A stretch of DNA of 64,000 nucleotides from Acidimicrobiales bacterium. Lineage in GTDB: Bacteria > Actinomycetota > Acidimicrobiia > Acidimicrobiales > SZUA-35. Below, piece after piece: positions 1 to 64,000 of the stretch; positions within the stretch are counted from its first letter, which is position 1; each line of letters opens with the position of its first letter. The DNA is taken from NCBI GenBank assembly GCA_020629155.1, contig JAHDDW010000001.1, positions 220,454 to 284,453 of the forward strand, in the 5' to 3' direction. The translations under genes were made by a program, and so were the position numbers. The notes under the pieces were generated by a model, which saw nothing but the letters and a program-made list of their open reading frames with translations, ran no database searches and had not been told where the DNA came from.

Positions 1-3000
1 CATCTGTTGGATCTTCAAAGAGCGGTTCACCAGGTTCAAATGTCGGCTGTCCAAATTCGTCAAGAACAGGATTACCATCTTCGTCTAAAATAGGGTCACC
101 TTCACCTACAAGTGGATCACCGTTTTCATCAGTTGGAGAACCAGTCGTCCCAGCATTATTCTGATAGCTACCATCAGGTGTCGTGTCGACAGCGAAATCA
201 GCTGTACAAGGAACCGTATCACCTGGTGCCAGCGGACCAGCAAGGCCTGGACACTCAGCAGAGGTCAACGTCACATCATCTGACGTATCACCAGGCGTAC
301 CAGCATCATCAACAATTGTCATATCAGTTAGATACGTACCACCAGTATTTTCAACAACGAAAGTAAAGGTAACTGTGCCGTCTTCGTTTATAGGAAGTGG
401 GTCGCCGTCAGCGGCTCCACCAGCAGTTTTAGTAATCTCAATTCCAGGAGGCACAACAACATCAGCAATATCATCATCACTAGGATTTTCAATTCCTGGG
501 TATGGATCCCCATCATCGTTAACAGGTGTACCTGTTGTACCAGCATTATTTTGATATGGACTGTTTTCAGTTGTAACGTCTAGCTCAAGTGTACAAGTCA
601 CAACATCGCCTGGTTCTAGCAACGCAAGACCTGGGCACTCAGCAGATGTTACTGTCACGTCATCTGATGTGTCACCAGGCGTACCAGCATCATCAGTAAT
701 CGTCGCATTTGCAAGATCGGTACCACCATCATTTTCGACGAGATAGGTGAATGTCACTGTTCCTTCAGGATCATTCACAAAGATTTCACCATCGGAAGCA
801 TCGCCAGCGGTTTTTGTGATCTTGATTGACGGATCAGCAACAACTGTAAGAGGAATCCCTGCTTCATCATCATGGGTATCTGTTCCTGTTTCTAAATCAT
901 CATCAGATTCTGGATCATCAGCATCGGTACCAGAGGTGTTATCACCAGGGTTCGAGTCAACATCAGAGCCATAGTCGCCAGCACCGTCATCTGAGACCTC
1001 AGCGAAGTTGCCGATAGGGTCAGTCAAAGTAGCTGCCGTTATCGTGTATTTGAGTGTTATCGATTCTGACTGGCCAGCAGCCAATTGCCCGACATCCCAC
1101 ACAGGGTTTGTAAAGGTTCCAGTTGTTGGAGAAGCTGAACCAGCAACATAGGTCAACCCGTATGGAGCGTCAGTTATCTCTACATCTGGCGCTGCGTCAG
1201 GCCCTAAGTTCTCAACGTCAATTTGAAACTCAACTTCTTGACCCAAAATGTATGGCCCAGTTGTTAGCAAGGTTTTATCAAGCTCAACGTCAAAGACGCT
1301 CAGCCTATATCCAAAGTCAACGTCTAACCGGTCTTCGACACCTGTAATGTTGCCAGTAAGCGCATCAGTTTCCTGAGCAAGTGTAAACACAGAAGAGTCG
1401 TTGTTGGCAGCCAAGCCATCGTCTAAGTCATAGGTCTGAATAGACAACGGGTTGATCACATCAATACGATAAGAACCTTGTGGCAGGTTGATAAACTCGT
1501 AGTTGCCAAATCCGTTCGTTACTGTTGTATACACAGTGAGCGTTGTGCCAGTAACAGCTTCATAGGTTGCTTTATCAGCTGCATTAATGACAGCACCAGT
1601 TGCTGGATCAACATAGAGCGGTTGGCCCGCAGAATCAAAGATCTGTAATGTTTGCCCCGCTATTGGGCCGTCAGAACCATTCACCGTTCCGTCGTCGCCA
1701 TAATCCCACCAAACAAGATCACCGACAGTTCCCCACACAGAGGTGACAGACTGATCGTTAGAAATAACATTCAGAGAGATCTCGGGAATACGACCACCAA
1801 AGGTATTGGTGAAGACGTCACCGATTGCTGGCGAGTTAGCCCAGTCAACAATTTGCACGCCATTAGCATCAGTTGTATAGACAGGTTCGCCACCAAGATT
1901 GCCAGATGGATCTAGCGTGATAGAAACAGTTTGACCTCCCGTTGTGGGCACTGTCGGCGCGCGGAACCTGATAGCAGTTATGTCTTCAGGCGCTATCGGA
2001 CATGAACTCGCTACAACAAGAGGAGACCCACTTGCTGCGCAAGCCTGCCAACCAGCACTAGCCGTACCGGTAGCACCACCGTCAGGCAACACGTTGCCGT
2101 TGTTTACATAGTCTTGATAACACAGCGAATCATAGAACGCACCGCTAACCGCAGGGTCAGAAGGCACATAGCCAGCAGGCAAGTTAGAAGCAGCACAAGG
2201 ATCTAAGTTCAGTGTGGAAGGATTCACATCGGTGACCTCAAACGTTTCACCGTTCCCAAAGCTAATCTCCTCGACATCATAGTAGCCACTGAAATTTGAA
2301 GCAGGTGTGCGTTGCGATTGCTGACCACCGATAGTCGTAGAACTATCGCCGTTAAATGGCAAGATATCTATGAACTCGCCTCCAGAATATGGAGCGCCAC
2401 CAAGGTTCTTATAGATTAGATCAAAAGTGAATGCCTCATCAACGTTAAAAACCTCTTGAGACGTTTGTTTCAACACGTCGAAACCAAACTTTGGAAGAAT
2501 AGTCAATTTGTATGATGCCTTAACATCATCACCAACACCGTCACCTGTATCGTTAACACCATCGCCATCGCTGTCAGTCACGAACCTGTTGTCAGCTGCT
2601 ATACCTCTAGCACGAAATGTGACGGTATTTGTGAAGTTGCCTGATGTAAGTGTCGAATCAACCTGGACACTATAACGAATCAACGGCATCTGCTCTCCAG
2701 CATCGATGGAGCTAAAACTCCAAGTGATAGGATCTTGCCCGCCAGGTGTTGGTGAACTAGTCAAGACAACATCGGGGCTAGAAGCAAGATACGCTGCATG
2801 ATCCATCCATGTCGCTCCGCCATCGACGCTGAACTCTTCACTGCCAGCAATATAATCGGTGCCAGGAGGCAAGTTATCGATCACATCGCCTGTCTCGCTA
2901 CCAGTCCATAAACCAAATACCGTTGGCTGGATCTCAAACTGTATAATATCGCCACCACGAACGACTTTGATACCCTCTGGCACAGTTTTCTTCCCGACAG

Positions 3001-5428
3001 AGATGCCAGAATCGACAAGAATGTTACGGTCGGCAGAGTAAAGGTTATAGCTGAATGAGACATTACCAGGATCTTGCACACTATCGGTTGCATTATCTTG
3101 CCAAGCTAGCCACGTGTTATTATCGCCGGTACTCGTACGACGAGCGTCAGCATAGTTAGGCATATACTTCTTCGTTCCATAACCAGTCGCATCAGGGCGC
3201 ACTTTTAAATCATAGATTTGCGAATATTGAATGTTTTTGTGGCCGTTGTTCCACGCATTGTATTCATCTGTTACTAGCTGATGATCATAGGTAGATTCAA
3301 ACCGGAATTTTGTGACACCAGAGGTGCCGTCAGCCGCAGCGGGAACCATCGTATAGTCTTCATACCAGTCAACAGGGTTACCGGGGGAAGACTCGACGCC
3401 AGCAGCATCGGTGATGTTGACAACGCCATCTCCATTGACATCATCTTCACATGTAGCGTTATCTAAATCAGCTAGCGAACCAGAGCCATTTGGGGAATCA
3501 GAATAGAGGGTTGTTGTCTGAGAAGCAGCATCAATATGCACAATTCTTTCGTTGCCAGTGCCACCCCAGATAACTGCTGAAGGGTTATTCTGCGGAGACT
3601 GCGCATAGGCTGAGCTTGAAGGAATGTCGTAGTACGCCCAATCTATAACTCCACCTGGATCAGCATATTTTGGCCATTTATCCCATGTCGGCACACCAAC
3701 AAACTCATATTGAGTGGTGTCAATTTTGTCACACACCTGAGATTTACCACCATCAATTAGTCGGTAATCATAGATATTTAAAAGCACTGGGAGCACTTCG
3801 TTTTTAGCTCGTAGCTGATCTGCGATCTTTGGATAGTAGGTAGTGTTATCAGATGTTCTTTGGAACGTTTTACGGTACGACCACGGACCTGGAGAACTAA
3901 CCTGCAATAAACCTTTCGTTACGTTATCGCTATTGGCGGTATTTTGATCTGGGCTTCCAATGCCGCCTGGTTCTGAACCAGTTCCGTAATTGTCTAAGTT
4001 ATTCCCAGAAGCATCCTCGGTTGACTGCGGGCTAAACTCGCCAGGGGTATTTGTACTTGTGTCTAAAGCTTGCGCTTCGTTTATGTGGAAGAACTGGCAG
4101 GAACCGCCTGAACAAGTCGGATGGTTATCGACATCAGCCTTCGGAATCCAAATCCCAATACGAATATTAAATAGTGTGCCATCACCGTTAGGGTCACGAA
4201 CATCAATGTTGTCAAGATCAATTTGCATGTTAGGGTCAGCAACACCGTCAGGAACGAATGAAGGTCCTGTCCAATCGAATGGATAGTTAGGTTGTGTACA
4301 CGTTACTGTTGCCCCTGGCCCGTTATTACCGTTGAAAGCACATGCGTTAACTGATGGATCCCAATCATAGAGAAGCGCGCCAGAAGAAAGTGGTGAATCA
4401 TTATTTGTATTATCGTCTGTGAAAATATCTAGAAGGTCATAGTCAGCGTCATATAAGAAACCATCACCGTCAGTGTCAATAAGCTCATCAGGAGAGTCAG
4501 CGATCATCGAACCAGGCTGATAGACAGCGATGAAGTCATATAAGGCTAAGTAACCAGCTTCGCCAGCAGGACCTGGCTTTGCGTCAAGTTTCGGCCAGAT
4601 AGGGTTGCCATCAGCGTCATAGGAAAAACCAACCATTTCCTTTGTAAGATTAACTCTAAAATCCCCGGTGACTAACGATTCGGCAGGCCCATCAGATGCA
4701 GGGGCAGACGTGCCGTTGTTGCCTGTTGCGGCAGAGTTTGAAATACCAGTCGCTGTAACGCTAGCGCCAACAATAGAGTCATTCAACGTGGCTTTGGTGC
4801 CATCAGTTGAAGCGCCGATAACTTTCGCCGCTGGGAAGAAAACTTTATTTGTGCCTTCACGGGCAAACCCGAGATTGCAAAATAATGTTTCGTTATAGCC
4901 GTCGCCATCTAAATCTTGCAGGGCAGAAATAGGTGTGACAATCAGCGGGTCAATTTCACAGCCAGAAGGAATTTCTATCCATTCCTGATGTATTGTTCCT
5001 GTAGCACTTGGAAGCTGCGTTGCCTGATCGTATGGATCAAGCGTCACTGTCGCTGTTAAAAAGTCAACATCGCTATCGTTATTTGACACTTCGACCTTGT
5101 AGGTGTTAGAGTCGCCGATTCTAACGACATCGTTATCTGAACACGTATCTTGACCAGCGAAACCTGGACCATTATCGCCGTCGATAACGACACTGCCATC
5201 GCTGAACGTTCGACCGCTATCAAAGGTGTTTCCTCCTAAGCAGTCATCTGTCTGGTCGCCTGTGTTAAAAGGCTCAGAACCCGTTTTTTCAAGTTCAATA
5301 GTTACCTCGGTGACCGGAACCGCAGCTACCGCTGGAGCAGGGAAAGTAAAGGTTGTCAACAGCACAACCATCGTTGCGAGTATCGCAAACAGGGGTTGGA
5401 CGGGTTTTGAATCGAACCAGGCAAACAT
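1..5428 (-). CDS. Giant secreted surface/adhesin-like protein, N-terminal >=1809 codons only (C-terminus beyond window start)
   Basis: Absent from the ORF track because there is no stop inside the window. The minus frame is open from ATG at 5428 (GAGGAG a few nt upstream) to position 2; several stretches were spot-checked for in-frame stops. N-terminus MFAWFDSKPVQPLFAILATMVVLLTTFTFPAPAVA looks like a signal peptide. Other motifs: DSDGDGVNDTGD-type Ca-binding motifs (~2540-2580), an SdrD-B/Cna-B-like GDLVWWDYGDDGTVNG segment (~1620-1730), a DUF11-like segment (~1130-1330), and tandem ~128-aa domains (nt period 384, position 246 vs 630). Confidence 0.85.
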   Translation of the reverse strand, partial: MFAWFDSKPVQPLFAILATMVVLLTTFTFPAPAVAAVPVTEVTIELEKTGSEPFNTGDQTDDCLGGNTFDSGRTFSDGSVVIDGDNGPGFAGQDTCSDNDVVRIGDSNTYKVEVSNNDSDVDFLTATVTLDPYDQATQLPSATGTIHQEWIEIPSGCEIDPLIVTPISALQDLDGDGYNETLFCNLGFAREGTNKVFFPAAKVIGASTDGTKATLNDSIVGASVTATGISNSAATGNNGTSAPASDGPAESLVTGDFRVNLTKEMVGFSYDADGNPIWPKLDAKPGPAGEAGYLALYDFIAVYQPGSMIADSPDELIDTDGDGFLYDADYDLLDIFTDDNTNNDSPLSSGALLYDWDPSVNACAFNGNNGPGATVTCTQPNYPFDWTGPSFVPDGVADPNMQIDLDNIDVRDPNGDGTLFNIRIGIWIPKADVDNHPTCSGGSCQFFHINEAQALDTSTNTPGEFSPQSTEDASGNNLDNYGTGSEPGGIGSPDQNTANSDNVTKGLLQVSSPGPWSYRKTFQRTSDNTTYYPKIADQLRAKNEVLPVLLNIYDYRLIDGGKSQVCDKIDTTQYEFVGVPTWDKWPKYADPGGVIDWAYYDIPSSSAYAQSPQNNPSAVIWGGTGNERIVHIDAASQTTTLYSDSPNGSGSLADLDNATCEDDVNGDGVVNITDAAGVESSPGNPVDWYEDYTMVPAAADGTSGVTKFRFESTYDHQLVTDEYNAWNNGHKNIQYSQIYDLKVRPDATGYGTKKYMPNYADARRTSTGDNNTWLAWQDNATDSVQDPGNVSFSYNLYSADRNILVDSGISVGKKTVPEGIKVVRGGDIIQFEIQPTVFGLWTGSETGDVIDNLPPGTDYIAGSEEFSVDGGATWMDHAAYLASSPDVVLTSSPTPGGQDPITWSFSSIDAGEQMPLIRYSVQVDSTLTSGNFTNTVTFRARGIAADNRFVTDSDGDGVNDTGDGVGDDVKASYKLTILPKFGFDVLKQTSQEVFNVDEAFTFDLIYKNLGGAPYSGGEFIDILPFNGDSSTTIGGQQSQRTPASNFSGYYDVEEISFGNGETFEVTDVNPSTLNLDPCAASNLPAGYVPSDPAVSGAFYDSLCYQDYVNNGNVLPDGGATGTASAGWQACAASGSPLVVASSCPIAPEDITAIRFRAPTVPTTGGQTVSITLDPSGNLGGEPVYTTDANGVQIVDWANSPAIGDVFTNTFGGRIPEISLNVISNDQSVTSVWGTVGDLVWWDYGDDGTVNGSDGPIAGQTLQIFDSAGQPLYVDPATGAVINAADKATYEAVTGTTLTVYTTVTNGFGNYEFINLPQGSYRIDVINPLSIQTYDLDDGLAANNDSSVFTLAQETDALTGNITGVEDRLDVDFGYRLSVFDVELDKTLLTTGPYILGQEVEFQIDVENLGPDAAPDVEITDAPYGLTYVAGSASPTTGTFTNPVWDVGQLAAGQSESITLKYTITAATLTDPIGNFAEVSDDGAGDYGSDVDSNPGDNTSGTDADDPESDDDLETGTDTHDDEAGIPLTVVADPSIKITKTAGDASDGEIFVNDPEGTVTFTYLVENDGGTDLANATITDDAGTPGDTSDDVTVTSAECPGLALLEPGDVVTCTLELDVTTENSPYQNNAGTTGTPVNDDGDPYPGIENPSDDDIADVVVPPGIEITKTAGGAADGDPLPINEDGTVTFTFVVENTGGTYLTDMTIVDDAGTPGDTSDDVTLTSAECPGLAGPLAPGDTVPCTADFAVDTTPDGSYQNNAGTTGSPTDENGDPLVGEGDPILDEDGNPVLDEFGQPTFEPGEPLFEDPTD

Positions 5429-5560
5429 ATCGCTCCTCGTCCACACCCTCAGAATGGAACACATAGAATTGTTTTGTGCCACCCCTGTCGGACCGAGCTG
5501 GTGCTTTGTGAGGGCTTATCATAAATTGCACTTCCCACGAGAAACCAGAGATACCCTAGT

Positions 5561-5680
5561 GGGTATGTCTATTTTTTGCTTTTCTGCTGAACCGCTTTAC
5601 CCCAAAACCGCTAAAAGCTGCGTGCTAGCGCCCCGAGCGGAGCGGTAATACCGAGGGAATGTATAATTACTAGACATTCC
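5561..5680 (+). repeat. R1 intergenic repeat, copy a (full length, MITE/REP-like)
   Basis: Aligns over ~120 bp with copies at 7634, 11696 and 18073. Core is CCGCTAAAAGCTGCGTG...GAGCGGAGCGG. Terminal hairpin GGGAATGT/ACATTCC lies at 5655-5680. The 5' end GGGTATGTCTA is complementary to the 3' end TAGACATTCC. Confidence 0.85.
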
Positions 5681-5711
5681 TGGTATGAGGCGAAGATGAT
5701 GAAAGTTTGCT

Positions 5712-6491
5712 GTGGCTGAAGGTGATACGCTAAAACGCGCTGAGTTGCGGCTCAAACCCATTTTGCTTAACCAAAAAGTTCTTTCTCTATGGTTTAAAAG
5801 ACTAAAAGGTTACAGACCGAGAACGGGACAAACTATAACGAACGTTGAAGCAGTCGGGAAAAACTTACTTCTAGAGTTTGACCAAAAAATCACTTTGCGG
5901 TCGCATCTAGGCATGTACGGTTCGTGGAAAGCATTTCCCGAAAAAACTCTAGAGATCAGAAGCGTTATGTATAAACCAAAAACTTCAGCGGTTTTGGTTA
6001 CATCAGCAGGTTCTGTGGTCTGTTCAATGCCTCAGATTTTAGAGACATTTCCTACTGCAAGCCGTCCTCAGGCACTTGCAAGATTAGGGCCAGATTTAAC
6101 GAGCGACACTATCGACTTTCACGCTGTAACAGCAGCTGCTTTAGCAAAGCCTCAGGTGATGCTCTGCGAACTGCTGCTTGATCAACACGTCGCTTGCGGC
6201 GTTGGCAATATCTATAAATCTGAAGCCTTATTTCTTTCCACGTTACACCCTTTCCAACTTGTTAAAGAAACAAGTGAGCAGCAGCTGCACGATTTATTCA
6301 TGAAAGCTTCGGCGATGTTACGTAAGAATTCCCTTTCAGGAAACCAGACAAGAAAAACGTCGCCCGTAGGCCAATACTATGTGTATGAACGCTATAGATT
6401 GCCTTGCCGCAGGTGTTCCACGCCAATCAAACGCAGCTATCGAGGCGAATACAAAAGAAGTACCTACTGGTGTCCTCAATGTCAGAAGTAA
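5712..6491 (+). CDS. nei: Fpg/Nei-family DNA glycosylase (endonuclease VIII-like) with Ala2 instead of Pro2
   Basis: GTG start with an in-frame TGA 12 nt upstream. N-terminus is M-AEGDT (family consensus MPEGDT). Has the GK(N)LLLEF motif, an H2TH-like region (GPDL) and a C-terminal zinc finger CRRC...CPQC. Confidence 0.8.
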   Translation: MAEGDTLKRAELRLKPILLNQKVLSLWFKRLKGYRPRTGQTITNVEAVGKNLLLEFDQKITLRSHLGMYGSWKAFPEKTLEIRSVMYKPKTSAVLVTSAGSVVCSMPQILETFPTASRPQALARLGPDLTSDTIDFHAVTAAALAKPQVMLCELLLDQHVACGVGNIYKSEALFLSTLHPFQLVKETSEQQLHDLFMKASAMLRKNSLSGNQTRKTSPVGQYYVYERYRLPCRRCSTPIKRSYRGEYKRSTYWCPQCQK

Positions 6492-6509
6492 CAACCACTA
6501 GCTTTCGCC

Positions 6510-7181
6510 TCAAATTGTAAAGTCTGAAGAATCTATCTCCTTTTTCCCTGCTTCGATAGCGTCACCTATCACTTTGGCTACAAACTGCGGATTCAAACCT
6601 TTAGGGAAGGCAGGTGCTGTGCCTTCGACTGGGCGTGTAGCGAGGCCTGTTTCAGTATGAGGAGGTCTCGCATCGATTACGGTGATTGCTTTACGTCTCG
6701 CTTCTCTAGCAAAACCTTGAACAAAGGACGCAGCCGCTGCTTTCGAAGCCCCATAGGTTGCCATACCTGGAAAGTTCTTTTCGGCTACAACACCAGAAAT
6801 ATTTACAAGCAAACTGTTTTCTTCTAGCGACGGCAGCGCCGATTTGAAAAGCAGTATCGGGATAAACACATTCGTCAAAAAAAGTTCTTCCATAGCATCA
6901 CTCGATAGATTTTCGACTTCGCCAAATGCGACAACGCCAACACAGTTAATCACCGCATCTAAACGACCAAGCTTGTTCTTTGCCCAATCGATCGCGTTGA
7001 CACAAGCTTCTTCCGAGCGAAGATCTATCATCAAATTAGAATCGCCTAGGTCGACCGCTCTTGAGGATGTCACAATGCTAGCGCCACGATCTCGAAGATC
7101 ATGCACAAGAGCAGTGCCTATGCCGCCTGAACCTCCAGTAACTAAAATATTCTTTTGATCGAATTGATAGTGTTTACTCAT
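6510..7181 (-). CDS. Short-chain dehydrogenase/reductase (SDR)
   Basis: TGGSGGIG NAD(P)-binding motif near the N-terminus, YGASK catalytic motif, ~223 aa. Confidence 0.85.
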   Translation of the reverse strand: MSKHYQFDQKNILVTGGSGGIGTALVHDLRDRGASIVTSSRAVDLGDSNLMIDLRSEEACVNAIDWAKNKLGRLDAVINCVGVVAFGEVENLSSDAMEELFLTNVFIPILLFKSALPSLEENSLLVNISGVVAEKNFPGMATYGASKAAAASFVQGFAREARRKAITVIDARPPHTETGLATRPVEGTAPAFPKGLNPQFVAKVIGDAIEAGKKEIDSSDFTI

Positions 7182-7614
7182 GGGAGTAACTCTAATCGCT
7201 CATTTCCTAGCTACTGCTTTAATGACAGGGATTATTTGGTTTGTGCAGCTAGTTCACTACCCACTTTTTTCACAAGTTGGTTCCGAAAAATTTGTGGCGT
7301 ATGAGAATGCCCATACCAAGCTGACCGCTATCACTGTAGGGCCGCCCATGCTGGTTGAAGGGCTAACCGCTTTAGCGCTTACGCCACTCCTTTTCCCTGA
7401 TTTACACTGGGCATTTTCGATAGCCAACCTGCTTCTTTTAGCTGCGACCCATGCAAGTACCGTTTTGCTTCAAGTGCCGCTGCACTCTTTGCTATCTAAA
7501 AAATATGATGAGAACAACATCAAAAGGCTTGTCATCACAAATAGTATCCGAACAGGGCTCTGGTCAGCGCGTTCGCTACTAATCGCAGCCGTTATCATCC
7601 AACAACTACCGTAA
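7180..7614 (+). CDS. Small polytopic membrane protein (possibly DUF1772/anthrone-oxygenase-like)
   Basis: 144 aa with about 4 hydrophobic helices. Family assignment is from memory only. Its ATG overlaps the divergent SDR start codon, so the true start may lie downstream. Confidence 0.5.
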   Translation: MGVTLIAHFLATALMTGIIWFVQLVHYPLFSQVGSEKFVAYENAHTKLTAITVGPPMLVEGLTALALTPLLFPDLHWAFSIANLLLLAATHASTVLLQVPLHSLLSKKYDENNIKRLVITNSIRTGLWSARSLLIAAVIIQQLP

Positions 7615-7633
7615 GGAACTATGAGCTCATCTA

Positions 7634-7754
7634 GGCTATCTCTATTTATTCTTTTTGTATCGAATCGTTTTACCAGAGAACCGCTAAAATCTGCGTGAAA
7701 ACGCCCCAAGCGGAGCGGAAATATCGAGGGCATCTACAATACTTAGAGATGCCC
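7634..7754 (+). repeat. R1 intergenic repeat, copy b (full length)
   Basis: GGCTATCTCTATTT...CCGCTAAAATCTGCGTG-GAAA hairpin-AAGCGGAGCGGAAATATCGAGG, followed by terminal hairpin GGGCATCT/AGATGCCC (7728-7754). Confidence 0.85.
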
Positions 7755-9194
7755 TTTATTATCTTGCCAAACCAGCTGTTCAAGAGCACAGTAGACCTTG
7801 CTTCGAGGTACAGCAAAATAGTTCTTCTAGAGGAACCTATTTTCTTTCAAGATTGGAAATACCCAGTTACCTTTCATAAGCAAAAGCTTATTCTCCATCG
7901 AGCTTCTATGAAAGCACATGAGGATTACCTTCAACAAGCTGGCGTAGCAACTGAATATATCGAGTACGCAGACGCTAAAAACTACGTTGATTCTTCTTCG
8001 AACGTGACAATGTATGACCCTGTTGATTACGAGCTGCAAAAGCGTTTCGCTACAGCAACGTGTATTGAAACGCCATTGTTCATCAATTCTGCAGAAGAAA
8101 ATAATCGTTATAGGCAATCGAAAAAACGTTGGCATATGGCTGATTTTTACAAGCATCAGCGGCGGCGCTTCGATATCTTGATGGACGGAGACACACCTGT
8201 TGGCCGAAGCTGGAGTTTTGATAAAGAGAACCGAAAGAAAATCCCTAAAAACAAGCTAAACGATATACCAGATCGCGAATTTCCAGAAGAATCAACCTAC
8301 GTCACAGAGGCAAGAGTCTACGTTAACAAGAACTTTCCTGACGCACTCGGAAGCGACACGCCGTTTCTCTACCCTGTCACCTTTGACCAAGCAAGTCGTT
8401 GGCTAGACCACTTTATAGAAAATTGCCTGGAACGTTTCGGGCCGTATGAAGACGCTCTTGTGCCGCAACAAAGCTGGCTTTATCACAGTGTTTTAACACC
8501 AATGCTAAACATCGGTTTGCTAGAGCCAACGCAACTAGTCGACCGTGTTATAGAAAAACATAACGCCGGAGATATTCCGTTGAACAGCACCGAAGGTTTT
8601 ATCCGTCAAGTTATCGGATGGCGCGAGTTTATGCGAGCAACCTACCAAGACCTCGGCGTGACCATGAGAACGTCAAACTTCTGGAATCATACGACGAAAA
8701 TCCCTCAAACTTTTTGGAATGCCGACACTGGCATAACACCGATCGATGACGTAATAAAAAGAGTTCTTGCCACAGGCTACTGCCACCATATCGAACGGTT
8801 GATGGTGCTCGGCGGCTTCATGTTTTTATGCGAATTTGACCCCAAAGAAATATATAAATGGTTTATGGAAATGTTTGTCGACTCCTATGACTGGGTGATG
8901 GTTCCAAATGTCTATGCAATGAGCCAACACGCCGACGGCGGGCTGATCACCACAAAACCATATTTTTCGGGATCTGCCTATCTAAAAAAGATGGGCTACA
9001 GCGACACTGGCGAATGGTGCCAACTTTGGGATGCACTGTATTGGCGGTGGATACTCAAACACTCAGACGAGCTAAGGAAAAACCCTCGATGGGCAATGAT
9101 GTGCAGCATGGCAGACCGTATGGAAGAAACCAAAAAAGCAAACCACTTGCGCCTAGCTGCTGAGTTTCTTAGAAAACTTGAAGGGCATCCCTGA
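7749..9194 (+). CDS. Cryptochrome/photolyase-family protein (COG3046-type, deoxyribodipyrimidine photolyase-related / FeS-BCP-like)
   Basis: N-terminus MPFIILPNQLF fits the family N-terminus. Conserved HHIERLM, WREFMR and DSYDWVMVPNV motifs are present. The ORF-track start at 7695 (GTG) lies inside the R1 core, so ATG 7749 is preferred. Confidence 0.8.
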   Translation: MPFIILPNQLFKSTVDLASRYSKIVLLEEPIFFQDWKYPVTFHKQKLILHRASMKAHEDYLQQAGVATEYIEYADAKNYVDSSSNVTMYDPVDYELQKRFATATCIETPLFINSAEENNRYRQSKKRWHMADFYKHQRRRFDILMDGDTPVGRSWSFDKENRKKIPKNKLNDIPDREFPEESTYVTEARVYVNKNFPDALGSDTPFLYPVTFDQASRWLDHFIENCLERFGPYEDALVPQQSWLYHSVLTPMLNIGLLEPTQLVDRVIEKHNAGDIPLNSTEGFIRQVIGWREFMRATYQDLGVTMRTSNFWNHTTKIPQTFWNADTGITPIDDVIKRVLATGYCHHIERLMVLGGFMFLCEFDPKEIYKWFMEMFVDSYDWVMVPNVYAMSQHADGGLITTKPYFSGSAYLKKMGYSDTGEWCQLWDALYWRWILKHSDELRKNPRWAMMCSMADRMEETKKANHLRLAAEFLRKLEGHP

Positions 9195-9200
9195 ATCCAA

Positions 9201-9264
9201 GCATCTCTAAAAATTGTAGATGCCATGGGTATTTCCGCTGCGCTTGTCGCGGTAGCACGCAGCT
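9201..9264 (-). repeat. R1 intergenic repeat, copy c (right half only, reverse orientation)
   Basis: Reverse complement reads AGCTGCGTG...AAGCGCAGCGGAAATAC..GGCATCT-loop-AGATGC. It abuts the stop of the VWA gene. Confidence 0.75.
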
Positions 9265-10691
9265 CAAGCGAGGTTGTCTACAAATTTTTCTAATTGTTGC
9301 AAGTTACGCACCTCAAAAACTTGGTCGCAGCATTGGCTATAAGGCTCCATGATTGAGTCACCTGTGTCCCAGTACGGTTTCGGTTCTGGGTTAAGCCAAA
9401 ATAGTTTGCGAGCTTTCTTGCCTATCTGCGCTAACGCTTCGACGTTTGTCTCATGATAGTTATTGCGAGCGTCGCCTAAAAAAAGCACCGTCGATTTTTT
9501 GGTTACCTCGCCACTATATTTTTGGTCGAAAACTTCCAACGCATGGCCATAGTTCGAATGGCCATCAGTCCAGACAACATCAGCTTGCTGGTTAACTAAC
9601 GCCAGCGCTTGGTCAAAGTCCTCATTTTCTGCGAGATAATTAGTCACTTCATCAAGCCCGTCGATAAACACAAACGAGCGGACGTTACTGAACTGCGAAG
9701 CCAGCGCATGCACAAGATAAAGGGTAAACCTCGCAAAGGAAGCCACCGAACCTGAGATATCGGCGATAACAAAAATTTCTGGCTTCGCTGGACGTTGCTG
9801 ACGATATTTCACCTCGGCTGGCACTCCCCCATAACTTAGCGAATGACGCATCGTGCTACGAAAATCGAGCGTACCACGCCTTTTATTACGCCGCTTACGT
9901 GCTAAACGAACCGCTATTTTTCGAGCCAACGGTTTAATAGCATCCGTGATAGCAGCCATTTCTTCTTTGCTTGCGTGGATAAAATCGACATCTTCTGTCA
10001 ACGTTTGCCGTAACGTTTTCGCGACAGCCGCTGACCCTCTATCAGCCACAAGACGACGGCGGATCTCATCTTCGACTGCTTTTTTGAACTCTTGCGCTAC
10101 TTTCTTAACATGCTCTTCATGCAAACGCTTCTCGAAATCTGTTGCGTCTACAGCCGCGCTATCTTCGGCGACTTGTGCTACAAGCTCGTCCAAGTGAAGT
10201 TTGCGCAGCGTCTTAAAAAGATAATAGTTAACCCCAACTGGTCGGCCAGCAACAATATCGCCATAATTACGCACCGCATGTCGTGCAGAATATCGAAGTG
10301 AACTTTCTTCACCAGTTGTCAGCGCATGCTGTACAGCACTGCGAAGTTCATCGTCATCTAATGAATGTTGTGTCTCTTGCCCAGATGTTTGTTCAGTCCT
10401 CACTGGCTCTTCTTCAGAGTCTTCGCCTTCAAACACTTCGGTACTGAGACCTTCACCAGCATCGAAATCGTTACGCTTGGTCGACGAAAAAAATATGTCA
10501 AATGCAGTATGGAACGCTTCTTTATGGTCAGCTTTTTTGATGACGGTTGCCGCTAACGATTCACGGACCACACAACGATTAGACAAATCTATAACCGTTA
10601 ACGCTTGTAATGCGTCAGTTTTTTCTGTAACCGAAATAGGAAGCCCAACAGCTCTAAGCTCATCAAAAAACGCGTCAACTGTTTCGATCAT
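9264..10691 (-). CDS. VWA domain-containing CoxE-like protein
   Basis: 475 aa. The C-terminal VWA region has a DISGS MIDAS-like motif (FVIADISGSV). Sits immediately downstream of a MoxR-type ATPase, the classic pairing. Confidence 0.8.
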   Translation of the reverse strand: MIETVDAFFDELRAVGLPISVTEKTDALQALTVIDLSNRCVVRESLAATVIKKADHKEAFHTAFDIFFSSTKRNDFDAGEGLSTEVFEGEDSEEEPVRTEQTSGQETQHSLDDDELRSAVQHALTTGEESSLRYSARHAVRNYGDIVAGRPVGVNYYLFKTLRKLHLDELVAQVAEDSAAVDATDFEKRLHEEHVKKVAQEFKKAVEDEIRRRLVADRGSAAVAKTLRQTLTEDVDFIHASKEEMAAITDAIKPLARKIAVRLARKRRNKRRGTLDFRSTMRHSLSYGGVPAEVKYRQQRPAKPEIFVIADISGSVASFARFTLYLVHALASQFSNVRSFVFIDGLDEVTNYLAENEDFDQALALVNQQADVVWTDGHSNYGHALEVFDQKYSGEVTKKSTVLFLGDARNNYHETNVEALAQIGKKARKLFWLNPEPKPYWDTGDSIMEPYSQCCDQVFEVRNLQQLEKFVDNLA

Positions 10692-10733
10692 GGCTGCGCC
10701 TCCCCAAAGCTTTCTGCCTGGCGTTGCCTGACA

Positions 10734-11627
10734 TCACGTAATAACGAGTTCTTTTTGGACTTTCTCAATATCGCTGCGATATTTACAAAGCACCGTTAAC
10801 GTTTGGTCAAGCACTTCAGTGTCGATACTTTGTTTCCCTAATAGAAGTAGCGTCTGTGCCCAATCTAGCGTTTCGGAAATCGATGGGTCTTTCTTCAAAT
10901 CAAGCGCACGAATCGACGCCACAACAGCTGCGACCTGCTCTGCTAACTGCTGCGAAATTTCAGGCAGTTTCGTCTGAATAATCTGCTGCTCACGCAGTGC
11001 ATCCGGGTAGTCCATATGCAAGAAAAGACAGCGCCGTTTTAACGCTTCAGAAAGTTCACGGGTATTATTTGACGTCAGAAAAACCAGCGGGATCTGTTTC
11101 GCTTTAATCGTGCCTAGCTCAGGGATTGAGACTTGATAGTCTGACAAGATTTCAAGCAGTAACGCTTCGGTTTCTATTTCTACTCTATCGACCTCGTCGA
11201 TCAACAAAACAACAGGGTCTTGTGCAGTGATTGCTTCAAGCAATGGCCGTGAAAGCAGAAAATCTTCAGTAAAAATATCATCTTGCATCTGTTGCCATGT
11301 CGAAGAACCTGCATCAGCGGCCGCTTGTGCGTTTTCAACTTGAATACGAAGAAGCTGCTTTTTGTAGTTCCATTCATACAACGCTTTTGCTTCGTCGAGG
11401 CCTTCATAACATTGCAAACGCAATAAACGAGCGCCGAGCATCTCAGCCACAGACTTTGCTAACTGTGTTTTGCCTGTCCCTGCTGGGCCTTCAACCAAAA
11501 TTGGTTTGCCAAGACGATCGGCTAGAAACGACGCGCTAGCCGTTGCCTCATCGGCAAGATAGTCAACGTCAAGTAAACGTTTCTGAACGCTGCTAACTGA
11601 CTCAAATCTATGTTCCATCGAGGACAT
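10734..11627 (-). CDS. MoxR/CoxD-like AAA+ ATPase
   Basis: Walker A GPAGTGKT, Walker B LLIDEVDR, ~297 aa, followed by a VWA partner gene. Confidence 0.88.
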   Translation of the reverse strand: MSSMEHRFESVSSVQKRLLDVDYLADEATASASFLADRLGKPILVEGPAGTGKTQLAKSVAEMLGARLLRLQCYEGLDEAKALYEWNYKKQLLRIQVENAQAAADAGSSTWQQMQDDIFTEDFLLSRPLLEAITAQDPVVLLIDEVDRVEIETEALLLEILSDYQVSIPELGTIKAKQIPLVFLTSNNTRELSEALKRRCLFLHMDYPDALREQQIIQTKLPEISQQLAEQVAAVVASIRALDLKKDPSISETLDWAQTLLLLGKQSIDTEVLDQTLTVLCKYRSDIEKVQKELVIT

Positions 11628-11695
11628 CCTATCTTACTGAAAGCTGCATGCTAGCTCCTCGCGCGAGACGAGAATATTGAGCAACTCCCCTTTAT

Positions 11696-11817
11696 GGCTA
11701 TCTCTATTTGTTGCTTTTCTGCTGAATAGCTTGACCAGAAAACCGCATACCTGCTGCGTGCACACGTGCCAAGCGCAGCGGAAATACTGAGGGAATGTAG
11801 AATATAATGACATTCCC
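11696..11817 (+). repeat. R1 intergenic repeat, copy d (full length, more diverged)
   Basis: GGCTATCTCTATTTG...CTGCTGCGTG-CACACGTG-CCAAGCGCAGCGGAAATACTGAGG, followed by hairpin GGGAATGT/ACATTCCC (11791-11817). Directly abuts the ftsX stop codon. Confidence 0.8.
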
Positions 11818-12732
11818 TTACGCATCAAGATATTTAGAAACAGCAACACCCGCTGCCGAAGCGCCCAGCAGCGACCCGATAAGCAACATCGCAATAACAA
11901 TAAGCGTTTCTTGACCAAAGTTTAGGATAAAGGTAGAAAACTTAGGGATAGAAGTAAACATTTCATTAATAAAAAAGTTCACGAGGAAGATGCTGACGCC
12001 ACTAGCAACAGCGCCTAAGACACCTTGCAAAAGCCCTTCAAACATAAAAGGAATACGGACAAACCATTTCGTTGCTCCGACAAGTCGCATCACTTCAATT
12101 TCTTTACGACGAGCAAATACAGCTGTGCGAATCGAGTTATACATTAACAACGTTGCGGCAAAAGCCGCGACAACAGCGAAACCACCAGAAATCCAAGAAA
12201 TATAGGAAGCGATTCGAGTTTCTTCTTTAATCACATCAGTAGCGACAGATATCCTATCGATTCCTGGTGCACCACTCAGGGAATCTTTAACCTGATTAAC
12301 AATGCTAATATCAGGTTTGCTTGGTGTCACAACGAACGAGGTAGGAACAACGTCGGGGCTGATGAGAGCAATAATTTCAGGGGCGTCTTTGAAATAGCGT
12401 TGAACTTCTGAAAGCGTTTTGTCTCTGTCAACATAGTTGAGGTCTTTGATAAATGGATTAGCTTCCATTTTGGCTCGCAGGTCCTGTGTGATCTGCTCCA
12501 GCTCAGGATCGGTAAGAACAACTCCGTTGTCTTCAGTTTTCAACCAAACAACAAACGAAACCTCTGATTCAGCTTCTGCTTTAAGGTTCGCGGTGCCCCA
12601 AAAAACTGTTAACGCTATGCCAAGCAGTGTCAACGAAATCGCTACTGTCAAGACATTACCAATCGTCAAAGCAGGGTTGCGTAGAAAGTTTCTTGTTGTC
12701 TCTTTTGTTAGATAATCAATTCTAAGTGCCAT
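11818..12732 (-). CDS. ftsX: Cell-division ABC transporter permease FtsX
   Basis: Start is [19 protein letters not shown], 8 nt after the ftsE stop; the ORF-track N-terminal extension overlaps ftsE and is rejected. Has TM1, an extracellular domain and 3 C-terminal TMs. Confidence 0.9.
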
Positions 12733-12739
12733 TTCAACC

Positions 12740-13420
12740 TTACTCGTACACACCACGGTGCTGGTCGCGGACAATATTGCCATGTGAAAGTTCAATCACA
12801 CGCTTGCGCATAGTATCGACAATACCTCGATCGTGGGTAGCCATAACAACTGTTGTGCCTGTCTTATTAATACGGTCTAGAAGGCGCATAATGCCGATAG
12901 AAGTCTGCGGGTCAAGGTTACCTGTAGGCTCGTCTGCGAGCATTATAAGCGGCCTGTTCACAAACGCCCTTGCAATTGAGACACGCTGCTGCTCGCCACC
13001 TGAAAGCTGGTCTGGGTACTTATCCATTTTGTCTTCCAAACCGACAAGGCTACAAATTTGCGGAACTTGGCTAGCAATAACGCTCCGTTTGCGGCCAATA
13101 ACTTCCAAAGCAAAAGCGACATTCTCAGCAACTGTTTTTGTTTGCAGCAATTTAAAATCTTGAAAAATATTGCCAATATTACGTCGCAGCATTGGCACTT
13201 TCCAAGAAGACATTTGCCCGATATCTTTGCCAGCTACAAAAATACGGCCTCTATCTGGCTCTTCCTGTTTTGTCAAAAGTCGCAGCAACGTTGATTTGCC
13301 TGAGCCTGATGGACCAACAAGAAATACAAATTCGCCTTTGCCGATGTCGATATCGGCTTGCACTAATGCTGCACGAGCCTGCCCTTCATACCTTTTTGCA
13401 ACACCTTCAACTTTAATCAT
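12740..13420 (-). CDS. ftsE: Cell-division ABC transporter ATP-binding protein FtsE
   Basis: Walker [10 protein letters not shown], signature LSGGEQQR, Walker [11 protein letters not shown], 226 aa, upstream of ftsX. Confidence 0.95.
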
Positions 13421-13523
13421 TACCTTGCCTCAATCTAACAAACGGACATCGCTGCATGATCTTTTCACAGGCTATCGTAAGAAGTGGAAAGAACCATTCA
13501 TCTAACTAAAGGCGCACCGAGTC

Positions 13524-14129
13524 TCAAGATTCTTGCGGCTTCAAAACAAAAAAGCCGAGCCAGAGAACAATCAGCGCTGAAAGCGGTAGTGCTAACGCAC
13601 CTATCAAAGGCCAATTTTCGCTTTGTGTCACTTCAGAAGGTTCGACAGAAACCTTATCTATATTCGGCAAACCATTTAGGAAGTTACCAAAGTCTTGCAC
13701 TGACGCTTCATTTTGGGGAGTTACGACAAAAGAAGTGGGCGCCATGTTGGTGCTACCAATCAAATCAATGATCTCAGGCGATTCTACAAAATACTGTTCT
13801 AGTTGGGCTTGCGACTCATCTTTATCGATATAACGAAATTCTTTCACCAGCGGATTGTTGTCTAGCTGCGCAGCAATAGTACGTTGTATTTGATCTATCT
13901 GGTCATCGGTGAAGCTATCATCTTGTACCTTTCCATATGAAAATTCAGGTTCATTAGCTGGCAGCCAGACAACAGCGCTCCCCTGCTCAATTGTTTCTAC
14001 CTCATCAAGATTTTTTGCTAACACAAAGATGCCTACTGCGCTAAGAACAACAAACCACATGCCTAATGAGGCGTAGAGAAAAATATCTAGGCGCAGCCGT
14101 CTAGATTCGGTATTGTTTATAACATTCAT
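13524..14129 (-). CDS. FtsX-like protein retaining only TM1, the extracellular domain and one C-terminal TM (mini-FtsX paralogue)
   Basis: 201 aa. The central ~110 aa align with the FtsX extracellular domain encoded 1 kb away (e.g. NPLVKEFRYIDKD..YF..SPEIIDLI...APTSFVVTP vs [23 protein letters not shown]...VPTSFVVTP). Hydrophobic segments at both ends. Confidence 0.8.
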   Translation of the reverse strand: MNVINNTESRRLRLDIFLYASLGMWFVVLSAVGIFVLAKNLDEVETIEQGSAVVWLPANEPEFSYGKVQDDSFTDDQIDQIQRTIAAQLDNNPLVKEFRYIDKDESQAQLEQYFVESPEIIDLIGSTNMAPTSFVVTPQNEASVQDFGNFLNGLPNIDKVSVEPSEVTQSENWPLIGALALPLSALIVLWLGFFVLKPQES

Positions 14130-14180
14130 TTTGCCCGCCTACGTTTGGTTCTAACCTCTCAGGGTACAGGACGAGAGAGC

Positions 14181-15290
14181 TTACTCACCGTCAGACATAC
14201 GCCAGCGCAACCAAGACTCCATAAATGGGCGAACATCGCCGCCCAAAACGCCATCAGGATTGCCAGAGGTTTCCCCGCTGCGTTCGTCTTTCACCATCTG
14301 GTAGGGATGCATCACATAGGAACGAATCTGGCTCCCCCACTCAACCTTTTTCGATTCACCAGCTTCGTTTGCCAGTTCATCTTCACGTTTCTGCTGTTCT
14401 AACGCAAACAGTTTCGCTGTCAGCATTGTCATACAGCGCTCTTTGTTTTGATGCTGGCTACGTTCATCTTGACACGACACAACGATACCTGTTGGCATAT
14501 GCGTGACACGAACTGCCGAATCTGTTGTATTCACATGCTGGCCGCCAGCACCCGACGAACGAAACACATCGACCCGCAAATCTTTATCGTCAATATCGAC
14601 CTGCCCTACCTCTTCTTCTGGGATAACAGGCACCACTGCGAACGAAGCAAACGCTGTGTGACGCCTAGCCTGTGAATCAAACGGCGAGATACGTACGATG
14701 CGGTGAACCCCTCGCTCGGCTTGCAACAAGCCATAGGCATAGCGGCCACGAATAATAAACGAAGCAGATGAGATGCCGGCTTCATTACCTTTTTGCAGAT
14801 CGGTCTGCTCGAACTCAAACCCTTGTTGTGCTGCCCACCGTTCATACATATTTAGGAGCATCTCAGCCCAATCTTGTGCGTCAACACCACCAGCACCAGA
14901 GTTAAGGTCGCATGCCGCATCGCCTTGGTCATACTGGCCAGTAAATAACGCTCGTAATTCAAGCTCGGAAAACTCTGTCTTGGTAGCTTCAGCTAAAGCA
15001 GCAGCCTCAGCCTGTAATGACTCATCTTGCTCTTCGCCTGCTAGGTCATAGAGCACTTCGATATCGTCGATCTGTGACGCAAGCCGATCATAGAGATCAA
15101 GGTCGTCTTTTGTTGCAGCGAACTCTGTTTGCACCTTACGAGCACGATCGGCATCGTCCCACAAGTCTGGACGCCCCATCTCAGTTTCGAGCTGCGGCAA
15201 CCGTGAACGCAGCTCATCGATGCAAAGGTACTGTTTTGCTTCGGTGAGTTTTGCCGCTAATGGCGCAATCAAATCTTTCGTCTCTGCCAT
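14181..15290 (-). CDS. prfB: Peptide chain release factor 2
   Basis: Contains SPF, the GGQ motif (GAGGQHVN) and a typical RF2 N-terminus. The 369-aa ORF is uninterrupted, with no programmed +1 frameshift site. Confidence 0.97.
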   Translation of the reverse strand: MAETKDLIAPLAAKLTEAKQYLCIDELRSRLPQLETEMGRPDLWDDADRARKVQTEFAATKDDLDLYDRLASQIDDIEVLYDLAGEEQDESLQAEAAALAEATKTEFSELELRALFTGQYDQGDAACDLNSGAGGVDAQDWAEMLLNMYERWAAQQGFEFEQTDLQKGNEAGISSASFIIRGRYAYGLLQAERGVHRIVRISPFDSQARRHTAFASFAVVPVIPEEEVGQVDIDDKDLRVDVFRSSGAGGQHVNTTDSAVRVTHMPTGIVVSCQDERSQHQNKERCMTMLTAKLFALEQQKREDELANEAGESKKVEWGSQIRSYVMHPYQMVKDERSGETSGNPDGVLGGDVRPFMESWLRWRMSDGE

Positions 15291-17987
15291 CTATTTTCCG
15301 TGACACTGCTTAAACTTTTTACCACTATCGCATGGACATGGAGCGTTACGAGGTGTCTTATCCCACTCGCTTTTCACAACAGGAGCAGCTGTTTGCGGCT
15401 CAGCATCTTGCTCTTCGCTACGAACAGACGAACTTTCAGCTTTCTCTGCTGTTACTTCTGTTGTAACTGGAGCAGGTGTTTGCGCCGCTGGTGCTTCAAC
15501 TGTTTGCGTTTCTTCCTGTTGCACAACAACTTCGATACGCATTAGATAGCGAATAAAATCTATATTAAGCGATGTCAACATAGATTTAAACATCTCGAAA
15601 CCTTCACGCTGCCATTCAGTGAGTGGATCACGCTGCCCCATCGCACGCAGGTTAATACCTTCACGCAGCGAAGCCATATCGGTTAAGTGATCACGCCAAC
15701 GCTGATCGATCAGCTCAAGCATTACTTTGCGCTCCAACTTACGTATGATCTCTTCGCCTAACTCAGCTTCGCGTTCTTCATAACGAGTCTCGCCTTCTGC
15801 AACAATTGTTTCATGAATCTCTTTAGATTTATCTAGCTCTTCCAACTCTTCAAGTGCAATATCTGTTCTCCAGAAAGAAGAAAGTTCTGTATGTAACGCT
15901 TCAAGATCCCATGTGTCGTCTAACTCGTCCATGCAATGTGTCTGCACAAGATAGGTAGCAACATCATCAATAGCGGTGTGTGCTTCTTCGCTCAAATCGC
16001 CTTGTTCGAGAATTTGCATGCGACGTTTATAAATTATTTTGCGTTGCTGGTTATAGACCTCGTCGTATTTCAAAACATTCTTACGAGTTTCAGCGTTACG
16101 CTGCTCGACTGTTGTTTGCGCACGCTCCACCGATTTAGAAACCATTTTCGCTTCGATAGGCACATCGTCAGGCAACGCTTTACCCATGACCCAACTCATA
16201 GCTCCAGAAGCGAAAATACGCATCAAGTCATCTTCCAGCGACAGGAAGAACCGGCTCTCACCAGGATCGCCCTGACGCCCTGAACGACCACGCAACTGAT
16301 CATCAATGCGACGACTTTCGTGACGCTCTGTAGCTAAGACATAAAGACCACCGGCTTCGAGAACTGTTTTTTGGTTCTTCTCACAAATTGGCGACCAATA
16401 GGCTAAACGCTCATTATAAAACGCTTTCCCTTCGTCGCTTTCTTCGTCATAGCCTTCAGCGGCAACGTCAGACTCGGCAAGTTTTTCGGCATTGCCACCC
16501 AAAATAATGTCGACACCACGGCCAGCCATATTCGTCGCCACAGTGATAGCTCCAGGTTTACCAGCTTGGGCGACAATATCGGCCTCACGAAAGTTCGCTT
16601 TTGCGTTTAACACTTCGTGCGCTAAACCACGTTTTGTCATCAGCTCACTGAAAACCTCAGACTTCTCGACCGACGCTGTACCAACAAGCACAGGCTGGTC
16701 TTTAGCGACACGTTCTCTAATATCGTCGATCGCAGCCTCGAACTTCGCAAGTTCTGTTTTATAAATCATGTCGTCTTTATCGAGACGAGCTATCGGTTTG
16801 TTCGTAGGAATCTGAACAACTGAAAGATCATAGGTATTTTCAAGTTCAACCGCATCGGCTTGCGCCGTACCTGTCATGCCACCAAGTTTTTCATACATGC
16901 GGAAATAGTTCTGCAACGTTACGGTCGCAAGTGTCTGCTGCTCTTCCTTGATAGCAACACCCTCTTTAGCTTCAACAGCTTGATGCAGCCCATCTGACCA
17001 GCGACGACCATCTAAGACACGGCCTGTGAACTCGTCAACAATCTTAATTTCGCCGTTATCGATAAGATAATCTTTATCACGTTTAAAGAGCTCTTTCGCC
17101 CGTAACGACACATAGAGCTGGTGGACTAAATCGCCTTGCACACCATCATAAAGATTGCTGATATCTAACATCCTTTCGACGTTTGAAATACCTTCATCGG
17201 TGATGGCGACCACACGTTTTTCTTCATCAACTTCATAGTCAACATCGCGAGTAAGACGCGCGGCGACAGCAGAAAATTTTATATATAAATCAGCGGCACC
17301 TTGCATCTTGCCGCTGATAATCAAAGGCGTTCGAGCCTCGTCAATTAGAATAGAGTCAATTTCGTCCACAATGGCAAAACTATGACCACGTTGCGTCATT
17401 TTTTCTAGGCTGCTCGCCATATTGTCACGCAGATAATCAAACCCAAATTCGTTATTTGTGCCATAGGTTATATCACACGAATATTGCGCTTTTTTATGTG
17501 CTTTGTCGTTCTGCCCAGGCACAACCAAACCAGTAGTTAATCCATGCCAACCGTGAACTTGCCCCATCCACTCAGCGTCACGAGTCGCCAAATAGTCATT
17601 GACAGTAACAACATGCACGCCTTTGCCAGCAAGCGCGTTGAGATAGACAGGCAAAGTAGAAACAAGTGTTTTACCTTCACCTGTTTTCATTTCGGCGACT
17701 GAACCCCAATGCAAGGTAGCGCCACCCATAAGCTGCACGTCGTAGTGACGTTGCCCAATGACTCGGCTTGCTGTTTCGCGCACAACGGCAAACGCTTCGA
17801 TCATAATGTCGTCCAAAGAAGCGCCGTTAGCTAAACGCTCTTTAAATTCAACCGTTTTTGCTTTCAGCTCAGTATCGCTCAGGGCTTTAATTTCAGGCTC
17901 TAACGCATTAACTGGTTGAACGATTTTTTGTACTTGTTTTAGACGTTTACCGTCACCTATAGTTAGGATTTTATCGAGAAGCTTCAT
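15291..17987 (-). CDS. secA: Preprotein translocase ATPase SecA
   Basis: 898 aa with Walker A MKTGEGKT, DEVDSILIDEARTPLIISG and the C-terminal zinc motif CPCDSGKKFKQCHG. Its stop codon abuts the prfB start. Confidence 0.98.
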   Translation of the reverse strand: MKLLDKILTIGDGKRLKQVQKIVQPVNALEPEIKALSDTELKAKTVEFKERLANGASLDDIMIEAFAVVRETASRVIGQRHYDVQLMGGATLHWGSVAEMKTGEGKTLVSTLPVYLNALAGKGVHVVTVNDYLATRDAEWMGQVHGWHGLTTGLVVPGQNDKAHKKAQYSCDITYGTNNEFGFDYLRDNMASSLEKMTQRGHSFAIVDEIDSILIDEARTPLIISGKMQGAADLYIKFSAVAARLTRDVDYEVDEEKRVVAITDEGISNVERMLDISNLYDGVQGDLVHQLYVSLRAKELFKRDKDYLIDNGEIKIVDEFTGRVLDGRRWSDGLHQAVEAKEGVAIKEEQQTLATVTLQNYFRMYEKLGGMTGTAQADAVELENTYDLSVVQIPTNKPIARLDKDDMIYKTELAKFEAAIDDIRERVAKDQPVLVGTASVEKSEVFSELMTKRGLAHEVLNAKANFREADIVAQAGKPGAITVATNMAGRGVDIILGGNAEKLAESDVAAEGYDEESDEGKAFYNERLAYWSPICEKNQKTVLEAGGLYVLATERHESRRIDDQLRGRSGRQGDPGESRFFLSLEDDLMRIFASGAMSWVMGKALPDDVPIEAKMVSKSVERAQTTVEQRNAETRKNVLKYDEVYNQQRKIIYKRRMQILEQGDLSEEAHTAIDDVATYLVQTHCMDELDDTWDLEALHTELSSFWRTDIALEELEELDKSKEIHETIVAEGETRYEEREAELGEEIIRKLERKVMLELIDQRWRDHLTDMASLREGINLRAMGQRDPLTEWQREGFEMFKSMLTSLNIDFIRYLMRIEVVVQQEETQTVEAPAAQTPAPVTTEVTAEKAESSSVRSEEQDAEPQTAAPVVKSEWDKTPRNAPCPCDSGKKFKQCHGK

Positions 17988-18072
17988 GACGCTAACAGTC
18001 TAACCCTTCAAATCGTCAGCCACCTCGAAAAAATATATCTCTACACTACTTTCACCATCTCTTTAACTTTAG

Positions 18073-18193
18073 ACTGCCTCTATTTATTTGTTTTGTATCA
18101 AATCGCTTTACCAGAAAACCGCTAAAATCTGCGTGGAAGCATCCACCGAGCGGAGCGGAAATATCGAGGCCATCTATACTAAATAGAGATACC
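18073..18193 (+). repeat. R1 intergenic repeat, copy e (full length)
   Basis: CCTCTATTTATTTG...CCGCTAAAATCTGCGTG-GAAGCATCCAC-CGAGCGGAGCGGAAATATCGAGG...TAAATAGAGATACCC. Termini CTCTATTTA/TAAATAGAG are complementary. Confidence 0.85.
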
Positions 18194-18278
18194 CAATAGG
18201 TAGTGTTTCAATCACACTCCAAAAAGCTGGCCAAGAGCGCAACCACCACGCTACCGCTTAGAATCACTCATAGTACCT

Positions 18279-18608
18279 ATGAGGCTTCTTACCTGCACAT
18301 TTGAATTCAACGGTGACGCCTCATTGCTCAATAACGCAGCCGCAGTAGAACGTTCGTTGCAAGAAATCACCAAACTGGCTGGCTTCACTATATGTAAACA
18401 ACAAAGCCACATTTTCACTCCTATAGGCGTTAGCATGACCATGATTTTGTCTGAATCACACATAGCGGCACACACCTGGCCAGAAAAAAACTTCGCATAT
18501 ATTGCGTTGACCTCCTGCAAAGCGGTTGCGACTTCTTTCTATGATGAGGCGACCGTTGCGATAAAAAGCTGTTTCGCTTCCACTTCTGTAACATATGAGG
18601 CTCTTTGA
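18279..18608 (+). CDS. speH: S-adenosylmethionine decarboxylase proenzyme (small SpeH type)
   Basis: 109 aa. LSESHIAAHTWPE matches the self-cleavage/pyruvoyl motif of class 1 AdoMetDC. Stop overlaps the next start (TGATG). Confidence 0.8.
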   Translation: MRLLTCTFEFNGDASLLNNAAAVERSLQEITKLAGFTICKQQSHIFTPIGVSMTMILSESHIAAHTWPEKNFAYIALTSCKAVATSFYDEATVAIKSCFASTSVTYEAL

Positions 18609-19360
18609 TGGCTAAAAAACCTAAACTGAAATTCAACGTTGGTGAACAAATTAGCGGCAACCAACTAGCAGCCACGGTGCTTGGCTATGTCCTCTATAAA
18701 GAATACGACAACCAAGATAAAAAGCATTATTACTTTGAAGAGTGGGAGCTAAGTGGCATAGTCGAGTTTGACAGTTGGATAGAATATGACCATTACAGCA
18801 ACAAAGTTAGCCGCTACACACCAATATCTCGCGATTTCAAAACGGTGACTGGCGGTGCTATTGGTGCAACTGCTGAAGACGACCCAGCTCCTTACGATCA
18901 AAATGCTCGCTACAACGTCGCTTCAGTGGCGGCCTCAGAAGGCAACCTTTCTTACCCTTCCACCATTGGCGATCAGCTGCATTATCTAGAAGTTCAGTCA
19001 CCGCAGGGCAAGTTTGTGATCGAACGATTTGCCAACGGTGACGTCGACCTTTACCGTCAACAGGAAGTGACGAAAGCACAGCAGAAAGAACTTTTCGGTC
19101 GAGTCATCGCACCATCTTTTCTGCGGCGCACGTGGGCAAAAATTTTGATGTGGATCTCCATCTCGGTTGTTATCATCGCAGCCACATTCGGGTTTCCTTC
19201 ATATACCAATGACTGCACACCACGATCAACATCTACGTCAAGCACCCTTAACGGGTCTTCTGAACTCTCTACTAGCACTTCATCTGAAACACAAAACTCG
19301 TCTACGTCATGCAGACGACGTTTTATGTGGAACAGTGGAGGCGGAGGCGCAGGAAAATAG
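18608..19360 (+). CDS. DUF4178-like protein with C-terminal TM and Ser/Thr-rich tail
   Basis: Has the pattern G..I....L.A.V.G.V.Y.......YYFEEWEL......SWIEYD typical of DUF4178 (assignment from memory). Translationally coupled to speH. Confidence 0.65.
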   Translation: MAKKPKLKFNVGEQISGNQLAATVLGYVLYKEYDNQDKKHYYFEEWELSGIVEFDSWIEYDHYSNKVSRYTPISRDFKTVTGGAIGATAEDDPAPYDQNARYNVASVAASEGNLSYPSTIGDQLHYLEVQSPQGKFVIERFANGDVDLYRQQEVTKAQQKELFGRVIAPSFLRRTWAKILMWISISVVIIAATFGFPSYTNDCTPRSTSTSSTLNGSSELSTSTSSETQNSSTSCRRRFMWNSGGGGAGK

Positions 19361-19426
19361 TTAACGCTGCTAGCTAGAAAGAAGCTTACAAACGTAAGTT
19401 TCACACGTACGAAAGGAACTACTTAC

Positions 19427-19669
19427 ATGATATTATTTCTTCAAGAAAGAGCCAATTCAGGGCTTGGGTTTGAATCACTTGCTTCTACGATCGTCTACGC
19501 TCTTTTAGGCATTAGTATAACGGTCGGCGCTATCGCTGCGCTTAACGTCATTTTCAAACTCGACCTGCATAAAGAACTTGTCGAAGACCAAAACATAGCC
19601 TTTGGTGTAGCTATCGGCGGTTTCGCTATTGCAATCGCTATTATTTTGGGAAGCACAATCCTGTCTTAA
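19427..19669 (+). CDS. DUF350 small membrane protein
   Basis: 80 aa with two hydrophobic helices flanking an ELVEDQNIAFGV motif, as in YjfL/DUF350 proteins. Confidence 0.7.
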   Translation: MILFLQERANSGLGFESLASTIVYALLGISITVGAIAALNVIFKLDLHKELVEDQNIAFGVAIGGFAIAIAIILGSTILS

Positions 19670-19723
19670 CTAGCACGTTGCATTTAGCTCACTATTTTCT
19701 AGTATTTTCTTTGGAAGGCAGCT

Positions 19724-21253
19724 GTGAAACAGGAACGTCCTGAAGTTGATAGACCCACGCTTTTCGCTGTAGCTCTTGTGATCGCTGTTGGCGGGTTAAT
19801 TTATGAACTGATTTTAGGCACTGCCGCTTCGTACCTTGTTGGCGATTCGATAACAAGTTTCAGTTTAAGTATCGGCATCACACTTTTTGGTATGGGCCTC
19901 GGATCTTTTGCCGCGATTACGTTTCAAAAAAATAGTATACGAAATTTTATTTTAACTGAAATCTGTTTAAGCATTCTTGGTGGCAACGCTGTTGTCCTCC
20001 TATTTGCTGCTTTCTCGATGACAGGGCTTTTCTGGTTCACGTTCATAGCGCTGTCGATCGCGATCGGGTTCCTGATCGGCCTTGAAATTCCACTTGTTGT
20101 TTCAATGGCCAAAGAATACGGTTCAGAACGCAACGTTACCTTTCTTAGCAAAATTATGGGACTTGACTATATAGGCGCACTTGTTGGTTCCTTGCTCTTT
20201 CCCTTTCTCATGTTGCCTACGCTAGGGCTGACTCGCACCGCCTATGCAGTGGCGCTATTTAACTCATCCATAGCGCTTTTTATTTTGTGGCGCGTTAAGC
20301 TGCTGCAACGCCAACGAATCTGGCTACTAGGCGCAGCTATACTCGCTTCACTTGGGCTTTTCGTCGGTTTCCGTTACTCGTCAGATTTAGAAGAGTCGCT
20401 GAATGCGCGCTCTTTTCAAGACCCTGTTGTCTATTACGAGTTCACGCCTTATCAACGAATAACCTTCACAGCCTATAAAGACGACGTTCGACTATATCTC
20501 AACAATCAGCTACAATTTTCTACTATTGACGAAGCTCGCTACCATGAGACACTAGTACATAGCGCTTTGCGTAAAGCCCCATCGATTGAGAACGTTCTTG
20601 TTTTGGGCGGTGGTGAAGGTTTGGCTGTCCGTGAGCTTGTGAAATACGATGAGGTGAAAACAATCACTGTGGTCGATATTGACCCTGCGATTACGGACCT
20701 TTCAACTGAGCTACAGCTGCTACGTGAAATTAATGATGACGCCATGGCTGATAGTCGTGTCTCTATTGTCAACGACGACGCGTTTATTTTTGCACGAGAT
20801 GCAACGCAAACTTATGATGTGATCCTTTCAGACTTGGTAGACCCATCAAGCGAGAAAACAGCAAAGTTGTACTCAAAAGAAATGTATAAATCGCTTTCAA
20901 ACATGTTGGCGCCAGGTGGGGTTTTCACAACGCAATCGTCTTCCACCTTTTTTACGCCATCAGCTTTCTGGATGATAAAAAACTCGGTCGAGGCAGGTTT
21001 TGAGACCGAAGCTAGTGGGTTGTTCGTTAACGTGCCTACCTTTGGTGAATGGAGTTTCTTAACCATTGGCGGCAATAGTGTCGACACTCGCTCTCTGCCT
21101 AACGACATATCGTATGTCACACCCGAATTTCTTGATGCTGCATCTGCTGCTCCCACCAATTTAGTGAAACATCAACACGATGATATCAATACGCTCTTCT
21201 CACCTAAGATACATCTTCGTTATAGTGAAGACATGGACCAGTGGCGTTTCTAG
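19724..21253 (+). CDS. Membrane-anchored polyamine aminopropyltransferase (spermidine synthase-like)
   Basis: GTG start after GGAAGG. N-terminal ~200 aa are polytopic membrane. The C-terminal SpeE domain carries VLVLGGGEGLAVRE, VVDIDPAI and DVILSDLVDP. Confidence 0.85.
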   Translation: MKQERPEVDRPTLFAVALVIAVGGLIYELILGTAASYLVGDSITSFSLSIGITLFGMGLGSFAAITFQKNSIRNFILTEICLSILGGNAVVLLFAAFSMTGLFWFTFIALSIAIGFLIGLEIPLVVSMAKEYGSERNVTFLSKIMGLDYIGALVGSLLFPFLMLPTLGLTRTAYAVALFNSSIALFILWRVKLLQRQRIWLLGAAILASLGLFVGFRYSSDLEESLNARSFQDPVVYYEFTPYQRITFTAYKDDVRLYLNNQLQFSTIDEARYHETLVHSALRKAPSIENVLVLGGGEGLAVRELVKYDEVKTITVVDIDPAITDLSTELQLLREINDDAMADSRVSIVNDDAFIFARDATQTYDVILSDLVDPSSEKTAKLYSKEMYKSLSNMLAPGGVFTTQSSSTFFTPSAFWMIKNSVEAGFETEASGLFVNVPTFGEWSFLTIGGNSVDTRSLPNDISYVTPEFLDAASAAPTNLVKHQHDDINTLFSPKIHLRYSEDMDQWRF

Positions 21254-21301
21254 ACTGGCCATGACGATTCGTAGCTGAGCCTGATTCTGAAAGTTGGCGA
21301 C

Positions 21302-23067
21302 ATGGGCAAAAACGAAACTAACGCTGTCCCGACATGGGAAGCCGCAAAATATTATTTAAATAAACATTTTGCTGCTGGCCGCTTTGTCTGGACTATAGCA
21401 TTAGGCTGGTTTTTCGGAACAATCTTTAACAGAATGGTCCCAGCTCTTTTCATCGCCAAAATTCTCACCAATGTTGGCAATGGTGAAACAAGTTGGGACG
21501 CTAACGCATCTTCTTTCCTCTTAGGTGCTGGCAGTGTCTTATTCGGCGAGTTTCTCATCAGATCAGGGCTTTATTACCAATCGATTATCGCTAACAGAGT
21601 AGCAAACAATATTTTAGTAGAAGGCCATGCGTTACTTCTCAAAAAATCCTTAGCCTTCCACGCTGATCGGTTTGCAGGCGATTTAACAAGCAAAGTCATC
21701 AAGCTAAGCGAACGATCTGTTCTTTTCATTGACAGTTTATACATGGAGATTGCCACATTTCTAGCCATGTTTCTTTTTGCTGTTATCACGCTCGGCACAA
21801 CGAACGTGGTTGCAATTGTTCTCTACATTCTTGCACTTGTGACCTATAGTCTTCTCGCAGCGCCGCTGGTTACGCGAAGAGTGAAACTTATAGAGAAACG
21901 TTCACGCATGAAAAGCCAGCAAACTGGGCTGCTCGTCGACTCGCTTACAAACATTGCTGCCATCAAGTCATTCGCTCGTGACAAAGAAGAAAACGATCAT
22001 TTCAAAAATCATGTTGAAGCGACAGGGCGCGCAGAACTCCATTCTTGGCTTTATTCGCTTTTCAAGGTTGATCCGCTGACTATTATTTTCTACTCCTCAT
22101 GATTTTCGGCCCGCTGGCAGCGGTGATTTTTCTTGCAGATGATACAAACGTCGCACAGCTTTTCTTGATGTATACCTATCTAACCTTGCTTGGTTCACGC
22201 ATATGGAATTTTGCCTTAGTCTGGCGCAACGTTGAAGTCTATTTAGCTGAAGCTGCTGAAGCATTAGAAGCCATATGGGCTGATGTTGATGTGGCCGATA
22301 TCCCAGACAGCCAACCTCTAGAAGTCACTAAAGGCGAAATTGTTTTCAAGAATGTGGACTTTTCATATCTTCAAGGCGACCCGTTATTCACTACCTTCAC
22401 CGCTACAATCGAGCCGAAACAAAAAATTGGTTTAGTCGGCCCAAGTGGCGGCGGCAAAACTACTCTTCTCAAACTTCTTTTACGGTTCATGGATACACAA
22501 AACGGCGCTATAGAGATAGACGGCCAAAATATCGCTACTGTTGACCAAACAAGTCTGCGCAACACTATCGCATACATCCCACAAGAACCTGTCCTCTTTC
22601 ACCGAACTATCGCCGAGAATATCCTTTATGGGCAACCAACGCTTACAGAAAAAGCAATGCACCAAGCAGCTAAACAAGCATATGCACATGATTTTATTGT
22701 CGACTTACCCAACGGCTATGACACACTTGTAGGCGAACGAGGCATCAAGCTTTCTGGAGGGCAACGACAACGCATCGCTATCGCACGAGCATTCCTTAAA
22801 CCAGCAAAAATTTTAGTCCTAGACGAAGCGACCAGCGCGCTCGACAGTGAAAGCGAACAACTGATCCAAGACGCACTCGCCCACCTAATAGAAGATAAAA
22901 CTGTCGTCTCGATCGCTCACCGCCTGTCCACCTTGCAAATAATGGACCGCCTGCTAGTGCTCAGAGAAGGAGAAATCATCGAAGACGGCTCACATACAGA
23001 CCTACTAGCAGCAAACGGACTCTATACACAATTATGGCAACACCAAAGCGGCGGCTACCTAAAGTGA
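21302..23067 (+). pseudogene. ABC exporter (fused TMD-NBD, MsbA/ABCB-like) split into ORFs 21302-22102 and 22099-23067 by a -1 frameshift
   Basis: ORF1 encodes the TMD. ORF2 encodes the end of the TMD plus the NBD (GPSGGGKTT, LSGGQRQR, LVLDEATSALD). Adding one T to the T4 run at 22086-22089 fuses them (..PLTIIFLLLMIFGPLAAV..). This may be a sequencing error. Confidence 0.8.
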
Positions 23068-23100
23068 AACTAGATGGTTGATTCTTAGCCTATTCAGGGT

Positions 23101-23162
23101 CGTCATTCCCACGAAAGTGGGAATCTCTGCTGGACAAGATCCCCGATTTCTCGGAGATGACC
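23101..23162 (-). repeat. R2 double-hairpin repeat, single copy (reverse orientation)
   Basis: CGTCATTCCCAC-GAAA-GTGGGAAT (23105-23124) plus ATCCCCGA-TTTC-TCGGAGAT (23139-23158). Aligns with the reverse complement of the units at 43350 and 59170. Lies between two convergent gene ends. Confidence 0.8.
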
Positions 23163-23171
23163 ACCCTGGAC

Positions 23172-23636
23172 TTAAGAGAGAACAGTACCGATAGCGCTAC
23201 CTGTGTTTGTCAGATCTTTACTCATGTAATTTTCTTGACCATGAGGCATTTGCAAACTCCCTATTGGTTCATACTTATGTTTCAGATGGAACTTCGTAGA
23301 CACCTCATTTATCTGTTCGGTTGAACTCAAAATCACGTCAAACCCTCTATCACGTACATGCTGCTCGATAGCTAACAACAATCGAGAGCCAAGACCTTGT
23401 CTTTGGTATTCTGGCAAAACCTTTAGCAGTGAGACAACTGGCGTGTTGCCCCAAATCACCTGATACATCCCATAGCCAGCAATCGCTTGATCCGAGGTTT
23501 CAGCAACAAAAAGCCGCCGAGCTTGTATTGTTTCAGCCATAAATTCTTTAGGGTTGTTATAGTCAATAACACTATTGATAGTTTCGATTCCTGACATGTC
23601 GCCAGATTTAGCAAGCCGTATGTTTACAGTACACAT
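23172..23636 (-). CDS. GNAT-family N-acetyltransferase
   Basis: 154 aa with the acetyl-CoA motif YQRQGLGSRLL. Confidence 0.8.
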   Translation of the reverse strand: MCTVNIRLAKSGDMSGIETINSVIDYNNPKEFMAETIQARRLFVAETSDQAIAGYGMYQVIWGNTPVVSLLKVLPEYQRQGLGSRLLLAIEQHVRDRGFDVILSSTEQINEVSTKFHLKHKYEPIGSLQMPHGQENYMSKDLTNTGSAIGTVLS

Positions 23637-23676
23637 TATGTTGAAGCTCCTTCTGGATCAATGAATCAGTGGCCGT

Positions 23677-24492
23677 CTAGCAGCCAGGCAACGCTTCGAA
23701 GCGGTAAGCATCTTGGTTTGTTTCCATCCATGTTGTGAGCGCCGCCAAATCTTCTTCATCAGGATTGTTACCTGAATGCATAAGCACAACATCGCCGCCT
23801 TCAATTGTCTGTAGCCGCTTCAAAACAAAATCATAGCCTTCACGCCAGTCAATTGTGTCAACATCCCAACGGCCGTCTTTGATCCACTTTTCGTTTGTTA
23901 AACCGTTTGCGTCAGCAATATCTTGAACGTCTTTATTAGTCGCGCCAAAAGGCGGACGCCAACACGTCATATCAATCGACGTTACCTCTTTGACTATAAA
24001 TTGTGTCCGTTGCAACTGGTAGCGAACACCGACGTCACCAATCGTTGTCATATCTGGGTGATCCCAACTATGGTTTGCAATCGCATGACCAGAAGCCACA
24101 ATTCGTTTAAGCATTGCAGGATCTTTTTCAGTGTATGATCCCGTCACAAAAAATGTTGCTTTAGCATCCCAGCTTTCTAGAGCTTCAAGAAATTCAGGGG
24201 TTCGAGGCCCAGGACCGCCGTCGAATGTTAGGTAAACTACTTCTTTAGCTACCTCTCCAGAAGTCGCCTGTTTTTCTGCATTAGAGGCAATAGCGGCAAG
24301 CGTTGTCGCCGCCTGCGGCTCTACTGGTTTTACTGCTAGTTCTTTCGCCTGCGGCGACTCTTTCGGCTTAGTTGCAACAAGCGTTGCGGACTGTAATTCG
24401 CCTGTTTCTTTTCCGCAAGCACTCGCTAACACAACAGCAAGAGAAACAATGATCGCTACTTTAAGTACCAACTTTTTACTGTGCCGCCGCAT
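23677..24492 (-). CDS. Polysaccharide deacetylase (NodB-type) lipoprotein
   Basis: Signal plus lipobox (LASAC). NodB motifs LTFDGGP and NHSWDHPD. Confidence 0.85.
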   Translation of the reverse strand: MRRHSKKLVLKVAIIVSLAVVLASACGKETGELQSATLVATKPKESPQAKELAVKPVEPQAATTLAAIASNAEKQATSGEVAKEVVYLTFDGGPGPRTPEFLEALESWDAKATFFVTGSYTEKDPAMLKRIVASGHAIANHSWDHPDMTTIGDVGVRYQLQRTQFIVKEVTSIDMTCWRPPFGATNKDVQDIADANGLTNEKWIKDGRWDVDTIDWREGYDFVLKRLQTIEGGDVVLMHSGNNPDEEDLAALTTWMETNQDAYRFEALPGC

Positions 24493-24630
24493 TTTTCAAG
24501 CCTATCATCAAACAAGAATCTACAAGCATCAGAAAACACCCGAACGAGACCACGCGGGTGCACAACAGGAAATCACCTCGATACGCTAGAATAAATTGCT
24601 GGGTCGACTGAAAGTTTTACGCCTATAAAG

Positions 24631-26127
24631 ATGACAAAAACTAGCCAACTTCCCGAACACATATTGGACCACAGCCAAACACTTACAACCGTCGCCACCC
24701 AACAAGCGCTTGCTGCTCTAACGAAACAGGCAGAAACTTTTTCTCTTACTGGCAACTTTGGCCATTCAGGCCTTTTCTCGCAACAAGCGCCTACCGCCCA
24801 AATGTCGCAATCATTATCTGCCTGGCAAACCGCCGATGAAACTTTTGCTATCGAACAAGCTGAAACTGAAACCAGCGAGCAAAATATCGCTAGCGAGCTA
24901 GTCGATGACTCATCCCCATCTTCTGCAACGACAAACGACCTTGGAGAGCAGCACCCTGCAACTGATTCGGTTTCTGACCCCATCGAACAAGACACAGCAG
25001 AACCAGACATAGAAACGGCAGACCAAAAATCTGACCAAACAATCGACCTGAAGGACGAAACCAAAACAAGTTTCTTCGCTGGGCGTGAATCGTTACGTTC
25101 ACAACTAGCGAATAAAGAGAAATACTTCGGCGAGCTACAGCACAGAATCGAAGAACTCACCTCAAACACACATAACGCTCAAGACAAATATGAGCAAGCC
25201 AAAGCAGACCCTCGCACATCAACTGAACAACTGATCTTTCTTAAAGATGAAGCCGACCGTTCGCAGAAAGAGCTCGATGATGTCCAAGCTATTTCTTGGA
25301 CAGTCAGCGGCGAAGTTGAACAAGCAAAATCTTCGCTAGAAGAGTTTGAACGCATTAACCCGCAAGATGATTCACCTTCGCAATCAGTTCAAAATCAAGA
25401 AACAGCTCCCGTCTTAGAAGCTACCTCTGAACAGCAACAAGCAGATTCTGCAGAGTTTTTCCCAAACGACACGACTAGTCAAATCTTGCGCAACAAACAA
25501 CTAGAGCTTGATCAACGTATTCAAGAAGGCGCCGACCTTGAGATAGTTAAAGGGCTAGTCAAAGAAATCGAAAAACTAAAAAATGACGTTGAACAGCGAA
25601 CACAAGCACGACTTCATGACAAGCTTAAAGAGCTAGCCGCCGAAGAAAAAATCGAACAGGAAACCGAAGTAGAGCAGTCAGAAAACATTGGCGTCACAAA
25701 CGTTCAGGCAGAAGAAGAGCAGCAAGAGCTAGAGAACGACAACGACGAGTCGCAAGCCAACGAACGAGAGAAGCGAGAACAACAAGAAAAAGATCACCTT
25801 AAAGAAAAAACCGAACTCGAAGCAAAACAGAAATCTGAGGAAGCTGAGCGGAAGAAACAGCAAGAAGAGGCTAAAGAAACTGCCCGTAAGGCAGAAGCTG
25901 CGTTAGCTGAACAAGAACGGTTACGAGCTAAACAAAAAGAAAACGGCGATGAACCTGACGCATTTGATACGTTAGGTCGCGGCGCACTTTGGGTGGCAAC
26001 GGTGCCCGCTTTAGCACAAGTAGCGCTATTCACACTTTCTGTCCCAGCAGCTGCCGCCGCTATGATCATGCATGCGGCGCTCACCGCTGATCAGCAAACA
26101 AATCAACGCAGACGACGCTGGTGGTAA
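24631..26127 (+). CDS. Acidic Gln/Glu-rich coiled-coil protein with C-terminal hydrophobic anchor
   Basis: 498 aa with no N-terminal signal. Long E/Q/K heptad-like region. C-terminus is ALWVATVPALAQVALFTLSVPAAAAAMIMHAAL followed by QRRRRWW. The antisense ORF 24573-25169 is judged spurious. Confidence 0.6.
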   Translation: MTKTSQLPEHILDHSQTLTTVATQQALAALTKQAETFSLTGNFGHSGLFSQQAPTAQMSQSLSAWQTADETFAIEQAETETSEQNIASELVDDSSPSSATTNDLGEQHPATDSVSDPIEQDTAEPDIETADQKSDQTIDLKDETKTSFFAGRESLRSQLANKEKYFGELQHRIEELTSNTHNAQDKYEQAKADPRTSTEQLIFLKDEADRSQKELDDVQAISWTVSGEVEQAKSSLEEFERINPQDDSPSQSVQNQETAPVLEATSEQQQADSAEFFPNDTTSQILRNKQLELDQRIQEGADLEIVKGLVKEIEKLKNDVEQRTQARLHDKLKELAAEEKIEQETEVEQSENIGVTNVQAEEEQQELENDNDESQANEREKREQQEKDHLKEKTELEAKQKSEEAERKKQQEEAKETARKAEAALAEQERLRAKQKENGDEPDAFDTLGRGALWVATVPALAQVALFTLSVPAAAAAMIMHAALTADQQTNQRRRRWW

Positions 26128-26144
26128 CTCCGACAGAGTATTCT

Positions 26145-26711
26145 TCAGCCAAGCAAACCAGCAGCTTGTGCAGGCTCTGCGTATGCTTGCGCTAGCGACT
26201 GGGTTGTCTCATGCGCGTTTAAACCGCTTGGATTAGGCACGACCCAAAGCAACGCATCTTCAAACAAATCTGCTTGAAGCCCACGCTGTGCTTTCGGCTG
26301 TTTAAAAGCGCTGCGATACGCTCCGATACCAGCGATAGCAACAACCTTTGGCTGGTGTTTTGCCACAAACGTCCGCAGCGCCTGGCCACCTTCTTGATAC
26401 ATTGCTGTTGTAAGCTCACTCGCTTTAGCAGTAGCAAACGGCACAACATTTGTAATCCCGATACCTCTAGTAACTAGGTAACGGCGGTCGTCGCCAGTCA
26501 TCCCATTTGTTCGGTCAATTTCTCGGTCGATAATCTGAGCTTGTTGCAATGCTGGATAGAACCTGTTGCCAGGATGGGCGAAATGGGTTTGCACTGCCGC
26601 GGTCCAAAGCCCAGGGTTTATCCCGACAAATAGAAGTTTGACGCCAGGACCAATCAGATCATCAACTTTTGCTCCCTGAAAAGCTTGCAACTCTTGCCTA
26701 GTGAATCCCAT
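26145..26711 (-). CDS. mug: G/U mismatch-specific uracil-DNA glycosylase (Mug/TDG family)
   Basis: GINPGLWTA motif, HFAHPGNRFY, NPSGLN near the C-terminus, 188 aa. Confidence 0.85.
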   Translation of the reverse strand: MGFTRQELQAFQGAKVDDLIGPGVKLLFVGINPGLWTAAVQTHFAHPGNRFYPALQQAQIIDREIDRTNGMTGDDRRYLVTRGIGITNVVPFATAKASELTTAMYQEGGQALRTFVAKHQPKVVAIAGIGAYRSAFKQPKAQRGLQADLFEDALLWVVPNPSGLNAHETTQSLAQAYAEPAQAAGLLG

Positions 26712-26774
26712 GCTTACACTCTAAGCCAAGCTAGAAGCAAGCAAGCATATCTTGAGAGCTGTGGGCCACACAAG

Positions 26775-26843
26775 ACAAATCGGAAGTAGTAATTCCGATT
26801 TGTACAACAAATGTGAATTAGCACTTCCGATTTGTAATTACTA
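26775..26843. promoter_or_regulatory. Operator-like repeats in the mug/acn divergent intergenic region
   Basis: Perfect 11-bp inverted repeat ACAAATCGGAA-N7-TTCCGATTTGT (26775-26803), plus a third copy CTTCCGATTTGT at 26824-26835. The site is 64 bp from the mug ATG and ~270 bp from the acn ATG. Confidence 0.45.
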
Positions 26844-27069
26844 TGCAGATTGAAACCACATTACAAGCTACATTTGCTCTTGGCATGAAGTCGTCGCGCG
26901 CACATCCTCTAGCAATTCGCTATAGCCCCCTCAGACATTGATCCAAACAACCACCATCTTCAGACAAGAGAAATCTGCAGTACGAAACTCAAACAGAATA
27001 ATTATCTCAGTAACTGCGAAGCAAGCGTTGAGTTGATTAGAATCGCTCTTATCGCTTTGAAGGAGTCGT

Positions 27070-29346
27070 ATGCCTGTCCAATCTCAAACCCCTCTTGAAC
27101 TTATTCACGCTGTCTATGCAACGCTCGATACAAACATTGCAGCACTAAGAACGAAACTGGGACGACCGTTAACGCTAGCAGAAAAGATCCTCGGCAATCA
27201 CTTAGACAACACAGACACCGACCTTGTTCGTGGTGAGACCTATGTTGATTTTCGCCCCGATCGAGTGGCGATGCAAGACGCCACCGCACAAATGGCGTGG
27301 CTACAATTTCAAATAGCTGGCTTATCTGAAGTGGCAGTGCCGACCACAACACATTGCGACCACTTAATTCAAGCGAAAAAGGAAGGCAAACAAGACCTTC
27401 TCAAAGCGATCGACACAAACGAAGAAGTCTACGACTTCCTGGCCTCTGTCTCGGCGAAATACGGCGCTGGTTTTTGGATGCCAGGCAGCGGCATAATCCA
27501 TCAGGTTGTGTTAGAAAACTATGCGTTCCCTGGCGCCATGATAATCGGTACCGACAGCCATACTCCTAATGCTGGCGGCTTAGCTACCGTCGCTATTGGT
27601 GTTGGCGGCGCTGACGCTGTTGACGTGATGACAGGGTTTCCTTGGAACGTCAAATGGCCGAAGATGATCGGCGTTGAGCTAACAGGCGAGTTGAGCGGCT
27701 GGACATCAGCAAAAGATGTAATTCTAAAAGTGGCTGACATTCTCACCGTCAAAGGAGGCACGGGCGCTATTATCGAATATTTCGGCCCTGGAGCACAAAG
27801 CCTCAGCGCTACTGGCAAAGCAACCATTTGCAACATGGGTGCTGAAGTTGGTGCGACCACTTCGCTTTTTGGCTACGACGAAGCAATGGCACGCTATCTC
27901 ACATCCACTGGGCGAAGCGATGCAGCAGAAGCAGCCAACGCTGTGGCACAGCATTTATGCGCTGACGATGAAGCACATGCCAACCCTGAACAATTTTATG
28001 ATCGAGTTATTTCAATCGACCTTTCGACGCTAGAGCCACACATTAATGGCCCACACACCCCCGATTTGGCTCGCCCTGTTGCCGCTTTAGGTAAAGAAGC
28101 AGCCGTCGAGGGTTGGCCACAAGAAATTAGCGCTGCGCTTATCGGCAGCTGCACAAACTCATCGTATGAAGATATAACCCGTGCCGCTTCAATCGCACGC
28201 CAAGCAGCCGCCGCTGGTTTGAAAGCCAAAACGCAGCTACTTATCACCCCCGGGTCTGAACAGGTGCGCGCCACAATCGAACGCGACGGCTTGTTGGCAG
28301 ATTTCGAGCGCATCGGCGCAACCGTACTAGCAAATGCGTGCGGCCCGTGCATCGGCCAGTGGGATAGAAGCGACGAGCGTGACGCTGGCGAAACAAACAC
28401 CATTGTCACTTCGTATAACCGTAACTTTCCGAAACGCAACGACGGCGACGCAGCCACATTAGCTTTCGTTACCTCGCCCGAGACTGTGATTGCGTTAGCG
28501 CTTGCCGGCACCGTCGCGTTTGACCCAGCAACAGATCAGCTTGTTAACGATGACGGCGAAAAGGTCTCGCTAAACATTCCAGAAGGGATCGAACTGCCAA
28601 CGCAAGGGTTTGACCAGGGCGAGTCTGGCTTTGTCGCTCCCCCAGCTAACGGTTCGTCTATAGAAGTGAAAGTGTCCCCCACATCGCAGCGGTTGCAGCT
28701 TCTCACACCTTTCGAGCCGTGGGATGGCAACGATTTCGCTGACTTACCTGTAGTTGTGAAAGCACATGGCAAGTTCACAACCGATCATATTTCGATGGCC
28801 GGCCCGTGGCTTAAATATCGTGGCCATCTCGAAAACATTTCAGGCAACCTCTATATGGGTGCGGTTAATGCGTATCGTGACAATATTGTCGGCGAAGGAC
28901 TAAATCCGCTGACAGGTCAAGTCGAAGCCTATCCAGCAATCGCGAAACAGATGGGCGAAGCTGGCAAGCCGTGGGCCGTTATTGGCGACGAAAACATGGG
29001 CGAAGGTTCATCTCGCGAGCACGCTGCTATGGAGCCACGGTTTCGCAACTGCCGTTTGATTCTTGCACGCTCGTTTGCGCGTATCCACGAAACAAACTTG
29101 AAAAAGCAGGGCATCATTCCGCTCACTTTCGCAGACAAAGCCGACTATGACAAGATAGAGGAAACAGATCTACTCGGCACAAAAGGGCTAGCTTCACTGT
29201 CCCCTGGCCAACCTGTCACCGTAACAGTCACAAAATCTGACGGCACGTCTTGGGAATTTGCAGGCAACCACACCTTCAGCGAAAATCAAATCGAATGGTT
29301 CAAAGCAGGCTCAGCCTTAGCCGTGATCAGCAACAAACTCGGCTAG
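27070..29346 (+). CDS. acnA: Aconitate hydratase (~750-aa mitochondrial-type aconitase)
   Basis: RBS GAAGGAG. Motifs [43 protein letters not shown] and GSSREHAA. Confidence 0.95.
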
Positions 29347-29447
29347 GTCAAGAGCTATTTAGTTTCTTCGACCTGCTACCTATTTGTTGATACAATAACC
29401 ATAGAAGCCCTAGACATTGAGGTGAAAAGCATGGCAGAACCACATCT

Positions 29448-30017
29448 ATGAACTCCCGCGTTTCTTACCACGAATATCAAAGGTTTGACGCTGACGTTCG
29501 CTACGAAGTCATCGATGGGGTTCCATTTGCTATGGCAGCGCCAAGCAGGTCTCACCAACAAATGTCTGGGCAACTGCTTTCTCAGCTTGTTCAACAGCTG
29601 AACGGCCAGCCTTGTGAAGCATATGCCGCTCCGTTTGATGTCCTAATTGATAGCGACTCTACTCAACCAGACACGATTGAGAATTCAGAGAATATCGTAC
29701 AACCTGACCTATTTGTTCTCTGCGATGAAACTAAATCTTTCGAAAAATACTGTGTAGGCGCTCCTGATTTCATTATCGAAATACTTTCACCTTCAACCTC
29801 GCTCAGAGATATGAACACAAAACGCAAACTCTATGAAACCTACGGAGTTAAAGAATACTGGATAGTTCACCCCGTTGACCATTGGGTTATGATTAACATT
29901 TTGGATGGAAGCGGCACGTTCGAACAGCACGAAGTTCAAGGCCTCACAGGGTCAACGACAATAGCAGCGATCAAAGATCTAACCATTTCCTGGGATTTCT
30001 TACCAAACTTTGTTTGA
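29448..30017 (+). CDS. Uma2-family (DUF820) PD-(D/E)xK endonuclease-like protein
   Basis: YEVIDGV...MAAPS..H, QPDLFVLCD, APDFIIEILSPST and GVKEYWIVHP motifs. Confidence 0.8.
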   Translation: MNSRVSYHEYQRFDADVRYEVIDGVPFAMAAPSRSHQQMSGQLLSQLVQQLNGQPCEAYAAPFDVLIDSDSTQPDTIENSENIVQPDLFVLCDETKSFEKYCVGAPDFIIEILSPSTSLRDMNTKRKLYETYGVKEYWIVHPVDHWVMINILDGSGTFEQHEVQGLTGSTTIAAIKDLTISWDFLPNFV

Positions 30018-30193
30018 CATAAGGGCAAATGTTTAAACTGGGCAACACCAGCAGAATACGTCATACTAACTACAAGGCAGCAACAGCTATATTCAAATCA
30101 CCAGCGATTTCTTGAGGAAGTCTTGACTTGAGGTTTTCACCTCCCGCGACGATCTTGTGTATACAGGAACAAATATCATCGCAGGAGATCGCC

Positions 30194-31804
30194 ATGAAAA
30201 CCACACGTAAGCTTAAAACCGCAGCAGTTGCAGCCGCATTAGCCGCTTCAACGTTCGCTTTTTCTTCGACACAAGCAACCGCCAACGGCAGCACCTTTAC
30301 GTGTGACCCTGGCTTCTATCAGGTGATTTCAGGCCAGCTCGCCGAACTTGACCCTGCAAGCAACGCCTATAAGACAATCGGCCCAGACCATGGGAACTAT
30401 AACGCCATGGCCTATCGCATCAGCGATGACTACCTCTATGGCATCAGCGGCAAGACGCTCTATCGCATCGACGCTACAGGAGCGCTCACGAACTTGGCGA
30501 CCCTCAACGTTGTGTCTGGGTCTTACACAGGCGATTTCGACGACGAAGGCTACCTTAACGTTTCACGAGGCGGACGTGACTGGCACAAAATCAACGTCGA
30601 CACGTTTGAAGAAATAGCAGTTCCAGAATTCAACAATTACACCGCAGTGGCTGACATCACAAACGTTCACGGCGTGTTCTATGGTGTTAGCAGCGACGGA
30701 GCGCTCTATTCATATGACCAAACCTCGCTAGAAACCAAAGAAGTTGGCATGGTTGAAGGGCTGCCTGAAACACTCAAGTCATATGGTGCAGCGTGGGCAA
30801 CTGCTGGCGGAAACCTTTATGTTGGTCGCAATTCTGGTGAAATCTATCAGATCACGGGCTATACCACAAGCCAGCCTAAAGCCACACAGGTTGGTAGCGC
30901 TCCTGCAACCAGTTCAAACGACGGCGCTTCTTGCTCACTTGCTGCGCCTCAAGCTGGGCTAGACGATGTTGACGGGCCAGAACCAGAAAGCGAGCCACGC
31001 ACGCAAGAGTCAAAAGACGCATCACAGAACTATAGCGACAACTATGACGAGATTTCACAAACGTTCACGCCTGCTGAAACACAGCCGCAAGAAGAACCAC
31101 CGTCACAGCCACCTGCTGACGACGGCGAAACCTATGCATTTGACGATGCTGGGTTAGGCACAGGGCCAAGTTGTGGGCCAGCTGAAGATGTCGATCGACC
31201 GTTGCGCGATGCGAATAAAGCAACGGTTGAAGTAGCAGAACCGACAACGATTTTCTCTGCTGGATTCACTGGCAACTCACTCGACATGTTTAAAATCGTC
31301 GACGGCAGCTGGGAAGCGAAAGACGGCGAGCTCAACCAGATCGACGACTGCGGCTTTGACTATGCTGTCTTGTTAAAAGGCTACGATGTTTCTGACTATC
31401 GTTGGGAAGCGACCTTTAAAAGCACCGCGCTACACAATCAAGGTGGCCTTTTAATTCACCAAGCTTCAACGAAGACACGAAGCGGCGCGATGCTTGTAGA
31501 CCTTGCCGATGAAGGCAAAACACTACGCTGGGGAGAATACGACGAAAAAGGGTACTACCAATTTATAGGCTCGGTCGACATTGACGCACCAGCGACAGGC
31601 CAAGCGGTAAAACTTGGAGTTGAAGTGCACGGCCAAAGCGTGACGATCATGTTTAACGGCGAAAAAGTCGGTGAAGCAACAGCGACACACACAAGTGGCA
31701 TGGTTGGATTGTCAACAAGCAACGCAGTTATTTCATTCACTGACGCAGAACTCACCGCACTGCCTGCTAATGCGCCTGCTAATGCACCAGCGCAGAAATC
31801 ATAA
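30194..31804 (+). CDS. Secreted protein with N-terminal repeat/propeller-like region, acidic Pro-rich linker and C-terminal LamG/DUF1080-like lectin fold
   Basis: Start ATG 30194 after AGGAG gives signal peptide MKTTRKLKTAAVAAALAASTFAFSSTQATA. Domain calls are tentative and made by eye. Confidence 0.65.
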   Translation: MKTTRKLKTAAVAAALAASTFAFSSTQATANGSTFTCDPGFYQVISGQLAELDPASNAYKTIGPDHGNYNAMAYRISDDYLYGISGKTLYRIDATGALTNLATLNVVSGSYTGDFDDEGYLNVSRGGRDWHKINVDTFEEIAVPEFNNYTAVADITNVHGVFYGVSSDGALYSYDQTSLETKEVGMVEGLPETLKSYGAAWATAGGNLYVGRNSGEIYQITGYTTSQPKATQVGSAPATSSNDGASCSLAAPQAGLDDVDGPEPESEPRTQESKDASQNYSDNYDEISQTFTPAETQPQEEPPSQPPADDGETYAFDDAGLGTGPSCGPAEDVDRPLRDANKATVEVAEPTTIFSAGFTGNSLDMFKIVDGSWEAKDGELNQIDDCGFDYAVLLKGYDVSDYRWEATFKSTALHNQGGLLIHQASTKTRSGAMLVDLADEGKTLRWGEYDEKGYYQFIGSVDIDAPATGQAVKLGVEVHGQSVTIMFNGEKVGEATATHTSGMVGLSTSNAVISFTDAELTALPANAPANAPAQKS

Positions 31805-31811
31805 AGAGAGT

Positions 31812-32408
31812 ATGACGATGAACACCTCTACACGAACCCTCATTTTACTCACTGCACTAGCACTTGGACTTAGCAGCTGCGCAACGCTCCGAGGAGAAAC
31901 AGCCGACGCAGCAGATGAAACCCAGCGTGCTCAACAGCTTGCTATGCGAGATGGCGAAGCGAAAACAATCGCAGCTAACGACACTGCACAAGCAGCCGAA
32001 GCGTTTAACTTTGCTGGCAAAGAATTATTCTCAGGAGCAACAATTTCAGGGGCCGACCTGCAAGCAAGCGGCCCTGTTATCATGACATTCGTTTCGCCAG
32101 ATTGTGACATCTCTGTTGAGGAAGGTGCAGAACTAGCAGCGGCTGCTGAGCTTGAAGAAGATATCACCTATGTGTTTGTTCACGGTGAAGGCACAACCGA
32201 AACCTATGAAGCATTTGTTGACAAGACAGACTTATTTCAGCAAAACGTCATCCACATCGACGACAGCAATCTAGCGTTAGCAAATCGCTTCAGCATCGAT
32301 GTGCGCCCAACAATGGTGCTCGGACATGACAACGGAACCGTTTCGGTTTCAACAGGTGGACTGAGCCATAAAGGCATCACCGAAGCTGGTCTTCTCGTGC
32401 GAGGGTAG
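31812..32408 (+). CDS. Lipoprotein, thioredoxin/TlpA-like fold with CxxS instead of CxxC (tentative)
   Basis: MTMNTSTRTLILLTALALGLSSC lipobox. VIMTFVSPDCDIS sits at the position of the WCxxC motif. The ORF-track upstream extension overlaps the previous gene and is rejected. Confidence 0.6.
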   Translation: MTMNTSTRTLILLTALALGLSSCATLRGETADAADETQRAQQLAMRDGEAKTIAANDTAQAAEAFNFAGKELFSGATISGADLQASGPVIMTFVSPDCDISVEEGAELAAAAELEEDITYVFVHGEGTTETYEAFVDKTDLFQQNVIHIDDSNLALANRFSIDVRPTMVLGHDNGTVSVSTGGLSHKGITEAGLLVRG

Positions 32409-32468
32409 CGCTGGATTAAGACCCATAGCCATCTGAGATGATTGCAAGTAACGAGTATTCAATTCCAG

Positions 32469-32497
32469 ATTCTTAAAGAAAAAATTTCTTTAAGAAT
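32469..32497. terminator. 13-bp perfect palindrome (possible bidirectional terminator)
   Basis: ATTCTTAAAGAAA-AAA-TTTCTTTAAGAAT between convergent genes. It overlaps the stop region of the gene at 32473-32823. Confidence 0.4.
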
Positions 32498-32823
32498 CGT
32501 GTCGATACATACATTGAAACGGCAGCAGTTGTTGGAGGAACTACACGAACAACTAAAGTTCTGAAGTATGCAAGAAACTGATGAGATACTACCTCATCGT
32601 CAACGCCAGAATCTTTACTAGCTCTCATTATACAATCAATTCGAGGGGGCCAGTACGAGCCAGAACTTGAACTACCACCTCTAACATCGGTCATGTATTG
32701 AAAGCATATGTCTTCTAGATATCGACCGAACATAAATATCGCTACCAGGTAACAAAACAGACCAACAAAAACACCAATCAGGATAGATATACTTGTTAAA
32801 GCTAACTTACGATACAACATCAC
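32473..32823 (-). CDS. Small membrane protein, unknown function
   Basis: 116 aa with one strong N-terminal TM (LALTSISILIGVFVGLFCYLVAIFMF) and low GC. No family recognised. Confidence 0.5.
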   Translation of the reverse strand: MMLYRKLALTSISILIGVFVGLFCYLVAIFMFGRYLEDICFQYMTDVRGGSSSSGSYWPPRIDCIMRASKDSGVDDEVVSHQFLAYFRTLVVRVVPPTTAAVSMYVSTRFLKKFFL

Positions 32824-32891
32824 TAACCTCTCTTTCCAAGAACAAAAGCATCACAGGTCCTCTTGACTTAGAAAAACAAACCTTACGAAAT

Positions 32892-33623
32892 CTACTTAAC
32901 TGGCTGAGAAAAATTCGAAACAGAAGCCAGCTGATACCCAACGCCACGAACTGTGGCTAAACAATCACGAACTTGCGGAGGAAACTTCTTCCGCAAGTTT
33001 GCTATATGCACACTAATTACATGATCGTCGCCGCTCCAATGTTCACCCCAGATGGCTTCCATCAGCTGTGCACGGGTAACAACCTGATCAGCATTTTCGA
33101 TAAGACAGGCAAGCAGCGTTGTTTCAATTTTTGTAAGTTGAACGTCGGCGCCATCGCTCACCATACGTCTTGTACTCACGTCAACTTGCAACCAGCCTAG
33201 ATCTATCGCTCCAGCAGCTTTGGGTTTCACACGACGAAGAAGAACCTCAACAGGCACAAGCAGTTCACGACTTTCAAAAGGTTTTGTGACATATGCATCA
33301 GCGCCAATACGCAATCCCGCAAATTTACTTTCGTCGTCTTTGCGACCCGTCAACATGAGAACATAAGCATCACTTGCTGACCTTATCTGCCGGCAAATAT
33401 CCATTCCATCGCTATCAGGCAACCCTAAATCTAGAATCACCAGCTCAGGGTCGTGACGCTTGACAAGTGCAAGGCCTTCGTGACCAGTGGAAGCGAGAGA
33501 CACCATATATCCATCCGATTCAAGGACTGTACGTATCATCGTTTGATACACCAGAGCATCTTCAACGACAACAATGCGATATTGACCTTTATCACCTCTG
33601 TCACCGTTCGCCGCTAACACCAT
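32892..33623 (-). CDS. OmpR/PhoB-family response regulator (orphan)
   Basis: Receiver domain (RIVVVEDA, LVILDLGLPD, K in TKPF) plus a winged-helix C-terminus (LRKK...VRGVGY). No histidine kinase is adjacent. Confidence 0.88.
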   Translation of the reverse strand: MVLAANGDRGDKGQYRIVVVEDALVYQTMIRTVLESDGYMVSLASTGHEGLALVKRHDPELVILDLGLPDSDGMDICRQIRSASDAYVLMLTGRKDDESKFAGLRIGADAYVTKPFESRELLVPVEVLLRRVKPKAAGAIDLGWLQVDVSTRRMVSDGADVQLTKIETTLLACLIENADQVVTRAQLMEAIWGEHWSGDDHVISVHIANLRKKFPPQVRDCLATVRGVGYQLASVSNFSQPVK

Positions 33624-33782
33624 ACGTTTTTGATCGGCTCAACGCAAAACAACTTGATAGCCATCTACTTTCGACTGGATACTGACATGAACTGTCACGA
33701 CGTAGAATGAGCTAGATCTCTTTCATCGACTCGCCCAGTATTGCCACAACACTTTATCCGTTAACACACAGTTCAAAATCGG

Positions 33783-34427
33783 CTACAGTTCACTAGCAAC
33801 CTTTGCGAACCATTGCTGATAGAGAGCGTCTTCAAGCTGTTCTATTTCGTCTGCCCAAGTCCGCCAGTCGTCAGACCAGGCAGCTAGGTCAGCTTTCATT
33901 TGTGCTAGGTGGTTTTCTTCTTCGGCAATAATACTGCGCACGCTAATAGGGCTATGCATCAGCTCTAGACACGACTGATAGGTGTCATACAACGACGATG
34001 CACGCACCTCTATTGCGTAGGTGACCCATAGATAGCTCGCCTCGACAAGGGCTTTACGGTCGGGTTGTGTTCTTTGTTTTATTATACGAGAAATGGCGAC
34101 GTCGAGTCTATGGAGATAGTGTTTGCTAGCGACTGGCGCCAGAAGATACTGCGGTTCATACGTCGGACAGGCTGCGACATCCAGCTTTTTTATTTGCTTC
34201 TTTAGATACCAGGCGTGACGGTGTTCTTCGAAGCAGTGCTGCAAAATCTTTTCATTTGCGTCTAGGAAACGTTGACTTGACGAAATTTTTCTTGCACCAG
34301 TGTTTTCAAGCAATGATAATGTGTTGAGCCACCGACAGTGCGACCAATTATCGCCGATCAGATCCAACAGTGCTTGTTTCTCGTCGTTTTGCAACTTGCT
34401 CTGTGTTTTTTCCAATATAGCGCTCAC
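33783..34427 (-). CDS. Ferritin-like di-iron carboxylate protein (subfamily unknown, possibly MiaE-like)
   Basis: Two E...ExxH halves: LLENTG...FEEHRHAW and AIEVRA...AEEENHLA. 214 aa. Confidence 0.55.
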   Translation of the reverse strand: MSAILEKTQSKLQNDEKQALLDLIGDNWSHCRWLNTLSLLENTGARKISSSQRFLDANEKILQHCFEEHRHAWYLKKQIKKLDVAACPTYEPQYLLAPVASKHYLHRLDVAISRIIKQRTQPDRKALVEASYLWVTYAIEVRASSLYDTYQSCLELMHSPISVRSIIAEEENHLAQMKADLAAWSDDWRTWADEIEQLEDALYQQWFAKVASEL

Positions 34428-34730
34428 GTTGACCCAGTCTAACTTCGCCTAGAACACAGCGGTTTTATTTTCTGACTCTCCCCAACTCAATTAATGAGAG
34501 TTATTTGACAGCCCCGGAAACTAAAGAGTCATCGACCTAGGACATTGATCCTAACAACACTAAATCTACAGAATCTCGCCAAATATCTTCAACAATTTTT
34601 TCGCTTGGCCGTGAGTCTACGCCAGTTTGTATAGCGTCATCGAATACTTTTTGTTTCTGTTCAGAACCTTCGAGAAACTTCCTTTTCTCCGACGGCTGGG
34701 TGTCGACCACTCATTCACTATGCTGGACTA

Positions 34731-36029
34731 GTGGTTCTTTTTAACTCGCCTGAGCAGTGGCAAGCTTTCGACAAAACCCATATTTGGCATCCTTACACGT
34801 CGCTGCGTGACCCACTGCCAACGTATCCTATTGTTCGCACCGAAGGTGTCTATTTAGAGTTAGCGAACGGCAATCGTCTCGTCGACGCGATGAGCTCATG
34901 GTGGTCTGCTATCCACGGCTACAACCACCCAGCGCTCGTCGACGCTGCGGCCAAACAACTCAACACAATGCCACATGTTATGTTTGGCGGAATCGCCCAT
35001 GAACCAGCCGCAGAGCTTTGCGCAAGGCTCATCGATATCACTCCAGCGTCGCTGGACTATGTTTTTCTGGCCGATTCTGGCTCTATCGCTGTTGAAGTTG
35101 CCATGAAAATGGCCCTCCAATACTGGTTCTCGCAAGGCGAAACCCAGCGGCGTTTCTTTCTTTCACCACGCGGCGGCTACCACGGCGACACGCTAGATGC
35201 AATGTCTGTGAGCGACCCCGAAAACGGTTTACACCACATGTTTGCCTCCGTGCTCCCGAAACAACTTTTTGCCGACAAACCATCAATCGCATTTGACGAA
35301 CCTTGGCAAGATGAAGCGCTCAACAGTATAAAACAGCAACTAGCCACGCATAGCGATCAGATTGCGGCGGTTATTTTGGAGCCGATCGTACAAGGTGTCG
35401 GCGCTATGAACTTTTATCACCCAACCTATTTACAGAAGCTGCGACACCTGTGTGATGAGAATAGCGTGCTGCTCATCTTCGACGAGATAGCGACAGGTTT
35501 TGGCCGCACAGGAAAGCTTTTCGCAGCCGAACACAGCAACGTTGAACCCGATATTATGTGCGTCGGCAAGGCGTTAACTGGCGGCATGATGACCCTTGCT
35601 GCCACCCTTACAAACCATCAGGTGGCAGACACAATATCTAACGGCCCTATCCCAAACTTTATGCATGGCCCAACCTTTATGGGCAACCCACTAGCGTGTG
35701 CATGCGCTAACGCAAGCATCGAACTGCTGATAAATCAAGACTGGCAGAGTGAAGCGAACCGTATCGAAAACAAGCTTCGCCTCGGATTATCACCCCTCTC
35801 AGATCATGACGCTGTGAAAGCAGTTCGCACACTAGGCGCTATCGGCGTGGTCGAAATGCGCCATAGTGTTGATGTTGCCAAGGCACAAGCCTTTTTTGTT
35901 GACAAAGGCGTCTGGATCCGCCCGTTTGGCACGCTGATCTATGTGATGCCGCCATATATCATCTCAGACGACCAGCTCAACCAGATAAGCGACGCGATCA
36001 GCAGGTATGTGCTTCAAACAACCTGCTAG
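34731..36029 (+). CDS. bioA: Adenosylmethionine-8-amino-7-oxononanoate aminotransferase
   Basis: HIWHPYTS, DSGSIAVE, FDEIATGFGRTG and the PLP lysine in CVGKALTGG. GTG start. Confidence 0.93.
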   Translation: MVLFNSPEQWQAFDKTHIWHPYTSLRDPLPTYPIVRTEGVYLELANGNRLVDAMSSWWSAIHGYNHPALVDAAAKQLNTMPHVMFGGIAHEPAAELCARLIDITPASLDYVFLADSGSIAVEVAMKMALQYWFSQGETQRRFFLSPRGGYHGDTLDAMSVSDPENGLHHMFASVLPKQLFADKPSIAFDEPWQDEALNSIKQQLATHSDQIAAVILEPIVQGVGAMNFYHPTYLQKLRHLCDENSVLLIFDEIATGFGRTGKLFAAEHSNVEPDIMCVGKALTGGMMTLAATLTNHQVADTISNGPIPNFMHGPTFMGNPLACACANASIELLINQDWQSEANRIENKLRLGLSPLSDHDAVKAVRTLGAIGVVEMRHSVDVAKAQAFFVDKGVWIRPFGTLIYVMPPYIISDDQLNQISDAISRYVLQTTC

Positions 36030-36053
36030 TGGTGTCGTCACTACGTAGCTGAC

Positions 36054-37349
36054 TTAGCTTAACATGCCAGCGTCAGCACGAATAAGCTCTATCCAGGTTC
36101 GACCAGGAGTCACTTTAATTGGCTTTGCGTCTGCTGTCGTGATCGTTGCGACATGGGCAAGCGTCGGCCTGGTCCAAATCCCTTCAACCCGTTTTCCGTC
36201 GCTAAACACCGTCGCTTTACCTGAGCCTACAAAGATAAACTCTGGCACCGTAGCACCTGACGAATCGACCATACCTGTCGCCATTTCTCTCGCCTCTATC
36301 ACAACCACATTTGCAGCTGCTACTTGTTCACCTGCTGTCATGTGGCTTGATCCGCCTTGCGTGCGCTTATAGGCACTGCCGTCCCATTGCCAGCCAACAC
36401 GGTTTGCTCGATAGCTCACCGTCAAAGAATCATCAGCGACACCTTGCGAAGCTTCCCCTGCGCCACGGTAATAGAATTGCGGCGGTGGTGGCCCGCCAGA
36501 GGCAGAAGCCCAATGCGGTGCTGTGTCAGTGAAAAGATTAGACGGCGCGCGACGTGAACGGTCACGCCAATACCCAGACGAGGTGCCAGCGTTACGATTT
36601 TGCACCGTCGGCTGTTGACGAAGCAGCGTATCAGTTACTGCGTTAGCACCTGAATACATAAGCAGCGGAGAACCGAACCCGTTGATGATGCCGATATCAG
36701 TCGTGCGCCCCGAACGGACAGGCCCAACGATCGACGAGGTGCTGTGATACACCGCAGCGAGACGAGTAACACCCCCTTCGACTTCTTCTTCAACAACAAT
36801 ATCAGCTGCGTTTAAACCTGTTTGTGGACGAGCTGGGCGGCTGTTATCTATTTTGACAATAGCTGCTGGACGGTTCGGCACCTGACCAGCAAGACCAGTA
36901 AGCGGCAAAATGTTGCTACCCACGCTAGGTGGTGTTGCGATAGCACCAGCTATCACTTCATTACGCCCGATAATACCGAGAAAACCTTTATAGATCGACG
37001 TGTCGGCTCCCCCACCGCCACTGCGGGTGACAACAGGTGCCCCGCCGCTACCTGATGTAGTTTTTGATCCTTGTTGCTGTCCTGCTGTTGCGGTTGTTTT
37101 CGCGCTTGCTGTGCCCCCAACAGTGCTTCCGACCACCGAGGTTGCCACCTTTTTCTTCGATGTTGTCGATTCTTTCTCGGCGAACGCTAGCTCTTCGGGC
37201 TCAGCTGACGTGCTGCTTTGCGCTGTTATAGCTGCGTCTTGTGTTGTGGTGGCGTCTTTATCGCCGCTACCGATGACCGCTACTACGCCGATTGCGAGCA
37301 GAAGCACGCCTGGAAGCAGCAACCATTTCTGATCTTTTTTTGCTAACAT
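36054..37349 (-). CDS. DUF3048 domain-containing secreted protein (paralogue 1)
   Basis: N-terminal TM/signal, Ser/Thr/Gly-rich linker, then LTGL...RPAAIVKIDNS.PARPQTGLNAADIVVEEEVEGGVTRLAAV...GPVRSGRTTD. Confidence 0.75.
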   Translation of the reverse strand: MLAKKDQKWLLLPGVLLLAIGVVAVIGSGDKDATTTQDAAITAQSSTSAEPEELAFAEKESTTSKKKVATSVVGSTVGGTASAKTTATAGQQQGSKTTSGSGGAPVVTRSGGGGADTSIYKGFLGIIGRNEVIAGAIATPPSVGSNILPLTGLAGQVPNRPAAIVKIDNSRPARPQTGLNAADIVVEEEVEGGVTRLAAVYHSTSSIVGPVRSGRTTDIGIINGFGSPLLMYSGANAVTDTLLRQQPTVQNRNAGTSSGYWRDRSRRAPSNLFTDTAPHWASASGGPPPPQFYYRGAGEASQGVADDSLTVSYRANRVGWQWDGSAYKRTQGGSSHMTAGEQVAAANVVVIEAREMATGMVDSSGATVPEFIFVGSGKATVFSDGKRVEGIWTRPTLAHVATITTADAKPIKVTPGRTWIELIRADAGMLS

Positions 37350-37384
37350 TTCGATTTTCTTTTCTGTTCAGGGGGCGGTGATTC

Positions 37385-38569
37385 TTACTGCGTTACTTGC
37401 AAAAGGTCTGATGAGGCGTCGATGAGTTGTATCCAGGTGCGTCCTGGTGTGAGCTCTATCACATCACCTTCGCTTGTTGTGAATGTGGCGACGCTTGTTA
37501 GCGATGGTTTTGTCCACACACCGTCGATTTGTTTACCTTGTGTGAAGATCGTGGCTTTGCCGCTGCCGACATACACAAACTCTGGCACAGCGCCACCGCT
37601 TGCGTCGACCATGCCCGTGTCAACCGATTCGGCTTCTATCACAACAACATTTTCGGCTGCTACTTGTTCGCCGTCTACAAGCGTGTGAGGTGCACCATAT
37701 TGTGAACGCTGCCATGTTTCGCCGCTCCACGTCCACGTCGGTTTCGATCGATAGCCGATACTAAACTCTTTCGCCTCACTGCCTACACTGGTGCTATCGC
37801 CATAAGCGAAATGCGCTGGAGGAGCTTCACCTGTGGCTGATGCCCAATGCGGTGCGGTATCGGTAAACAGGTTCGACGGTGCTTTGCGGTCATCGGCGCG
37901 CCAATAGCCAGATGATGTTCCAACGTTACGGTTTTGGAAGTTCGTTTGTTTACGCAAATACAACTCGGTTATATCATTTGCGCCTGAATACAGAAACAGC
38001 GGCGTGCCAAATGAACTAGCTAACGCAATGTCGGTGGTTCGTCCAGAGCGGACAGGACCAACAATCGACGAGGTGCTGTGAAATACTGCTGCGAAACGGG
38101 TTACTCCCCCTTCGACTTCTTCTTCGATCACTATGTCTGCGGCGTTTAAACCATCGTGTGGTTGTGCTGGTTTGCCGTTATCGATTTTTATTACAGCTGC
38201 CGCCCTATCAGGGCTGTCACCTTTTAAACCTGTGAGCGGAAACGTGCCTGGTTCGGTTGCAGGTGGTTCAGCGACGGCATCGACAAGTGCATCGTTCGGG
38301 TCAAGTTTGCCGATCTTGCCTTTATAAATGTTGTCTGGGTCAGCTCCTTGGCCGCCTAGAACGGTAGTCACAGGTGGCAGACCGCTGCCGTCTGTCGTAG
38401 CCGTTTTCTCACCGTCGCTGCTGACGGCTTGGCTCGTTGAATCATCTGTTTTTTCAACAGCAACGCCGTCTTCTTGTGTCGCTGTTGATGCTTCTTTATC
38501 GTCTCCGCCGCTACAAGCGCTGAGCAGAAATATGAGCGATGCCGCACAAACGGCAGATTTTTTGATCAT
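37385..38569 (-). CDS. DUF3048 domain-containing lipoprotein (paralogue 2)
   Basis: Lipobox LLSAC. Same conserved blocks as the neighbouring gene (LTGL...AAVIKIDNGKPAQPHDGLNAADIVIEEEVEGGVTRFAAV...GPVRSGRTTD). Confidence 0.75.
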   Translation of the reverse strand: MIKKSAVCAASLIFLLSACSGGDDKEASTATQEDGVAVEKTDDSTSQAVSSDGEKTATTDGSGLPPVTTVLGGQGADPDNIYKGKIGKLDPNDALVDAVAEPPATEPGTFPLTGLKGDSPDRAAAVIKIDNGKPAQPHDGLNAADIVIEEEVEGGVTRFAAVFHSTSSIVGPVRSGRTTDIALASSFGTPLFLYSGANDITELYLRKQTNFQNRNVGTSSGYWRADDRKAPSNLFTDTAPHWASATGEAPPAHFAYGDSTSVGSEAKEFSIGYRSKPTWTWSGETWQRSQYGAPHTLVDGEQVAAENVVVIEAESVDTGMVDASGGAVPEFVYVGSGKATIFTQGKQIDGVWTKPSLTSVATFTTSEGDVIELTPGRTWIQLIDASSDLLQVTQ

Positions 38570-38634
38570 GTGAGTGCCTCCACATGATCTATTCGACCTA
38601 GAGGTTCAAATAGTTAGCGCCAAGGCCACAGTCT

Positions 38635-39509
38635 TTAGCTAGCAAACGTCAATTTCAAACCTTCTAGCAGGCTATGGGAACTAGAAAACCCCTGGTCTGC
38701 TATTTTCGTCGTATCCAATGTCAACGTTGTCGATCGAAAAGGAAAATACGATCTAGCTGGTTTTTCTTGAAGTGCTGCTGGGGCTTCCTTCGCTGGGTTC
38801 GGCAATCCAGCAGCTTCTGCGACAAGTGCAACCCATTGTGACAAACCAACTTTTTCTTCACCCGCAATATTATAGAACCCAGGCGTTATGGCCGATTGCA
38901 AACTCTGCATTATTGCCTGCACTAGGTCAGCGACATGCAAAAATTGAATCAACACTGTTTCGCTAGCTGGCGGCACAAACACAGGAAGACCAGCCTCGAT
39001 TTGTGACCATATGAAATTAGCACGGTCTTGGCTATCATTTGGCCCATATAGGTATGGCGGTTGATAGATTGTTGTGCAAAAACCGTGACGATTTAACTCA
39101 TCGAGCAAAAACGATCTACCTCTGATTTATCTACTCCGTAGTCTCCCCAAACACTCGCGCCGCCGATCGGGTCTGATTCTTTTGCCATCTGACAGTGCAG
39201 GTAGACAGAAGCAGAACTGATATGAATTAGATGGCCAGCAAACTGGGGCAGCTGCGCCAACAAAACCTGAGTATGACGCAAACACACGCTAGAGGTATCA
39301 ATAACAGCTTCAAATTCTGAACCGTCGTATCGTTCCAGCGCTTGCTGCATAGCCGCAGCATCGTCTCTGTCTGCTTGAAGAGACACTACGGCACTATCAC
39401 TTTTTGATTTTCCACGATTAAGAACCGTGACGCAATGGTCGTCTGCAAGTAAACGAGGCACAAGATGTGACCCTATAAAACCTGTACCGCCAAGAACTAG
39501 AATCTGCAT
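38635..39509 (-). pseudogene. NAD-dependent epimerase/dehydratase split into ORFs 39093-39509 and 38635-39108 by a -1 frameshift
   Basis: The N-terminal ORF has MQILVLGGTGFIGSHL and YGVDKSEVDRF. Adding one base to the A5 run at 39107-39111 (T run on the coding strand) restores ..VDRFLLDELNRHGF..YGPND. Confidence 0.8.
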
Positions 39510-39521
39510 ATATATTTCCCC

Positions 39522-40865
39522 TCACATGTTTGCAGGATTCAGGTCTACAGCACCCTCATTTTTGAGGTTTTCTTTATTTTGGAAGTGGCTTAGCACAACG
39601 CTTACACCTAGATAAACGACTGCGGCGAGAGCGACAAGCGAAAGCATCGAAACAGTTTGTTTTGTCTCAGGCCGTTGAGATGATTCCCAACCAATCTTGT
39701 GAAAAATACAAAACACGGTGGCGACACTTAACGTAGTTAGCCATGACCATTTACGCAAAACGGGTACAAAAACTAGCCAGAGCCAATCATGTGAATAGCC
39801 ATGACCTGAAAAAAAGGTGATCATTGCGAGCGACCACAACGCCAGCGCATAAGGATCAGCGTGTCGCAGTAGCCAACTGGCAACCACGACGACAACAAAA
39901 GCAGCAAGCAAAAAGTACAGGTCAGTCGAATCAGGCAACTTGTTTGTGGCACTTATCGTGCTGAACGTCATGTCATCTAACGGGTTCACTTGGATGTCTA
40001 GCTGCTCAAGCCACGATGACCAATAAGAGAAAGGGAAAAGCACGAGCGTAACAAACAGTAATGTTCCTAAGGGAACACCGACACGAAGCGCCGTTTTTAG
40101 CGGCTGTCGCCACAACTCTGAGATGCCACTCGCTAACGAAATATGCGGTTTGAACGACAACATGGCAATCGGAAGGCCAACAAAATTTTTGCCATACAAC
40201 ACAAAACGCAACCCTACTAAACCGGCGATAAGAAAACCTACTTGGCCAAACCGAAACGTCGATATACCTGGTGTTGTGGAGAAGAAATATGTTGCTGCAA
40301 CAAGGAACGCCACATAGTTTATATTGGAAGATTTGCGACTTAACCACAGCAAAGAACCATAAGTGCCCAGCATTCCAATGATGTTCATGGCCATAGCTGA
40401 AGGGCCAAACAATTTGATCTGCGCCAGCCATGTTGGCGGGTTAAAAAGATACATACAGCTTCGATTTTCGTTCACGCAGCTGTCTGCTCTGCCGATCCAA
40501 TGCGAACCGCCATAGTCTTGATAATTCACACCTATTTCTCGGAAAAGGGCTTGCTCGTCATAAGGGTCGAGGCCTTGATCAGCCAGCACATCAGAGGCAC
40601 GCCATATTTGGAAATCGAATGGTTGAAAGTCACTATTCCAGTCGATTTGTACCCCGTCGTCAAAGGAAATACTCATTTTCCAACGGACATAGAACAAGAT
40701 ACTACCAAACACGGCAGCCAGCGCTACCCGACCCCACATGCTGTTCAGCGGTTTCAGGTATCGGTTCAGCTCATTATCAATCGGTTCAAATGCTTCTTGC
40801 AGTTGTCGATTTGTTTCTTCAAAAAAAACTTTAGCTCGTAACAAGCTATCTAGTGTAAACCGCAA
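39522..40865 (-). CDS. Polytopic integral membrane protein (possibly GT-C-type glycosyltransferase)
   Basis: 447 aa with >=9 hydrophobic segments and one ~110-aa loop after TM1. The function call is weak. Confidence 0.55.
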   Translation of the reverse strand: MRFTLDSLLRAKVFFEETNRQLQEAFEPIDNELNRYLKPLNSMWGRVALAAVFGSILFYVRWKMSISFDDGVQIDWNSDFQPFDFQIWRASDVLADQGLDPYDEQALFREIGVNYQDYGGSHWIGRADSCVNENRSCMYLFNPPTWLAQIKLFGPSAMAMNIIGMLGTYGSLLWLSRKSSNINYVAFLVAATYFFSTTPGISTFRFGQVGFLIAGLVGLRFVLYGKNFVGLPIAMLSFKPHISLASGISELWRQPLKTALRVGVPLGTLLFVTLVLFPFSYWSSWLEQLDIQVNPLDDMTFSTISATNKLPDSTDLYFLLAAFVVVVVASWLLRHADPYALALWSLAMITFFSGHGYSHDWLWLVFVPVLRKWSWLTTLSVATVFCIFHKIGWESSQRPETKQTVSMLSLVALAAVVYLGVSVVLSHFQNKENLKNEGAVDLNPANM

Positions 40866-40930
40866 GAAACGCTTTGCATTGACACTTCTGCTTGCTTCAC
40901 TCTATTTAAATATAAGCCGATAGTGCTAGA

Positions 40931-41746
40931 GTGCAGGCAACGACGAGACAGAAAAATAGCTTGAAGAACCAAAGCGGTTTGACGGTTCGCAAAGTTCGTT
41001 TCGACGCATCTGACGTTAACCCACGTTGGACCGACCCTATTGAATTTTCTTGGACGGCAAATGCTATCTCGTTAATGATGCCCTATGTCGAACCTTTCTT
41101 TGTGGACACTATTTCAGAAGTTCTGCCATCGCTTCCTGCACATAGCCACGATGAGGTACGCAAATACATGACGCAAGAAGCGAACCATCATGCCCAACAT
41201 AGACGTTTTAATCAGTTCCTGACTAGTCATTACGGGTCACTTCGTATTGTTGAGCGGCAGCTTGGGTGGCTTTTTGGTTGTATGCGTAACAGGAAAATGC
41301 CGTTTCGTGTGGCGTTCACCGCTGCTTCAGAAACAATTGCCTATGCCATTGCCAGGTGGGCGGCGAAATATCACCGAGCTGTGCTTAGCGGAGGCGATCA
41401 ACAGGTAGCCCATCTGTTTCTATGGCATCTTGCCGAAGAAGTAGAACATAAGAATGTGGCGTTTGATATTCAAGAACAACTTGCCGTTACGTGGTTTAAA
41501 AAACTGCAAGGGGTGCTAGCAGCAACCGCTGTGGTTATGTATTTTACACTTTGCGCCACAGTATGCATGGCGATTGCCGATAAGCGATGGTACAACGCAG
41601 TTTCGTGGTTCAGACTAGCAAAGTGGTCGGTTAGTTTCGCTTTTGAGTTGCTACCGCTCTCTGTTCTATCGCTAGGCCGCAGCTATTCGCCACGACAACT
41701 TGTCGACCCTCTCTTCTACCAAAACTGGCTCAAAGAAAATACCTAA
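40931..41746 (+). CDS. Predicted metal-dependent hydrolase (PF10118-like)
   Basis: QEANHHAQHRRFN and HLAEEVEHKNVAFD His/Glu motifs with a hydrophobic C-terminal half. Family recalled from memory. Confidence 0.6.
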   Translation: MQATTRQKNSLKNQSGLTVRKVRFDASDVNPRWTDPIEFSWTANAISLMMPYVEPFFVDTISEVLPSLPAHSHDEVRKYMTQEANHHAQHRRFNQFLTSHYGSLRIVERQLGWLFGCMRNRKMPFRVAFTAASETIAYAIARWAAKYHRAVLSGGDQQVAHLFLWHLAEEVEHKNVAFDIQEQLAVTWFKKLQGVLAATAVVMYFTLCATVCMAIADKRWYNAVSWFRLAKWSVSFAFELLPLSVLSLGRSYSPRQLVDPLFYQNWLKENT

Positions 41747-41839
41747 AACGATCTGTCTTTTCAAACAAATGTGAGGTAGGTTGAGCGATGCTCTATAGCT
41801 TCTCAACTGATTTGTTAGAAATTCAGCTAGATTTTAGCT

Positions 41840-42070
41840 ATGGGGCGTAAACGTAAGAAGGCAGCGAAGCGGCCAGATCCTTCTGATAGTGAGGATACCG
41901 AGACCCGCTTTATCCAGCCGTACCAAGCAACCAAAACCTATATCTGCCCTGGCTGCAATCAAGATATCCAACCAGGTGTTGGACATATCGTTGCTGTGCC
42001 TAAAGCGTTACCAGAGTTGCGCCGCCATTGGCATCGCGGATGCTGGGTGAACCGAAAAAATCGCTATTAG
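41840..42070 (+). CDS. Small basic zinc-ribbon protein
   Basis: 76 aa. MGRKRKKAAKRP N-terminus and CPGC...HWHRGCW metal-binding-like residues. Confidence 0.6.
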   Translation: MGRKRKKAAKRPDPSDSEDTETRFIQPYQATKTYICPGCNQDIQPGVGHIVAVPKALPELRRHWHRGCWVNRKNRY

Positions 42071-42140
42071 ACCAATGTCTTTTATACAATACAGTTTAGA
42101 GATACTCGCGATAGCTATCCATTAGGAGAGAAATCAACCT

Positions 42141-42710
42141 ATGCTTGCAAAATTTAGTGCTTTAGCACTTCGTCTACTCCGCTGGCACCCTGTGGGCACG
42201 CCCGCACCTGACGCACGTGCTGTTTTGATCGCAGCTCCACATACAAGCAACTGGGATTTTCTCTATTTTATTTTAACGGCTTGGAGCCTCAAACTCCCCA
42301 TTCGCTGGGCTGCGAAAGATTCAGCTTTTGTGCCGTTGATCGGCCGTCTCATGAAAGCTATAGGAGGTATACCTATCAACCGCGAAGCTCCTGGCGGCAC
42401 CGTCGATCAGCTCGCCAATATTTTTGCTGAAGGCGAACCAATTGTCTTATTGATAGCGCCAGAAGGCACACGGTCGCAGCGTCCATACTGGAAAAGCGGC
42501 TTTTACAGAGTCGCGCAGCAAGCGAACGTCCCTGTAGCCTTTGGGTTCATGGATTACGCCAAAAAAGAAGTAGGGATGAAACCTGGCTTCCTGTTAACTG
42601 GCGACGTTAAAGCAGACATGGACCGTATTCGAGAGTTTTATAAAAACATTACAGCAAAACACCCAGATGAATTCGGCCCAGTTCTACTTCGTTCAGAAAA
42701 ATCTAGCTAG
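42141..42710 (+). CDS. 1-acyl-sn-glycerol-3-phosphate acyltransferase-like (PlsC family)
   Basis: HX4D motif (APHTSNWD) and APEGTRS motif, 189 aa. Confidence 0.8.
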   Translation: MLAKFSALALRLLRWHPVGTPAPDARAVLIAAPHTSNWDFLYFILTAWSLKLPIRWAAKDSAFVPLIGRLMKAIGGIPINREAPGGTVDQLANIFAEGEPIVLLIAPEGTRSQRPYWKSGFYRVAQQANVPVAFGFMDYAKKEVGMKPGFLLTGDVKADMDRIREFYKNITAKHPDEFGPVLLRSEKSS

Positions 42711-42713
42711 CGG

Positions 42714-43157
42714 CTACCCGTTCACATAAGCTCGCCCGATGAAGAAAGCCATCAAGGCAGACAAGCAGCTGAGAAAAAGAATCGACGCCAATATTTTGCT
42801 CGACTTCGGGTTGTCACCTCTAGCAAACCATGCCGCACCAAGGAACCCACCCAGAGGCAGCAACCCTCCTATATAGTGGATATAAAGCTGCACAATTCCT
42901 TGACCTTGGTCAAGAAGTTTAATCCCAAGCAGAAGCTGCCATATCAACGCTACCTGGGCTACCCCTAACGAAACCTTCGCAATTGTATCTATCGGCTTCT
43001 TTCCCAAAGCGCATCGGGCTACAAGACCAACTGCTGTGACCATCGCAACGATAACAACAACTCCGCTGACAAGATGGACTGACGAGTCAATAATAAAATT
43101 ATCGATTTTGCCGTCGCCAATAGTTGATTGCGCTAAAGCACCAGATGCTAAGGCCAT
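42714..43157 (-). CDS. Membrane protein, unknown function
   Basis: 147 aa with four hydrophobic helices. Confidence 0.55.
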   Translation of the reverse strand: MALASGALAQSTIGDGKIDNFIIDSSVHLVSGVVVIVAMVTAVGLVARCALGKKPIDTIAKVSLGVAQVALIWQLLLGIKLLDQGQGIVQLYIHYIGGLLPLGGFLGAAWFARGDNPKSSKILASILFLSCLSALMAFFIGRAYVNG

Positions 43158-43349
43158 AACTTCCTCCAGGTTGAACTTTAACGCTACAGTCGCCTTACTA
43201 AAGACACCACTAGCAACAAATCAAAACCCTCTGAATGCTCCTAGATGGTTTATTCCAAGGTGTTTGTGTATTCTAGGTTATTCAAGATGTAGTAAAAACA
43301 ACTTTTGTCGATTTCCTCACACCCCGATCCTCTCATCCCCATTCGATCC

Positions 43350-43615
43350 CGTCATCCCCAACTCGATTGGGGATCTCCTTGGCCAGATTCCCAGTCGTAG
43401 CTGAGAATGACATGAACGCAACTCGAACTCGTCATCCCCAACTTGATTGGGGATCTCCTTGGCCAGATTCCCAGTCGTAGCTGAGAATGACATGAACGCA
43501 ACTCGAACTCGTCATCCCCAACTTGATTGGGGATCTCCTTGGCCAGATTCCCAGTCGTAGCTGGGAATGACGTGACTAACTGGGCAAGACGTGGACGCAG
43601 CTGGAAATGACGTGG
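43350..43615 (+). repeat. R2 tandem array: three 80-bp-period units plus degenerate 21-nt subrepeat tail
   Basis: GTCATCCCCA recurs at 43351, 43431 and 43511. Unit is CGTCATCCCCAACTTGATTGGGGATCTCCTTGGCCAGATTCCCAGTCGTAGCTG(A/G)GAATGAC. The inter-unit segments are identical (CATGAACGCAACTCGAACT), so this is not a CRISPR. Tail: GCTGGGAATGACGTG / CTGGGCAAGACGTGG / GCTGGAAATGACGTGG. Confidence 0.9.
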
Positions 43616-43688
43616 TCCGACTCGCTACAGGTTGCTCTTGAAATCAAGATCGGCGCTTCATTAGTAGTTCTAGATCAAAGCTAAAAAC

Positions 43689-43724
43689 AAATGTAGACCC
43701 TTGCATTAGCGAGGGTCTACATTT
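43689..43724 (-). terminator. Rho-independent terminator downstream of pnp (possibly bidirectional)
   Basis: 12-bp stem AAATGTAGACCC/GGGTCTACATTT with a 12-nt loop. T-runs follow on both strands (minus strand: TTTGTTTTT). Confidence 0.7.
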
Positions 43725-43774
43725 TTACTTTTTCTTCGCTGCGCCCCAGTTGTGACTGGAGCGACTAGTAATAC

Positions 43775-46231
43775 TTACTTCGAGTTACGGCCTCGACCTC
43801 GGCCACGACCGCCGCCATTTCGACCACGGTTGTTATTACCGCGTCGACGGTTATTGTCGTTGTAGATCGGAGCACCTTCTGGACCCAACTCTCCGAAACC
43901 TTCAACTTCAAAGCCTTCTTCAAAAGACATAGAAGCGCCATCATTATCGTCTGCTGTGTCTTTCGACTTTGCATCAGATCGCGGCTTGGAATCAGATCGT
44001 GGCTTGGAGCCTGACTTAGCGCTAGATGAACTATCGTTTGAAGATTTCGCTTCTTCATAGTCGGTATCATCACCAGCAAGTTTCAAAGAAATTTTGCCGT
44101 TAGGGTCAACATCTTCAACCTGCACTTCAATTGCTTGACCAAGTTCAAGCACGTCTTCAACACGGTCAATTCTTTTACCTTGACCAATCTTAGAGATATG
44201 CAACAAACCGTCACGACCAGGCAGGATAGAAACAAACGCACCAAACTTGGTGATGTTCACAACCTTGCCGTCATAGTTTGCACCAACTTCAGCAGTTGGT
44301 GGGTCAAGAATCAATTCGATCTGACGAGTCGCTTCGTCAACAACTTCTTTATCAGTCGCAGCCACAGAAACAGTACCGACGACACCGTCGTCGTCAACGC
44401 TGATGTCAGCGCCTGTTTCTTCCTGAATAGCGTTGATAACTTTGCCTTTTGGTCCGATAACATCACCGATCTTGTCGATAGGGATCTCGAAGCTAACAAT
44501 TTTCGGAGCCCCTGATCGTACATCTTCACGCGGAGCAGCTATTGCAGCTGCCATCACGTCAAGAATCTTCATACGAGCTTCTTTGGCCTGCTGTAATGCT
44601 TGTGAAAGCACCTCAGACGGAATGCCAGCAATTTTTGTGTCTAGTTGCAACGCTGTGATGAAATCTGACGTACCAGCAACTTTAAAGTCCATGTCGCCGA
44701 ACGCATCTTCAGCGCCCAAAATATCAGTCAACGTAGTGTACTTGCCTTCTGCAAAGATAAGACCCATCGCAATACCCGCAACAGGCGCTTTGATAGGTAC
44801 ACCTGCGTCCATAAGAGACAAGGTAGAGCCACAAACAGAAGCCATCGAAGATGATCCGTTAGAAGCCATAACTTCAGAAACAAGACGTAGCGTGTACGGC
44901 CACTCTTCTAGGGTTGGGATAACAGGCACCAACGCACGTTCTGCAAGAAGACCGTGACCGATTTCTCGGCGCTTCGGACCACGCATAAACCCAACTTCAC
45001 CGACACAAAATGGTGGGAAGTTGTAGTGATGCATATAGCGCTTTTTGCCAACAGGATCGATACCGTCAATCAACTGATCCATACGCTTCATACCAAGGGT
45101 TGTAACGTTAAGCACCTGTGTTTCACCACGCTGGAAGATACCAGAGCCATGCACACGAGGAAGCACGCCAACTTCTGAAGATAACGCACGAATATCGCTG
45201 GTTCCTCGACCATCGATACGCTTGCCTGTCTCAACAATGCTTTTGCGAACAGCTTTTTTCGATAACGCTCTGAAAGCTGCATGCAGCTGCTTTTTTGCAT
45301 CCTCATCATCGCCAGCAATCGAGTCGACAACCTCATTGCTCAAAGCAGACTCGGCAGCGCCTCGTTCAGCTTTGTCAGCAATTGTCATGACTTCAGCAAT
45401 TTTAGACTCAGCAGCAGCGGCAACAGCAGCTAGCTGCTCGTCGCTATAATCTTTCTGCGCGTCGAATTCCATAAATGTTTTACGACCACCAGCAGCTTCA
45501 ACAAGTGCAAGCTGCACAGCAATAGCTTCTTTGATGTATTGCTCAGACTCTTCCAGCGCTTTTGCTAGCGAATCTTCGTCAACCTTAGGAGCGCCACCTT
45601 CATAGTTATTCCAAGCAGTTTCGGTACCGCCTGCTTCTACCATCATCACAGCAACGCTGCCGTCGTCAAGCTGACGACCAGCAACAACAATTTCGAACGA
45701 AGACGCAGCGCCTTCTTCATAGGTTGGATGTGGAATCCAGTCACCTTCGTCGGTGTAAGCGAGACGTACAGCGCCGATAGGGCCGTTGAACGGAATGTTA
45801 GAAACCATCAAAGCCGCAGAAGCAGCGTTGATAGCTAACACATCATGTGGGTGTTTCTGATCAGCGGAAACAACTGTTATTACAACCTGGGTTTCGTTGC
45901 GGTAACCATCAGCAAATGATGGACGCAATGGCCTGTCAATTAGGCGTGCGGTTAGTGTCGCTTTATCCGATGCTCTTCCTTCACGACGAAGGAACGAACC
46001 TGGAATTTTGCCTGCAGCATAGAAACGTTCTTCGACGTCAACGGTTAGAGGGAAAAAATCCACGCCGTCACGGACGCTTCTTGCAGCTGTTGCTGTGGCG
46101 AGAACTGTGGTTTCACCTAGTGTTGCGGTGACTGAGCCACCAGCTTGTCTGGCGTATCTGCCTGCTTCTAATGTTAATTCTGGACCGTCACCATTGGTGA
46201 CAGAACCTGAAACGGAAAAAATATCCGTCAT
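43775..46231 (-). CDS. pnp: Polyribonucleotide nucleotidyltransferase (PNPase) with long low-complexity RGG-type C-terminal tail
   Basis: Start ATG 46231 after AGGAG (MTDIFSVSG...). Has two RNase PH domains, KH and S1. An extra ~115-aa tail ends in NNRRRGNNNRGRNGGGRGRGRGRNSK. Confidence 0.97.
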   Translation of the reverse strand: MTDIFSVSGSVTNGDGPELTLEAGRYARQAGGSVTATLGETTVLATATAARSVRDGVDFFPLTVDVEERFYAAGKIPGSFLRREGRASDKATLTARLIDRPLRPSFADGYRNETQVVITVVSADQKHPHDVLAINAASAALMVSNIPFNGPIGAVRLAYTDEGDWIPHPTYEEGAASSFEIVVAGRQLDDGSVAVMMVEAGGTETAWNNYEGGAPKVDEDSLAKALEESEQYIKEAIAVQLALVEAAGGRKTFMEFDAQKDYSDEQLAAVAAAAESKIAEVMTIADKAERGAAESALSNEVVDSIAGDDEDAKKQLHAAFRALSKKAVRKSIVETGKRIDGRGTSDIRALSSEVGVLPRVHGSGIFQRGETQVLNVTTLGMKRMDQLIDGIDPVGKKRYMHHYNFPPFCVGEVGFMRGPKRREIGHGLLAERALVPVIPTLEEWPYTLRLVSEVMASNGSSSMASVCGSTLSLMDAGVPIKAPVAGIAMGLIFAEGKYTTLTDILGAEDAFGDMDFKVAGTSDFITALQLDTKIAGIPSEVLSQALQQAKEARMKILDVMAAAIAAPREDVRSGAPKIVSFEIPIDKIGDVIGPKGKVINAIQEETGADISVDDDGVVGTVSVAATDKEVVDEATRQIELILDPPTAEVGANYDGKVVNITKFGAFVSILPGRDGLLHISKIGQGKRIDRVEDVLELGQAIEVQVEDVDPNGKISLKLAGDDTDYEEAKSSNDSSSSAKSGSKPRSDSKPRSDAKSKDTADDNDGASMSFEEGFEVEGFGELGPEGAPIYNDNNRRRGNNNRGRNGGGRGRGRGRNSK

Positions 46232-46621
46232 ATGGGGAATCTCCTTATATTTTCTAGTTACATACGTTGGCACAAGCGACGTTCGCTTGCAAACAGTCAG
46301 ATCCCAGATTTGAACCAATCAGCATCGACAAGATCATGACTGATCGAGATTCGACGGATTAACTTAAAACTGGCAACTGACCAACTGTAGACGCATAGTT
46401 TATGCGCACACTAAGAATAGCGCCTCGAAACAAGTACCAGACGCATATAAGGAGGGAATCTCAAAGTCAACATCTTTTCATTAGACGTCAATTCGGTATC
46501 TCTGCCCCACTTAAGATACTAATACGCTGTTTCAGCGAATTTTATTTCAAACAATTCAGCAGAGAAACATTAAAAAGAAGTATGAAAAAACTTGACAGCT
46601 ATCTAGCCAATCAAGCAGATA
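46232..46621 (-). promoter_or_regulatory. Long rpsO-pnp intergenic leader
   Basis: 390 nt between the rpsO stop and the pnp start. Perfect hairpin GCAAGCGA-CGT-TCGCTTGC at 46272-46290, ~40 nt upstream of the pnp RBS. A regulatory role is inferred by analogy to pnp autoregulation. Confidence 0.4.
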
Positions 46622-46900
46622 TTAACGGCGTAGGCCAAGTTCTTTGATTAAAGAACGATAGCGCTCAACATCAATATTTTTTAGATAGTCAAGCATACGA
46701 CGACGGCGACCCACCAACATGAGCAGACCACGGCGTGTATGGTGGTCTTTTTTGTGGCTTTTAAGATGCTCAGTAAGATGATTAATACGATCAGTTGCTA
46801 ACGCAATCTGAACCTCTGGAGAACCAGTATCGCCCTCAGATTTTGCAAATTTAGCAATTGTTTCAGCCTTTGAAGGCAAGTTAGCAGCAAGTTTACTCAT
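46622..46900 (-). CDS. rpsO: 30S ribosomal protein S15
   Basis: Start ATG 46900 after AGGAGAA. MSKLAAN...[41 protein letters not shown]. Confidence 0.97.
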
Positions 46901-47042
46901 CGGTTTGTTCTCCTGAACATAACAGTTTGGGACCTTAAGCCCTGCCACCAACAACTATTTGAAGCAAGCAGCTGTATAAGGCTAGCAAATTTTTTGCCGA
47001 CTACGACACTCAAAACGATAATTACGCTTTACCCTTATCACT

Positions 47043-47693
47043 ATGACAGGCGTGGGAAAACAAGTAATGGCATTGTTTGCCGCAGCATCATTTGTTTGCG
47101 CAAGCTGTGGCAGTGGCAACGAATTAACCTCGGGAACACTCGAAGAACAAGCTAGCGACACCACAACGACCGATCCCAACGACAGCGACGCCTCCTGGCG
47201 CAATAACCCTTTAGCACAACACATTTTAGAGCCAACCACTTTTGGACAAGCTGCCGCATTTGTTGAGGTAAATGAGTTTAAAGCATCACAGCCTGGAGAG
47301 GCACTTCCCGAACTTGAAGAATGCGACGTAGAACCTCTCGGCTCTTTCAAAGGCATTGAAGCTATTATTAGAGCCGACGAAAGCGACATTTTACTACAAG
47401 TCCGAACTGCTTCGAAAGAAGAGATCGAAGGCTTTTTCATCTCGTCTGAAAAGATTCAGAAATGCAGACTTTCTGACCAAACAACCCAACCAGAAACACC
47501 AGTTGAGGTAAAAGGTGCCGACAGGATGTTTCAAACAACCATCTCACAAGAAGACTCTGGCAACAGTGTCTTAAGCGAAACTGTCGCCGCACAATTCGAC
47601 GACAAGCTAATTATTTTGACTCGCACAAGCCCAAGCGAAACAGCAAATCTGCAGGAACTCGCCAACTGGGTCGCAACAACCAGCAAAAGCTAG
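47043..47693 (+). CDS. Secreted/lipoprotein, unknown function
   Basis: N-terminus ..MALFAAASFVCASCGSG (signal/lipobox-like), acidic mature part. The alternative start at 47067 is equally plausible. Confidence 0.55.
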   Translation: MTGVGKQVMALFAAASFVCASCGSGNELTSGTLEEQASDTTTTDPNDSDASWRNNPLAQHILEPTTFGQAAAFVEVNEFKASQPGEALPELEECDVEPLGSFKGIEAIIRADESDILLQVRTASKEEIEGFFISSEKIQKCRLSDQTTQPETPVEVKGADRMFQTTISQEDSGNSVLSETVAAQFDDKLIILTRTSPSETANLQELANWVATTSKS

Positions 47694-47810
47694 CCGATTC
47701 GAAAATATGACACTGGTGAAACCAGGATAGAAAAGGTATTTCTGTGGCTTAGAAAACAGATTAAACGCTAGGCCTAGAACCCTTATCGGATAGGACTTTA
47801 GCGGTTGTTC

Positions 47811-48905
47811 CTACAAACGATTTGAACTTTCTGGCAGGGTACCAAGCGTCTGTGTTTTGAATCTGAATAGCAAAGCAATCGCTCCAGCTACTTTTGGAAA
47901 GTCTTTAAACCTGACGATTATATCAGCAGACGTTTTAACGTTTAAGTCCATTCCCTTTGGCTTCCAAATTTCATCTTTTTTACTGACATGGGCTGTTAGT
48001 AGGTACACTTTGTTTTTTTCAAAGACGTCCTTCACGACCATATCGTTTTTCTCTTCTAAAGGCTTTGGATACTTCCGCAGAGCAGTCAGAATTGGATGAT
48101 CTTTTCCATGCTCTTCTTCCCAGGAGAGAAGATCTTCTATTTTCATACCTTTTAAAGCGTGGATTGCCTCATCAGCTTTAGAATCTCCTGGATAGAAAAG
48201 ACAAATTTCCCTGCCAGGGTACTTTTCCAATGCAAAACCTATCAAGCTGAGCATTGCAGTTCCTTTGTTGTACTCTGGGCCAAACATTGAATATTCCAGA
48301 ACATCGTCACCCTGGTGAAAGTGGACTGCCTCATACCCATCTTGCTCGACCCAGACTTCGCCTGCTGCCACTAAAGAAGATTTCAATTCCTCTATTTGAT
48401 CGTTATCTAGGCCTTTTGTGCTTATTGTCCAGTTCCCAGATTTATGTTCGAAGAATTGACCATGATCTACGCCAAGAGCATCCTCGGCAGCTTCATCAAG
48501 ATGATCACAAAATTTCTCTGCATTATCCTTTACATATTTAGATAGATCATCGGGCAGAAGTTCCAGTCCTTCTACATCCGATTCGGTGCCGTGAACCCCT
48601 ATCATCAGATTCAGCAGGTGACTTAGGCCTGAACGCTCAAAGGTCCCTTTCCCAGACTCAACTGCTCGACCAGTAAGAAAACCAACGAACTCTGAAACGG
48701 CAGCTGTTGCTTTAAATGCTATGGCTTGCGTTCCGCTTATGACAGTATCGTCAGGAGTTCCAACATAGGGGCAGAGGACACCGTCTATATCCCATATAGA
48801 TATAAGCACTGGGTTTTTCAGATTCGACCCTTGATAAAAACGAAACACGTCCCTACACGCATCCGCAAAACTCTGAATATTGTCTTTTACAACCCTCGAC
48901 TCCAT
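47811..48905 (-). CDS. HAD-IIB hydrolase, trehalose-phosphatase (OtsB) family-like, with C-terminal extension
   Basis: Motif I WDIDGVL, motif II FLTGR, GVHGTE, NKGTAM, motif IV PGDSKADE. 364 aa. Confidence 0.65.
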   Translation of the reverse strand: MESRVVKDNIQSFADACRDVFRFYQGSNLKNPVLISIWDIDGVLCPYVGTPDDTVISGTQAIAFKATAAVSEFVGFLTGRAVESGKGTFERSGLSHLLNLMIGVHGTESDVEGLELLPDDLSKYVKDNAEKFCDHLDEAAEDALGVDHGQFFEHKSGNWTISTKGLDNDQIEELKSSLVAAGEVWVEQDGYEAVHFHQGDDVLEYSMFGPEYNKGTAMLSLIGFALEKYPGREICLFYPGDSKADEAIHALKGMKIEDLLSWEEEHGKDHPILTALRKYPKPLEEKNDMVVKDVFEKNKVYLLTAHVSKKDEIWKPKGMDLNVKTSADIIVRFKDFPKVAGAIALLFRFKTQTLGTLPESSNRL

Positions 48906-49032
48906 TGAACTACCTCAACGATTTGTGTGCTTTTCAATATGCAGAACTTGCCAAATAGAGTTCTTAGCAAGCCTTGTATAATAATCAACAATAATAACTA
49001 AATCTTCAACACACATATCAAAGGAACACATA

Positions 49033-50133
49033 GTGAACGTTCAACAAGTTCAAGAGAGAGAAAAAATACCTGAATTGCTACAAAGTTTTTTTGATGCAGA
49101 AATAGGCGCTGATGGCGAAACTGTTTTTATCTTTGACATGGACGGATGTTTATGCGCACTCGGCGATGATCCACTTGTCACGATTGTGCAACCAGAAATA
49201 CTCAACTTCCTTACGAAGCTTGCCGAACTTGAAAACGTTTCCGTCAATATTTCGACTGGCCGGGATATTATTGCCGCCGTTTATTTACTTTCAGGTGTAG
49301 AAATTCCATTAGGTCAGTCTTGGGATCAACTTGAACCCAAAGCAAAAGAACTAGCGAAAGGTCTTGAAGCTAGAGGAATCTACGTTCAAGGTGGTCACGG
49401 CGCACAAGGAATGGAGATTCTACTCAACCCGAATAGATCCGCCCGTGAAATGCTTGAGCTTACGGATCAAGAGAAAAGTGATTTAGATCGGGTCGCAGAG
49501 CTAAAAAAAGTTCTTAACAAAGAATTTGGAGAAACCTTTGGCGAAGACAAAGTCACAAGCCAATGCGAACATGCTAAACGCATTACAGAAAATGGAATTG
49601 AACCTCTTTCCAAAGAGGACGAACAAAAATTTAATACTATCGTTAGTAACTTCAAACAGGATTTTCCCGATTCTATAGTTGTTAAAGAAGATCCAGGACA
49701 ATTTGAATTTGTTGTTAGGAAAGGCACCTCAAAGGCACAAGCTGTCGACGCCATCAGAAAGCGACTACAAGGACTCGGGAAAACCATCCAAACAGCTATT
49801 GCAATAGGAGATGCGAAGACAGACAAGGATACCTTCGACAGGCTGAGCAAACTAGCCCCACTAGCCGGTTTTGGTTTCTTTACTGTTAAGTGCAATAACG
49901 ATACCTACTATCTAAATCGGGGAAAGGTTACTCCTGCTCTTGAGGCGAATATGGAAATCCGACAGGAAGATATAGATCGTCTACTATCTACTTGTTTACA
50001 GCTACTCAGCCCAAAACCTGAAGGGAAAACTATGATTTCTTCGCCCGAGAATACTACCACGACAGACGGAAGTGTTGCGACTCCAGGACTAACCGCCCTA
50101 AATTCTAATCAAGGTCCGAATGTGACACGTTAG
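49033..50133 (+). CDS. HAD-IIB hydrolase, trehalose-phosphatase (OtsB) family-like (divergent paralogue)
   Basis: GTG start. Motif I FDMDGCL, ISTGR, GGHGAQG, RKGTSKAQAV, IGDAKTDKD. 366 aa. Confidence 0.65.
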   Translation: MNVQQVQEREKIPELLQSFFDAEIGADGETVFIFDMDGCLCALGDDPLVTIVQPEILNFLTKLAELENVSVNISTGRDIIAAVYLLSGVEIPLGQSWDQLEPKAKELAKGLEARGIYVQGGHGAQGMEILLNPNRSAREMLELTDQEKSDLDRVAELKKVLNKEFGETFGEDKVTSQCEHAKRITENGIEPLSKEDEQKFNTIVSNFKQDFPDSIVVKEDPGQFEFVVRKGTSKAQAVDAIRKRLQGLGKTIQTAIAIGDAKTDKDTFDRLSKLAPLAGFGFFTVKCNNDTYYLNRGKVTPALEANMEIRQEDIDRLLSTCLQLLSPKPEGKTMISSPENTTTTDGSVATPGLTALNSNQGPNVTR

Positions 50134-50785
50134 CAATAGCTTCAGGTACATCTTTCAGCGAGGCGACTTCCCCTTGGCCTGATTTGTTGAAATGAATGGC
50201 TGCTACGCCTACACTCTTTGCTGCTTCGATGTCATCATGGAGCGAGTCGCCGACCATCACAACCGATTTTGCTGGCTTTTGTATAGCGTTCAGCAATATT
50301 TTGAACGCCTGTGGGTCTGGTTTAAAAACTCCTACCGCTTCGCCAATTTGAATATAGTGAAACCAGCGAGCCAGTTTCAAACGGTCGATTTTGCGTTGCT
50401 GCCCATCAACAGGACCATTTGTCAGCAAATGACATCGCAGCCCCATCGAATGTAATTCTTGCAGGCATTCTGCTGCCCCGTCTATAAGGCCGATGTTGTC
50501 GTTTACCTCAAACATGAACGTTGTATTCATCGCTTCCACTTTGGTTTCGTCGTTCTTTTCGTCAGGCAAAAGCATCGCGAAACGTTGATGGCGATACTCG
50601 TCTCTATTAATTTTGCCAGCAGCAAACGATACATAGAGATCAGCTTCGCGGCTCTCCCAGGCGGCAAGAGCATGCTGGTGGATGCTTTCAGGAAGTAATC
50701 CTAGAGCAGCTTTGAGACCTCTCCTCTTAGCCATTTGAAAGTCACAAAGCGTATCGTCCAAATCAAAAACCACGTCGGTAATCAC
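50105..50785 (-). CDS. HAD-IA family hydrolase
   Basis: Motif I VVFDLDDTL, LTNG, K, and motif IV VGDSLHDD. Its 3' end overlaps the convergent gene by 29 nt. Confidence 0.8.
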   Translation of the reverse strand: MITDVVFDLDDTLCDFQMAKRRGLKAALGLLPESIHQHALAAWESREADLYVSFAAGKINRDEYRHQRFAMLLPDEKNDETKVEAMNTTFMFEVNDNIGLIDGAAECLQELHSMGLRCHLLTNGPVDGQQRKIDRLKLARWFHYIQIGEAVGVFKPDPQAFKILLNAIQKPAKSVVMVGDSLHDDIEAAKSVGVAAIHFNKSGQGEVASLKDVPEAIANVSHSDLD

Positions 50786-50845
50786 AGCACGAACCTAGCA
50801 GCACAGCGACTTGCGGAACAACTGCCACAAAGATAGTCTGCATTT

Positions 50846-51979
50846 ATGCTTGTTCCGCTCCGCTCAGCTTTTTACATTTTTGTCTGCCTAACACTCGTTA
50901 GCGCAGGTTGCAGCTCTTCAAAAACATCGGGAGCTGGCTCTACGCAGGCGACAGCACAAGCATCTGATCAATCACCAGACTCTGATGATTCGCCAGCCCT
51001 GGAAGCTTCTGCGCAGGAAGCTCTTGAATCGTTTATTTCAACAAGAAATGGTGGCGCTGTTGTGCGTCTTCGTCGCGATAATGAATCATTCGCAGCTGCG
51101 ACAGGAGACGCAAACAACAACGGTGATAAGCTGACTGTTGACCAACAGTTCTATGTTGGCAGCATTTCAAAAACTTTTATAGCAACCACAGTGCTGCAAC
51201 TTGTTGATGAAGGCACTATTGACCTTGACGAGCAACTAGAGGCCTATCTACCCGACACGAAAATAGGCGGCTCGGCCACTATCCGCCAGCTGTTATCTCA
51301 TGAAAGCGGCATCGAAAGCTATACCGATGTGCCTACCTTTTTCACCGATGCGCTCAAAGATAGACAGAAGCGCTTCACACAAGACGAAATTTTATCCTAT
51401 GTTGAAGAATCTGCCGAGGCACCGACAGACCCAGGATTTGCCTACTCCAACACAAATTATATTTTGCTCGGCCAGTTATTGGAAGAAGTCGAAGGGGCAG
51501 ATATAAACACCATACTTGCAAAGAAAATCACGCAGCCGCTAGTAACGTCGCAAACGTTTTTTGCTACCGCAGATACAACGTCTGCTGATATAGCAGCTGG
51601 ATGGTCTCTGCTCGGGCCACTTCGAGGCGACCCAAACGCTGAATATGCTTCAGTTGAATCTTCCGCTTGGACAGCAGGTGCACTTGTCTCAACGACACAA
51701 GACCTAGCAACTTTCGCCGAAGCCTTATTCGACGGCAGGCTTCTCTCCCCCGAACAGCTCGACGAAATGACCACCACAGGCAAAGGCGATAACGGTTTAG
51801 GCATTTTCATCATCGACCTCTCCCCTACACAACAAGTCTTCAGCCACAGCGGTGCTATCCCTGGTTATAGCTCAACAATGGCGTATAACCCAGACAACGG
51901 TGACTATATTATCGTGATAACAAACAACGATTTCCTTATTGCTGACGAGCTAGCCTCAACGATCGCCGAACAATGGTAA
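50846..51979 (+). CDS. Serine hydrolase (class C beta-lactamase / D-Ala-D-Ala carboxypeptidase family) lipoprotein
   Basis: Lipobox LVSAGC, SxxK (GSISKTF), YSNTNY, HSG near the C-terminus. Confidence 0.85.
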   Translation: MLVPLRSAFYIFVCLTLVSAGCSSSKTSGAGSTQATAQASDQSPDSDDSPALEASAQEALESFISTRNGGAVVRLRRDNESFAAATGDANNNGDKLTVDQQFYVGSISKTFIATTVLQLVDEGTIDLDEQLEAYLPDTKIGGSATIRQLLSHESGIESYTDVPTFFTDALKDRQKRFTQDEILSYVEESAEAPTDPGFAYSNTNYILLGQLLEEVEGADINTILAKKITQPLVTSQTFFATADTTSADIAAGWSLLGPLRGDPNAEYASVESSAWTAGALVSTTQDLATFAEALFDGRLLSPEQLDEMTTTGKGDNGLGIFIIDLSPTQQVFSHSGAIPGYSSTMAYNPDNGDYIIVITNNDFLIADELASTIAEQW

Positions 51980-52017
51980 CCTCACCATCTACCTTGAGTA
52001 GCGAAGTGCAATTGCAA

Positions 52018-53631
52018 TCAAGCTGGCAACGGTACAGCTTTTTTTTGCGCAACTCCTAACGCTATTGCAAGCTGCTCAGCGCTAACTGTTTCAAAGAGTG
52101 CTTCCTGGTCTAGCATCCAGCCCAGATCCGTCCGCCGTTCAAGGAAATCTTCGAGCGACGTGATCATATCGTTGTCTCGAAAAACGGGAAGCTCGGCCCA
52201 GATTATCGAACACTCTGGGTGGATAGGTGCGATAAGTTCAGGGTTTTCTTCCAAAAGCCCAACCACTTTAAACGCTTTCGACCAATGTCTATTCCAAATG
52301 ATTTCTGCCAACGTCCTCTGTCCAGGCTCCCCTGTAGGCACACTATTTAAACCAACTTCGGCCGCCACCTCAAAGAAATAATCACGCTGTGCTGGAAGCG
52401 GCTCACCGAAATAGGTACCGCGAGACGGTTTCATAGTGACCCCGAGTTGCCCTACCAGCTTGGCCACACGCTGCGAAAAAGGTATAAATGATGAAGCTTC
52501 GCCTCCTCTGTAGCGGATCAGTTTTTCTTGCACTTCGACATCTAGTGTTTCTTTCGCCTGCAAATCATTCATCGTCGGGTGATTTGTTGCTTGACAACCA
52601 AATTCTCTGACATCTACCCGACTTCGCAACACCATGTCTTCATTGAGTCCATCTTCACAACGGAACCGCTTACTAATCGCCGCCAAAACCGATTTAATCT
52701 GTGAAGATTCACTTTCTGCTACAAGTTTTTGGTCCGCGATTTCGCTGCTAGTGACCATCGTCATCGATCGGTACGGCCCAACAACAAGGCTCCGGTTCTC
52801 GTTGCCACAGTCAACAACGTTTTCGACAGGCAAAACTTTGCGCTCGAAGAGCAGCGTAATGGAACGGACCGGTTTCATCGCGACTTCCAACAAGTCGAAA
52901 GTTTCTTGTGCTTCGTCGCCCGCTACCGAGCTTTCCACAGGTTTCCTACAGTCTTGATTTTCGATGACAACGTTAGCGCTCAGTAAATACTGTTTCTGCG
53001 TCAACTCATCTACCAACGTGATCTCCCACGGCTTGCCTTTACGATGAGCTGTTTTGACAACAGACATATAGTTACAAGCCGCCGAAGCGTTCGACAAAGA
53101 ACGACTAATAAGGTTGACACCGTAATGCTGTTCGGTATCGAGAAAAGATAGCCTGCTATATTCAACGCCCGTCTCAACATTGTCAGCTAGCAGCGCAGGT
53201 TCTGCTTCCGCTATCGATTTGCTGCCCATCACTACAGGCCTATCGGAAACAAACTTACTCGCGCCCCATTGAAGAAGAGACTCACCGACAAGGCGAGTCC
53301 GTTTCTTCTCATTTGTCATTGCAATATAGTTCATGGCAGCAAAACCTGACGGGTTTGACTTCAGCAGTTTTGCTTTTGTTGTTGCGACATCTTGTGTGTG
53401 CTGCAACGTTCTAACTCCAACGTCACCGATAGTTGCGCCTACTAAACCAGGCACAGCCAGCCCTGGCGATGCCATAAAATCGTTAGGACTAACCAAAGCG
53501 ACAGGCAAGCCTCTAGCGGCAAGCGAAGCAAAAATAGCAGCCTCTTTTATGCTGTCCCCGATAATGAGAACGTCAAAAGATCCGCCATCTAAAAGCTCTA
53601 TATTTTTATTTCGTAATGTATCTTGTTCCAC
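52018..53631 (-). CDS. Glycerol-3-phosphate dehydrogenase (GlpD)-like protein with degenerate FAD-binding fingerprint
   Basis: Length and layout resemble GlpD, with a C-terminal FLERRTDLGW motif. The N-terminal fingerprint reads DVLIIGDSIKEAA...VALVS instead of GxGxxG...E. Confidence 0.55.
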   Translation of the reverse strand: MEQDTLRNKNIELLDGGSFDVLIIGDSIKEAAIFASLAARGLPVALVSPNDFMASPGLAVPGLVGATIGDVGVRTLQHTQDVATTKAKLLKSNPSGFAAMNYIAMTNEKKRTRLVGESLLQWGASKFVSDRPVVMGSKSIAEAEPALLADNVETGVEYSRLSFLDTEQHYGVNLISRSLSNASAACNYMSVVKTAHRKGKPWEITLVDELTQKQYLLSANVVIENQDCRKPVESSVAGDEAQETFDLLEVAMKPVRSITLLFERKVLPVENVVDCGNENRSLVVGPYRSMTMVTSSEIADQKLVAESESSQIKSVLAAISKRFRCEDGLNEDMVLRSRVDVREFGCQATNHPTMNDLQAKETLDVEVQEKLIRYRGGEASSFIPFSQRVAKLVGQLGVTMKPSRGTYFGEPLPAQRDYFFEVAAEVGLNSVPTGEPGQRTLAEIIWNRHWSKAFKVVGLLEENPELIAPIHPECSIIWAELPVFRDNDMITSLEDFLERRTDLGWMLDQEALFETVSAEQLAIALGVAQKKAVPLPA

Positions 53632-53765
53632 TCGAACGAAAATAGGACACCCATAAAGCAGAACGGTCGATGAAGGTAATTCTGACCATCATTGATTCAG
53701 GAATCAGAAGCCATGAACTTCTGATGCGGTGAACCGCAATGTAGTTTGCTTGTTAGACTAGTAAC

Positions 53766-54437
53766 ATGGCAACAGCATTTAGCAACCTTTTCTGCAAACA
53801 CGTTGTTTTGGCAACAGAACAACAGCGCAATATAGGAGACCAGATGGACTTGGCTGCCTCGAATGGAGGCGACCTCTTTGATGGCTATATCGACCTCGGT
53901 GAAACAAAAATCAGTGCAAAACTTCTTGGAACAGTTAACCCAGCAAATGATACGTGGTTATGGGCGTGGGCGAACCCTCAAGCTGGCTTGCCTGAAACGA
54001 TCCTGGCTCCATCATTAGCGCTCAAGAATCTTGGCAATACCGAAGAAATCGAACTACTCACTGACCCAGGATGCCCAAACGGCACGGCGATGGGCCATCA
54101 GTTTTCTGCAATTGCCGTTGGATCGTTAGGAGCAAAAGGATACGTGGAGTTTCCTCTCGGAGGCCCGAATGGGTTTCTGCTTATCGACGATGACCGCATC
54201 CCAGATAATGATTCGCCAGCTTTGCTGAAAGCAATGATGAACATCCCTGCAGCAGTACAGAGCTATCCCGTTCAAGATCATCGCGCTGCTGTGCTTGGCT
54301 ACGCTCACCATTTAGATCTTCTAGCCGAAATATCAGACGAAGAGGTTTCTCTTGTTGATACACAAAGAGGTGGTTCTGTCGTCGTATCATTTGATCAGAA
54401 AAACCGTTTCACAGGCTTAAACTCGACCATCAAATAA
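53766..54437 (+). CDS. Hypothetical protein
   Basis: 223-aa ORF with a W-rich motif NDTWLWAWANPQAGLPE and no signal peptide. Start uncertain (an internal Met at MDLAAS is possible). Followed by hairpin CTGCAATTGTT-N8-AACAATTGCAG at 54462-54491. Confidence 0.5.
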   Translation: MATAFSNLFCKHVVLATEQQRNIGDQMDLAASNGGDLFDGYIDLGETKISAKLLGTVNPANDTWLWAWANPQAGLPETILAPSLALKNLGNTEEIELLTDPGCPNGTAMGHQFSAIAVGSLGAKGYVEFPLGGPNGFLLIDDDRIPDNDSPALLKAMMNIPAAVQSYPVQDHRAAVLGYAHHLDLLAEISDEEVSLVDTQRGGSVVVSFDQKNRFTGLNSTIK

Positions 54438-54552
54438 TAGCCGCAACTCACTTATGGTACGCTGCAATTGTTTTTAAAAGAACAATTGCAGCCTTGATAC
54501 GTTCCTATATTTTCTATAGACAGAAATTCTATTTTTACAGGTATCCTAAGAT

Positions 54553-55122
54553 GTGGCTTCAAATATGGATGATTCTCCCAACGGCGTGGTCGGTAAGACT
54601 CTTTTTGATGAGGCAGCTATCGCTGAACGAGTCGCCGAGCTAGGCACAGAAATTTCTAAAGAGTATCAAGACCAGGAGCTGCTTGTCATAGCGGTGCTTC
54701 GAGGCAGCTTTATCTTCGCAGCCGATCTGATTCGCCATATAACCTGTGAACTTGAAATCGACTTTCTAGCTGTTTCTTCCTACGGTTCAGATACGACAAG
54801 CACAGGCGTTGTGAAGATTCTGAAAGATATTAACCAAGAGATTCAAGGGAAAGAAGTGCTTATCGTCGAAGATATTATTGACTCTGGTACCACACTTAAC
54901 CACCTTGTCGATTATTTAGCGTTGAAACAACCAGCGTCCATCAAAACGTGTTCGCTGCTGCTTCGCCAAGCTGGACAAGTTAACGAACCACCACTTGATT
55001 ATTATGGTTTCAAGATAACAACTGAAGACTTTGTCATCGGCTATGGTTTAGATGTAGCACAGAAATTCCGCAACCTACCCTACATAGCCATCTATGAGCC
55101 AGACGCTTCCGACGAACAATGA
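54553..55122 (+). CDS. hpt: Hypoxanthine phosphoribosyltransferase
   Basis: PRPP motif VLIVEDIIDSGTTL, FIVGYGLD-type motif (FVIGYGLD), ~185 aa. Start is either GTG 54553 or ATG 54565. Confidence 0.9.
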   Translation: MASNMDDSPNGVVGKTLFDEAAIAERVAELGTEISKEYQDQELLVIAVLRGSFIFAADLIRHITCELEIDFLAVSSYGSDTTSTGVVKILKDINQEIQGKEVLIVEDIIDSGTTLNHLVDYLALKQPASIKTCSLLLRQAGQVNEPPLDYYGFKITTEDFVIGYGLDVAQKFRNLPYIAIYEPDASDEQ

Positions 55123-56737
55123 ACTTTTAGCTGAAACAGCACGGCTCGAAAACATTATCGCAGCACATAACCGACATATAGAATCTGCTCGCCGTCTCGC
55201 GACACTGCTAGCGAACGAAGCCGCCGAGCTGACCGCTGACGGGATCCGCGATCTTGTCGACGAAGATGCCGAAGTTGACGCAGCGGTGCAGGCCGCAATT
55301 GTGCGCCAGGCTTCTGATCGAGCCATGCATGCACTGCGTCGTGTGCGTGAGCTTGAAGACCTTGGCAATGCGTTAGCGTTCGGTTTCACCACCGCTGATG
55401 GGCAACGCAACTATGTTGGGCGACATAGCGTTATAGAAGACGACGATGTGTATCTGATTGATTGGCGCTCTGACGCTGCGGTGCCTTTTTATCGTGCAAC
55501 ACCATCTGAATCGCTTGGCGTTAGTCATCGAAGGCATTTGCTTTATGAAACACAAGCACAGAAACAGCAGCTCGTTGACTATTCAGACGAAATTTTTAGT
55601 GACACAGCCGAACTATCTGAGGTGGAACTTCGCGGCGAAGCGGCACTGCTCCACGCTATAGATTCACCCACCAAAGCGCATATGAAATCGGTTGTTGCCA
55701 CAATCCAAAACGAGCAAGACCAGGTGATTCGCGCGCCTGCAAAAGGGGCGCTTGTTGTGCAAGGCGGCCCTGGCACAGGCAAAACTGTTGTGGCGCTTCA
55801 CCGGGCCGCCTATTTGCTTTATAACTATCGCCATGATTTGCAAGACAACGGTGTGCTGGTTGTTGGGCCTACGTCGCAGTTTTTGACCTATGTCGCCAAA
55901 GTGTTGCCGTCTCTCGGCGAAACAGGCGTTGTCTCGTCAACGGTTGAACGGCTTTACTCTGGGGTTTTACTTGGCCATGACGAAACGCATCGCAGCAGCG
56001 AAGTGAAAGGCCGTCTCGCTATGGCGTCGCTGTTAGCAAACGCTATAAAGCTTCGCCAACGCACACCTCAAACTAGCCTTGTGGTGTGGTACGGGTCAAC
56101 GAAAGTGACAATCGAAACCGAAACCCTGCAATCTCTTTTTGCGGTAGCGCAGCGATACAACGCCTATAACGAAGGGGCTGCCGCTTTTGCAAGACTGCTA
56201 GTTGAAACCTTAGTTGGGCAAGCCTATAGCCCCTCGTTTGACACAGTGCAAGACGTGCGAACAAGTTTCCAACAAGCACAAGAGGTGAAGCATTTTCTTC
56301 TTAAGCACTGGCCGACGCTAACGCCCGAACAAGCGTTGAATGACCTTTTCGGGTCGACTGCTATGCTTCGAATCGCTGCGAAAGAACTGCCTTTTAACGA
56401 TGGAGACCTTGCGAGCCTGCATCGGATGCGCAGCAGCGAAAAACAACTCGGCGATAGACGCTGGTCGAATGCCGATGCTGCGCTGCTTGACGAGTTGTTG
56501 TATCTAATCGAGGGCATGCTCGGCAATCAACAAAGCGAGCGATACAACAGACGTGACGCTCTTAACGAGTTTGAACTGGCTGCGTTGCAACAAGACGAAG
56601 GTGTTGACTTGAGCCATTATGAAACCGACGATGCCACGATCGACCCGATAGAACCAACAAGTTTTTGGCGGTCAGCCGACAAAAATCTTGGTCTTTTCCC
56701 CGTAATGTATGACCAAGCAGAAACCGAGGTTGACTAA
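55094..56737 (+). CDS. helD: HelD-like (UvrD/helicase IV family) protein, N-terminal part
   Basis: Coiled-coil N-terminal arm, YVGRHSV..DDVYLIDWRSDAAVPFYRAT, Walker A GGPGTGKT. Ends at a TAA that overlaps an ATG (TAATG). Confidence 0.75.
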   Translation: MSQTLPTNNELLAETARLENIIAAHNRHIESARRLATLLANEAAELTADGIRDLVDEDAEVDAAVQAAIVRQASDRAMHALRRVRELEDLGNALAFGFTTADGQRNYVGRHSVIEDDDVYLIDWRSDAAVPFYRATPSESLGVSHRRHLLYETQAQKQQLVDYSDEIFSDTAELSEVELRGEAALLHAIDSPTKAHMKSVVATIQNEQDQVIRAPAKGALVVQGGPGTGKTVVALHRAAYLLYNYRHDLQDNGVLVVGPTSQFLTYVAKVLPSLGETGVVSSTVERLYSGVLLGHDETHRSSEVKGRLAMASLLANAIKLRQRTPQTSLVVWYGSTKVTIETETLQSLFAVAQRYNAYNEGAAAFARLLVETLVGQAYSPSFDTVQDVRTSFQQAQEVKHFLLKHWPTLTPEQALNDLFGSTAMLRIAAKELPFNDGDLASLHRMRSSEKQLGDRRWSNADAALLDELLYLIEGMLGNQQSERYNRRDALNEFELAALQQDEGVDLSHYETDDATIDPIEPTSFWRSADKNLGLFPVMYDQAETEVD

Positions 56738-56755
56738 TGGCGCAAGATCGTATTA

Positions 56756-56824
56756 GGGGATGTTCTTTTAGCATACATCCCCTTACTATTTCCGCTCCGC
56801 TCAGGGCATTAGCACGCAGCTTTT
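56756..56824 (-). repeat. R1 repeat, copy f (right half, reverse orientation) inside split helD
   Basis: Reverse complement reads AAAAGCTGCGTG..CTGAGCGGAGCGGAAATAG..GGGGATGT-loop-ACATCCCC. Bracketed by ATGGCGCAAGATCGTAT at 56737-56753 and 56862-56878. Confidence 0.8.
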
Positions 56825-56861
56825 GGTGGTTCGCCGATCAAGTAGAAATGGAGGTCAGCCG

Positions 56862-57653
56862 ATGGCGCAAGATCGTATAACAGGGTTAGAAACGTCTGAA
56901 GATTATATCTCTGACGAAGCTTTTATTCGTGAAGCAGAGTTGCAGCTAGAACAAGTCGACGTGCGCAGCGACGAGAGCGCCACGGTTTCGCAGCTTGTCT
57001 CCAAGCAACGACACTGGCGTTATGGCCATGTGATTGTTGACGAGGCGCAAGATTTATCTGCTATGGCGTGGCGCATGGTGGCGCGTAGAGCTGAAGCAGG
57101 TTCTATGACTATCGTTGGCGATGTGGCGCAACGCACCGCTAGCGACCAAAAAACATGGGATGATATTTTAGGTGATGTCTCCCCCGACTTTTCTTACCGT
57201 GAGCTGACCATTAACTATCGCTCGCCTCGTGAGGTGAATGAAGTTGCGACCACTATTTTGAAGAAGCTTGCACCCTCGCTGCAGCCTTCGCAAGCTATCC
57301 GTTCGTCAAACATTCCTGTCGAGTTCATCGCTGTCAGGAAAGAAGAGCAAGCGCAGCATGTCAAAAAGCTCACCTCGGCGTCATTTGACGGCAGAGAAAT
57401 TGACGGCAAAGCGGTTGGTAGCAGAGCAGTTGTGATAAGCGCCGATGGGAAAGCAGGCACCGATTGCGGAGCTGAAACATTCACACCACAACAAGTGAAA
57501 GGGTTAGAGTTTGACGATGTTATCATCGTCGAGCCGCAACACGTTCTCGACCTGCCTGGCGGCCTTAGCCTGCTCTATGTTGCCATCACCAGGGCCACAT
57601 CAAAGCTAACTATAATTCATTCAGGCGATCTGCCGGATGTTTTGAAGTACTAG
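56862..57653 (+). CDS. helD: HelD-like helicase, C-terminal part
   Basis: ATG 56862 preceded by GGAGG (56850-56854). Motif II VIVDEAQDLS, TIVGDVAQRT, INYRSP, GLEFDDVIIVEP, YVAITRAT. Confidence 0.75.
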   Translation: MAQDRITGLETSEDYISDEAFIREAELQLEQVDVRSDESATVSQLVSKQRHWRYGHVIVDEAQDLSAMAWRMVARRAEAGSMTIVGDVAQRTASDQKTWDDILGDVSPDFSYRELTINYRSPREVNEVATTILKKLAPSLQPSQAIRSSNIPVEFIAVRKEEQAQHVKKLTSASFDGREIDGKAVGSRAVVISADGKAGTDCGAETFTPQQVKGLEFDDVIIVEPQHVLDLPGGLSLLYVAITRATSKLTIIHSGDLPDVLKY

Positions 57654-57663
57654 CCATCGAGGT

Positions 57664-58242
57664 CTATCCAAATGCTGTTAGTAGTTCTTTATAGTTGTCT
57701 CGCACTTCGTCTTTTATTTCTGGGAAAAGAATCTTATCATGAAAATCTCTAGTAATTCTGGCTCTTGCAATTGACTTCGCTTCTTCTGACGTCCTTTCAT
57801 CTTTAAATGCCGAATTAAAAAAAGCGTAATGATTTGTCAATAGATGCGATAACGCATCTGCAGTTGCAAGAATTTTGCCGACCTTTGTCGTTGGCAGTCT
57901 GCCTTTTTTGCAACTATGAAATGGGAGCGCATCCTCTAGAATATCTGCACTCTCTTTCGTGCCAAAATCAGCTTCGGCAAGCATACGTGTCGCCAGTTCC
58001 ATACTTATTCTTCCGAACGCGGGGTTAGACCTATCTACAACAGCATCCGCTATATCATGCATAACCGCAGCGGCTCTACATACGTCAATTCTCGCCCCAA
58101 ATCTCAAAGCGAGATCTTCAGCCCTTTCAGCTACATCGAAAATATGCTCTTTGTACATATGATCTGCCCATCTGTCCCTTTCAGGATTTTGCAATTGGTA
58201 CAAAGTATGAACCATTTTTTCTATCTTCTGCACGTTTGCCAT
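57664..58242 (-). CDS. HD-domain phosphohydrolase-like protein
   Basis: H...HD motif (VMHDIAD) and a second His cluster. ATG 58242 (MANVQK..) is preferred over the TTG at 58248 used by the ORF track. Confidence 0.7.
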   Translation of the reverse strand: MANVQKIEKMVHTLYQLQNPERDRWADHMYKEHIFDVAERAEDLALRFGARIDVCRAAAVMHDIADAVVDRSNPAFGRISMELATRMLAEADFGTKESADILEDALPFHSCKKGRLPTTKVGKILATADALSHLLTNHYAFFNSAFKDERTSEEAKSIARARITRDFHDKILFPEIKDEVRDNYKELLTAFG

Positions 58243-58269
58243 ATACAATCAGGCTACCTATAACGACTT

Positions 58270-58403
58270 CTTATCGTCACACGTGTTCTCAACAACAGCC
58301 CTTAAGAACGTTTTCTCGAATTTTGTTCATAACGGCGACGCTTATCGTCACATGTGACGATAAGCGCAGCCCTTAAGAACGTTTTTCCAAATTTCGTTCA
58401 TAA
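58270..58403. repeat. Two 63-bp direct repeat units (period 71 bp), the second containing a 24-bp perfect palindrome
   Basis: Units at 58270-58332 and 58341-58403 share CTTATCGTCACA..CAGCCCTTAAGAACGTTTT..GTTCATAA. The palindrome CTTATCGTCACATGTGACGATAAG is at 58341-58364. Confidence 0.85.
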
Positions 58404-58430
58404 GAAACACCTAGCTGCTAGGTTATTCCT

Positions 58431-59143
58431 ATGGAACCAGCAAGTTTTACCTCCGCCAAGCGTGGCCGAGTCATCAAATCTGTCGACGGCTACTGGGCGT
58501 TTCTATTTTCGTTCCTCCTCCGCCTCAAGAGATGCATGCGTGCCTTGATGATTTAGAAAAATTTTTCCACGACAGGTCTCTACCTCTTCTGATTCAACTA
58601 GCTATGGGACATTACCAATTTGAAGCGATTCACCCTTTTCTTGATGGCAACGGGCGTATTGGTAGGCTACTTATACCGTTTCTTCTTGTTGACCGAGGCG
58701 TTCTTTCACAACCGTTACTGTATCTGTCCGCATATTTTGAACGATACCGCAGTGACTATTACGATCATCTTTTAAGGATCAGCCAAACAGGAGACTTTGA
58801 ACTTTGGTTCAAGTTTTTTCTAACAGGCATCTGTGAACAAGCGAAAGACGCAGAAGAACGAACAGTTCGTTTAGTAGATCTTCAAACAGAGCTCAGAGAG
58901 ACGCTCTTGCAAGAAAATATGCCATCGAATGTTATCAAATTAGCAGAGCTGCTTTTTGCTACCCCTGTTTTAACAGTCAAGATGGTAGAGAAGTTGCTCG
59001 ATGTTTCTAACCCAACCGCCAGACGTGTTATTGACACGCTCACAACAAGAGGAACGCTTGAAGAAGCATCAAGCCGAAAACGCAACAGAGTTTTTCGAGC
59101 ACCTCAAATCTATGAGGCAGTCTACGGCGACATCGAAAACTAG
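58431..59143 (+). pseudogene. Fic-family protein gene, frameshifted and internally shortened
   Basis: The core ORF 58532-59143 has HPFLDGNGRIGR. Upstream ATG 58431 (MEPASFTSAKRGRVIKSVDGYWAF) joins it if one T is added to the T4 run at 58506-58509 (..AFLFFVPPPPQEMHACLDDLEKF..). The product would be ~237 aa, against the ~350-380 aa I recall as typical. Confidence 0.7.
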
Positions 59144-59169
59144 ATGGTTTTCCCAAGGTGCTTGTGTCC

Positions 59170-59280
59170 CGTCATCCCCAACTTGATTGGGGATCTCTCC
59201 TTGGTTAGATTCCCAGTCGTAGCTGGGAATGGCGTGGTCGTAGCTCGAAATGACGTGGACGTAGCTGGGAATGACACGTG
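59170..59280 (+). repeat. R2 repeat, single full unit with three 21-nt subrepeats
   Basis: CGTCATCCCCAACTTGATTGGGGATCTCTCCTTGGTTAGATTCCCAGTCGTAGCTGGGAATGGCG, then TCGTAGCTCGAAATGACGTGG and ACGTAGCTGGGAATGACACGTG. Lies between convergent gene ends. Confidence 0.85.
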
Positions 59281-59302
59281 TTCAACTGAGAAAGAGGACT
59301 CC

Positions 59303-60091
59303 TTATCTTCCTGGAGTCCAACGGAAGAATTTAGCAACAACGATTACGGCAAATGCGCCCCACGCGACAATGACTAGCCAATGCTGCCACGAAGCTGCGA
59401 ACGAGTCACCTAACGACGTTGCAAACGGGCTAAAGCTTTCTTGCAATGCCATGTTCAAATGACGTACAGGGAAAAGATTAGCTACAAAAGTAAGCCATTC
59501 AGGCACAGCGCTTTCTTCACCATCGCCTTGAATAAAAATATCGCTAATGAAATAAAGCGGCAAAAAGATAGCGTTTGTGACCGCAGGCGCAGCCTCTTCC
59601 GAACCGATAATTGTTGTTAACGCCAACCCCATCGCAGCGAAACAGACACCACCTAGCAGCAATGAGATACCAACCGATGGCACGTTTATTAACGCAAGCT
59701 GCACGCCAAACACAACTCGTCCTATTGCAATCATCAAGAGCGTCATAACAATCGAAATTGCAACGCCAGCAGCCGCTTGTGACGCCACAAACACCCAAGG
59801 AGAAAGTGGCGTGGCACGAATGCGTTTCAGAACACCTCGTTCACGTCGGGTTGTCATTGTTATGGCCACGTTCACCGATGTTGCCGTGATGATAGCTAAC
59901 GCCAAAATAGCAGGAACATACATTGTGGCGACTTTCACTCCATTAGGTAACGTTTCATTACCAAAAATAGAGGTGAACAGAAAAAGAAAAATTAACGGCA
60001 AAACAATCGTAAAAAATGTTGCTGCTGGGTTACGTCGAAACATCAACAAGTCAAATGACACTTGATGACGAAGTTTTGAAAAACTAAACAT
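59303..60091 (-). CDS. ABC-2 type transporter permease
   Basis: 262 aa with six TMs. Overlaps the upstream ATPase gene by 8 nt. Confidence 0.85.
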   Translation of the reverse strand: MFSFSKLRHQVSFDLLMFRRNPAATFFTIVLPLIFLFLFTSIFGNETLPNGVKVATMYVPAILALAIITATSVNVAITMTTRRERGVLKRIRATPLSPWVFVASQAAAGVAISIVMTLLMIAIGRVVFGVQLALINVPSVGISLLLGGVCFAAMGLALTTIIGSEEAAPAVTNAIFLPLYFISDIFIQGDGEESAVPEWLTFVANLFPVRHLNMALQESFSPFATSLGDSFAASWQHWLVIVAWGAFAVIVVAKFFRWTPGR

Positions 60092-60992
60092 CAGCGTGCT
60101 CCTCGTTTGTAAGAAGTAAGTAAATTTCTTCTAAATTCGGCGGCGCAACTCGTAAGCCTTCCAACGCTACATTGTTGTGCCTTGCCCAAGTTAGCAACTC
60201 ATACAATTTTGCTTCTGCCTGGTTTTTCTCGACTTCAAGCACATGCTCATTATCTAGAAGTTGCGCACTTTCAAAGTGTATTGTTCCAGGCGACGCAGAC
60301 CAGGAGATCTTCGTTTTTGCTTGCACCTGGTCTGCTAGTTCAGCGGCGGTTCCTTTTGCGACTATCGCACCGCCAGCGATCACGACTATTTTGTCTGCCA
60401 GATGTTCAGCTTCGTCCATATAATGGGTGGTCAGCAGAACTGTTGTTCCTAAGTCGCGCAGTGCCTCAACCATCGCCCATGACTCTCGGCGAGCCGACGG
60501 ATCAAACCCTGTCGTTGGCTCGTCAAGAAAGACCAGCTCGGGGTTCCCAATCAACGCAAGCGCCAGATCAAGGCGCCGCTTTTGCCCACCTGAAAGTTTG
60601 CGGCTGCGAACATCGCTGCTCTCAGTCAAACCAACGATTTCTAGCACCTCATCAGGATTCCTAGGTTGGCTATAATAGGCTGCCTGCATCACAAGTGACT
60701 CTCTTGCGGTGAGTTCTGCAATCGGTTCAGACTCTTGCAACACAATACCAATGCGTTCACGCCAGGCAAGTGGCGCAGACTGCGGGTCATGACCCAGCAC
60801 GCTAACATCGCCGCCGCTGCGTTTGCGATATCCTTCGAGAATCTCAATTGTGGTTGTTTTTCCAGCGCCATTTGGGCCAAGGAAAGCAAGTATTTCACCT
60901 TCTCCAACGGTTAAATCGATACCTTTAACAGCATGAAAATCGCCATAGCTCTTAGACAGATTTTTCACTTCAATAGGATTAGCCACTAGCAC
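60084..60992 (-). CDS. ABC transporter ATP-binding protein (DrrA/ABC-2 type)
   Basis: GPNGAGKTT, LSGGQKRRL, VFLDEPTTGFD, 302 aa. Confidence 0.92.
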   Translation of the reverse strand: MLVANPIEVKNLSKSYGDFHAVKGIDLTVGEGEILAFLGPNGAGKTTTIEILEGYRKRSGGDVSVLGHDPQSAPLAWRERIGIVLQESEPIAELTARESLVMQAAYYSQPRNPDEVLEIVGLTESSDVRSRKLSGGQKRRLDLALALIGNPELVFLDEPTTGFDPSARRESWAMVEALRDLGTTVLLTTHYMDEAEHLADKIVVIAGGAIVAKGTAAELADQVQAKTKISWSASPGTIHFESAQLLDNEHVLEVEKNQAEAKLYELLTWARHNNVALEGLRVAPPNLEEIYLLLTNEEHADV

Positions 60993-61150
60993 CTCTTTAC
61001 TTGTTTAGAAACCCATAGCAAGGATATCGCTAGATGGTTGCTGTTCTGCGTTAGTTTGTTTCGCACTGCGTGCAGCAGACCGCAACGGCTCTTCAAGATC
61101 AGATGTCATCGGAGGTACCCTGTTAACAATACTGGGACTGCTCCAACCCA

Positions 61151-62311
61151 TTATGTTTGGACTGAAGCCGTCTCCACTGGACGAGTCACTTCGCTTGACC
61201 TTAGATCAACAACGCGGTCTGTAAACTCAGTCAATGAAGGAAACATCATCACTTTGATACCGAGACCGACAAAAATGTTTGCAACAATGAGCCCAGTCCA
61301 AAGTTCTGGAACCCATTGAAAATCTTGCGCTGCCATAGCTGCAAGCGACCACACCGTCCACATTACAAAAGGAGGAGCTGTAACAAGCGCTACCCGTTTC
61401 GTGTTCTCTTTGACAGGCATAAACGCAATCACATCAAATACTAAACCACCTAAGGCAGTAACTGCGACAGGGATAAAGTAATCTCCTGCACCGCCGACTT
61501 CGAGGAAAACTCCTGCAGCCACCAGCGAAGACACTCCCCAAATTATTGAGGCAGCACCGAACGGCAACCGCCAGCTGCGACGCAAAACTAGCATTCCAGC
61601 CAATAAAATAGCGGTAACTACCATCGACCCAGCTACAGCCAAACCAGTTTCTATCTCCCCTGCAACAAAACCTTTTTCTACTTGTTCTTGAACAGTCGCT
61701 TCACTTGTAGTTGTAAGTTTGACCGTCGTTAATTTAGGGTGAATTGGAATCCAAAGATATGAGATAAAAAAAGCAATAAGAGATGTCATAACACCCAAAG
61801 CAAACAATATAGATTTAGCAACTTTCTCTTTCGGTGCAGTTGGGTCTAGCTGCGCCCATCCTGAGCGAATAGGCGTTGAACTAATAAGCAGCATGCCGAC
61901 CAAAAGCAGCAAGTGTGTTGGCGAAAGCAGCGCATCAATCCCCTCTTCGATACCAAAAATGGTATGCCAAATCGCATCACCTATACCGCCAACAGCAAAA
62001 ATTAACAAACCATAGACAGCCCAACGATATCCTTGTGGAACCCATGACAGAAAGTTTCCACCAGGTTGACGCCGCCTGTAGGCAACAATTGCGATCCAAG
62101 ATGCAGCGGCAGCAAAACCTGCATAGAAAATAGCATGCCAAGGCGTAAGGAAATCTTCTGTTTCAGTTTCGATGATATTAGAATGCGCGTAACCATCTAC
62201 GGCAAGGCCTATCATCAACCAAATGGCGCTAAACGCCACGATGGTATCTTCGGCTTTTGTTGCAAAACGCCTATCTTGGCCTTCAGCTAACTCTAAAAAA
62301 GAATTCGACAT
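61151..62311 (-). CDS. Polytopic membrane protein with conserved His motifs, unknown function
   Basis: 386 aa with ~10 TMs. Motifs DGYAHSN, DAIWHTIFGIEEG and LSPTHLLL. No family recognised. Confidence 0.6.
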   Translation of the reverse strand: MSNSFLELAEGQDRRFATKAEDTIVAFSAIWLMIGLAVDGYAHSNIIETETEDFLTPWHAIFYAGFAAAASWIAIVAYRRRQPGGNFLSWVPQGYRWAVYGLLIFAVGGIGDAIWHTIFGIEEGIDALLSPTHLLLLVGMLLISSTPIRSGWAQLDPTAPKEKVAKSILFALGVMTSLIAFFISYLWIPIHPKLTTVKLTTTSEATVQEQVEKGFVAGEIETGLAVAGSMVVTAILLAGMLVLRRSWRLPFGAASIIWGVSSLVAAGVFLEVGGAGDYFIPVAVTALGGLVFDVIAFMPVKENTKRVALVTAPPFVMWTVWSLAAMAAQDFQWVPELWTGLIVANIFVGLGIKVMMFPSLTEFTDRVVDLRSSEVTRPVETASVQT

Positions 62312-62389
62312 GTCTTAGTCCTCATTTGCACTATCCTATAACGCATTCTATCTTCAACATGGTTGTTGCATACATCGCAGCTGATCTAG

Positions 62390-62974
62390 CTACGCCAGCC
62401 ATCTTGCTATACGACTACGCAATTCAGCAAGATTCAAGCCTTTGCGAGCACTTACCCAAAGCACTTCACTCGTTTTTAGACCACATTTCGCCGCTAGCTC
62501 TTTCTTACGTTTAACCAACGTAGAGGCTTTCACTTTGTCATGTTTTGTCGCTACAACTTCGTAAGGCAACTCGTTATGATGGAGCCAATCAAGCATTTGA
62601 ATATCAAGCTTTGTAGGCCCAACAAGACCATCAACAAGAACAATCACCTTCGTTAAATTCTCACGTTCCAACAGATACGTTTCGATCATCGTGCGCCATG
62701 ACTGTGACATTTGCCTTCCAACAGAGGCATAGCCATATCCTGGCAAATCCATCACTGTTCCATCACTTTTTTCTAGCTGAAACAGGTTCAACAAACGTGT
62801 TCGCCCAGGAGTATTACTTACCTTTGCAAGCTTTTTACGATTCGCCAACGCGTTAATCAATGACGACTTGCCAACATTTGAGCGACCAACAATAGCTACT
62901 TCTGCTGAGGCACTAGGCAGTTGATGCACTTCACTTGCTGATTGCACGAAATAAAGTTGCAGTGGACGACTCAT
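62390..62974 (-). CDS. engB: Ribosome biogenesis GTPase YihA/EngB
   Basis: G1 GRSNVGKSS, NTPGRT, DLPGYGYA, TKHDK. 194 aa. Start overlaps the upstream gene's stop (ATGA). Confidence 0.9.
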   Translation of the reverse strand: MSRPLQLYFVQSASEVHQLPSASAEVAIVGRSNVGKSSLINALANRKKLAKVSNTPGRTRLLNLFQLEKSDGTVMDLPGYGYASVGRQMSQSWRTMIETYLLERENLTKVIVLVDGLVGPTKLDIQMLDWLHHNELPYEVVATKHDKVKASTLVKRKKELAAKCGLKTSEVLWVSARKGLNLAELRSRIARWLA

Positions 62975-63909
62975 GGTTTTTCTCCATTGGTTCCGTTCGT
63001 GCCATTAACTATCTTTTTGATCTCGCCTGTACCTTTAGCCAACTTTTCATTCAGATTCCACTGTTTATGCAATCGCGATAATCCAAAACGTTCGCCGTAG
63101 ATAAAGTTCACAGCGCCGCCAATGAGCAGCACTTGTGCCGCGAGCCAGATCCATGTCAACGCAAGAAGACCAGCACCAACCACAGCAGTTACTTCGTTAG
63201 AGCCTGCTGTCATCGCGACATAGCGAGCAAAACCTAACGTCAATATCCACCAGAGTGAGGCTGCAACCAATGCACCAGGCAAGTCATGACGCCACTTGTT
63301 ACGTTTCGCTGGAGCGAAATGATAAAACGTTGCCGCCCATAAGACAAGAACCAACATAGCGAGCAACGAGCGGACTGAACGTTCTAAAAAACCATCAGTA
63401 ATTTGCGACCAGACAAGTTCTTCCATCGCGACAAGCGGCAATGGCACTAAAATAGTTCCTAACCCTAGAAATACAGCAACAACACGAGTGTAATACCAAG
63501 GACGACCATCTTGAATATCGTAAATGTCTTCCAACGCACGAATCAGCCCAGCAAATCCTCGACTAATCGACCACAAAGCAACGGCGACCGAAAAAGTAAG
63601 AAGCTCAGGGTTTGTTTGGTCGAACAACGCAGTTATAGCAGCTTGCACTTCCCCGCCTTCATCAGTGAGCACACGTTCGATAAACTCTTCAAGCTCTACT
63701 TTCATCTGCGTTTCAAACCCATAACCGATAAATGCGTCGATAGGGCCAAGCGCTGCAAGCAAGGCAAGAACCGCTGCTGGCATAGATACAAGCAACCAAA
63801 ATGTTACGCCTGCGGCTAGGTCTCCTATGCCACCGTGATACCAGCGAAGCGCCACATCCCACACGAAACGCCAGCCAGCCATTAACCAACTGCCGAATTT
63901 AGTACTCAC
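62971..63909 (-). CDS. YihY/BrkB-family membrane protein
   Basis: 312 aa with ~6 TMs, N-terminal RW..D......GG....AAG.TFW pattern, and a Gly/Asn/Thr-rich tail. Confidence 0.75.
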   Translation of the reverse strand: MSTKFGSWLMAGWRFVWDVALRWYHGGIGDLAAGVTFWLLVSMPAAVLALLAALGPIDAFIGYGFETQMKVELEEFIERVLTDEGGEVQAAITALFDQTNPELLTFSVAVALWSISRGFAGLIRALEDIYDIQDGRPWYYTRVVAVFLGLGTILVPLPLVAMEELVWSQITDGFLERSVRSLLAMLVLVLWAATFYHFAPAKRNKWRHDLPGALVAASLWWILTLGFARYVAMTAGSNEVTAVVGAGLLALTWIWLAAQVLLIGGAVNFIYGERFGLSRLHKQWNLNEKLAKGTGEIKKIVNGTNGTNGEKP

Positions 63910-64000
63910 GCCTATCTAGACTAAGGCATAAAAACCTGTTTTGTAGACACAGCCCAAAAAGCGAACCTCCAGAAATCATAGCTTTGAGGTGTTGATCCGC

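Follow-up and report, generated by a model that had tools for sequence, protein, structure and literature searches.

Correia elements (CREE/NEMIS) of Neisseria are non-coding repeats of about 100-155 bp with terminal inverted repeats and hairpins, which are scattered at gene boundaries in either orientation and can provide outward promoters. In a 64-kb stretch of an Acidimicrobiia chromosome (hereafter, the window), we analyzed a repeat, R1, that resembles them in its size, its lack of coding capacity, its terminal inverted repeats and hairpins and its placement at gene boundaries. However, Correia elements come from another phylum, carry an IHF site and make a TA target duplication, whereas R1 has no consistent TA duplication (a TA lies near both ends, at variable offsets), is more conserved in its core than at its ends, and shares no sequence similarity with them. 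With REP/BIME/REPIN-RAYT systems, R1 shares a stem that is kept by compensatory change, the absence of target duplication, a layout of single, abutting or tandem units (the left arm of copy a, the d0-d pair and the arrays of a second window family, R2), and related hairpins that are common to several repeat types of one genome, here R1 and R2. In contrast, REPs measure 20-40 nt, begin with a 5' GTAG, occur in hundreds of copies and lie beside a RAYT gene (Y1 HUH), whereas R1 measures 124 nt around a large non-palindromic core, with no RAYT gene in 73 kb; GTAG is present in R2 and is not conserved at the 5' foot of R1, being found among R1 copies only in the loop of copy d. ERIC/IRU (about 126 bp), RUP, BOX and bcr1 are comparable in size, intergenic position, imperfect palindromes, modularity and one-module truncates, but their sequences are unrelated and the host of R1 is an actinomycetote; moreover, bcr1 and RUP have defined target duplications, and none was shown of this kind for R1.

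The host is an uncultured actinobacterium (46% GC) without close relative in collections, of which we read the window and 9 kb beyond it (about 73 kb). As described in an initial annotation made from the sequence, six copies of R1 were recovered at the positions given there, using both nhmmer and a covariance model (CM). R1 is about 124 nt long, has no conserved ORF in any frame, and is represented by four full copies, all on the + strand (5560-5681, 7633-7755, 11695-11818 and 18071-18194; nhmmer E = 5e-39 to 3e-36), and by two right halves on the - strand (56755-56842, E = 8e-15; 9201-9277, E = 3e-13). The copies are 68-83% identical to one another and the six score 75-101 bits with the right-half CM; including weaker candidates, 6-8 copies are visible in the window with the two methods. 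The two core boxes exceeded their expectation in shuffled sequence (8 observed for 0.54 expected, and 5 for 0.24). No match to R1 was found in Rfam, plasmids, phages, GTDB species genomes, JGI metagenomes or IMG/VR; the Rfam search, which had been proposed at the outset, gave nothing at the gathering threshold over the whole window and nothing at E <= 5 on any copy. As far as Rfam, the plasmid and phage records and the pattern scans reach, the description of R1 as novel is supported, and R1 appears to be a new family of a familiar type, a MITE/REP-like selfish mini-element.

Copy a (5561-5681, +; nhmmer E = 1.6e-38; CM 96.7 bits) has a G-type hairpin (GGGAATGT/ACATTCC) and stands between a nei/fpg-like gene (+) and a giant surface-protein gene (-), next to the start of the latter. 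A solo 3'-arm motif adjoining it, AGAGATACCC (5547-5556, +), forms a 10-bp hairpin with the copy's 5' end, followed by a T run. Copy b (7634-7756, +; E = 4.9e-39; 100.8 bits) has a C-type hairpin (GGGCATCT/AGATGCCC). Copy c (9201-9277, -; E = 3e-13; 74.7 bits) is a right half between two convergent genes, VWA, whose stop codon (9264-9266) is at its 5' edge, and the photolyase-related DPRP gene, whose stop codon (9192-9194) is within or beside its 3' arm; this arm may reach about 9178, with a 16-nt internal duplication. The stop codon of ftsX (11818-11820, -) adjoins the 3' end of copy d (11696-11818, +; E = 8.6e-37; 81.4 bits), and immediately 5' of this copy we found a candidate decayed right-half fragment, d0 (11637-11693, +), with weak scores (nhmmer E = 0.023 at 11637-11681; CM E = 5.7). 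Copy e (18073-18195, +; E = 3.4e-36; 82.5 bits), with one C.A mismatch in its hairpin, separates the divergent secA (-) and AdoMet-decarboxylase (+) genes. A probable decayed copy g (46463-46581, -; nhmmer E = 6e-6; CM 22.7 bits and E = 0.003 at 46463-46542) sits in the rpsO-pnp intergenic region, and copy f (56754-56835, -; found by nhmmer; CM 85.8 bits) is a right half with the hairpin GGGGATGT/ACATCCCC. R1 is found in divergent, tandem and convergent intergenic regions and in both orientations, as expected of a selfish element.

An alternative is that R1 marks the binding sites of a regulator, with CCGCT and AGCGG-AGCGG as operators beside DNA-repair genes (nei, photolyase-related, helD). 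Three copies do adjoin repair-type genes and the AGCGSAGCGGWAATA block is nearly invariant. However, about 124 nt of shared sequence far exceeds the length of an operator, several copies stand at gene 3' ends, the remaining ones are near secA, ftsX and polyamine genes, and the helD copy is an insertion that is missing from relatives; we consider such a regulon highly unlikely.

Each R1 combines a left module of about 45 nt, made of an end motif, GG(G/C)TAT(C/G)TCTA, and a T-rich stretch, with a right module of about 80 nt. The right module contains a strongly conserved core (GCTGCGTG, 10-12 nt, then AGCGSAGCGGWAATA) and ends in a hairpin, GGGNATST, an A/T-rich loop of 9-11 nt and ASATNCCC, whose 3' arm corresponds to the inverted 5' end motif. 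This module is kept in all three partial copies, and conservation clusters in the AGCGSAGCGGWAATA block (permutation p = 0.005). In a MITE one would not usually expect the core to be better conserved than the ends, and this pattern could reflect a host function. The 5' motif matched the reverse complement of the 3' end at 9 of 11 positions in copies a and b, 7 of 11 in e and 6 of 11 in d, so that terminal inverted repeats are present but imperfect. The earlier proposal that each copy's ends match one another was not upheld: the matching concerns only a, b and e (three of four copies, with two variants), is compatible with chance, and fails in d, where a C-type 5' end accompanies a G-type hairpin.

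We then considered the fold. Pairing reaches 94% in the terminal hairpin, where both partners have changed in two of the eight pairs (AU/CG/GC in one case, CG/GC in the other). A covariation analysis gave a score of 0.259 for this stem, compared to 0.164 in shuffles, none of the 500 shuffles reaching the observed value; coming from only six related sequences, this covariation is suggestive and not proof. The copy-specific complementary changes reported initially are thus restricted to the terminal hairpin, no compensatory change being observed elsewhere. In the variable center, where copy-specific hairpins had been proposed, the 5' arm GCGTG is invariant and its partners shift register, with no two-sided change; the CGTG-CA-CACG version would need an impossible 2-nt loop. 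The core helix CCGCT/AGCGG is only 67% paired and shows no covariation. Folded as single-stranded DNA, the copies gave z values from -1.6 to -4.1; as RNA, copies b and d reached -2.3 to -3.1, and copies a (-0.9) and e (-1.7) were unremarkable.

These data bear on the possibility that the right module is a structured RNA family, either a cis element or an sRNA, selected for its fold and its single-stranded boxes. The covarying hairpin, the concentration of conservation in the core, the RNA z values of b and d, and the U-G pairs given by RNAalifold in the core helix, which would suit an RNA from the + strand, are in line with it. Nevertheless, no Rfam match was obtained even at E = 5, promoters and terminators are not consistent, and orientation and gene position vary; the low z values of a and e and the poorly paired core helix also count against it, the mismatch of copy e would be a wobble pair on the opposite strand only, and a 47-aa ORF is translated through copy f. 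The terminal hairpin did not behave as an intrinsic terminator (loop of 9-11 nt, no T run, not retrieved in the scan); in the terminator scan, the one structure to qualify was the fortuitous hairpin on the left side of copy a. Taken together, an RNA family seems to us a rather unlikely explanation.

To compare orthologous loci, as had been recommended, we examined copy f, which is located at the stop/start overlap of a two-gene HelD/UvrD-like helicase. In the relatives L013 (same synteny) and L011/L012, the genes for the N and C parts overlap by 11 and 4 nt, respectively, and the site is empty in all three; in the window, the two genes are separated by 82 nt of R1 and a 43-nt duplicate of the junction. 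Copy f is thus demonstrably an insertion relative to related genomes. The left copy of the duplicated target (56711-56753, +; flank alignment score 41 for a null maximum of 22) holds the final codons and the stop of the N-part gene, together with the SD and ATG of the 47-aa read-through ORF (56737-56880), and the right copy (56836-56878, +) carries the GGAGG SD and the ATG (56862) of the C-part gene. Thanks to this duplication both helicase genes stay intact, and the view that a copy splits a gene has to be abandoned, since copy f occupies the junction of genes that are already separate in relatives.

The small ORF through copy f, which overlaps the upstream stop and the downstream start within an operon, recalls the MIRUs, as does the actinobacterial host. 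However, MIRUs measure 46-101 bp, frequently form tandem arrays and invariably follow the orientation of the operon, and in R1 the overlapping ORF belongs to copy f only, where it arises because of the 43-nt duplication; the other copies are not at operon junctions.

The 43-nt repeat is far beyond the usual length made by a transposase, and copy f is the only one with a target duplication: flank-to-flank alignment at copies a-e and g revealed nothing over the shuffled background. Of the six copies initially described, five gave no target-site duplication and copy f gave one of 43 nt. Long and variable duplications with 5'-truncated copies are predicted if R1 were a SINE-like retro-mobile element, copied by target-primed reverse transcription from the 3' hairpin, and every partial copy does keep the 3' end and lack the 5' part, with differing cut points; the 43 nt at copy f would fit as well. 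However, no target duplication could be detected around the full-length copies, A-rich or simple tails are missing, and no reverse transcriptase is encoded in the 73 kb. To our knowledge, no such element is known in bacteria, and we regard this origin as extremely improbable.

As initially noted, no transposase was found in the window: about 56 window ORFs compared with Pfam, together with the genes called 9 kb beyond, included no transposase, integrase, reverse transcriptase or Y1/HUH protein. The missing integrase also concerns integron-type attC sites, in a cassette array or CALIN, which R1 recalls by its size (~120 nt), imperfect palindromes, clustering and neighboring start and stop codons. 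R1 ends in GGCTATCTC... and ...GAGATGCCC instead of RYYYAAC/GTTRRRY boxes, its orientations are mixed, and the genes between copies are housekeeping genes (secA, prfB, ftsEX) and not cassettes. The missing R boxes and the gene content effectively refute attC identity, to which we give almost no chance. PATEs derived from IS200/IS605 likewise have subterminal hairpins, no target duplication and no ORF. However, their insertion takes place 3' of a fixed tetra- or pentanucleotide, and each of their ends bears a hairpin, the two being in direct orientation, whereas R1 has no evident fixed flanking tetranucleotide and a left-end hairpin in copy a only.

Overall, we consider it somewhat probable that R1 represents a dispersed MITE/REP-type repeat, specific to its lineage and non-autonomous, which is moved in trans. 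Like MITEs, which are deletion derivatives of DDE insertion sequences, it is small (~124 nt), non-coding and multi-copy, with an empty site in relatives (copy f); unlike them, it has no short target duplication of fixed length. The mobile element first suggested is retained in part, for its dispersed non-coding hairpin repeat, its imperfect terminal repeats and the copy f insertion. An enzyme whose gene lies elsewhere in the genome would have placed R1 at the boundaries of genes, and would recognize the hairpin or end motif and the conserved core. Given the lack of a fixed short duplication and the compensatory changes that preserve the stem, we would favor an enzyme recognizing a folded single strand, in the manner of REP/RAYT and IS200/IS605-type systems, over a classical DDE cut-and-paste reaction; a single-strand-type mechanism is purely inferential. 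Copies reduced to the right module may be 5'-truncated insertions or the minimal mobile unit.

With respect to further copies, Logan short-read contigs of the same organism, whose sequence is identical to that of the window, break off within copy a (5616; L007) and copy b (7668 and 7683), and continue unbroken across copies c, d, e and f. These breaks suggest more, closer R1 copies, which are probably present elsewhere in the genome. At the secA loci of relatives, R1 was missing. R1 and R2 have the hairpin motif GGGNATST/ASATNCCC in common, and hairpins of this type number 11 in the 64 kb of the window compared to none in about 115 kb of related-genome loci.

Besides mobility, R1 may, secondarily, donate start and stop codons to adjacent genes, and the -10-like TAnnnT of its hairpin loop may drive outward transcription. 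This leads to the alternative that R1 is a portable promoter or leaderless-start cassette, in which the loop serves as a sigma-A type -10, transcription starts from the descending arm and C-type arms (AGAGATGCC) put an ATG at about +1; the cassette could be why copies persist, or just a by-product of a selfish repeat. The pattern T-A-n-n-n-T occurs without exception in the six hairpins, whose other loop positions vary, and four of seven copies (a, b, e and g) face the beginning of a gene that runs in the same direction. In copy b, TACAAT is followed after 7 nt by ATG 7749, located in the 3' arm, at which the photolyase-related gene probably starts: the Pfam DPRP match begins 3 codons past it and no SD precedes it. 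However, the other three copies (c, d and f) face a convergent gene at its 3' end, a -35 element is lacking, a consensus promoter scan missed the R1 sites, and R2 hairpins share the stem yet lack TAnnnT. We therefore hold the cassette to be unlikely. A broader and distinctly speculative proposal is that R1 and R2 are two cargoes of one hairpin-guided Acidimicrobiia mobility system, with R1 as the mobile expression cassette.

As a dispersed repeat of the MITE/REP kind, R1 belongs to a very common kind of element and its significance is modest. If it were in addition an expression cassette, R1 would give the adjoining gene a ready-made leaderless start or a stop, and the photolyase-related gene seems to have been affected in this way at its two ends (7749 and 9192).

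Copies of R1, a non-coding repeat of about 124 nt, were recovered by four means: a repeat search, MAFFT, nhmmer and a covariance model. All four methods returned the four full copies on the forward strand, a (5561-5681), b (7634-7756), d (11696-11818) and e (18073-18195), and the two right-half copies on the reverse strand, c (9201-9277) and f (56754-56835/42). A probable decayed copy, g, was found in the rpsO-pnp spacer (46463-46581, reverse strand; nhmmer E = 6e-6; covariance model 22.7 bits, E = 0.003), and the nhmmer and covariance models also detected a weak fragment, d0, directly before copy d (11637-11693). The full copies shared 68-83% pairwise identity, and the core boxes occurred 8 and 5 times versus 0.54 and 0.24 expected. 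The left module (about 45 nt) runs from the end motif GG(G/C)TAT(C/G)TCTA through a T-rich stretch to TT(T/G)ACC. In the right module (about 80 nt), (A)ACCGCTAAAAKCTGCGTG is followed by 10-12 variable nt, RAGCGSAGCGGWAATA, NNGAGG and a terminal hairpin made of GGGNATST, an A/T-rich loop of 9-11 nt and ASATNCCC. The right module was kept in every partial copy (c, f and the fragment d0), and no left-only copies were found. Invariant columns clustered in the AGCGSAGCGGWAATA block (13 of 15; permutation p = 0.005). A small conserved ORF was considered and rejected, as most frames hold stops and there is no conserved start. The 3′ arm of the hairpin is the inverted 5′ end motif, with matches at 9/11, 9/11, 7/11 and 6/11 positions, so the ends constitute an imperfect TIR; the initial annotation had gone further and matched the 5′ end of each copy to its own 3′ end, which fails for copy d. 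We also observed that AAAAAGCTGAGCGGAGCGGAACAA, at 50850-50880 on the reverse strand, resembles the R1 core minus its central 14 nt (nhmmer E = 6). It coincides with the start annotated for a gene of the beta-lactamase family and may be a remnant or a chance match.

Among the six copies, the terminal stem was 94% paired, and two of its eight pairs changed on both sides (A-U/C-G/G-C at one, C-G/G-C at the other), in agreement with the compensatory changes first proposed for this stem. The covariation score was above 500 of 500 shuffles and above every slid control. The C/G swap splits the copies into two subfamilies (b, c and e versus a, d and f) and the second covarying position varies again inside each of them, suggesting about three independent double changes. 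These changes are good evidence that the terminal stem pairs, although drawn from just six related sequences. By contrast, a copy-specific hairpin had also been proposed for the variable centre, and here the 5′ arm was invariant with no change on both sides. The CCGCT/AGCGG core helix was 67% paired and showed no covariation. Folding of the copies gave z scores of -1.6 to -4.1 as single-stranded DNA and -0.9 to -3.1 as RNA. R1 does not fit an intrinsic terminator, the loop being too long and the T run absent.

Copy f separates the paired genes that encode a HelD/UvrD-like SF1 helicase. The genes overlap, one coding for an N part (about 510-650 aa) and the other for a C part (about 270 aa), and are located at 55094-57653 in the window and, in related genomes, at 3001-5441 (locus L011) and 3001-5503 (locus L013). 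Since most homologues in Acidimicrobiia also consist of the N part only (about 510-650 aa), the two-gene state is ancestral; a minority are fused (about 785-867 aa). The two genes overlap without a spacer by 11 nt in L013, which has the same neighbours as the window locus, and by 4 nt in L011 and L012. The window has two versions of the 43-nt junction (56711-56753 and 56836-56878; alignment score 41 versus a null maximum of 22), with 82 nt of R1 separating them. The left junction copy retains the stop of the N gene, and the right one retains the C gene's GGAGG and ATG; their last 17 nt are identical and their first 26 nt just 65% identical. The initial annotation had suggested a mobile element, and related genomes bear this out at copy f, where the site is empty in L011, L012 and L013 and filled in the window. 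This clear pair of empty and filled sites shows copy f to be an insertion.

A duplication of 43 nt is not what a normal transposase leaves. It may correspond to a staggered break that was repaired with the element serving as filler, and may also reflect selection for a rare insertion that left both overlapping genes intact. R1 provides, at copy f, a clear-cut case in which an insertion kept two overlapping genes whole through a 43-nt duplication of the junction. A 47-aa ORF (MAQDRIRGCSFSIHPLTISAPLRALARSFWWFADQVEMEVSRWRKIV; 56737-56880, forward strand) reads through copy f and overlaps both neighbours, beginning in the TAATG where it overlaps the upstream gene and ending 18 nt past the ATG of the downstream gene. 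It was predicted by the gene caller in a Logan contig. When the open minus-strand R1 frame was searched as a profile against 1.84 billion representative proteins, we recovered the 47-aa ORF of the window itself and low-complexity proteins, and nothing else.

Copies a and e occupy divergent spacers, copies b, d, f and g tandem ones and copy c a convergent one; both orientations occur, and the placement of R1 is indifferent to gene layout. Copy d is abutted by the ftsX stop, and the stops of the photolyase-related gene DPRP (9192-9194) and of the convergent VWA gene (9264-9266) lie within copy c or at its edges. Flank-to-flank alignment did not reveal any target duplication at copies a-e. The ATG at 7749 lies inside the 3′ arm of copy b, the Pfam DPRP match starts three codons on, and this ATG is likely the DPRP start codon. 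The hairpin loop contains an invariant TAnnnT, which corresponds to the actinobacterial -10 consensus; in copy b, the presumed DPRP start comes 7 nt after it, a leaderless-type layout. Of seven copies, four face the start of a co-directional gene and three the end of a convergent one, which makes promoter activity of R1 plausible as a by-product but not as the purpose of the element. By-eye inspection of the left module and of the sequence upstream of the loop TAnnnT gave no fit to a LexA/Cheo box or to a RecA-NDp-type motif.

Both R1 and the hairpin motif were absent from the secA loci of relatives. In two of these (L003 and L006, 9383-10001), hpf, a hibernation-factor gene, precedes secA on the same strand, and in the window (17987-18279) this place is taken by copy e together with a divergently oriented polyamine operon (AdoMet decarboxylase and spermidine synthase); the break in synteny thus coincides with the repeat. 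Other features were observed among the neighbouring genes. An Fpg/Nei-family glycosylase (5712-6491, forward strand) has the N-terminus V(M)-A-E-G-D-T, with Ala replacing the usual catalytic Pro2. Enzymes of this family normally have a catalytic N-terminal Pro2, which leaves a wrongly placed start or an atypical enzyme as the explanations. Besides the full ftsX downstream of ftsE (11818-12795, reverse strand), an extra ORF of 201 aa with the FtsX extracellular domain alone lies between prfB and ftsE (13524-14129, reverse strand) and is missing from the relative L006.

A second structured family, R2, comprises a tandem array with 80-nt units at 43343-43615, one more copy at 59167-59279 and, at 23100-23144, a single unit. 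Its unit, GTCATCCCCAACTTGATTGGGGATCTCCTTGGCCAGATTCCCAGTCGTAGCTGGGAATGAC, consists of overlapping short hairpins, and downstream of pnp there are three tandem 80-nt units plus 21-nt sub-repeats containing GTAG. The middle hairpin of R2, GGGGATCT-N8-AGATTCCC, has the same consensus as the terminal hairpin and end motif of R1 (GGGNATCT/AGATNCCC). We counted 11 hairpins of this class in 64 kb (8 regex matches, and the hairpins of copies a, c and e missed by the regex) versus 0 in about 115 kb from related genomes, which suggests that the two families share a recognising factor or an origin. Upstream of the aconitase gene (27070), the long spacer also contains two adjacent 30-nt palindromes (ACAAATCGGAAGTAGTAATTCCGATTTGTA and a variant; 26775-26836) that have the appearance of paired operator sites. 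A pair of 63-nt direct repeats (58270-58404), which share 79% identity and contain the palindrome CTTATCGTCACATGTGACGATAAG, lies between genes for HD-domain and Fic/DOC proteins and is possibly a regulatory region.

Logan contigs identical to the window stop within copies a (at 5616) and b (at 7668 and 7683) and run unbroken through copies c, d, e and f; breaks were also seen inside R2 (23126, 59195 and 59271). As the breaks fall within R1 and not at its edges, other copies elsewhere in the genome would share at least 31-mers with a and b, and more R1 copies are probably present there. None was found in the 9 kb beyond the window reached via Logan contigs. Rfam gave no match to the R1 copies at the gathering threshold or at E <= 5, so that no Rfam family accounts for R1. 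No match was obtained for copy b in plasmid and phage records (blastn, word size 11) or for the region 5000-19000 in plasmids (megablast). The pattern CTGCGTG-N8-14-RAGCGSAGCGGWAATA, which fits all six copies, gave one chance match in the GTDB species genomes, a set without the host genome, in a coding region of a Bacillota MAG, and none in JGI metagenomes or IMG/VR. A looser pattern yielded 45 JGI matches; nhmmer aligned none of them beyond the pattern region, the six inspected were without the hairpin, and all 45 were treated as chance. We found no literature on MITEs in Acidimicrobiia.

The window is bacterial chromosome (GC 44-53%, about 46% around the R1 copies), and its genes include secA, prfB, ftsEX, pnp, that for aconitase and others of this sort. 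Among non-self relatives of its SecA, the best reach 74% identity at most, the named ones being Acidimicrobiia/Acidimicrobiales (Actinomycetota) MAGs, and the SecA of the window itself is found in an NCBI contig of 563,777 bp and in Logan assemblies of run SRR14415274. At the left end, an ORF of more than 1838 aa (2-5515, reverse strand) runs off the window; it combines DUF11, DUF7507 and SdrD_B domains with DNA repeats inside the gene of about 384-390 nt (113-766), and is probably a repetitive cell-surface protein.

Taken together, these results show that R1 is a modular repeat with a stem kept by compensatory change, a constrained core and at least one inserted copy. We infer that it is probably a selfish non-autonomous element, moved by an enzyme encoded elsewhere. 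The absence of a transposase, already reported in the initial annotation, was confirmed for about 56 ORFs compared with Pfam (no transposase, integrase, reverse transcriptase or Y1 enzyme), and the genes called in the next 9 kb included none of these enzymes either. A mechanism acting on a folded single strand, REP/RAYT-like or IS200/IS605-like, is favoured over DDE cut-and-paste because the stem is kept as a structure and there is no short fixed duplication, a preference that we hold with low confidence. R1 resembles Correia, ERIC, REP/BIME and MIRU-type repeats. Its earlier description as MITE/REP-like was borne out in part: R1 is dispersed, hairpin-ended and, at copy f, inserted, but it lacks the fixed target duplication expected of a MITE and the conserved GTAG expected of a REP. 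An attC site was rejected, the R boxes being absent. We therefore file R1 as a new family of a known kind and not as a new principle.

Small dispersed repeats are common in bacteria and, to our knowledge, scarcely documented in the Acidimicrobiia, a class that is large and for the most part uncultured. R1 would not surprise a specialist and leaves the current understanding of mobile DNA unchanged; its instructive details are the 43-nt junction duplication, the donation of codons and the hairpin in common with R2. For this organism, R1 accounts for assembly breaks and offers a strain-typing marker. If the -10 in the hairpin loop and the ATG in the stem are used, R1 would neatly illustrate how leaderless gene starts can be supplied by a mobile element in an actinobacterium.

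Follow-up and report, generated by a model that had tools for sequence, protein, structure and literature searches.

Two adjacent genes in the 64-kb stretch of DNA analyzed here (the window) probably encode a naturally split ATPase of the class II HelD/HelR type; the split appears to be old and to have been followed later, in this lineage only, by the insertion of a fragment of a local repeat, R1, together with a duplicated start for the downstream gene. As judged from their sequences, ORF1 (helD-N) and ORF2 (helD-C) together appear to constitute an RNA-polymerase-recycling ATPase of this class in a split-gene form (Table 1). HelD/HelR proteins clear stalled RNA polymerase and, in actinobacteria, also displace rifampicin. 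The HelD proteins of the literature are all single chains, and no mention of a two-gene HelD was found in the HelD literature that we searched. What is new here is the two-gene form of a known protein family and an insertion specific to one lineage.

Table 1. Features of the split helD locus and copies of the R1 repeat in the 64-kb window
Feature	Position	Strand	Basis
hpt-like phosphoribosyltransferase gene	54553..55122	+	ORF list; PF00156 on same gene in L001
helD-N (ORF1), 547 aa	55094..56737	+	NCBIfam HelR/HelD_MYCSM match, 6yxu_H alignment
Walker A GGPGTGKT, helD-N residues 224-231	55763..55786	+	invariant in protein alignment with relatives
Conserved helD-N tail DPIEPTSFWRSADKNLGLFPVMYDQAETEVD	56642..56734	+	alignment with P0034, P0042, P0048; junction comparison
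Repeat copy A (old helD-N/helD-C junction)	56711..56753	+	repeat search; orthologous junctions
47-codon ORF	56737..56880	+	ORF list; called as gene in L001
Inverted R1 fragment: core and terminal hairpin (hairpin 56755-56783)	56754..56835	-	alignment, pattern match, inverted-repeat pairs
Repeat copy A' (26-nt leader and perfect 17-mer)	56836..56878	+	repeat search
helD-C (ORF2), 263 aa	56862..57653	+	NCBIfam match; 6yxu_H alignment; stand-alone homologues 250-290 aa
R1 full-length copy	5559..5690	+	alignment, pattern match
R1 copy	7632-7754	+	alignment, pattern match
R1 left-truncated copy	9190-9264	-	alignment, pattern match
R1 copy	11694-11817	+	alignment, pattern match
R1 copy	18070-18194	+	alignment, pattern match

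Two Genes Jointly Cover a Class II HelD/HelR-Type Protein

An earlier note on this DNA had assigned the N-terminal arm of HelD and the Walker A motif to ORF1 and motif II to ORF2, and our domain searches agree. The NCBIfam HelR/HelD_MYCSM models are tiled by the two ORFs, with ORF1 covering positions ~41-460 and ORF2 positions ~475/487-711. The best models for the two halves were those of HelR (NF041254 and NF041258; E = 7.9e-76 and 4.3e-49), with best scores of 255.7 and 167.3 bits; the equivalog cut-offs of 750 and 1100 bits were reached neither by one of the halves nor by their summed scores. Instead of a single polypeptide of ~650-880 aa, there are two genes for proteins of 547 and 263 aa. 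Because of this gene number and the missed cut-offs, we file the pair as a split-gene variant of HelD and not as an equivalog of Msm HelD or HelR. In Pfam searches, ORF1 matched positions 3-46 of the UvrD-helicase N-terminal model and ORF2 its positions 202-250, and ORF2 additionally matched UvrD_C and UvrD_C_2.

Among solved structures, Msm HelD (PDB 6YXU, 6YYS, 6Z11, 8Q3I) is the best match by sequence, at an identity of ~30-40%, and shares its domain order and motifs with ORF1 plus ORF2: a secondary-channel arm, 1A-1 with Walker A, a clamp-opening insertion, a putative acidic primary-channel loop, 1A-2 with DEAQ, and 2A. The concatenated ORFs align to residues 46-418 and 478-718 of chain 6yxu_H (E = 1e-92). 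On the N-terminal side, ORF1 residues 68-429 align to residues 46-418 of 6yxu_H; this alignment includes the secondary-channel arm, a HelD-specific element of long antiparallel helices (ORF1 residues 68-168 versus 46-141 of Msm HelD, with the DWRS motif), and runs unbroken through the Walker A-containing 1A part and the clamp-opening insertion up to residue 418. The NCBIfam HelD/HelR alignments begin at model positions 26-46. The remainder of helD-N comprises an alpha16-like helix and, at the C-terminus, an acidic tail. On the C-terminal side, helD-C consists of an acidic N-terminal peptide, 1A-2 with motif II (VDEAQD, ORF2 residues 59-64; 57036-57053), and a complete 2A domain, the whole aligning to residues 478-718. 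Both ORFs are intact and retain all motifs in the Pfam, NCBIfam and alignment comparisons.

The same class II architecture is found in HelR of M. abscessus and Streptomyces, which is known from rifamycin resistance; the likeness to the window's protein is one of sequence, and the NCBIfam cut-offs for HelR lie far above the scores of its two halves. Fused HelD proteins of Acidimicrobiia (e.g., P0002 with 824 aa and P0004 with 833 aa) are 49-58% identical to the halves over their full length, helD-N being 58% identical to residues 25-506 of P0002 by BLASTP. Unlike the window's protein, they are encoded by single ORFs, and they possess the same acidic disordered linker at the point where the genes of the window are cut. 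The AF2 model of P0002, in which helices span residues 12-68 and 75-104, finds its best fold match in the Msm HelD structures (E = 2e-40). Both halves are conserved although the sequences have diverged by about 50%, which speaks for a function of the proteins that they would encode.

The Break Probably Lies in the Region of the Primary-Channel Loop

When mapped by BLASTP (a 44-sequence MAFFT alignment scattered the terminal residues), the break would fall into the acidic region of the primary-channel loop, shortly ahead of the tip, which in Msm HelD extends to the active site of the polymerase. An acidic tip on this loop is the hallmark of class II proteins. Residue W52 of ORF2 anchors on W520 of Msm HelD, and ORF2 residues ~13-20 align, with low posterior support, to residues 478-485, including D482 and D483, which are located at the active-site Mg (Kouba et al.). 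Because of this low support for the alignment of the ORF2 N-terminus with the Msm loop, the break is placed only within ~10 residues. Acidic residues are frequent on both sides of the break: 15 Asp/Glu are found among the C-terminal 58 aa of ORF1 and 12 among the N-terminal 40 aa of ORF2. The equivalent segment of P0002 (residues 522-592) has pLDDT values below 50 and no secondary structure. The acidic N-terminal peptide of helD-C would then be the equivalent of the primary-channel-loop tip. In comparison with Msm HelD, the protein of the window is divided between two genes that are cut near the alpha16/loop boundary (Msm ~466-473), its N-half bears an additional acidic tail of ~60 aa, and, in contrast to the closed loop of Msm HelD, its loop tip would be expected to be a free N-terminal peptide.

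A Two-Gene helD Is Widespread in Acidimicrobiia

In all nine related loci that we compared with the window, helD-N is directly followed by helD-C, with stop and start codons overlapping or abutting (by 4, 11, 14/8, 8, 4, 4, 8 and 0 nt) and with neither insert nor repeat; a spacer between the two halves is found in the window only. The frame of the C-half relative to the N-half varies among these relatives (+0, +1 and +2 are all present); in one of them (L017), the two ORFs lie in one frame and are parted by just a stop codon. Shine-Dalgarno-like motifs precede most of the C-half starts. In the window, the overlapping arrangement (TAATG) is seen at copy A, while the working helD-C start lies 125 nt downstream and no longer overlaps the helD-N stop codon. 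The hpt-like gene (PF00156), whose 3' end is overlapped by the helD-N start by 29 nt, is also present upstream of the split helD in the four most closely related loci (L002-L005).

In the protein search, ~80 of the best 120 homologues were N-halves only (506-644 aa), and no relative at 60-99% identity was found. Stand-alone C-halves ranked top in the search with ORF2, and 44 of the 146 representative clusters matched by it were 330 aa or shorter. With relatives assigned to the class Acidimicrobiia from the source names in the protein search, the two-gene helD appears to be the common state in a large and diverse set of these bacteria, and the gene break seems to be old and conserved across many of them. 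Split and fused forms are interleaved in a neighbor-joining tree, which suggests that either fission or re-fusion has happened more than once. The main HelD survey dropped sequences shorter than 600 aa.

Since all nine insert-free relatives are already split, R1 did not cause the split; the claim that HelD had been two polypeptides before the insertion is thereby borne out. A two-gene HelD with a repeat insertion had been regarded as unusual; the two-gene layout is not so in Acidimicrobiia, and only the 125-bp spacer, confined to the window, is unusual. Two-ORF orthologues without the repeat do exist, and the insert is truly homologous to R1 (see below), so that the claim of an R1 insertion stands.

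The Insert Contains an Inverted, Truncated Copy of a Local Repeat

R1 is a repeat of ~130 nt present in six mostly intergenic copies in the window, four of them full-length (Table 1). All six are matched by the pattern CTGCGTG-N10-14-AGCGNAGCGGNAATA (0 expected by chance), including the copy in the insert (56787-56819, minus strand). The ends of the four full-length copies, GGCTATCTCTA ... TAGAGATGCCC, are imperfectly inverted, and the terminal hairpin is conserved with compensatory changes and kept in the centroid fold of the insert. That the right half of R1 lies in reverse orientation in the 108 nt between the two 17-mers was confirmed for core and terminal hairpin: ~80 nt of the right-hand part are present, and ~60 nt of the left part of a full-length R1 are missing. 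One R1 copy thus sits between two cistrons, helD-N and helD-C.

Searches of Rfam returned only noise (the whole window at the gathering threshold; one R1 copy and the insert at E up to 10). The R1 pattern yielded 7 and 6 single matches, all in unrelated taxa, in a genome and a metagenome contig collection, respectively; none of these extends past the ~38-nt pattern span, and in these two large collections no R1 was found outside the lineage of the window. R1 resembles MITE, REP, ERIC or Correia-type elements in being short and multi-copy, with inverted-repeat-like ends and a hairpin. It differs from such elements in lacking target duplications at its other copies and an Rfam family, and the copy in helD is incomplete and comes with a mosaic duplication of 43 nt.

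The Insert Is Bracketed by a Mosaic Duplication of the Gene Junction

There are exactly two copies of the 17-mer ATGGCGCAAGATCGTAT in the window, at 56737-56753 and 56862-56878, both on the plus strand; by our own arithmetic, ~1e-3 perfect 17-mer pairs within 300 nt would be expected in 64 kb. Several features reported for this junction were recovered as described: the perfect direct repeat duplicates the downstream start codon, its first copy overlaps the ORF1 stop codon as TAATG, a TGA at 56731-56733 is in frame with the ATG of that copy, and removal of the 125-bp insert leaves a stop/start overlap between different frames and not one ORF. The predicted sequence of such an empty site is GTTGACTAATGGCGCAAGATCGTATAACAGGG.

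The bracket had been described as a clean 17-bp repeat. Seventeen base pairs are indeed perfect, but the bracket as a whole is a 43-nt imperfect and apparently mosaic duplication (56711-56753 versus 56836-56878, 79% identity). The additional 26 nt upstream match at 17 of 26 positions in register, a level reached at only ~2 of 128,000 other positions in the window. In copy A we find the helD-N end (8 codons), the stop/start overlap TAATG and 17 nt from the beginning of the original helD-C (56737-56753). Because the junctions of the relatives match it both at the start of the C-half (MADDRL(T/A/V)G in the closest clade versus MAQDRITG in the window) and at the end of the N-half (...FPIMYDQAE... 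versus ...FPVMYDQAETEVD followed by the stop codon), we regard copy A as the intact ancestral junction; the helD-N tail DPIEPTSFWRSADKNLGLFPVMYDQAETEVD is likewise common to the closest split relatives. In copy A, the 17 nt have been kept without change though now non-coding, and nine of the 26 neighboring positions in A' differ, a distribution for which a clean 43-bp duplication followed by neutral drift is insufficient. Nor would such a duplication account for the last 14 of the 26 leader nucleotides of A', 13 of which match another segment of helD-N (56666-56679). By eye, the A' leader also matches the left-half consensus of R1 at 13 of 16 positions, and individual copies less well; this likeness is not separable from an origin in helD.

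The Displaced helD-C Start and Its Predicted RNA Structure

The start codon of helD-C and a stronger ribosome-binding site for it would both come from copy A'. The leader of A' carries the Shine-Dalgarno sequence GGAGG (56850-56854), the 17-mer of A' is the working helD-C start, and the spacing of 7 nt to the ATG at 56862 results in a canonical GGAGG-N7-ATG in front of 263 intact codons. Compared with copy A and the orthologous junctions, the changes in A' strengthen the Shine-Dalgarno sequence rather than let it decay. These junctions agree with the proposal of a start codon duplicated by the insertion and of a ribosome-binding site that was either preserved or created anew.

An RNA helix between the end of helD-N and the start of helD-C (56706-56735 x 56853-56879) is predicted with pairing probabilities of at least 0.9 in windows of 200-300 nt and is not robust in windows of 400-600 nt; shuffled versions of the 201-nt region give folds that are no less stable (z = -0.24). 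The actual A' pairs with the end of helD-N at -22.8 kcal/mol, as opposed to -18.3 kcal/mol for an unmutated copy, and 1.3% of random variants with nine substitutions pair as well. A 47-codon ORF opens at the old coupled ATG, crosses the R1 fragment and terminates 19 nt beyond the ATG of helD-C; ribosomes might use it as a bridge. We rejected this ORF as a selected feature, since its frame is open in 18% of shuffles and it has no Pfam match. A consensus scan of positions 56400-57100 found neither a promoter nor a terminator; the terminator rule misses the R1 hairpin, whose loop is too long.

Alternative Explanations for the Split and the Insert

The position of the R1 fragment exactly between the halves of a protein known from the literature only as a single chain might suggest that R1 broke a formerly single helD, leaving pseudogene halves or a recently disrupted gene. 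We find this hardly credible: the ancestral TAATG junction places the ORFs in different frames, all nine insert-free relatives are split in the same region, and both ORFs have kept their motifs. Programmed frameshifting or stop-codon readthrough, by which the two ORFs would be read as one polypeptide, could draw on the overlapping or abutting codons of the relatives and in particular on the single stop codon in L017. We reject recoding as very improbable because the frames vary between relatives: with the C-half in any of three frames and overlaps of 0-14 nt, there is no conserved recoding geometry. Most C-halves moreover begin with ATG or GTG after a Shine-Dalgarno-like motif, the N-terminus is conserved in the closest clade, and in the window the halves are parted by 125 nt with stop codons in the helD-N frame. 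As the source is probably a metagenome-assembled genome, and as repeats can be mis-assembled, a sequencing or assembly artefact was also considered. It is highly unlikely: over 8,102 bp that contain the insert, the sequence has 100% identity to L001, a Logan assembly of a public run that was built separately and seen in two samples, and the split recurs in many independent assemblies. Typical assembly k-mers are, in addition, longer than the 17-bp repeat.

With regard to the insert, the repeat of 17 bp (or 43 bp) might be a target-site duplication generated when a MITE-like R1 transposed into the junction. The copy number of R1, its inverted-repeat-like ends, its conserved hairpin and the direct repeat abutting R1 homology on both sides would all fit. 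We nevertheless consider this route unlikely. None of the other five R1 copies is flanked by direct repeats of at least 9 nt (7-nt seed), so that the repeat at helD is not an obvious transposition footprint; a transposase would require the left end, which is missing from the copy in helD, and the leader of A' is diverged and partly matches another segment of helD-N. Usual bacterial target duplications are far shorter than 17-43 bp. The insertion might instead have uncoupled or silenced helD-C through polarity of the R1 hairpin, with the system being lost or helD-N acting alone. Just after the helD-N stop codon there is indeed a stable hairpin of 9 bp with a T-rich stretch behind it, and the N-terminal domain of HelD alone can stay bound to polymerase in Msm complex structures. 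Silencing is improbable in view of the intact helD-C with its canonical start, the lack of a terminator in the consensus scan, and the changes in A' that strengthen its Shine-Dalgarno sequence.

A Model for the Split HelD and Its Implications

In our model of an old split with a later insertion, helD-N would supply the secondary-channel arm, the first half of 1A with Walker A, the clamp-opening domain and the acidic tail, and helD-C the acidic loop-tip peptide, the second half of 1A with motif II, and domain 2A. With the halves of 1A on separate genes, the ATPase site would have to be assembled from two chains; formation and activity of such a heterodimer are suggested by the conservation of both sequences. 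In the relatives, where the cistrons overlap or abut, translation of the C-half would start from a Shine-Dalgarno sequence of its own, located within the 3' end of the N-half gene. Later, and in this lineage alone, 125 bp would have been inserted 17 nt into helD-C, consisting of an inverted, left-truncated local R1 copy and a re-copied stretch of the junction, most likely by a route without a transposase such as template switching or illegitimate recombination. Copy A would still end helD-N, and copy A' would provide the new helD-C ATG with a stronger GGAGG at ideal spacing; as the two copies serve both genes, both would stay intact, and the insertion was presumably retained because the duplication rescued the helD-C start. 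The genes are presumably still co-expressed from the hpt-helD operon. Speculatively, their coupling could be kept by the predicted RNA helix between the helD-N end and the helD-C start and/or by the 47-codon bridging ORF.

A more far-reaching reading, which we offer tentatively and regard as possible rather than probable, is that of a heterodimeric HelD motor widespread in Acidimicrobiia, with a free N-terminus at the loop tip, separable subunits and a structure-gated helD-C. The large subunit would serve as channel arm and clamp opener, while the small subunit would contribute the loop tip and the ATPase-completing half, its free N-terminus being the acidic peptide that enters the active site of the polymerase; the two might bind and leave RNA polymerase separately. 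In the window, the R1 insertion would further loosen their translational coupling, with structure-gated initiation in its place: on reaching the end of helD-N, ribosomes would expose the ribosome-binding site of helD-C.

Current models of HelD depict single chains whose primary-channel loop is tethered at both ends. A natural and conserved split just before the loop tip would imply that the N-terminal tether of the loop is dispensable and that a two-chain ATPase site is possible. It would also offer a ready design for dividing Msm HelD, by which the roles of clamp opening, active-site invasion and ATP hydrolysis could be parted. Surveys that drop 'partial' sequences of less than 600 aa would overlook an entire class of HelD genes. 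The R1 insertion, finally, would provide a small and clean example of an operon junction that survives an insertion through the duplication of a start site.

Identity of the Two Open Reading Frames

ORF1 (helD-N) and ORF2 (helD-C), the genes for the N- and C-terminal halves, appear from their domain content to encode together a HelD-family (class II-like) protein. The Pfam UvrD-helicase N-terminal domain is divided between them, with its first part in ORF1 and its last part in ORF2; Walker A (GGPGTGKT) belongs to ORF1, and motif II (VDEAQD) and the UvrD_C domains to ORF2. When concatenated, the ORFs align with HelD from Mycobacterium smegmatis (Msm HelD; 6yxu_H) over residues 68-429 (46-418) and 560-808 (478-718; E = 1e-92). 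Since neither half reached the NCBIfam equivalog cut-offs, we do not regard the pair as an equivalog of Msm HelD or HelR.

Features of the helD junction and repeats of the window
Feature	Position	Strand	Size	Remarks
ORF1 (helD-N)	55094-56737		547 aa	NCBIfam HelR and HelD_MYCSM models, positions ~41-460
ORF2 (helD-C)	56862-57653		263 aa	NCBIfam HelR and HelD_MYCSM models, positions 475/487-711
Copy A	56711-56753		43 nt	original junction
Copy A'	56836-56878		43 nt	26-nt leader and 17-mer
ATGGCGCAAGATCGTAT, first copy	56737-56753		17 nt	overlaps ORF1 stop (TAATG)
ATGGCGCAAGATCGTAT, second copy	56862-56878		17 nt	helD-C start
TGA	56731-56733			closes upstream the frame of the ATG in the first 17-mer
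GGAGG	56850-56854			7 nt from the second ATG
R1 copy	5559-5690	+
R1 copy	7632-7754	+
R1 copy	9190-9264	-
R1 copy	11694-11817	+
R1 copy	18070-18194	+
R1 copy (helD)	56754-56835	-
Tandem units	43343-43582		3 x 80 nt	85-100% identical
Partial unit	59167-59279			related to the 80-nt units
Inverted repeat	58301-58352 / 58353-58404		52-nt arms	abutting, 73% complementarity
Direct repeat	58270-58332 / 58341-58403		63 nt	overlaps the inverted repeat
Repeat pairs	36292-36866 / 37632-38200		173 and 41 nt	77% and 88%; ~1,335 nt apart

The Split Layout among Relatives

A search with the concatenated protein recovered full-length homologues of 780-880 aa (44-50% identity) and, among the best 120 matches, about 80 homologues of the N-part only (506-644 aa; 51-59% identity); their sources, where named, were Acidimicrobiia, Acidimicrobiales or Actinomycetota MAGs. 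One N-half carries the source label 'HelD family protein, partial'. A HMMER search with ORF2 (1.8 billion representatives) gave stand-alone proteins (254-291 aa) as its top matches, with alignments beginning at their first residues. Of the 146 representatives retrieved, 44 measure at most 330 aa, and several short ones begin with M(A/S)xDR(L/I)xG, the window's helD-C with MAQDRITG.

We examined nine loci from different branches (L002, L003, L004/L005, L013-L017). In all nine, the N-half gene is directly followed by a C-half gene (252-291 aa, UvrD_C-type domains), without spacer or repeat; the overlaps amount to 4, 11, 14 or 8, 8, 4, 4, 8, and 0 nt. All three relative frames are represented, and the C-half genes mostly start with ATG or GTG, with a Shine-Dalgarno (SD)-like purine run inside the 3' end of the N-half gene. 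Taken together, this adjacency, the variable frames and overlaps, and the separate starts speak for two real cistrons rather than frameshift errors or a conserved recoding site. In L017 (3654-3659), the halves share one frame, divided solely by TAA and then ATG. L004 and L005 are the same DNA with differing start calls (ATG 4742 or 4748; region 4742-4755), and the conserved MADDRL N-terminus favors the second.

The N-half of the closest relatives terminates in ...FPIMYDQAEGDT (window: ...FPVMYDQAETEVD), their C-half begins with MADDRL(T/A/V)GW, and hpt lies upstream of helD-N, as it does in the window. Because these termini and the hpt neighbor match, copy A is the unaltered ancestral junction. 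In a rough NJ tree, the window protein clusters with four split relatives, and split and fused forms are intermixed elsewhere. Judged by these comparisons, R1, the six-copy repeat of the window, is not the cause of the split, which is old and common. The proposal of the earlier note that HelD was already two polypeptides before the insertion is thus borne out by the nine insert-free loci. The note needs correcting mainly in that the two-gene layout is clade-wide and no peculiarity of this genome.

The R1 Fragment and the Duplicated Junction

The perfect 17-bp direct repeat and the signals around it were re-found as the earlier note had described them, and ATGGCGCAAGATCGTAT occurs nowhere else in the window. 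The bracket, however, continues imperfectly beyond 17 nt: a repeat search aligned copies A and A' with 79% identity, and the additional 26 nt contain 17 in-register identities, a level reached by 2 of ~128,000 other positions in a whole-window scan. L001, which Logan assembled from a public sequencing run (seen in two samples), is identical to the window across 8,102 bp; this stretch takes in both the insert and a 47-codon ORF that begins at the old coupled ATG and stops 19 nt beyond the new one; hence, the arrangement is not an artefact of a single assembly.

Compared with the ancestral junction, the window has gained 125 nt, placed after helD-C base 17, in the order TA, R1 hairpin (56755-56783), R1 core (to ~56833), 26-nt leader, and repeated 17-mer. 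The 108 nt between the 17-mers do contain, as had been claimed, a reverse-oriented part of R1, namely its core and terminal hairpin; the diagnostic pattern CTGCGTG-N10-14-AGCGNAGCGGNAATA is present in all six copies and in none of 100 shuffles. The helD copy lacks the ~60-nt left part of full-length copies (about 130 nt), and the copy at 9190-9264 is left-truncated at another point. The other five copies have no flanking direct repeats; R1 therefore does not routinely leave a footprint like the repeat in helD.

The A' leader looks like a mosaic. Of its first 13 nt, 11 agree with copy A; for its last 14 nt (TGGAGGTCAGCCGA), the window's best match is helD-N 56666-56679 (13/14). Such a leader beside a perfect 17-mer is not explained by one duplication with neutral drift afterwards; a one-step event of the template-switching type could account for it, as could selection that acted on the leader later. 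Its changes turned CGAGG into GGAGG and removed the TGA and TAA stops. They also strengthen the predicted pairing of A' with the helD-N 3' end, to -22.8 kcal/mol against -18.3 kcal/mol for an unmutated copy, a value equalled by only 1.3% of random variants.

The R1 hairpin carries compensatory changes. Rfam contains no family for R1, and GTDB-representative genomes and JGI metagenome contigs yielded chance pattern matches only. Five copies cluster within 13 kb (5500-18200), and the one in helD lies 38 kb off; the Pfam-annotated genes of the cluster include two of DNA-repair or photolyase type, VWA/AAA, ftsX, secA, and a speD-like gene. The hairpin loop of each copy contains a TANNNT -10-type hexamer (TATAAT, TACAAT, TAGAAT/TATAAT, TATACT, TACAAT, TATGCT), and, of the four full-length copies, three are followed after 20-90 nt by a + strand gene (fpg/nei-like, photolyase-related, speD-like). 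Possibly, R1 contains an outward-facing promoter; if so, the helD copy would point antisense into helD-N.

A second repeat family, with no relation to R1, consists of the 80-nt units, whose partial copy lies directly downstream of a Fic-domain gene (58532-59143). The repeats at 58270-58404 lie in the gap that separates the Fic gene from an HD-domain gene, possibly as a regulatory or operator region. The repeat pairs at 36292-36866 and 37632-38200 suggest tandem paralogous genes.

Position of the Cut in the Protein

Aligning both ORFs to HelD, which the earlier note had proposed for finding the break, rests on one firm anchor, ORF2 W52 (Msm W520), directly ahead of GHV(I/V)VDEAQ. From the phmmer alignment and a back-count, ORF2 ~13-20 (EDYISDEA) corresponds with low posterior support to Msm 478-485 (EDLMDDED). 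In Msm HelD, the stretch of the primary-channel loop wedged into the polymerase active site comprises residues 473-494, with D482/D483 at the catalytic Mg, and helix alpha16 (455-472) directly precedes this loop (Kouba et al., 2020; PMC7749160). Given this placement of ORF2 on the loop residues, the gene boundary would fall near the alpha16/loop junction, to within ~10 residues at that low posterior support, and the loop tip would be left at the free N-terminus of HelD-C.

In an independent mapping by BLASTP on P0002, a fused relative, ORF1 10-489 and ORF2 24-261 match residues 25-506 and 575-811. In its AF2 model, residues 522-592 lack secondary structure (pLDDT < 50) between confident domains; among PDB entries, the model most closely matches structures of Msm HelD (E = 2e-40). 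The segment in which the cut lies is acidic and probably disordered: 15 of the final 58 residues of ORF1 and 12 of the initial 40 of ORF2 are D or E. With 1A-1 on one chain and 1A-2 and 2A on the other, both chains would presumably be required for ATP hydrolysis. The helD-N tail of ~30 residues (56642-56734; DPIEPTSFWRSADKNLGLFPVMYDQAE) shows conservation among the closest split relatives (P0034, P0042, P0048) but none in the remaining forms, split or fused. Possibly, this clade-specific tail docks onto HelD-C or polymerase.

Probable Present-Day Expression of the Pair

Both ORFs are intact, the helD-C start is canonical (GGAGG-N7-ATG), and a consensus scan detected neither a terminator nor a sigma-70-type promoter in the spacer. 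In the simplest reading, the hpt-helD operon would still be co-transcribed, with helD-C initiating independently at its new start. A predicted helix (56706-56735 x 56853-56879) pairs with a probability of 0.9 or more when 200-300-nt windows are folded, is weaker in 400-nt windows and is supplanted by other pairings in 600-nt windows; if formed, it may loop out the R1 fragment and mask the helD-C start until ribosomes complete helD-N. The 47-codon ORF, an open frame found in 18% of shuffles and thus not statistically unusual, could ferry ribosomes over the spacer.

Relation to Known HelD Proteins

HelD has been described as a single chain in the Msm structures (PMC7749160, PMC11464796), a class survey (PMC8655204), and a HelD/HelR review (PMC10719064), and text searches of these open-access papers turned up nothing relevant on split, truncated, or two-gene HelD. 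The class survey discarded sequences < 600 aa as partial, so that split helD genes would have been hidden. We rate the two-gene HelD of the window, within the open-access literature, as a new form of a known family; superimposed on the split, the insertion of R1 and the accompanying duplication of the start site are a curiosity of this lineage. The predicted split HelD would be useful for work on the HelD mechanism and for annotation.
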